Positions 1 to 20,000 of a stretch of DNA of 20,000 nt are shown here, one piece after another. Location of the stretch: positions 234,081 to 254,080 of the forward strand of contig JAPEUD010000028.1 in the NCBI GenBank assembly GCA_026026165.1, read 5' to 3'. The notes under the pieces are model-generated. The model made no database searches, was not told where the DNA came from, and worked only from the letters and a program-made list of their open reading frames with translations. Source of the DNA: Sarea resinae (Eukaryota). The position numbers and the translations under genes were made by a program. The number at the start of each line of letters is the position of its first letter. The first letter of the stretch is position 1.

Positions 1-1637
1 GACCTTTTCCGATCAATGACCTTGTCAGAGCTCGAATACGTCAACTTCGCCCGCCCTGGCGTCCCAAAAAATCCCGTTCAAGGCCGCTACGCTCTTCGAA
101 GCCAGAATGAGGCCGTCGAAGCCCTGGATCGTCCGCCATTCACGATCGACCTTCCAAATCTCGGGGAGAAATGGCAATTCATGGGGGCCTTAGCGGATAA
201 CCCTAACCCTAAAGCTAGGGCGCTTACAGCGCTAAGAATATTAAGGCTGAGAGAGCAACTTAGAACTATGTAGGATTTAGGCACGCATCTATGATTTATA
301 TCTTGCTACACTACTTGCAAAGAACGTCTAGGCCTTGCAACAGCCTAATAAGGACATTAGCGACGGTGGAGAACGTTCCCTTGGAATTATGAAAAGCAGG
401 GTAACTATCAGGCTTCCAGGCATTGTGCGGCGTTCGCAGATTTGTGGTGCACTCGGGTCATTTACCTTAGAAGCACTCCGTCATCATCTTCTAACCCGAC
501 AATCTTCAGGGCTCCTTAAGTCGTTTACTGCAAGTTCACCAAGTCGACAGCAATGGAACGAGTTCGTGAGCAGCACCATGCGGGTCCGGGATATTGGGGC
601 TCTGGGGAAGACGACGGATCTGACGGCGAAGAGGAACGAAAGCGCGAGTCAGTCCGAGGTCATTACGTTGACGATGAAGACGACCTCGAGGACGACGACG
701 ATGGCGAAATGCACGATGATATCGAGATACATGATCATGAGCATGCTCGACATGGTCAATCGTCAAAGACACGTTCCCACGGCATTTCTGGTTCACATGT
801 CCCGACTCGGCCTCCGACTCCACATCCCGTTGCAACTCGCGGAAAGCAAACCAGAAGAAGGAAATCTCCTACTCCGGATCTTTTCGATTGCTAACATGGC
901 CCAGAGAATCGGGGACGTGATAGATTGATCCCGCAAGAGGAGCATGAGGCGCGGAAAGATACACTCCGAAAGGCGCACCGAGAATGACGAACCAAAAGAA
1001 ACTACGCGAGGAGAAGAGCAAAGCCAGCAGACGAGACTGAAATTTCTGGCGATCCCGCCTCGACACCTTCCACGTCGGGTGTTACAGCATTCGTGAGATT
1101 TCGCCCTCGCCAACCCTTGTGGACTACGACCGGTGACCGACTGAAGCATTCCAGTCAGTGCTGCCAACAGTCCATCGGTCCATTGGTCCAAACAGTCCGA
1201 ACGGTCCAGTCCATGCAGTCCATCGGTCTAGTCCAGAGGTTGTAGGTGGACCGTTTGGACTGCATGGACCGATGAAATTTTAGCAAAAAAAGGGGTAGAA
1301 GGGGGGGTGGGGGGTGAAGAGAGGGGGGAGCAACCTAATACCCTTGATTCTAGAAGACATTCTGCCGCCAAAATGCCTAATTAGGCGGTACATACCCAGT
1401 ACATACCTACACCGCCCCACGTACCTAAGCGGATCGGTCTAATCGGTCCAGTCCAGACCCTTGGACCGGACCATTTGGACCGTTGGCAGCACTGAAATTT
1501 CCAGTAAGCTGAAGCTTGCCACCCTGATTGCTCGTGCTGACCAACTTTTCCAGTCATTGTTCATCGCCATACTCACATGCGGTCTGTGCAGGGGCGTCAC
1601 GCGAACCTTTGACGGACTAAGGTATGAAAATCCGTAG
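1..1637 (+). pseudogene. Degenerate protein-coding gene remnant of unknown product with acidic low-complexity segment, interrupted by a MITE; 5' part outside window
   Basis: Frame 1 is open 1-270 (DLFRSMTLSELEYVNFARPG...). A protein-like stretch follows in frame 2 at ~269-580 (ARIYDLYLATLLAKNV*ALQQ...RLPGIVRRSQICGALGSFTLEALRHHLL). Frame 1 then resumes with an acidic tract (GSGEDDGSDGEEERKRES...DDEDDLEDDDDGE), with stops TAA 892 and TGA 985 that are single C>T changes from CAA/CGA. Removing the MITE and one duplicated flank keeps frame 1 open to TAG 1635-1637. A possible intron 1093-1553 (GTGAGA...GCTGAC...TTCCAG) would contain the MITE. Exon structure unresolved. Confidence 0.45.
1156..1494. 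mobile_element. Non-autonomous TIR element (MITE), hAT-like termini
   Basis: 19-bp terminal inverted repeats CAGTGCTGCCAAC(A/G)GTCCA at 1156-1174 and 1476-1494 (1 mismatch). Over 15 subterminal (A/G)GTCC / GGAC(C/T) motifs are clustered at both ends, and there is no convincing coding capacity. TTCCAGT occurs in both flanks (1149-1155, 1499-1505), but on the right it is offset 4 nt from the TIR. Confidence 0.8.
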
Positions 1638-2630
1638 TCTAGCCCGGGAACGGATCCGAGTTGTTCGGTGGACAAGCTTTCGCGGAGCAAACCTTCTCGG
1701 ATGAGCCAGCACTTGCAGCCTTGCCAAAAGGATGGCGGACTATCCGGACCGATGGCGGCCGTTGGGGAACAGCGGATTTAGGATTCGGCGAAGCGTCATT
1801 TCCTAATTTATGTTTTGGAAAGCCAGTAAATGTATACTCGGCAATCCTCATGGCAAACGCTCTGAAGCTGACTTCAGAGAGGTCTTCCGAAGTCTATTGA
1901 CTTACATTCACTCACTAACCCAGAGCCTACTGCACATCTGCTGCACATCGACTTCACTAGCTATCGGACGCGGCACCAAGCATAGTTTGTGCACCATACA
2001 TTCGCTTATCAGCGCTGAGGACCTGCCCTGCATCTTCTTGCCTTCAGATCGCCAAGTTCAGATCATCTTCTCTTCTTTTCATCAGATCATCACCTCGCCA
2101 CCACTCCGTCTATCGTCATTCTCATCAACTTTCATCATTTCAGATGGATCTCGATCGCTACAGCAGTGAGATGTCACAATACATATGGCTTCACTTGCTG
2201 GTCATCAGTCATCTTTCGAATTTCAGCACATGAGCAGCGATAGCAACGAGGACCTGCCCGAAAGAGACGAAATGGCGGCGACAACACAAGCAAGAAATGT
2301 GATCACATATGGAGCTATCATCGAAGTCATGAAGACCGATCCCGAAGCAAAGCGAGCCGTTTTTGCAACAATCGGAAGAGATGCCAGAATCATTCGTACG
2401 CCTCGGAGCTGTCGCGGCTCGTACGACCCAAAGTGATGTATCAGTGGAAGGATATGTGAAGAATCAGGGAGCGGTCATTACGCGCAGCAAAGTCCAGTAC
2501 AGACCACTGCCGATCCCATCTCAGACGAAGAGTTTGCAGATAACGTGGATTGGGATGATCTCGTGCATATTCTTGAAAAAAGCGACCGAGCCGCTTCGCC
2601 CCCAAAGCAAATGCAGTCAGTTTTTCAACC

Positions 2631-3386
2631 TCATTCGTGTTTCCCTTTTCCGTATATCCTTTCAAACGTTTCATCGCTCATTTCATAATCGCTTACAAGT
2701 CCGTCCGTCCCCTTAGACAGTCCAGTGACTACCAATGCATCCGTGGGTTTCTCGCCACACCATTTGTCCTGATCAAAAGGACAGGCGCTCCAACCGACGA
2801 CACAATCCAGCAGAACCTCAAACTCAACCCAGTCACCCGGCCTCGAACAGTTCAACGGCTTGTTGGCGAAGTATGGCGTGTTCTGAAATATATTGAAAGG
2901 CTCCCGGACCTCGGTAAGTCCTTTCATGCCGAATTCGGAAAAGGCTTCGACCATATTTTGCGCACACGATCGATGGCCTTTCATCCCGCGGTCCTCATAC
3001 ATCTTTGGGAAACACGACATCATCGTCATGTCGTGAGTTTTGACCGTGTCGCCTACCAGACGGAGAAGCGGACGGTCCATGTTTGAGTAGATGCACTCGC
3101 CAATGGTAATCGGCGTACCTCTCGTGCGGTGCAATGTGTATGATGGAGAAAGGTGTTCTGCTGAAGCTATCGAGCCATAGGTGAACGGTAGAACAAATGC
3201 GCTCATGTCCACAACTTGGAGACCATGGAGATCAATGAGTCGGAAGATAGTGCCGGCTTTCAGAGCTTCCGCATAGCCATGAGCAGCAGGAATGATGGTT
3301 TCGGTTGATTTGGAACGGAAGTCGAAAATAGAACGTTGTACGTCATCTGTCGCAGAGTGCGACGCTGAAGTGAAAGTCTCCGTCAT
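2631..3386 (-). CDS. DUF1989 / urea carboxylase-associated family protein (carboxyguanidine deiminase CgdA/B-like), 251 aa, intronless
   Basis: Uninterrupted ORF with the family motifs in order: IPAAHG-A--LKAG--FRLID--G-QVVD, EHLS---T, YSN-DRPLL---GDTVKTHD----C, GHRSCAQN, PFNIFQNT, SRPGDWVEF, SACPFD, KPT. The first ATG is at 3386 (the ORF track uses an upstream GTG at 3419). A TATA box lies ~58 nt upstream. Confidence 0.88.
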   Translation of the reverse strand: MTETFTSASHSATDDVQRSIFDFRSKSTETIIPAAHGYAEALKAGTIFRLIDLHGLQVVDMSAFVLPFTYGSIASAEHLSPSYTLHRTRGTPITIGECIYSNMDRPLLRLVGDTVKTHDMTMMSCFPKMYEDRGMKGHRSCAQNMVEAFSEFGMKGLTEVREPFNIFQNTPYFANKPLNCSRPGDWVEFEVLLDCVVGWSACPFDQDKWCGEKPTDALVVTGLSKGTDGLVSDYEMSDETFERIYGKGKHE

Positions 3387-3443
3387 AGTAGCTGCGTCTT
3401 TTGCGAATGGGAGATACACTGCTGGACGAGGATGACTGACGGC

Positions 3444-3451
3444 TTTTTATA
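3444..3451 (-). promoter_or_regulatory. TATA box of DUF1989 gene
   Basis: TATAAAAA on the minus strand (+ strand tttttata) ~58 nt upstream of the ATG at 3386. Confidence 0.55.
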
Positions 3452-3603
3452 AACTTTCGACAAAAATCCACCCTGCCATTGGAATGCCCTGGACTCTTTA
3501 AGCTATTAACTACTGCCAAGTCCCTTATCTTTCCTGTATGGTCGGTCGTTCGAGTGAGTCTCGGACATTACTATGGTATCCCTTCGTCTGGTGAGTACAT
3601 AGT

Positions 3604-3633
3604 ACGGATACCAACGGATATCAACGGATACCA
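3604..3633. repeat. 3 x 10-bp tandem repeat ACGGATA(C/T)CA in DUF1989 upstream region
   Basis: acggatacca-acggatatca-acggatacca, plus an inverted partial copy tggtatcc at 3574-3581. Confidence 0.75.
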
Positions 3634-5378
3634 GCTGCGTGACGCTAGCCACTAACGCCGGAGCTCGCCGACAAGATATTCCGTAGCTTCTTCGCTCTCC
3701 TCGTAGTATTCAACTCTTCTCGTATTAACGTCTTATCACCCGCAATTTCGTTAGTCTAAGCTAATCTAGTTGCCGAGCAGCAGGGACCGATACATCTCCT
3801 AGCTGTACTTTATTCTAATGAATTCAGGCTAAGTAGAATTCTCACCAAATAATCTTGAAGTTTAATCCAATAATCAACGCGAAAGAGGATAATGTAGTAG
3901 AAGTGCTCAGGAGTATAGAATTTTCTAGTCGCAACCAAGTGCAGTGGTCTTATATTCCAACACGAAACATTTACTTGGGTGATTTAGTGATTCGGTCCGA
4001 AGTAAATCCCAATCATTAAAAAATAACCCGTAAATCGCACATTCTAATGGCATCACTAGTGTAATATCTATCAATCTACATGGATTTGGCTGGTGAAGCC
4101 ATTACAAAATCGGTCAGAGGTGTGATTCCATGTGACAAGCCACTTGACCATCCCGTGTGATGTTGTCCTGCGACGCGATTTCCAGCGATGTGAATGTAGC
4201 TCTTCCCACATGCGGTCAAGGCATCCTTCATGCTTTGAAGACAGTATCGGGTTGAGGACCGATCGAAGAATGTGGCTTACCAGCGATGGTTGCGGTACTA
4301 GTCCGAGGCCATCGCGATCTTGATGCTCTCGACTTGTGGAAGCCGCCGCCGACCTCGGACGGAACGCGCTTTTCCCCACTTCGGAGAGCATATGGCGCAA
4401 ATCTGTTAGGATGAAGTAGACAGCGATTTGCCCAGTGGCCCGACGGTTCAGCCTTTAGATAGGACCAAACCAGAAAGGCCGGAGTGCAAAATGCAGCAAG
4501 AGGAAGGACGGTCCGAAGGCGAACCTGCCGATCGGCGCAGCTCACATCGTTCTTGCTCTTTTCCGGAAGACTCTAAGCCTCAAGTGTGAACGGGAAGGAT
4601 CAACGGGTGGGCGGAACGCTGAGCTGAGGACAGAACCGAGAACGCAGCGATGGGTTCTTCCGACTGGCCTGCGCGACAGATAATGCGTCTAGCGGCGGTA
4701 AGGAAGTCTTGGGACCGGGTTGGCATGTCGTTCAAAGCGACGGCTTGGCTGCGTTTCGGATGCGGAGATTAGCACATCGCCTCCGTCGCGAAGCAAAGCT
4801 CATGGCCTAACTCTGGGCACGTACGGTCAAGGTTAGCTGTCGCTCACTTTCGCCTTGGCATGCGAAGAGCAAACCTCTCTTGACTCCTCGTCCCTAGTCG
4901 TAAACTGCAGATAATCGATCCGCTAGAGTATCACCATCCCCGCCAGCCATTGACCGATCAAGACTATTGTATTCCATCCACCGCAAGTCTGCGGGCTGAC
5001 ATGCTGATGCCGCCGAAGCCTGGTCGGAGTCAAGCGTTGTTCGATGGAACGCTGAGTGTCTGCTCGTAGTGCTGATCGAGTGGACTGCTGAATCTAAAAC
5101 GATGCAATTAGATTGGATGTTTTGCAGATGGGAGATCTCGACTCAACAGTAAACGTCAGACAAAAGCGCCATGGCGACACCATCCGACAGATGGATGTGG
5201 CCATCGGAGTTGGAGGCAGCCGTGGGTCTGTTGGCATCGTGGCCGGTCCATTGCCCAATGGCTAGAAAGGACGGAAACGCAGGCACTACTAAGAGGTAGG
5301 AGCGCGGAAAACAATAAGCAAGATCTGCGACGAGATTTGCTGTCGGCACCGTGGTTGGAGTTGTTAGACCGAAACGAC

Positions 5379-6642
5379 TCACCTTCTCCAGATCATTGTG
5401 CTCCGTTCCCTGCCGTGTGATGACTGTGAGAGCCCCGGGGCAACCAAGCAGTTTATCGTGGTGGATGACATCGACGGCGACGTCATTTGCGATTGCGAAA
5501 CCTCGTCAGTAGTTCGGCCGGAGAGCCGGCGGGCCATTCTCCGAGACCTGGCACGATGAGCGCTGCTCTGTGGCCTGGTCTGTGGCATGGCCTGTAGCAT
5601 GATGAGGTTCAGCCCAGAGACTTTGAAGAGCAATACGTAAAGATTGCACTTACCTCACCCATGGTAATGGACCGACCGGTGACAAACACATGTATGAGAT
5701 ATGATGCTGGAGGCACAAATGGCTGGACATTGACGCTGGAACCTTCCGCATTACGAGCCGGCAATGACTACGGGTTGGAAAGACCCTTGACTTCAGGACC
5801 GGAATGGCAGAAGCTGGAGGGCTAAAGATGGGTTTGGATGGCGGCATCAGTATCGTCCAAGTCCACGGCGTCTGGCCGTGCAGCGGCTTTGTTGAAGCCT
5901 TGGAATAAACGTGCGGAGACAGCGACGGCGATGTCGGTTGCCGATGCAACAGGAATCCGGTCTGCGACTCGGTCAGGTATCACTTCCTGATTGGCAGAAT
6001 CAAATTAGTGAGCTTCGTATGCCACCGAGAGAGCCGTAGGTAGAGAGGAACTTGCTTTGGCGACGCTGGTGGGTGGACCGGTCAGAGGAAAGAGTGTGGC
6101 ACTGAATAGAAGATAGTGTTGAGTACTGTCCGGATCATCAGGTGGGTTTACCGGCCAGTTCCTGCTGATGGGATTCGGATCGGAGCAGCGGGCTGGGCTG
6201 GACTCAAGGAAAGTTGGAAGGATGCGTGATCCAGCTCCGATGCGATTGTCTGCCTCACGAGGTCGTGCAGGCCAGCACTGATCGAGACAGGCTGCTTATC
6301 GTGTGTCTGTTCCTGGTTCGCGGGCGATTGTAGCGGATGCTCCGAGGCATGATGAAAACCAATAGGCATCGTGAGAGTAATGGGCGGAGGGTGCAGAGAC
6401 TCTATCGGAAGCGGTCAGTATACCGGCATTTGTAGAAGATAGGAAACACTGACAGATAGGTCGTCTGGGATCGATGGATGATCCGAGTAGAGGCAGGCGT
6501 TGCGGCAACGGCGATGGCGACGGACAACCGATCCAGCAATGGATTGAGAAGAATGCAGCGAGTGCTGGCGACAAAGCCGGACATTTTGAGCGGAGGAGAC
6601 AAAGCGATAATCTGACATACCTTTCCTGTCAGCTTGTAACAT
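5379..6642 (-). pseudogene. Multi-intron gene or pseudogene of unknown function
   Basis: Series of fungal-sized introns on the minus strand: 6565-6620 (GTATGT..CAG), 6402-6453 (GTCAGT..TACTGAC..TAG), 6102-6151 (GTAAAC..CAG), 5987-6055 (GCAAGT..CACTAAT..CAG) and 5592-5653 (GTAAGT..CAG), plus a donor GTGAGT at 5382. Splicing joins one frame (MPIGFHHASEHPLQ...GTGR-ATLFPLTGPPTSVAK-EVIPDRVADRIPVASATDIAVAVSARLFQGFNKAAARPDAVDLDDTDAAIQTHL*), with TAG stops before and after it. No recognisable domain. Confidence 0.4.
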
Positions 6643-7137
6643 GGTGCGCTAGACTGGGGGCATGAGCATCACAATCGAAGAGCAGACGTTGCTTCCATGG
6701 ACCGAAGTGTAAAGCATCAATGACGACCAAGCGTGCTCTTCTTTCAGTTGTCGAATGAAGAAGAGCGATTCGAGCTAGTATAGAGGAGCGAAACGTTTCT
6801 GTGCCATGGTAAACGATGATAGAAAGATGAGCAGATATGAGCGTTGACACTGCGAAGATGGGAGAAAACAAGCCTTGATGGAGGCGTCAGGAATCCCTCG
6901 ACAAATTGCATATGGTACTAGGTAGATATCCGAATTGATGTGCGGCATGTGGACTGAGGTTGGCGGAAGGGAGAGGGTCGAAGCTGCGATCGAAGCCGCG
7001 ATCTCACACAAGGGAGCAAAACCAAAACCGGAAAGAACGAACGAACGATCGAAAGACGTACAACGCACATGAGGCAACGTCCTACGCGGATGCACCAAGC
7101 CTCAAGTACTTGCTCAGATACAGCGTATGCCGATCAA

Positions 7138-7778
7138 TAATATACACAGGATGTAGGTTAGGATTAGAAGTTTTCACAGTCGGTCAGGATTTTCTAACCA
7201 CGATAACTCTACAACTACACATTGTATAGAGATGATTTTGCGACAAGTTCTATTCTAATTTAATGACTCTAAAGATCTATTACATTGTTATATAATTATT
7301 TGTTATACGCAATGAGATACACTAGTGTAAGTGTAAAGAAGCTAATTCTATAAGTTTCTTAGGGTAGAAGGTAGCTATATATAATTTCTTACTTATACTT
7401 CTTATTTTATTTCTCTCTAGTTGCTTATATTTTTATTATCTCTCTCTAATATATATAGGATATAGGTTAGGATTAGAAGTTTTTATAGTTAGGATTTTCT
7501 AACTATACTAACTCTATAACTACATATTATATAGAGATAATTTTATAGTAAGTTCTATTTTAATTTAATAACTCTAAAGATCTATTATATTATTATATAA
7601 TTATTTGTTATATATAATAAGATACACTAGTATAAGTGTAAAGAAGCTAATTCTATAAGTTTCTTAGAGTAGAAAGTAGCTATATATAGTTTCTTACTTA
7701 TATTTCTTGTTTTATCTCTCTCTAATTACTTATATTTCTTATTTTATTTCTCTCTAGTTGCTTATATTCTTATTATCT
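7138..7778 (+). repeat. Tandem duplication of a ~309-bp unit at the GC/AT boundary
   Basis: Copy 1 at 7138-7446 (taatatacacaggatgtaggttaggattagaag...) and copy 2 at 7447-~7778 (taatatatataggatataggttaggattagaag...). Differences are almost all C>T/G>A. The 3' ends carry ~32-bp subrepeats (acttatatttcttattttatttctctctagtt). Confidence 0.9.
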
Positions 7779-7990
7779 ACTCTTAAATCTTAAGTCTAAT
7801 CTAAACTAATTCTTTTTAACTAGAATCTATATTCTTATAGTATCTAATATACTATACCTTCTAAATATAGACGCTCTAAGAAATATAATTAAAGAGAAGC
7901 TATAGGCTGCTTAGTAAGTGTCTTACCTAAGGTTATACTATAAAGAAAAATCTGTTTAAAAAGAAGTGCTACTAAAGAAGGCTTTAAATT

Positions 7991-8244
7991 CCTAACTATA
8001 TTGCACTAGCTAAAGACATTGTCTTTCTACTAATCTTTACCTCTTTAAGGCATTAAACTAAGCCTAAGTAAGAATTAACAGTGTTTTCTTAACAGTGTTT
8101 TTACACCTATTAAAAAACGCTCTCTACCTACTAACCTAACTACTTTAATAGCTGCTTTAATCCTTACCTATACACTTACTCTTTGTTTATTTAATTACTA
8201 GCTTACTAGCATTAATTTCCTACTCTTAGAGTTGCTCTATCTCT
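7991..8244 (+). repeat. Heavily RIP-mutated copy of the TLH upstream module at 17921-18195
   Basis: cctaactatattgcactagctaaagacattgtc...gaattaacagtgttttcttaacagtg aligns with cctaaccgcattgcactagctgaagacactgtc...gaatcgacagtgttttctcgacggtg. Confidence 0.88.
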
Positions 8245-8840
8245 AACTACATTACAGCTAGCAATTCTACTAGGATTAAAGAGATATACTAGGTATATAC
8301 TCTAACTACCTAGCCTTTAATTAGCTTGCCCTACTAGTAGAAAGTAGGATTAAGTAGAGTAGGATTAAGCAATTGCTATTATATTAAAATCGCCTCTTAA
8401 CACTGCTAGCTGTATCTCTAACCCTTAAAGAGCTGTCTTTCTATAGCACTTAATTAATTATCTCTTACTATTAATACTGTTTAGGCTTGCTTAACTCTCT
8501 AGAGTTATACTTAACCTTAGTTAGAGCTACTTTCTACTTATACCTCTAACTATATCGCTGCTAAGCGACTAAGTAAGTAAGCAGGCACGCCTTAAGTAAC
8601 CTCTAGTAGTAGCTCTAGGTAACTCTTAGTAGCTATAGCTACTTTTTTTAAAATAGCAACTAAATAACTAACTAACTAGTTAAGCACGCCTTAGGTAACT
8701 CTTTATAACACTTTAAAAGAAGTAAGCCTTAGTAGTATCCTAACTATATAGCTAGTCACTATCCTATCTAATACAGCTGTTTAACAATTAAACTTCTAGA
8801 TAGTCTAGTAGAAAAACCTCTCTCTAGGCTGTAAGCGCTT
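8242..8840 (+). repeat. ~600-bp direct repeat, copy 1 (copy 2 at ~10491-11096; diverged partial copy at ~8965-9190)
   Basis: Colinear throughout, e.g. ctactaggattaaagagat(a/g)tactaggtatatac ... gctacttttttttaaaatagcaactaa ... aaacttctagatagtctag, differing mainly by transitions. Confidence 0.9.
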
Positions 8841-9258
8841 TGCCTGCTCTACTTGCTAGCTGTTTAGCTAGCTAGGCTAGCAAAATAATAAATAATCCTA
8901 AGTAAGTGTCTAGTTTTTATTTGTTAACTGCCTAGCAGCGCGCGCGCGTCGCTTATTAGCTAGCCTAGCTAGTAGAAAGTGTAATTAAAGTAGTGTATAG
9001 GATTAAGCTAATATAAAACTAGTAAGACATTGTATCTAACACTGCTAGCCTAATCTCTAACTTGTAGGTAGTAGCCTTTCTATATATATAACTAGATTTA
9101 ATTATCTTCTACTACTATTAGAGCTGTTCTAGTATGCTTAACCTCTTAGAGTTATAAGGCTTTAGTTAGAGCTACTTTTAACTTATACCTTTTACTAAAT
9201 CTCTTTAGTTAGTTATAGTAAGAGCGCGCGCGCCCTCTAACTATCTATTACTATTACT

Positions 9259-10490
9259 ATAGCAGTTGTAGTAGCTGCTACTACTATAACTATTATAATA
9301 AACTAACTAGTCTATAAACTAGATTATTAGGTGCTACTATACTAGCAATATAGTTATGCGATTTAGAACCTTAACTAGTATCTTAAGTATTATTATAGTA
9401 TATTAGTAAAGCAGCAGCAGCTAATTGTAGCTAGCCTATATAATTATATCCTTACTTAACTATAAGATATCTAATTACTACTAGTTAATAGCTAGTTGTT
9501 TCTAGTATTAGAAACGCTACTAGACACCTTTTAATACAATAATTTTAACTAATATCACTATATTAGTGTTAGTTAACTAGTAATACAAAAGCATTACAAT
9601 AAGCAGCACTACTAGCAAGCTAGCTAGCTGAAAAAAGCAACACATTAGCACTTAGTAAGAGTGTAGACCTTCTTTAATAGCTGTAGACTACAGCAATATT
9701 TCTCTATACAGCTGCTACTAGCAGATTAAAGAGAGTATACTTTCTCTTTCTCTTTCTCTTTCTTTTCTTCTTCTTCTTCTTTTAACTCTAAGCTAGGCTG
9801 CTTAACTAGGTTGCCTATATAGTTAAGTTATAAAAATACTAATATAGTAAGCTAGATCTAGTGTGAATTTAATGCTTAGCAAGCTATATATAAGTAAAGT
9901 TAGGCTCTAATTAAGAGTAAAGTGTAGAAGACTAATTAGACTAGCTAGTTTAGTTGTATAGGCTAGCTAGCCTACCTAGGCTATTAGAATATAGCGCACT
10001 TTCTCTATACTAGTAAGCTTTTAAACTAGCGACTTAGGTAGTAGTAGTAGCAGCAGCGCTTAGAGTAAGATTTTAATTATATCTTAAGCTAAGTAGCTAA
10101 AGTTACTTAACTAATAATTAAGCGCTATATAGCTAGGCTAGCTACTCTACTACTTAAGCTCTACTACTAGCTGTGTAGTAAGAAGCGCACTAAAGTACAC
10201 TAGCAGCTATAAGCTTAGCTGTATAGCAATAAGGCCTAGGCATACTATACTAACTATTAAGCGTGTCTAATCTGCTATTACTTATATATCTTTACCTACT
10301 ACACTTTTACTACAACTAATAATAATAACAATGCATTTAATATATAGCTAAAAGATGCTAATAAATTGCTGTATCTAATAGCAAAGTAGAATAAGCGCTT
10401 ATAGGCTATCTAAGAGTTACTTAAGCTAGATAGTAATAAGTCCTAGTAGGTTAACTATATACTAGCCTTCTTATAAGCGCTAATCTTTTA
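9259..10490 (+). pseudogene. Truncated, heavily RIP-mutated telomere-linked helicase (DUF3505 N-terminus) copy
   Basis: Relic frame LVYKLDY*VLLY*QYSYAI*NLN*YLK ... QKHYNKQHY* ... V*TFFNSCRLQQYF matches the DUF3505 region of the 18517 gene. Nucleotides 9845-10490 align with 19175-19800 (e.g. gtgtagaagactaattagactagctagttt vs gtgcagaagactgatcgcactagctagttc). Homology stops abruptly at ~10490. Confidence 0.82.
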
Positions 10491-11096
10491 CCTATCTGCA
10501 TTGCAGCTACTAATCCTACTAGGATTAAAGAGATGTACTAGGTATATACCTCTACTACCTAGCCTTTAATTAGCCTACCTTGCTAGTAGAAAGTAGGATT
10601 AAGCAGAGTAAGATTAAGCAATTGCTAGCGCGTCGAAATCGCCCTCTAACGCTGCTAGCTGTATCTCTAACCCTTAAGCAGCTGCCTTTCTATAGCACTT
10701 AATTAATTATCTCCTCTTATTAATACTGTTTAGGCCTGCGCAACTCTCTAGGGTTATACTTAACCTTAGTTAGGGCTACCTTCTACTTGTACCCCTAACT
10801 GTATCGCTACTAAGCGACTAAGCGAGTAAGCAAGCAGGCGTGCCCTAGGTAACCCCTAGTAGTAGCCCTAGGTAACTCTCTTAGTAGCTATAGCTACTTT
10901 TTTTAAAATAGCAACTAAGCAACTAACTAACTAGTTAAGCGCGCCCTAGGTAACCTCTTATAGCACCTTAAGAGAAGCAAGCCTTAGTAGTATCCTAATT
11001 GTATAGCTAGTCGCTATCCTATCTAATGCAGCTGTTTAACAATTAAACTTCTAGATAGTCTAGCAGAAAAACTTCTCTCTAGGCTGCAAGTGCTTT
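10491..11096 (+). repeat. ~600-bp direct repeat, copy 2
   Basis: Aligns with 8242-8840, is slightly less mutated, and begins exactly at the TLH truncation point. Confidence 0.9.
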
Positions 11097-11154
11097 CTAA
11101 GTATAGCCCTGCTGCTAAATCGCAACTGACTAACTAACTAACTAATTAAGCGCG

Positions 11155-11235
11155 CCCTAGGTAACCCCTTATAGCATCCCTAGGTAACCCCTTATATTAT
11201 CTCTAGGTAACTCTTTGTAGCATCCTTAGGTAACT
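11155..11235 (+). repeat. 23-bp tandem repeat CCCTAGGTAACCCCTTATAGCAT x3.5
   Basis: Units at 11155, 11178, 11201 and 11224 (partial). Dispersed copies of the same CCCTAGGTAACC core occur at ~10843, 10866, 10944 and in 8589-8700. Confidence 0.85.
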
Positions 11236-11489
11236 ACAACTATATGTTTAAGGTTAGACGTTTTTTTCAGGTTAGACAACTACACCTATATCTTAAGATA
11301 TTAAGCGATAATATACTAAATTAAGATCTTCCTAATCTTTCTATCTAATTAGAATTCTAAAATTCTTTCTAGATAGTTGTATATAGAGGATTAAAAACAA
11401 GAGGTTTTATAGATTCTAACGTTTTGTTAGGGTAACTAGGATTATTAAGCGAATTTAAGCGAATCTTAGGTACTTTGTACCTAGGAGAT

Positions 11490-12062
11490 ATCCTTAAACA
11501 TTTTTTTAGGATACGCCTAGATCTTTAAACATTCTTTTAAGATACGCCTAGATCTTTAAACATTCTTTTAAGATACACCTAGATCCTTAAACATTCTTTC
11601 TAGATACGCCTAGATCCTTAAAGATTCTTTTAGGATACGCTAGATCCTTAAAGATTTTTTCGCGATCTTTTACACTTGCAAAATATCCTTAAACATTCTT
11701 TTAAGATACACCTAGATCTTTAAACATTCTTTCTAGATACGCTAGATCCTTAAAGATTTTTTCGCGATCTTTTACGCTTGCAAAATATCCTTAAACATTC
11801 TTTAAGGATACACTTAGATCCTTAAACATTCTTTTAGGATACGCCTAGATCCTTAAAGATTTTTTCGCAATCTTTTACGCTTGCAAAATATCCTTAAACA
11901 TTCTTTTAAGATACACCTAGATCCTTAAACATTCTTTCTAGATACACTAGATCCTTAAACATTCTTTTAAGATACTCTAGATCCTTAAACATTCTTTTAG
12001 GATACGCTAGATCCTTAAAGATTCTTTTAAGATATTCTATATCCTAAAACGTTCTTTAAGAA
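11490..12062. repeat. Minisatellite array of 30/31-bp palindromic units with interspersed 41-bp variants (A5-B-A2-B-A2-B-A5+partial)
   Basis: A = ATCCTTAAACATTCTTTTA(A/G)GATAC(G/A)CCTAG. B = ATCCTTAAAGATTTTTTCGCGATCTTTTACGCTTGCAAAAT at 11644, 11746 and 11849. There are 17 full units plus a partial one. Confidence 0.93.
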
Positions 12063-12254
12063 TATTTTGTCTGTACTATTTTACTTAGGGAAATATTTGT
12101 TTGCGCTGTTTAACAATGTCTTAGTCTATTTGTCTTAGACTAGTTATCTAGCTTTAATGTACTAGAACACACATCACTAAACACAAAGCATTCTAGTGCA
12201 GTTATATATCTTACTCTAGAGATTATAACAGCTGTGCTTGCACTATATCTAAGA

Positions 12255-13085
12255 CGTCTTAAACTTAACAGTAGCATTCTCTCTCTTCTAGCGCAGGTCG
12301 CTAATCTTTTCTCTAAGTTTTGCCTACTTCTATAAGCCTAGGATTATCTAGAACCTAGCATAGAGAATAAGACTTTTTAGGTCCTCTAAAGCATCCTCCT
12401 ATAATTAGCTCCTCTTTATTAGTCGCATAACACATTGCTTCTTCTTAGGACTTATAAAATAGCGTTTGTAATGCATAATAATTGTTGCAGGCTATGACAT
12501 GCTAATATGTTTAAATAGTTAGGTAGAGAGAAAGCGCAGGCTAATGTTCTTAGAGTAGAGGTGATATTCCTAGTTTTGTTAAACTAGCCTTTTACTAAAG
12601 ATCTATTAGAGCTTTTTATTTGTCTTAAGAAAGGCAAACATGTCTGCGTTCTTAGGCGCGAGTTTAACTTTAGTAGGTATGTCCTTAAGGTATTAGTTAC
12701 AGATGTTTGCAATAATATAGTTTAGCAACTATACTAGAGTGATGCTATTTAATAATAAGTAAAAATAAGGAAGACAATTATATCTGTAAGATCTTACTGC
12801 TTGCTTAGGACTTGCTCTACTATATAACTAGTTTTACTAGTATAAGGCCTGAGTTTAGTACTTGTCTTGTTATAGATCACGTTAGAATGCTGCTTAATAG
12901 ATAAAGAATTAGAAACATTGCTTACTTATCCTATATAACCCTAAAAGACATAAGCTTTAGCTTAATAATAACCTGCTTCTATTGCTAAACATTAGAATTA
13001 CTATACTAATATTAGGATTACTATCTTAGAGAGGATACTGTATAGATATATATCTTGCTAAGAACTTTTCTAAAAGACATACTGT
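12255..13085 (-). pseudogene. RIP-destroyed coding relic, product unidentified
   Basis: A minus-strand frame reads protein-like apart from TAA/TAG: LLNYIIANICN*YLKDIPTKVKLAPKNADMFAFLKTNKKL**IFSKRLV*...EDALEDLKSLILYARF*IILGL*K*AKLREKISDLR*KRENATVKFKTS*. A candidate ATG lies near 13080 and TATAAAAG near 13220. Boundaries approximate. Confidence 0.4.
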
Positions 13086-13559
13086 CTTAGTAAAGGTGAT
13101 AGATAAGGTAGATAAGGTAGATAAGAATTTTTAATAGTGTTTGTTAGTTAATAGGTAGTAGCGCAGCAATATATGTTTATATTCTTAGTTTGTCTAGAAC
13201 GCGTCTAGCTTGCTGTCCTTTTATATGTGTAGGTCGCACCTTAGTAAGAAGTGTGATCTTACACGCGCTTGCATTTACCTTAGTCACTAAGTCTATATAC
13301 TAGAATATCTCTTACATGAAATCTAAGCGACTAGGTCGCTAAGTTTATATACAGAGTAGTCTCTTAAGCGAATTCTAAGCGAAAGAACGTTGATTCACCT
13401 ATACTACTAGATTTTAAGATACTAGGAATCTAGAAACCTTTTGCTTTTAATTAAACGCACTAGGTTGCCTTATAAGCACTTACTTCTATCTATTACACTT
13501 ATAAGTAAGTAGAATATAACTGCACTTTTACTAGTTGTTATTGCATTACTTCTTATACT

Positions 13560-15600
13560 AGAGTCTATTCTAAAACAATTGCTATAGATCTTACACTAGC
13601 CTTTGTTAACTTATTAACTATTTCTTATTAGCCCTCTTTTCTTACCTACTATAACAGAGTCTAACCTCTACTATCCTTATAGTCTAAGTCTCTACCTTTT
13701 GCTAACTAGATATCTATAATAAATTGCAATCCTTTACACACTGCTAGGTGTAGTAGGGTTAGTCTAAACCTATTAGCTTGCCTCTAGTTTGCACCTCTAT
13801 CTAACAACTTCTTAACAGACTCTTAATCGCCTGCAAGTGCTATGTATATTAGAGGCGTCCTCCTTATACTATCCTCTTTTCCTACATTGCTATACTCCTC
13901 TTGCTATAAGATTAGGTGTATAGTTAACACATACCCTTATCTAGCTGCTAGTAGAACAGAGAAAGCCTCTCTTAGGTCTTTCTTATCTACTTAAAGTGTA
14001 TGCTGACTAGGTAATAGCTATTGTTTCTCACGCTGTCGCGCTTTTCTATTAGCGTCTATTAATTGCTAAACAATATCTAGATAGCCTTGCTTAGCTGTAT
14101 AGAAAAGCAGTGGCTATAGTCTCCTAACTCTAATTAGAGCTATATTAATGTCTTAATATCCTAGGAGCTGCGCTACTATATAAACATAACCTTTCTTAGC
14201 TGTATATAATAGAGCAGTTTAGTTCTAGTAGCCTGCTATTATATTAATCTTAATACCCTGTGTCTTTCTTTCTAATAGCTATTTCACTACCTCCTTATAA
14301 CTGTTTAGTGCGGCATGCATTAGGGGAGTAATTCTATCCTTATTAGCTTAATTTATATCTCTTTCTACTTGCGCTAACAGAACTACTATATCCTAGTGAC
14401 TGTTTTCCGCCGCTTAGGTAAGAGAGGTGTTGCTATAAAGATCTACTATATCTAGAACACTATTATCCTACTACAACATATAACTAATAATATCTCTATG
14501 CCCTTTTCGCGCTACTAGAGAAAGTAGGACCTCTTATAAGAATCTGTAACGTTCCTTAAGAATTAATACTCGATGTCTATTAATTAGAAGGTCTAGTATT
14601 ATAATATAGCCTTCCTATACTGCCTAATAAACTAGTGTCTAGCCTTAGACGTTAATAGAGTCAAGCTTAACTATGTCCTAACTAAGGATTTCCTCTACTA
14701 CATGTCTTAGGCCTTGCTTTACTACCTATAATAAGACTTGCATCCTATTCCTAGCTTGTACTCTAAGGTCTAGATGCAGCTGTAGATGTAAGAGTAGTAT
14801 TGCAATCTCCTTATTCCTTTAAGCAGCGGCTGTGTTTAGAGCGCTGCTAAAATATCCGCCTAGTGTCACTAGATTAGCTTGAAATTATAGGAGAGTGTAG
14901 ACTATCGCCTTTGATCCTCGCGCAGCCGCGGCCTAAAGGGCAGATCTATAGAATCTGCACTAGATATTAGTGTCTGCTCCTTTCTCTAGCAGCATTCAAA
15001 CCTTAGCGTCTTTATTCTCTACTGCATATATATAGAGAGAGGTGCTAAAACACATGTTAATAGTATTAATCTCTTTATGCTAGAGGTAGTTGTTTGTAAG
15101 GCCTCTTACATATGTAAGAGAGCTAAGTCGCTAGTACAGCGTATAATCCTAAACCTAACTGTCTAGCAGTCTAAGGATCTCCTCCTGCTGTAGAAAGCTA
15201 AGAGCTAGTGTGTATACTAATATCACTACTTTGCTCTTGTCTTTACTAACTGCTTCCTAATATCCTCTTCTTATAGCAAGCATCCTCTAGATCCTCTAGA
15301 CTAGTTTGTGTATTATTAGCCCTAAGCTGCTTGTTTAAGCATTAGTCGCTAGAATCTAATCTGCAACAAAATGTTGAATTGCCTTATTAGATATTGTCTT
15401 AACAACTAATGCAAAAGAAACAAAGAGCTCTGCCTTTTAAGCTACACACAGCTTTAAAACCTAATAGAACTGCTCTAACACTAACTTTAAGTCAAGCACC
15501 TCCTTTAGATTAGCCACGTTCTACTTGTAGAGAATTAATAACTAAAGGATCTATTGTAGCAATTCGACTAGAAACAAATTAAGACTTATTATGCTATTTA
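13560..15600 (-). pseudogene. RIP-destroyed ankyrin-repeat protein gene (~14 repeats in ~13590-15050); N-terminal part probably extends towards ~16700
   Basis: Minus-strand translation: MLLEKGADTNI*CRFYRSAL*AAAARGSKAIVYTLL, GGYFSSALNTAAA*RNKEIAILLL, NTSLT*AAENSH*DIVVLL, ITPLMHAALNSYKEVVK*LL, TALLYTAKKGYVYIVAQLL, RTPLIYIALAGD*ESVKKLLDRGAN, LTLLHLAVCKG. The stops are TAG/TAA/TGA consistent with C>T/G>A changes. Confidence 0.85.
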
Positions 15601-17600
15601 GAAAGGGTTCTTAACGCAGAACTTAGAGAGCGAATCTTGCTTAGAAAAGCAGAGAGTGAGCTGCCTGTTAGGTATGTATATAGGATAAAATTTATAATAC
15701 TAAAGACTAATCTTTGATTCTATTGTGTACTTAGTTAGTATCTTAGAAAGCAGGGTTTTCTAAACAAAAGACACTTAGAGCAGAGCCTTATAACTATAAG
15801 ATATATACTTGCTTAGTATATAGATACTGTCTATTAATTAAGCAGATGTAAAACAATTATATAATAACCTGTTTCTAGAGAATAAGAATCCTAAAACATC
15901 CTTAACTAGCAGATAAGAAGCATAATCTGTTGCCTTAATCTATATTAAGTCTCTCTTTCTAGTGCTTTCCTTTGCCCTTCTCTTATACTATAGCCTTGCA
16001 CTAGTTTTATTAGGTCTTTCGCTGTTATTAATATACCTAGCTAGAATTAGCATTAGCAAAGATAGATTGCACACCTACAACTAAATAACTAACCTTTATA
16101 ATCTTCTTATCTTTTACCTTCTATAGTATAGCAATATCCTTAGCATATCTGTCTTCCTTTTAGATTAGATTAAGAGTGACTGCTTGTTCCTTATTATAGA
16201 GTTCTACATTGTGAGTTATAGTTATAAACTTGTATAGCAATTAAGACTATACCTTACTCTCTTAACTTAGTCTCTTTAACAAACTTGTTTGTAATCTCCT
16301 CTTAGCGTCTAGCTCTTCTTTGTTAGTTTGTAGTTACTAGAGTATTCTATTAGAAGTAGTTGTAACAAGCATTTTTAATAGTACTACTAACATCCTAGGC
16401 TCTTAGGAGTCTTTAAAGAGAGTTAACACTCTTTAGCTTCTTGCTTCTCTCTTAGGTAGAGACTTTATTAATTATCCTATAGATGTAGATCACAGCCTTA
16501 GGCTTATAGCAATATATCTGTAGGAATTCTATTATCGCCTAGGGACGTTCACTAAGTAAGAGTGATATTTCTTAACGCTTTTACTTAATATACCTTTTGT
16601 AGAGCTTAATCCTTATAGCTATCTGCTATGTTTTAAGGAAGTCGTGTAGTACAGTTGTTAGCAAGTTAAAGGTTGTTAATAGTGAGATAAATCAAGTGAC
16701 TAGCAACTACAGCTAGTTGTTATCTAGAGGAATAAGACGCGTTAAGCAAAGATAGACTAGTCTTAGTAACTAGTTGATCTGTACTTAATTGCTAGTACTA
16801 AGCTATAAGCTGTCTAGAGTGAAATAATCTTTCTAGATTTAGAATATCTACAAACCCTGCCTATAATAAACTCGCCTAATAAGAAGAATAAGCTACCCCT
16901 CTTATAGCACCTTCTATCGCTCTCTCTTTCTCTCTCTCTCTTACTCTTTGCATTAAACATTAGAGGTATAGGTGCTAATAATAAGCTTATATAATAGCAA
17001 TACTTTTTCTCTCTCTTATATACCTTATGTCTGTTGTCTAAGAGATCTAATCAGTTAATTGTGTCTGTTATCTTATTGTCTTTAACCTCTTTAACCTCTG
17101 TAAGTACATTTGTGCTCTAAGGATTCACTAATCCTAACAGCGTTGTTTCCTACTAAGTGTCTTATTACTTCTACAGCTGCTTCCTAGTAGCAGTATAGTG
17201 TACCTCCTCTATCTAATACTCTAACTCTAGTTTAGCAGTATCACTATTTGTAAGTATACTCTTAAGGTAAGTGTTAATCTGTTTATAGACTTAGTAAAGT
17301 TCTAGCATCTGTTTAATAATATCCTTTGATATCTATTGCAAGACACAATCTAGTATGCTTTGTAGACTATTGCTACTGCAGTTAGTATTAGATCTCTTTA
17401 TTCTAGGTAGCTGATTTTGTGAGTGGCTAGGCTGACTCAGTTTGTGCATGCAAAGGATGTGCGCAAGGTTTGTACAAATCTACGAACTCACAAATAGAGT
17501 ACGAACAATGATTTGTGATAGGATAGCATTGGCAACTACTCTGCTAGCTACTCTATAGGGATAGGACACATATAGTGCTCTAAAGGCCGAACAGCCAGAC

Positions 17601-17720
17601 AAAAGGGGGCTGTTTGTGCCGAACTCCTAAATAGTCGAACGAAAGAGGGCTGTTTGTGCCGAACTCCTAAATAGTCGAACGAAAGAGGGCTGTTCGTGCC
17701 GAACTCCTAAACCGACGAAC
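17601..17720 (+). repeat. 3 x 40-bp tandem repeat
   Basis: (G/A)AAAG(A/G)GGGCTGTT(T/C)GTGCCGAACTCCTAAATAGTCGAAC at 17601, 17641 and 17681 (third unit diverges at its 3' end). CGAAC/GTTCG motifs continue into the flanks. Confidence 0.92.
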
Positions 17721-17920
17721 CTCTGAGGTTCGTGGGCCCGAACGCTGCTTAGTATGCTTGGCAGAGAGTTGCCTACTTCCTAACAGATTTCCTTACATGT
17801 GTAAAGACTATTTGTGTAAGAGTAGGGCTAGGACGCTAGGCCTAAAATGCTCCTCTAGATCTGCAAAACCTTTCCTAATCTAGGCACTATTCTTTAGGCA
17901 GTTTATGCATTTCACCTAAG

Positions 17921-18445
17921 CCTAACCGCATTGCACTAGCTGAAGACACTGTCTTCTCGCCGATTTTCGCCGATCTTCGCCTCTTTAAGGCATCGAACTG
18001 AGCCTAAGCGAGAATAAGCGAGAATCGACAGTGTTTTCTCGACGGTGTTTTCGCGCCTGTCGAAAAACGCCCTCTGCCTACTGACCTGACCACCTTGATA
18101 GCTGCCTCAATCCTTGCCCGCGCGCCTGCCCTTTGTTCGTTTGATCGCCAGCCTGCTAGCGTCGATTTCCCACCCTTAGGGTTGCCTTGTCCCTTAGGGT
18201 TACTTAGGGTTCGAGGTATTAAGAGGTGATTGCAGCTAGCCAAGGCAGACCAACAGCGCACTTCGCCTCTAGCGCCTGCGCAGCGCTTAAAGGAAAGGAG
18301 AAGGCTTGCTTGCGTCTGATCTACTAGCCGCCGTTTAAAGATTTTAAAAAACTTCTAGACAGTCTAGAAGAAAAAGCTCTCTCTATATATATACACTGCG
18401 CCTGCCTAGCCTGCTAGCTATTTAGCCAGCCTAGCTAGCGAAATC
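17921..18445 (+). repeat. TLH upstream region, lightly mutated copy (homologous to 7991-8244 and 8776-8885) with CTTAGGGTT motifs
   Basis: Two blocks of homology to the left-hand copy. TTAGGG occurs at 18176, 18194 and 18204 (and 18469). Confidence 0.8.
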
Positions 18446-18516
18446 CACTAGGAGAGTTTAAGCGTCACTTAGGGTTAAAGAAGGAGGGTCGAGAGGTTAT
18501 TACAGTGAGCCAAGGC

Positions 18517-20000
18517 ATGCTAACTACGCACTTCGCCTGCAGCGGCGCCGCCGCCGCCCTTGATAACTAGCAGCAGCAGCTGCAGCAGGCGGCGCAAGAA
18601 CAAGAGCAACAAGAGCAGCAAGAGAAGCAAGAGGAGCAAGAGGAGCAGCAAGAGAGATTAGGATCAAGATTAAGATCAGGATCGCGATCGTTATTATTCC
18701 ACTATAAGCCAAACTATCAGGTCCTAATCTGCTGTCAATATAGCTACGCCCTTCGAAATATAGACCGCTACTTAAAGGACAGTCATGCAATGCTAGCTAA
18801 GGAGCGACGTCTGCTTAGAGCGCAGTATTAAGGCTGCAGCCTACTTGATCCGCATGCTGTGCCTTTGCCACCGCTGAATTGCCCTGCATTTCCCGCTCTA
18901 GGGGCACCCACTGACAGCTTTACCTGTTGAGACTGTAGTTTTAGCACAGCAAATCGCCAGATCATGCAGAAGCATAGCAATAAGCAGCACGCCTAGTCTG
19001 CCAATCGAGAGGAGGAAGAAGAAGAGGACTTGCCGAATTAGCAGCTAGTTCTAGTGCAGACCTTCTTTACTAGCAGGCTGCAGCGATATTTTCTGGTGCG
19101 GCTGGCAGAAAAGGAGCACGTAGAGAGGAGCTACAATAATAATCGGCTAGGCGAAGCAGCCTCTAACGACCTAGCTAGTTAGATCTAGCGCGAGTTCGAT
19201 GCTTAGCAGGCTGCGCACAAGCAGAGTCAGGCCTTAACTAAGAGCGAGGTGCAGAAGACTGATCGCACTAGCTAGTTCAGTCGCACTAGCTGGCTGGCCC
19301 ACCTGCGCTGCCAGAATATAGCTCACCTTCTCTACGCTAGCGAGCTCTCTAACCAGCGACTTAGGCGGCTGCGGCGGCAGCGGCAGCAGCAGGATTTAGA
19401 CCAGATCCTTAGCCAGGCCGCCAAGGTCACCTGACTGATAATCGAGCGCTGCGTGGCTAGGCTAGCTACCTTACCGCTCGAGCTCTGCCGCTGGCTGCGC
19501 AGCAAGAAGCGCACTAAGGTGCACCTAAAGCCATTAGGTCAGCTGCAGACCGCGGAGGCTCAGGTGCGCTATGCTAACTATTAGGCGCGTCTAATCTGCT
19601 ATTGCCTGCGCGTCTTCGCCTACCGCACCTTCGCCGCCCACGCACCTGACGCGCGGCTGAAGGATGCCAACGAATTGCTGCATCTGACCGCGGAGCAGAA
19701 CAAGCGCTTGCAGGCTATCTAGGAGTCGCTCGAGCTTGATAGCGACGAGGCCCTGCAGGTCGACCAAGTGCTAGCCTTCTTGCAGGCGCTTATCTTTGAC
19801 CCACTACTAGTAGACCCCTTTGACAGCGCGCTAGTCTACTTCCTCGCTGTGCTTAGCATCGACCCCCTTACTGAGCGGCTGCACACAGCGACAAGCTACT
19901 CCTACTAGCTGGCCAGGGTGGTCTACTGCATGCAGGTGATTAGGGTCGAGGTGCTGCTGCTAGCGGCCGCGCAGGAGCGGCAGGGCCAGGCTGAGCAGAA
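18517..20000 (+). pseudogene. Telomere-linked RecQ-type helicase (TLH) family gene, N-terminal DUF3505 and following region; RIP-inactivated; runs off the window
   Basis: One frame from ATG 18517 to the window end without frameshift. After a poly-Q/E tract it reads LFHYKPNYQVLICCQYSYALRNIDRYLKDSH...FTC*DCSFST...MQKHSNKQHA*...N*QLVLVQTFFTSRLQRYFLV (DUF3505 pattern), then KTDRTS*FSRTSWLAHL, ELCRWLRS, RYANY*ARLICYCLRV and DPFDSALVYFLAVLSIDPLTERLHTATSYSY*LARVVYC, motifs I recognise from fungal TLH proteins. Several stops fall at expected Trp/Gln positions. The helicase core is not in the window. Confidence 0.85.

Follow-up and report, generated by a model that had tools for sequence, protein, structure and literature searches.

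The described systems closest to this locus are the telomere-linked helicase (TLH) families of filamentous fungi. At the chromosome ends of Fusarium oxysporum, tlh-containing regions are described that are either full or truncated; tandem repeats accompany them, and single telomere repeats occur interstitially (PMC12857005). Genes that combine DUF3505, DEAD and Helicase_C domains are reported from Fusarium subtelomeres (10.1101/2023.02.05.527183). Similarly, a report on Zymoseptoria tritici counts 7 full and 6 truncated subtelomeric RecQ copies of low GC, and describes the Y' elements of Saccharomyces as subtelomeric helicase-encoding repeats that recombination has multiplied among the chromosome ends (PMC4522978). 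Helicases also occur in mobile elements, as in Academ with its RecQ helicase (PMC3627910). Cargo-carrying units have been described as well: a Starship carries a DUF3435 tyrosine-recombinase captain at its 5' end with cargo behind, and in Pyrenophora tritici-repentis a tandem unit led by a DUF3505 fragment carries ToxB, for which the authors invoke a Helitron-like element (10.1101/2025.11.13.688278).

The window, meaning the whole 20,000-nucleotide stretch that was analysed, lies on a contig of 254 kb. A neighbouring DUF1989 gene is 79% identical to its Capronia epimyces counterpart, in keeping with a Chaetothyriales-like ascomycete as the host. Two same-strand 5' parts of TLH genes are present in the window, and their features are as follows (R/Y, purine/pyrimidine-encoded).

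7991..8244, plus strand: module A of copy 1, the non-coding start of the common homology, beginning CCTAAC
8242..8841, plus strand: module B1, upstream non-coding, with 88% nucleotide and 98% R/Y identity to 10491-11096
9310..10495, plus strand: TLH-family ORF relic, copy 1, with OrsD and the post-OrsD region, bearing a heavy RIP load and broken off at about family codon 450
10491..11096, plus strand: module B2, second copy of module B, directly adjoining the truncated copy-1 ORF
17921..18194, plus strand: module A of copy 2, found by self-BLAST, R/Y self-BLAST and transition-tolerant alignment
18176..18212, plus strand: three CTTAGGGTT motifs upstream of the copy-2 ORF, each a single telomere-type hexamer, with a fourth at 18469
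18517..20000, plus strand: TLH-family ORF, copy 2, lightly RIPed and running off the window at about family residue 450, with the ATG at 18517 as its putative start
18694-18990, plus strand: OrsD domain of copy 2

In the transition-tolerant alignment, the homology between the copies begins abruptly at CCTAAC (7991 and 17921), some 600 bp ahead of the ORF, and extends to about 10495/19805, while the DNA upstream of 7991 is unrelated to that upstream of 17921. Self-BLAST and R/Y self-BLAST gave co-linear matches, along which the offset between the copies falls from 9930 to 9309 bp.

7991-8244 in copy 1 with 17921-18194 in copy 2: 71% nucleotide and 93% R/Y identity
8790-8886 in copy 1 with 18349-18444 in copy 2
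9312-9419 in copy 1 with 18702-18809 in copy 2
9660-9714 in copy 1 with 19053-19104 in copy 2
9840-10496 in copy 1 with 19167-19805 in copy 2: 67% nucleotide and 93% R/Y identity

The copies thus have in common a 254-bp non-coding leader, parts of the repeated upstream module and the first ~450 codons. At the protein level, the two frames match over 396 aa in a single frame (BLASTP E=1e-73, 42% identity). These matches agree with the preliminary description of the DNA, which had placed two co-oriented TLH copies ~9.3-9.9 kb apart with homology from 7991 and 17921.

The same description had named the DUF3505/TLH family, and this identity holds. Copy 2 matches OrsD (PF12013, formerly DUF3505) in Pfam with E=1.2e-10 and 42.2 bits against a cutoff of 26.6, whereas a Pfam search of copy 1 gave no match. 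The post-OrsD region is homologous to full-length proteins of the OrsD...DEAD+Helicase_C type, with 577 phmmer matches at E<=1e-3 and alignments that extend as far as query residue 517; among the long matches, OrsD was found in 14 of 15, DEAD in 13 of 15 and Helicase_C in 11 of 15, and JGI gives relatives the name 'superfamily II DNA helicase RecQ'. The sequence comparisons therefore support the assignment of both copies to the OrsD/DUF3505-led helicase (TLH-type) family.

RIP was recognized by an excess of C>T and G>A changes between copies together with raised TA/AT and lowered (CA+TG)/(AC+GT), and all of these were found here. From 7001 to 17500, TA/AT is 1.2-3.7 and GC is 0.22-0.41, in agreement with the RIP that had been proposed for the AT-rich block. 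In module A, copy 1 shows C>T or G>A at 62 of the 64 positions where the copies differ, and in the ORF part at 164 of 202. A further duplication marks the left edge of this block:

7138..7756: 305-bp tandem duplication, 2.0 copies (TRF)

Here, C or G in the first copy stands against T or A in the second at 32 of 37 differences. Copy 1 is an old relic that differs from copy 2 almost entirely by C>T or G>A changes. The GC-rich copy 2 is the younger one and was likewise killed by RIP: its frame contains 13 in-frame stops in 517 codons (10 TAG, 1 TAA and 2 TGA), which coincide with W and Q columns of intact relatives.

The common orientation and the 9.3-9.9 kb spacing could be taken to reflect a local tandem duplication of a ~9.9-kb block, made of the TLH 5' part and the spacer, that was later RIPed; RIP is known to target linked duplications in Neurospora, and the spacer would then recur past base 20000. 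However, copy 2 stays in frame and in family register for about 65 codons beyond the break of copy 1 (19805-20000), so the present truncated structure is not what was duplicated. In addition, the upstream flanks of the copies differ, and the very unequal RIP load (GC ~0.32 in copy 1 and ~0.55 in copy 2) argues for different histories. We regard such a local event as highly improbable.

The preliminary description did not refer to the truncation of copy 1 or to the module that follows it. Because its ORF is truncated at about codon 450, the helicase domain is certainly absent from copy 1, and immediately behind the cut its upstream module recurs (10491-11096, matching 8242-8841). A weaker internal repeat relates 8320-8559 to 8955-9204. 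The truncation and the abutting upstream module suggest that tandem TLH units recombined unequally or ectopically.

The 6.6 kb between the copies is a mosaic of minisatellites, an opposite-strand ankyrin pseudogene and unidentifiable RIPed DNA, with the following parts.

11155..11234: 23-bp repeat, 3.5 copies
11490..12061: minisatellite, ~17.7 copies of a 31-bp unit with a higher-order unit of 102 bp, weakly self-complementary
12062..13687: RIPed DNA without a detectable gene
13688..15100, minus strand: ankyrin-repeat pseudogene, with an Ank_2 match (E=1.8e-32) in the frame that starts at 17902
15101..17500: RIPed DNA without a detectable gene
17602..17711: 40-bp repeat, 2.8 copies, GC-normal (GC 0.47), upstream of copy 2 and absent from copy 1

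The 31/102-bp and 40-bp arrays are thus real, as had been noted. The 31-bp array had been called palindromic; some self-complementarity does exist, but it is weak, with arms 70-71% complementary and hairpin z values of -1.5 and -2.1. The ankyrin gene was correctly recognized but lies on the minus strand as a pseudogene, with 31 stops in 471 codons (19 TAG, 11 TAA and 1 TGA). An 'unknown gene' had been placed in 12062..13687, for which no evidence of any kind was obtained: there was no Pfam match in any of six read-through frames. In 15101..17500 there was again no Pfam match, and no homolog was found for the 340 residues upstream of the ankyrin repeats; the N-terminal part of the ankyrin gene may lie in this stretch.

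These elements bear on the proposal that the TLH gene leads and mobilizes a large amplifying element comparable to a Starship or Crypton. In this view, the YR-like (tyrosine-recombinase-like) domain of the TLH gene would move or copy a unit whose cargo, between tandem arrays, is the ankyrin gene with the DNA next to it. The sharp 5' start of homology ahead of the ORF between unrelated flanks would suit such an element, as would a spacer RIPed throughout and the ToxB unit mentioned above. However, a boundary common to only two copies is trivial, as any pairwise duplication gives one, and RIP can leak into single-copy DNA (PMC3105345), so that a RIPed spacer does not require a multicopy spacer. 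Uniformly strong RIP over the 6.6-kb spacer exceeds classic short-range leakage and would fit a once-repeated spacer. Within the window, the duplication covers only the TLH 5' part, and nothing there demonstrates a repeated spacer or one linked to TLH elsewhere. Since copy 1 breaks off near codon 450 and passes into the promoter-region module B, the spacer follows no intact leader or defined 3' end; no terminal inverted or direct repeats bounding the proposed unit were seen within the window, and the ankyrin gene is dead and on the opposite strand. The claim that the ankyrin/array segment is cargo of a TLH-led unit was therefore not upheld, and the flanked ankyrin gene with the decayed TLH copies is ordinary repeat debris.

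The enzymatic part of this proposal concerns family sequence beyond base 20000 and thus outside the window. Between OrsD and the helicase, the TLH family seems to carry a YR-like domain, to judge from residue conservation and predicted structures. Among 27 full-length relatives, Arg-I is found in 27, Lys in 26, Arg-II in 27, the His following Arg-II in 25, the His/Arg position in 26 (H in 22, R in 4) and Tyr in 26; the motifs run in the order R (TGGQPxRGxEI), K (YHK), R-H (W/Y-R-H-x-A), H/R and, 8-9 residues on, Y. Three positions ahead of Arg-II, where the canonical HxxR motif has its first His, the family alignment shows no conserved His, and the residue register with true YRs leans on an insignificant hhalign alignment. 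In AF2 models (pLDDT 70.5 and 85.5), the predicted topology of a helix, a three-strand sheet and helices appears to agree with the YR fold, and the conserved Tyr follows a low-confidence acidic linker. In Foldseek, where the domain model reached TMq 0.3-0.4, the best 24 matches listed against the PDB were all YRs (best E=0.034); XerH occupied ranks 1-3 for an 816-aa model (best E 0.07); and of the best 30 rows listed against BFVD, 23 carry a description, 20 of them as integrases or YRs (best E=2.1e-3).

The preliminary description had suggested a tyrosine-recombinase-like motif pattern between this region and the helicase. The conserved R-K-R-H-Y set and the leading place of YRs in Foldseek speak for it, but the three Foldseek searches of AlphaFold models gave no match at E<=0.001 and four sequence-based tests were blank: Phage_integrase of Pfam matched 0 of 14 family members, the family profile found no YR among PDB sequences, hhalign against XerC, XerD, lambda Int and Cre gave Prob 0.21 and E 0.29, and PHROGs gave a YR match in 0 of 15 members. 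The nearest named ESM-Atlas clusters, a lead only, were NDC10_II and Phage_integrase, both at 0.86. The TLH papers found by literature search contain no mention of a YR-like middle domain. Such a domain could explain how TLH genes spread and leaves room for a self-mobilizing origin of TLH units. For this locus, the near-invariant residues, the lead of YRs in all three Foldseek searches and the Phage_integrase and NDC10_II clusters favour the mobilizing role, whereas the domain has no statistically significant structure or sequence match and the captain family of Starships, DUF3435, is unmatched. Taken together with the state of the spacer, an element moving cargo here is unlikely.

On the other hand, the fold of the middle domain may derive from a recombinase but have been reduced to a host role in DNA binding or telomere maintenance, the copies being spread only passively by subtelomeric recombination. 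The yeast kinetochore protein Ndc10 has a recombinase-like fold, and the NDC10_II cluster lead and the unconserved first His of HxxR would be consistent with this; telomere maintenance roles are also discussed for TLH in parts of the literature (PMC12857005, PMC4522978). However, Arg-I, Lys, Arg-II and Tyr are near-invariant among proteins ~25-70% identical, which resembles active-site selection, and a purely structural domain is not expected to retain the nucleophile tyrosine. A host function of this kind is conceivable, although we hold it to be doubtful.

Based on the results presented above, the locus is probably a RIP-degraded TLH-containing region of the kind known at fungal chromosome ends. 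Directly observed are the map of homology, the spectrum of RIP changes, the assignment to the family and the decay of all three genes to pseudogenes. Recombination or break-induced copying between TLH-bearing regions, to which subtelomeric families are usually ascribed, would have produced the copies, rather than transposition of a cargo-carrying unit. The spacer may have been RIPed because it was itself repeated, or by RIP spreading from the flanking repeats. No telomere array or terminal (TTAGGG)n occurs within the window, where the sole tandem telomere-type repeat is (CCCTAA)2 at 201-212, so the subtelomeric position is presumptive. The YR-like domain and the ToxB unit, as far as the latter is described, are compatible with element-like behaviour, which the degraded subtelomeric region does not require. 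The preliminary interpretation as a whole is thus partly supported.

Compared with known systems, Helitron Rep/Hel and Academ provide a precedent for a DNA-breaking enzyme and a helicase in one selfish element, but their nucleases are HUH or DDE rather than YR-like, and this locus showed the hallmarks of neither Helitron nor Academ. The Starship captain is a DUF3435 tyrosine recombinase that leads cargo. The proposed logic, in which a gene bearing a recombinase stands near a sharp 5' boundary and further genes follow it, resembles that of Starships, and ankyrin-type genes in a RIPed accessory region are common to both; however, the unit here is ~10 kb at most, its leader is truncated, and neither element ends nor target-site features were found in the window. 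DUF3435 and Phage_integrase had no match in the copy-2 product or in 15 long relatives at E<=1e-3, and when 14 members were searched at E<=5, both were absent from the best 25 of 35 Pfam families. The TLH middle domain seems to resemble tyrosine recombinases (Xer, Cre, lambda Int, Flp) and Cryptons in conserved-residue order and spacing, in predicted topology and in its top structural matches. It differs from them in having no significant sequence or profile similarity, in Foldseek E values that are all at least 2.1e-3, in the unconserved HxxR His, and in its fusion to a zinc-finger-like OrsD and a RecQ-like helicase, a fusion that we do not know among Cryptons. The Saccharomyces Y' elements, by their description, resemble TLH as helicase-encoding repeats, and to our knowledge no OrsD or YR-like domain has been reported in them. 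The TLH families/TLHcr of Magnaporthe, Fusarium oxysporum, Zymoseptoria and Ustilago differ from this locus in that telomere linkage is presumptive here, both window copies are pseudogenes and the truncated copy 1 runs straight into a second copy of its upstream module. They have the same architecture, with an OrsD/DUF3505 N-terminus, a long middle and DEAD plus Helicase_C, and, as described, the same company of full and truncated copies, associated tandem repeats and RIP decay.

Self-BLAST and a self-BLAST on purine/pyrimidine (R/Y)-encoded sequence, in which transitions are ignored, gave five co-linear same-strand matches between 7991-10496 (copy 1) and 17921-19805 (copy 2), the two 5' parts of a telomere-linked helicase (TLH) family gene. 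The copies share 67-71% nucleotide identity and 85-93% identity in R/Y space. A looser R/Y-encoded BLAST, which yielded short, uncalibrated matches in their thousands, was set aside in favour of the stricter R/Y run and a transition-tolerant alignment. In this alignment, the shared homology begins abruptly at CCTAAC (7991/17921), upstream of which the DNA is unalignable, and ends at approximately 10495/19805. When bases 18448-19998 of copy 2 were translated with X at stops (P0001), Pfam OrsD (PF12013, formerly DUF3505) was found at residues 83-181 (E=1.2e-10). Pfam gave no match on copy 1 alone in three frames; the copy-1 frame aligns with copy 2 over 396 residues at 42% identity without a frameshift (BLASTP E=1e-73). 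Because the nucleotide matches, the sharp alignment start, the OrsD domain and the copy-to-copy BLASTP all bear on it, the presence of two copies at the coordinates of the preliminary description is correct far beyond chance. The CCTAAC boundary was also considered as a relic of a single telomere repeat and rejected, as a 6-mer is too short and its orientation is wrong for a right-hand chromosome end.

A phmmer search with P0001 against 1.84 billion representatives returned 577 matches at E<=1e-3. Among 15 long relatives scanned, an N-terminal OrsD is present in 14, and DEAD and Helicase_C domains, at approximately residues 700-1330, are present in 13 and 11, respectively; approximately 750-900 unannotated residues lie in between, and several relatives are named 'superfamily II DNA helicase RecQ' by JGI. 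The assignment to the TLH family thus holds, given OrsD in copy 2 and relatives with OrsD, DEAD and Helicase_C. The same DUF3505, DEAD and Helicase_C architecture is reported for genes of Fusarium subtelomeres in the portion of 10.1101/2023.02.05.527183 consulted.

In the unannotated middle region, alignments of full-length relatives (A1, A2) contain a conserved block in the order TGGQPxRGxEI ... YHK ... RFLP ... W/Y-R-H-x-A ... LQxxH/R-x7-8-Y. Across 27 relatives (approximately 25-70% identical), the candidate residues Arg-I and Arg-II are found in 27/27, Lys in 26/27, the His after Arg-II in 25/27, and the late His/Arg and the Tyr each in 26/27. An AlphaFold2 model of the block (15-sequence alignment; pLDDT 70.5, pTM 0.70) consists of a helix, a three-strand sheet and further helices, with the Tyr behind a low-confidence acidic linker. 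With this model, the first 24 rows listed by Foldseek against the PDB were all tyrosine recombinases (YRs), including XerH, S. aureus integrase, Brujita Int, Cre, XerA, Flp, lambda Int and integron integrase (best E 0.034, TMq approximately 0.3). A second model, of a natural 816-residue relative that ends right after the block, reached a pLDDT of 85.5; XerH occupied ranks 1-3, and YRs accounted for 6 of the first 10 rows (E 0.07-0.5). Of the first 30 rows against BFVD, 23 carried a description, and 20 of these were integrases or Tyr-recombinase proteins (best E 2.1e-3). In the ESM-Atlas, the closest clusters with a name were NDC10_II and Phage_integrase, each scoring 0.86 and rated as leads only. 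Foldseek also matched part of the model of the 816-residue relative (P0004) to the ORC-interaction domain of Sir1 (1zhi_B, prob 0.96, TMt 0.47, E 0.2).

On the other hand, none of the Foldseek searches (PDB, 816-residue model, BFVD) gave a match at E<=0.001. Pfam at E<=5 on 14 family members gave no integrase family among the families listed, the block profile found no recombinase among all PDB sequences, hhalign against XerD, XerC, lambda Int and Cre was not significant (Prob 0.21, E 0.29), and PHROGs gave no match. The recombinase-like motif named in the preliminary description finds family-level support in the conserved residue set and in the YRs leading the Foldseek lists, and no counterpart in Pfam, the PDB profile search, hhalign or PHROGs. 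The TLH middle domain probably folds like a YR and keeps a set of residues resembling an active site. In copy 2 it is expected approximately 0.4-1.1 kb past 20000, its start being a few hundred bases outside the window, and is therefore not visible here. A full-text literature search found no paper linking TLH to YRs; since subscription journals and InterPro/Gene3D-type domain databases were outside its scope, the link may already be annotated somewhere.

The copies themselves are decayed. Of the differences between them, 62/64 in the leader (7991-8244/17921-18194) and 164/202 in the ORF part are C>T or G>A in copy 1, and these RIP changes occur at both CpG and CpA sites. RIP in Neurospora has a strong CpA preference, from which copy 1 differs: 15/30 and 37/90 of its C>T changes precede G, so that CpG was struck at least as often as CpA. 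Copy 2 is dead as well: its 517 codons include 13 in-frame stops (10 TAG, 1 TAA, 2 TGA). These fall at Trp positions of intact relatives and, in one case, at a Gln of a fragment approximately 88-90% identical, and are classic RIP nonsense changes. Copy 1 breaks off at approximately family codon 450, where the module that lies upstream of it directly recurs (8242-8841 repeated at 10491-11096; 88% nucleotide, 98% R/Y identity), while copy 2 stays in frame and in family register for approximately 65 codons past this break point. A further partial module repeat relates 8320-8559 to 8955-9204, and copy 2 carries a 63-nt pair at 18222 and 18492, 270 bp apart; the stretch before the ORF is therefore a variable repeat in its own right. 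Four CTTAGGGTT motifs, single telomere hexamers in the G-strand orientation, cluster upstream of the copy-2 ORF (18176-18212 and 18469-18477), and the corresponding stretch of copy 1 is RIP-degraded. Within the TLH promoter, they may serve as binding sites for a factor that recognises telomere repeats.

The other features of the window are as follows.

Features flanking and separating the two TLH copies
2631-3446, minus strand: DUF1989 gene, intact (E=6.9e-32), the sole clean gene of the window
11155-11234: 23-bp repeat
11490-12061: 31-bp/102-bp minisatellite
approximately 13688-15100, minus strand: ankyrin-repeat gene (Ank_2 E=1.8e-32)
17602-17711: 40-bp x2.8 array near copy 2, in GC-normal DNA

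GC content is normal (0.44-0.57) over bases 1-7100. The best named relative of the DUF1989 gene is from Capronia epimyces (79% identity), and from this match the host was read as a Chaetothyriales-like, black-yeast-like ascomycete. The 8 ORFs scanned in this GC-normal left flank gave no family besides DUF1989. Between 5000 and 7000, GC skew is strongly positive (0.13-0.29), and the minus strand is crowded with overlapping ORFs rich in Pro and Ser; those scanned gave no Pfam match, and no gene was identified. Whole-window tRNA and Rfam scans found none. At 201-212, within an open frame (1-273) in GC-normal DNA and approximately 7.8 kb left of the TLH block, a telomere-type hexamer in the C-strand orientation occurs twice in perfect tandem, (CCCTAA)2; chance alone would not be expected to produce such a 12-mer in 20 kb.

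Bases 7100-17500 are AT-rich (GC 0.22-0.41) and carry a RIP signature (TA/AT 1.2-3.7; (CA+TG)/(AC+GT) mostly 0.25-0.9), while bases 17500-20000 have a GC of 0.47-0.59, yet TA/AT is still approximately 2. Heavy RIP gives way to light RIP at approximately 17500, about 420 bp before the shared homology start at 17921. This point may therefore mark the beginning of the younger segment with which copy 2 arrived, in which case the 40-bp array would belong to it. In the spacer between the copies (11240-17900), the ankyrin gene is wrecked (31 stops in 471 codons), and the 31-bp/102-bp minisatellite is weakly self-complementary (arms 70-71% complementary, hairpin z -1.5 to -2.1). Pfam over six read-through frames of 11101-17903 found no family besides ankyrin repeats, and the 340 residues upstream of these repeats had no homolog at E<=0.01 among 8000 scored candidates; consequently, a second, unknown gene proposed for the spacer was not confirmed as a gene.

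It had also been proposed that the spacer genes are cargo of a TLH-led amplifying unit. The evenly heavy RIP over the 6.6-kb spacer is more than short-range leakage predicts, but RIP can run on into neighbouring single-copy DNA (Discussion of PMC3105345) and so fails as proof of a past multicopy state. Moreover, duplication within the window is limited to the TLH 5' part, the common start of the two copies is expected from any duplication, and, as copy 1 is a truncated relic fused to a promoter-region repeat, no intact leader precedes the spacer. A cargo-carrying unit thus does not follow from the window. A single tandem duplication of the present structure could be considered as the source of both copies; however, their RIP loads differ strongly, as do their upstream flanks, which argues for separate arrivals. 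The most economical account is that ectopic recombination among TLH units would have built a mosaic, RIP-decayed TLH-containing region. Comparable 'tlh-containing regions' with full and truncated copies and tandem repeats are described at F. oxysporum chromosome ends (PMC12857005, in part), and RIPed, low-GC, full and truncated subtelomeric RecQ copies in Zymoseptoria (PMC4522978, in part). In the sections of 10.1101/2025.11.13.688278 consulted, the ToxB unit of Pyrenophora tritici-repentis is tandemly amplified (5.8-11.4 kb), a small ORF resembling DUF3505 stands at its start, and the mechanism preferred by the authors is Helitron-like; this unit may be another example of a repeat led by DUF3505.

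The locus itself is one more example of RIP-decayed TLH-containing DNA, useful mainly as annotation (three pseudogenes and several minisatellites), and the recombinase-like domain, a by-product, matters more. It is conceivable, albeit unlikely, that TLH genes, rather than being ordinary host helicases, encode the enzyme of a class of selfish element that has so far gone unrecognised in fungi, with the window copies as RIP-killed insertions. Three parts would be united in this element: a zinc-finger-like OrsD, a YR-like domain in which the R-K-R-H-Y residues are conserved, and a RecQ-like helicase. Cleavage and joining of DNA would fall to the recombinase part, the helicase would power the copying of the element into chromosome ends, and neighbouring DNA (the ankyrin segment here, effector genes elsewhere) could sometimes be carried along. 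Helicase genes at fungal chromosome ends have been known for more than two decades, and we know of no mechanism by which they arrive at such a large number of ends and increase in copy there. If true, a conserved recombinase-like site between OrsD and the helicase would offer a concrete mechanism, open to testing, for the spread of TLH, and would tie TLH units conceptually to Cryptons and Starships.
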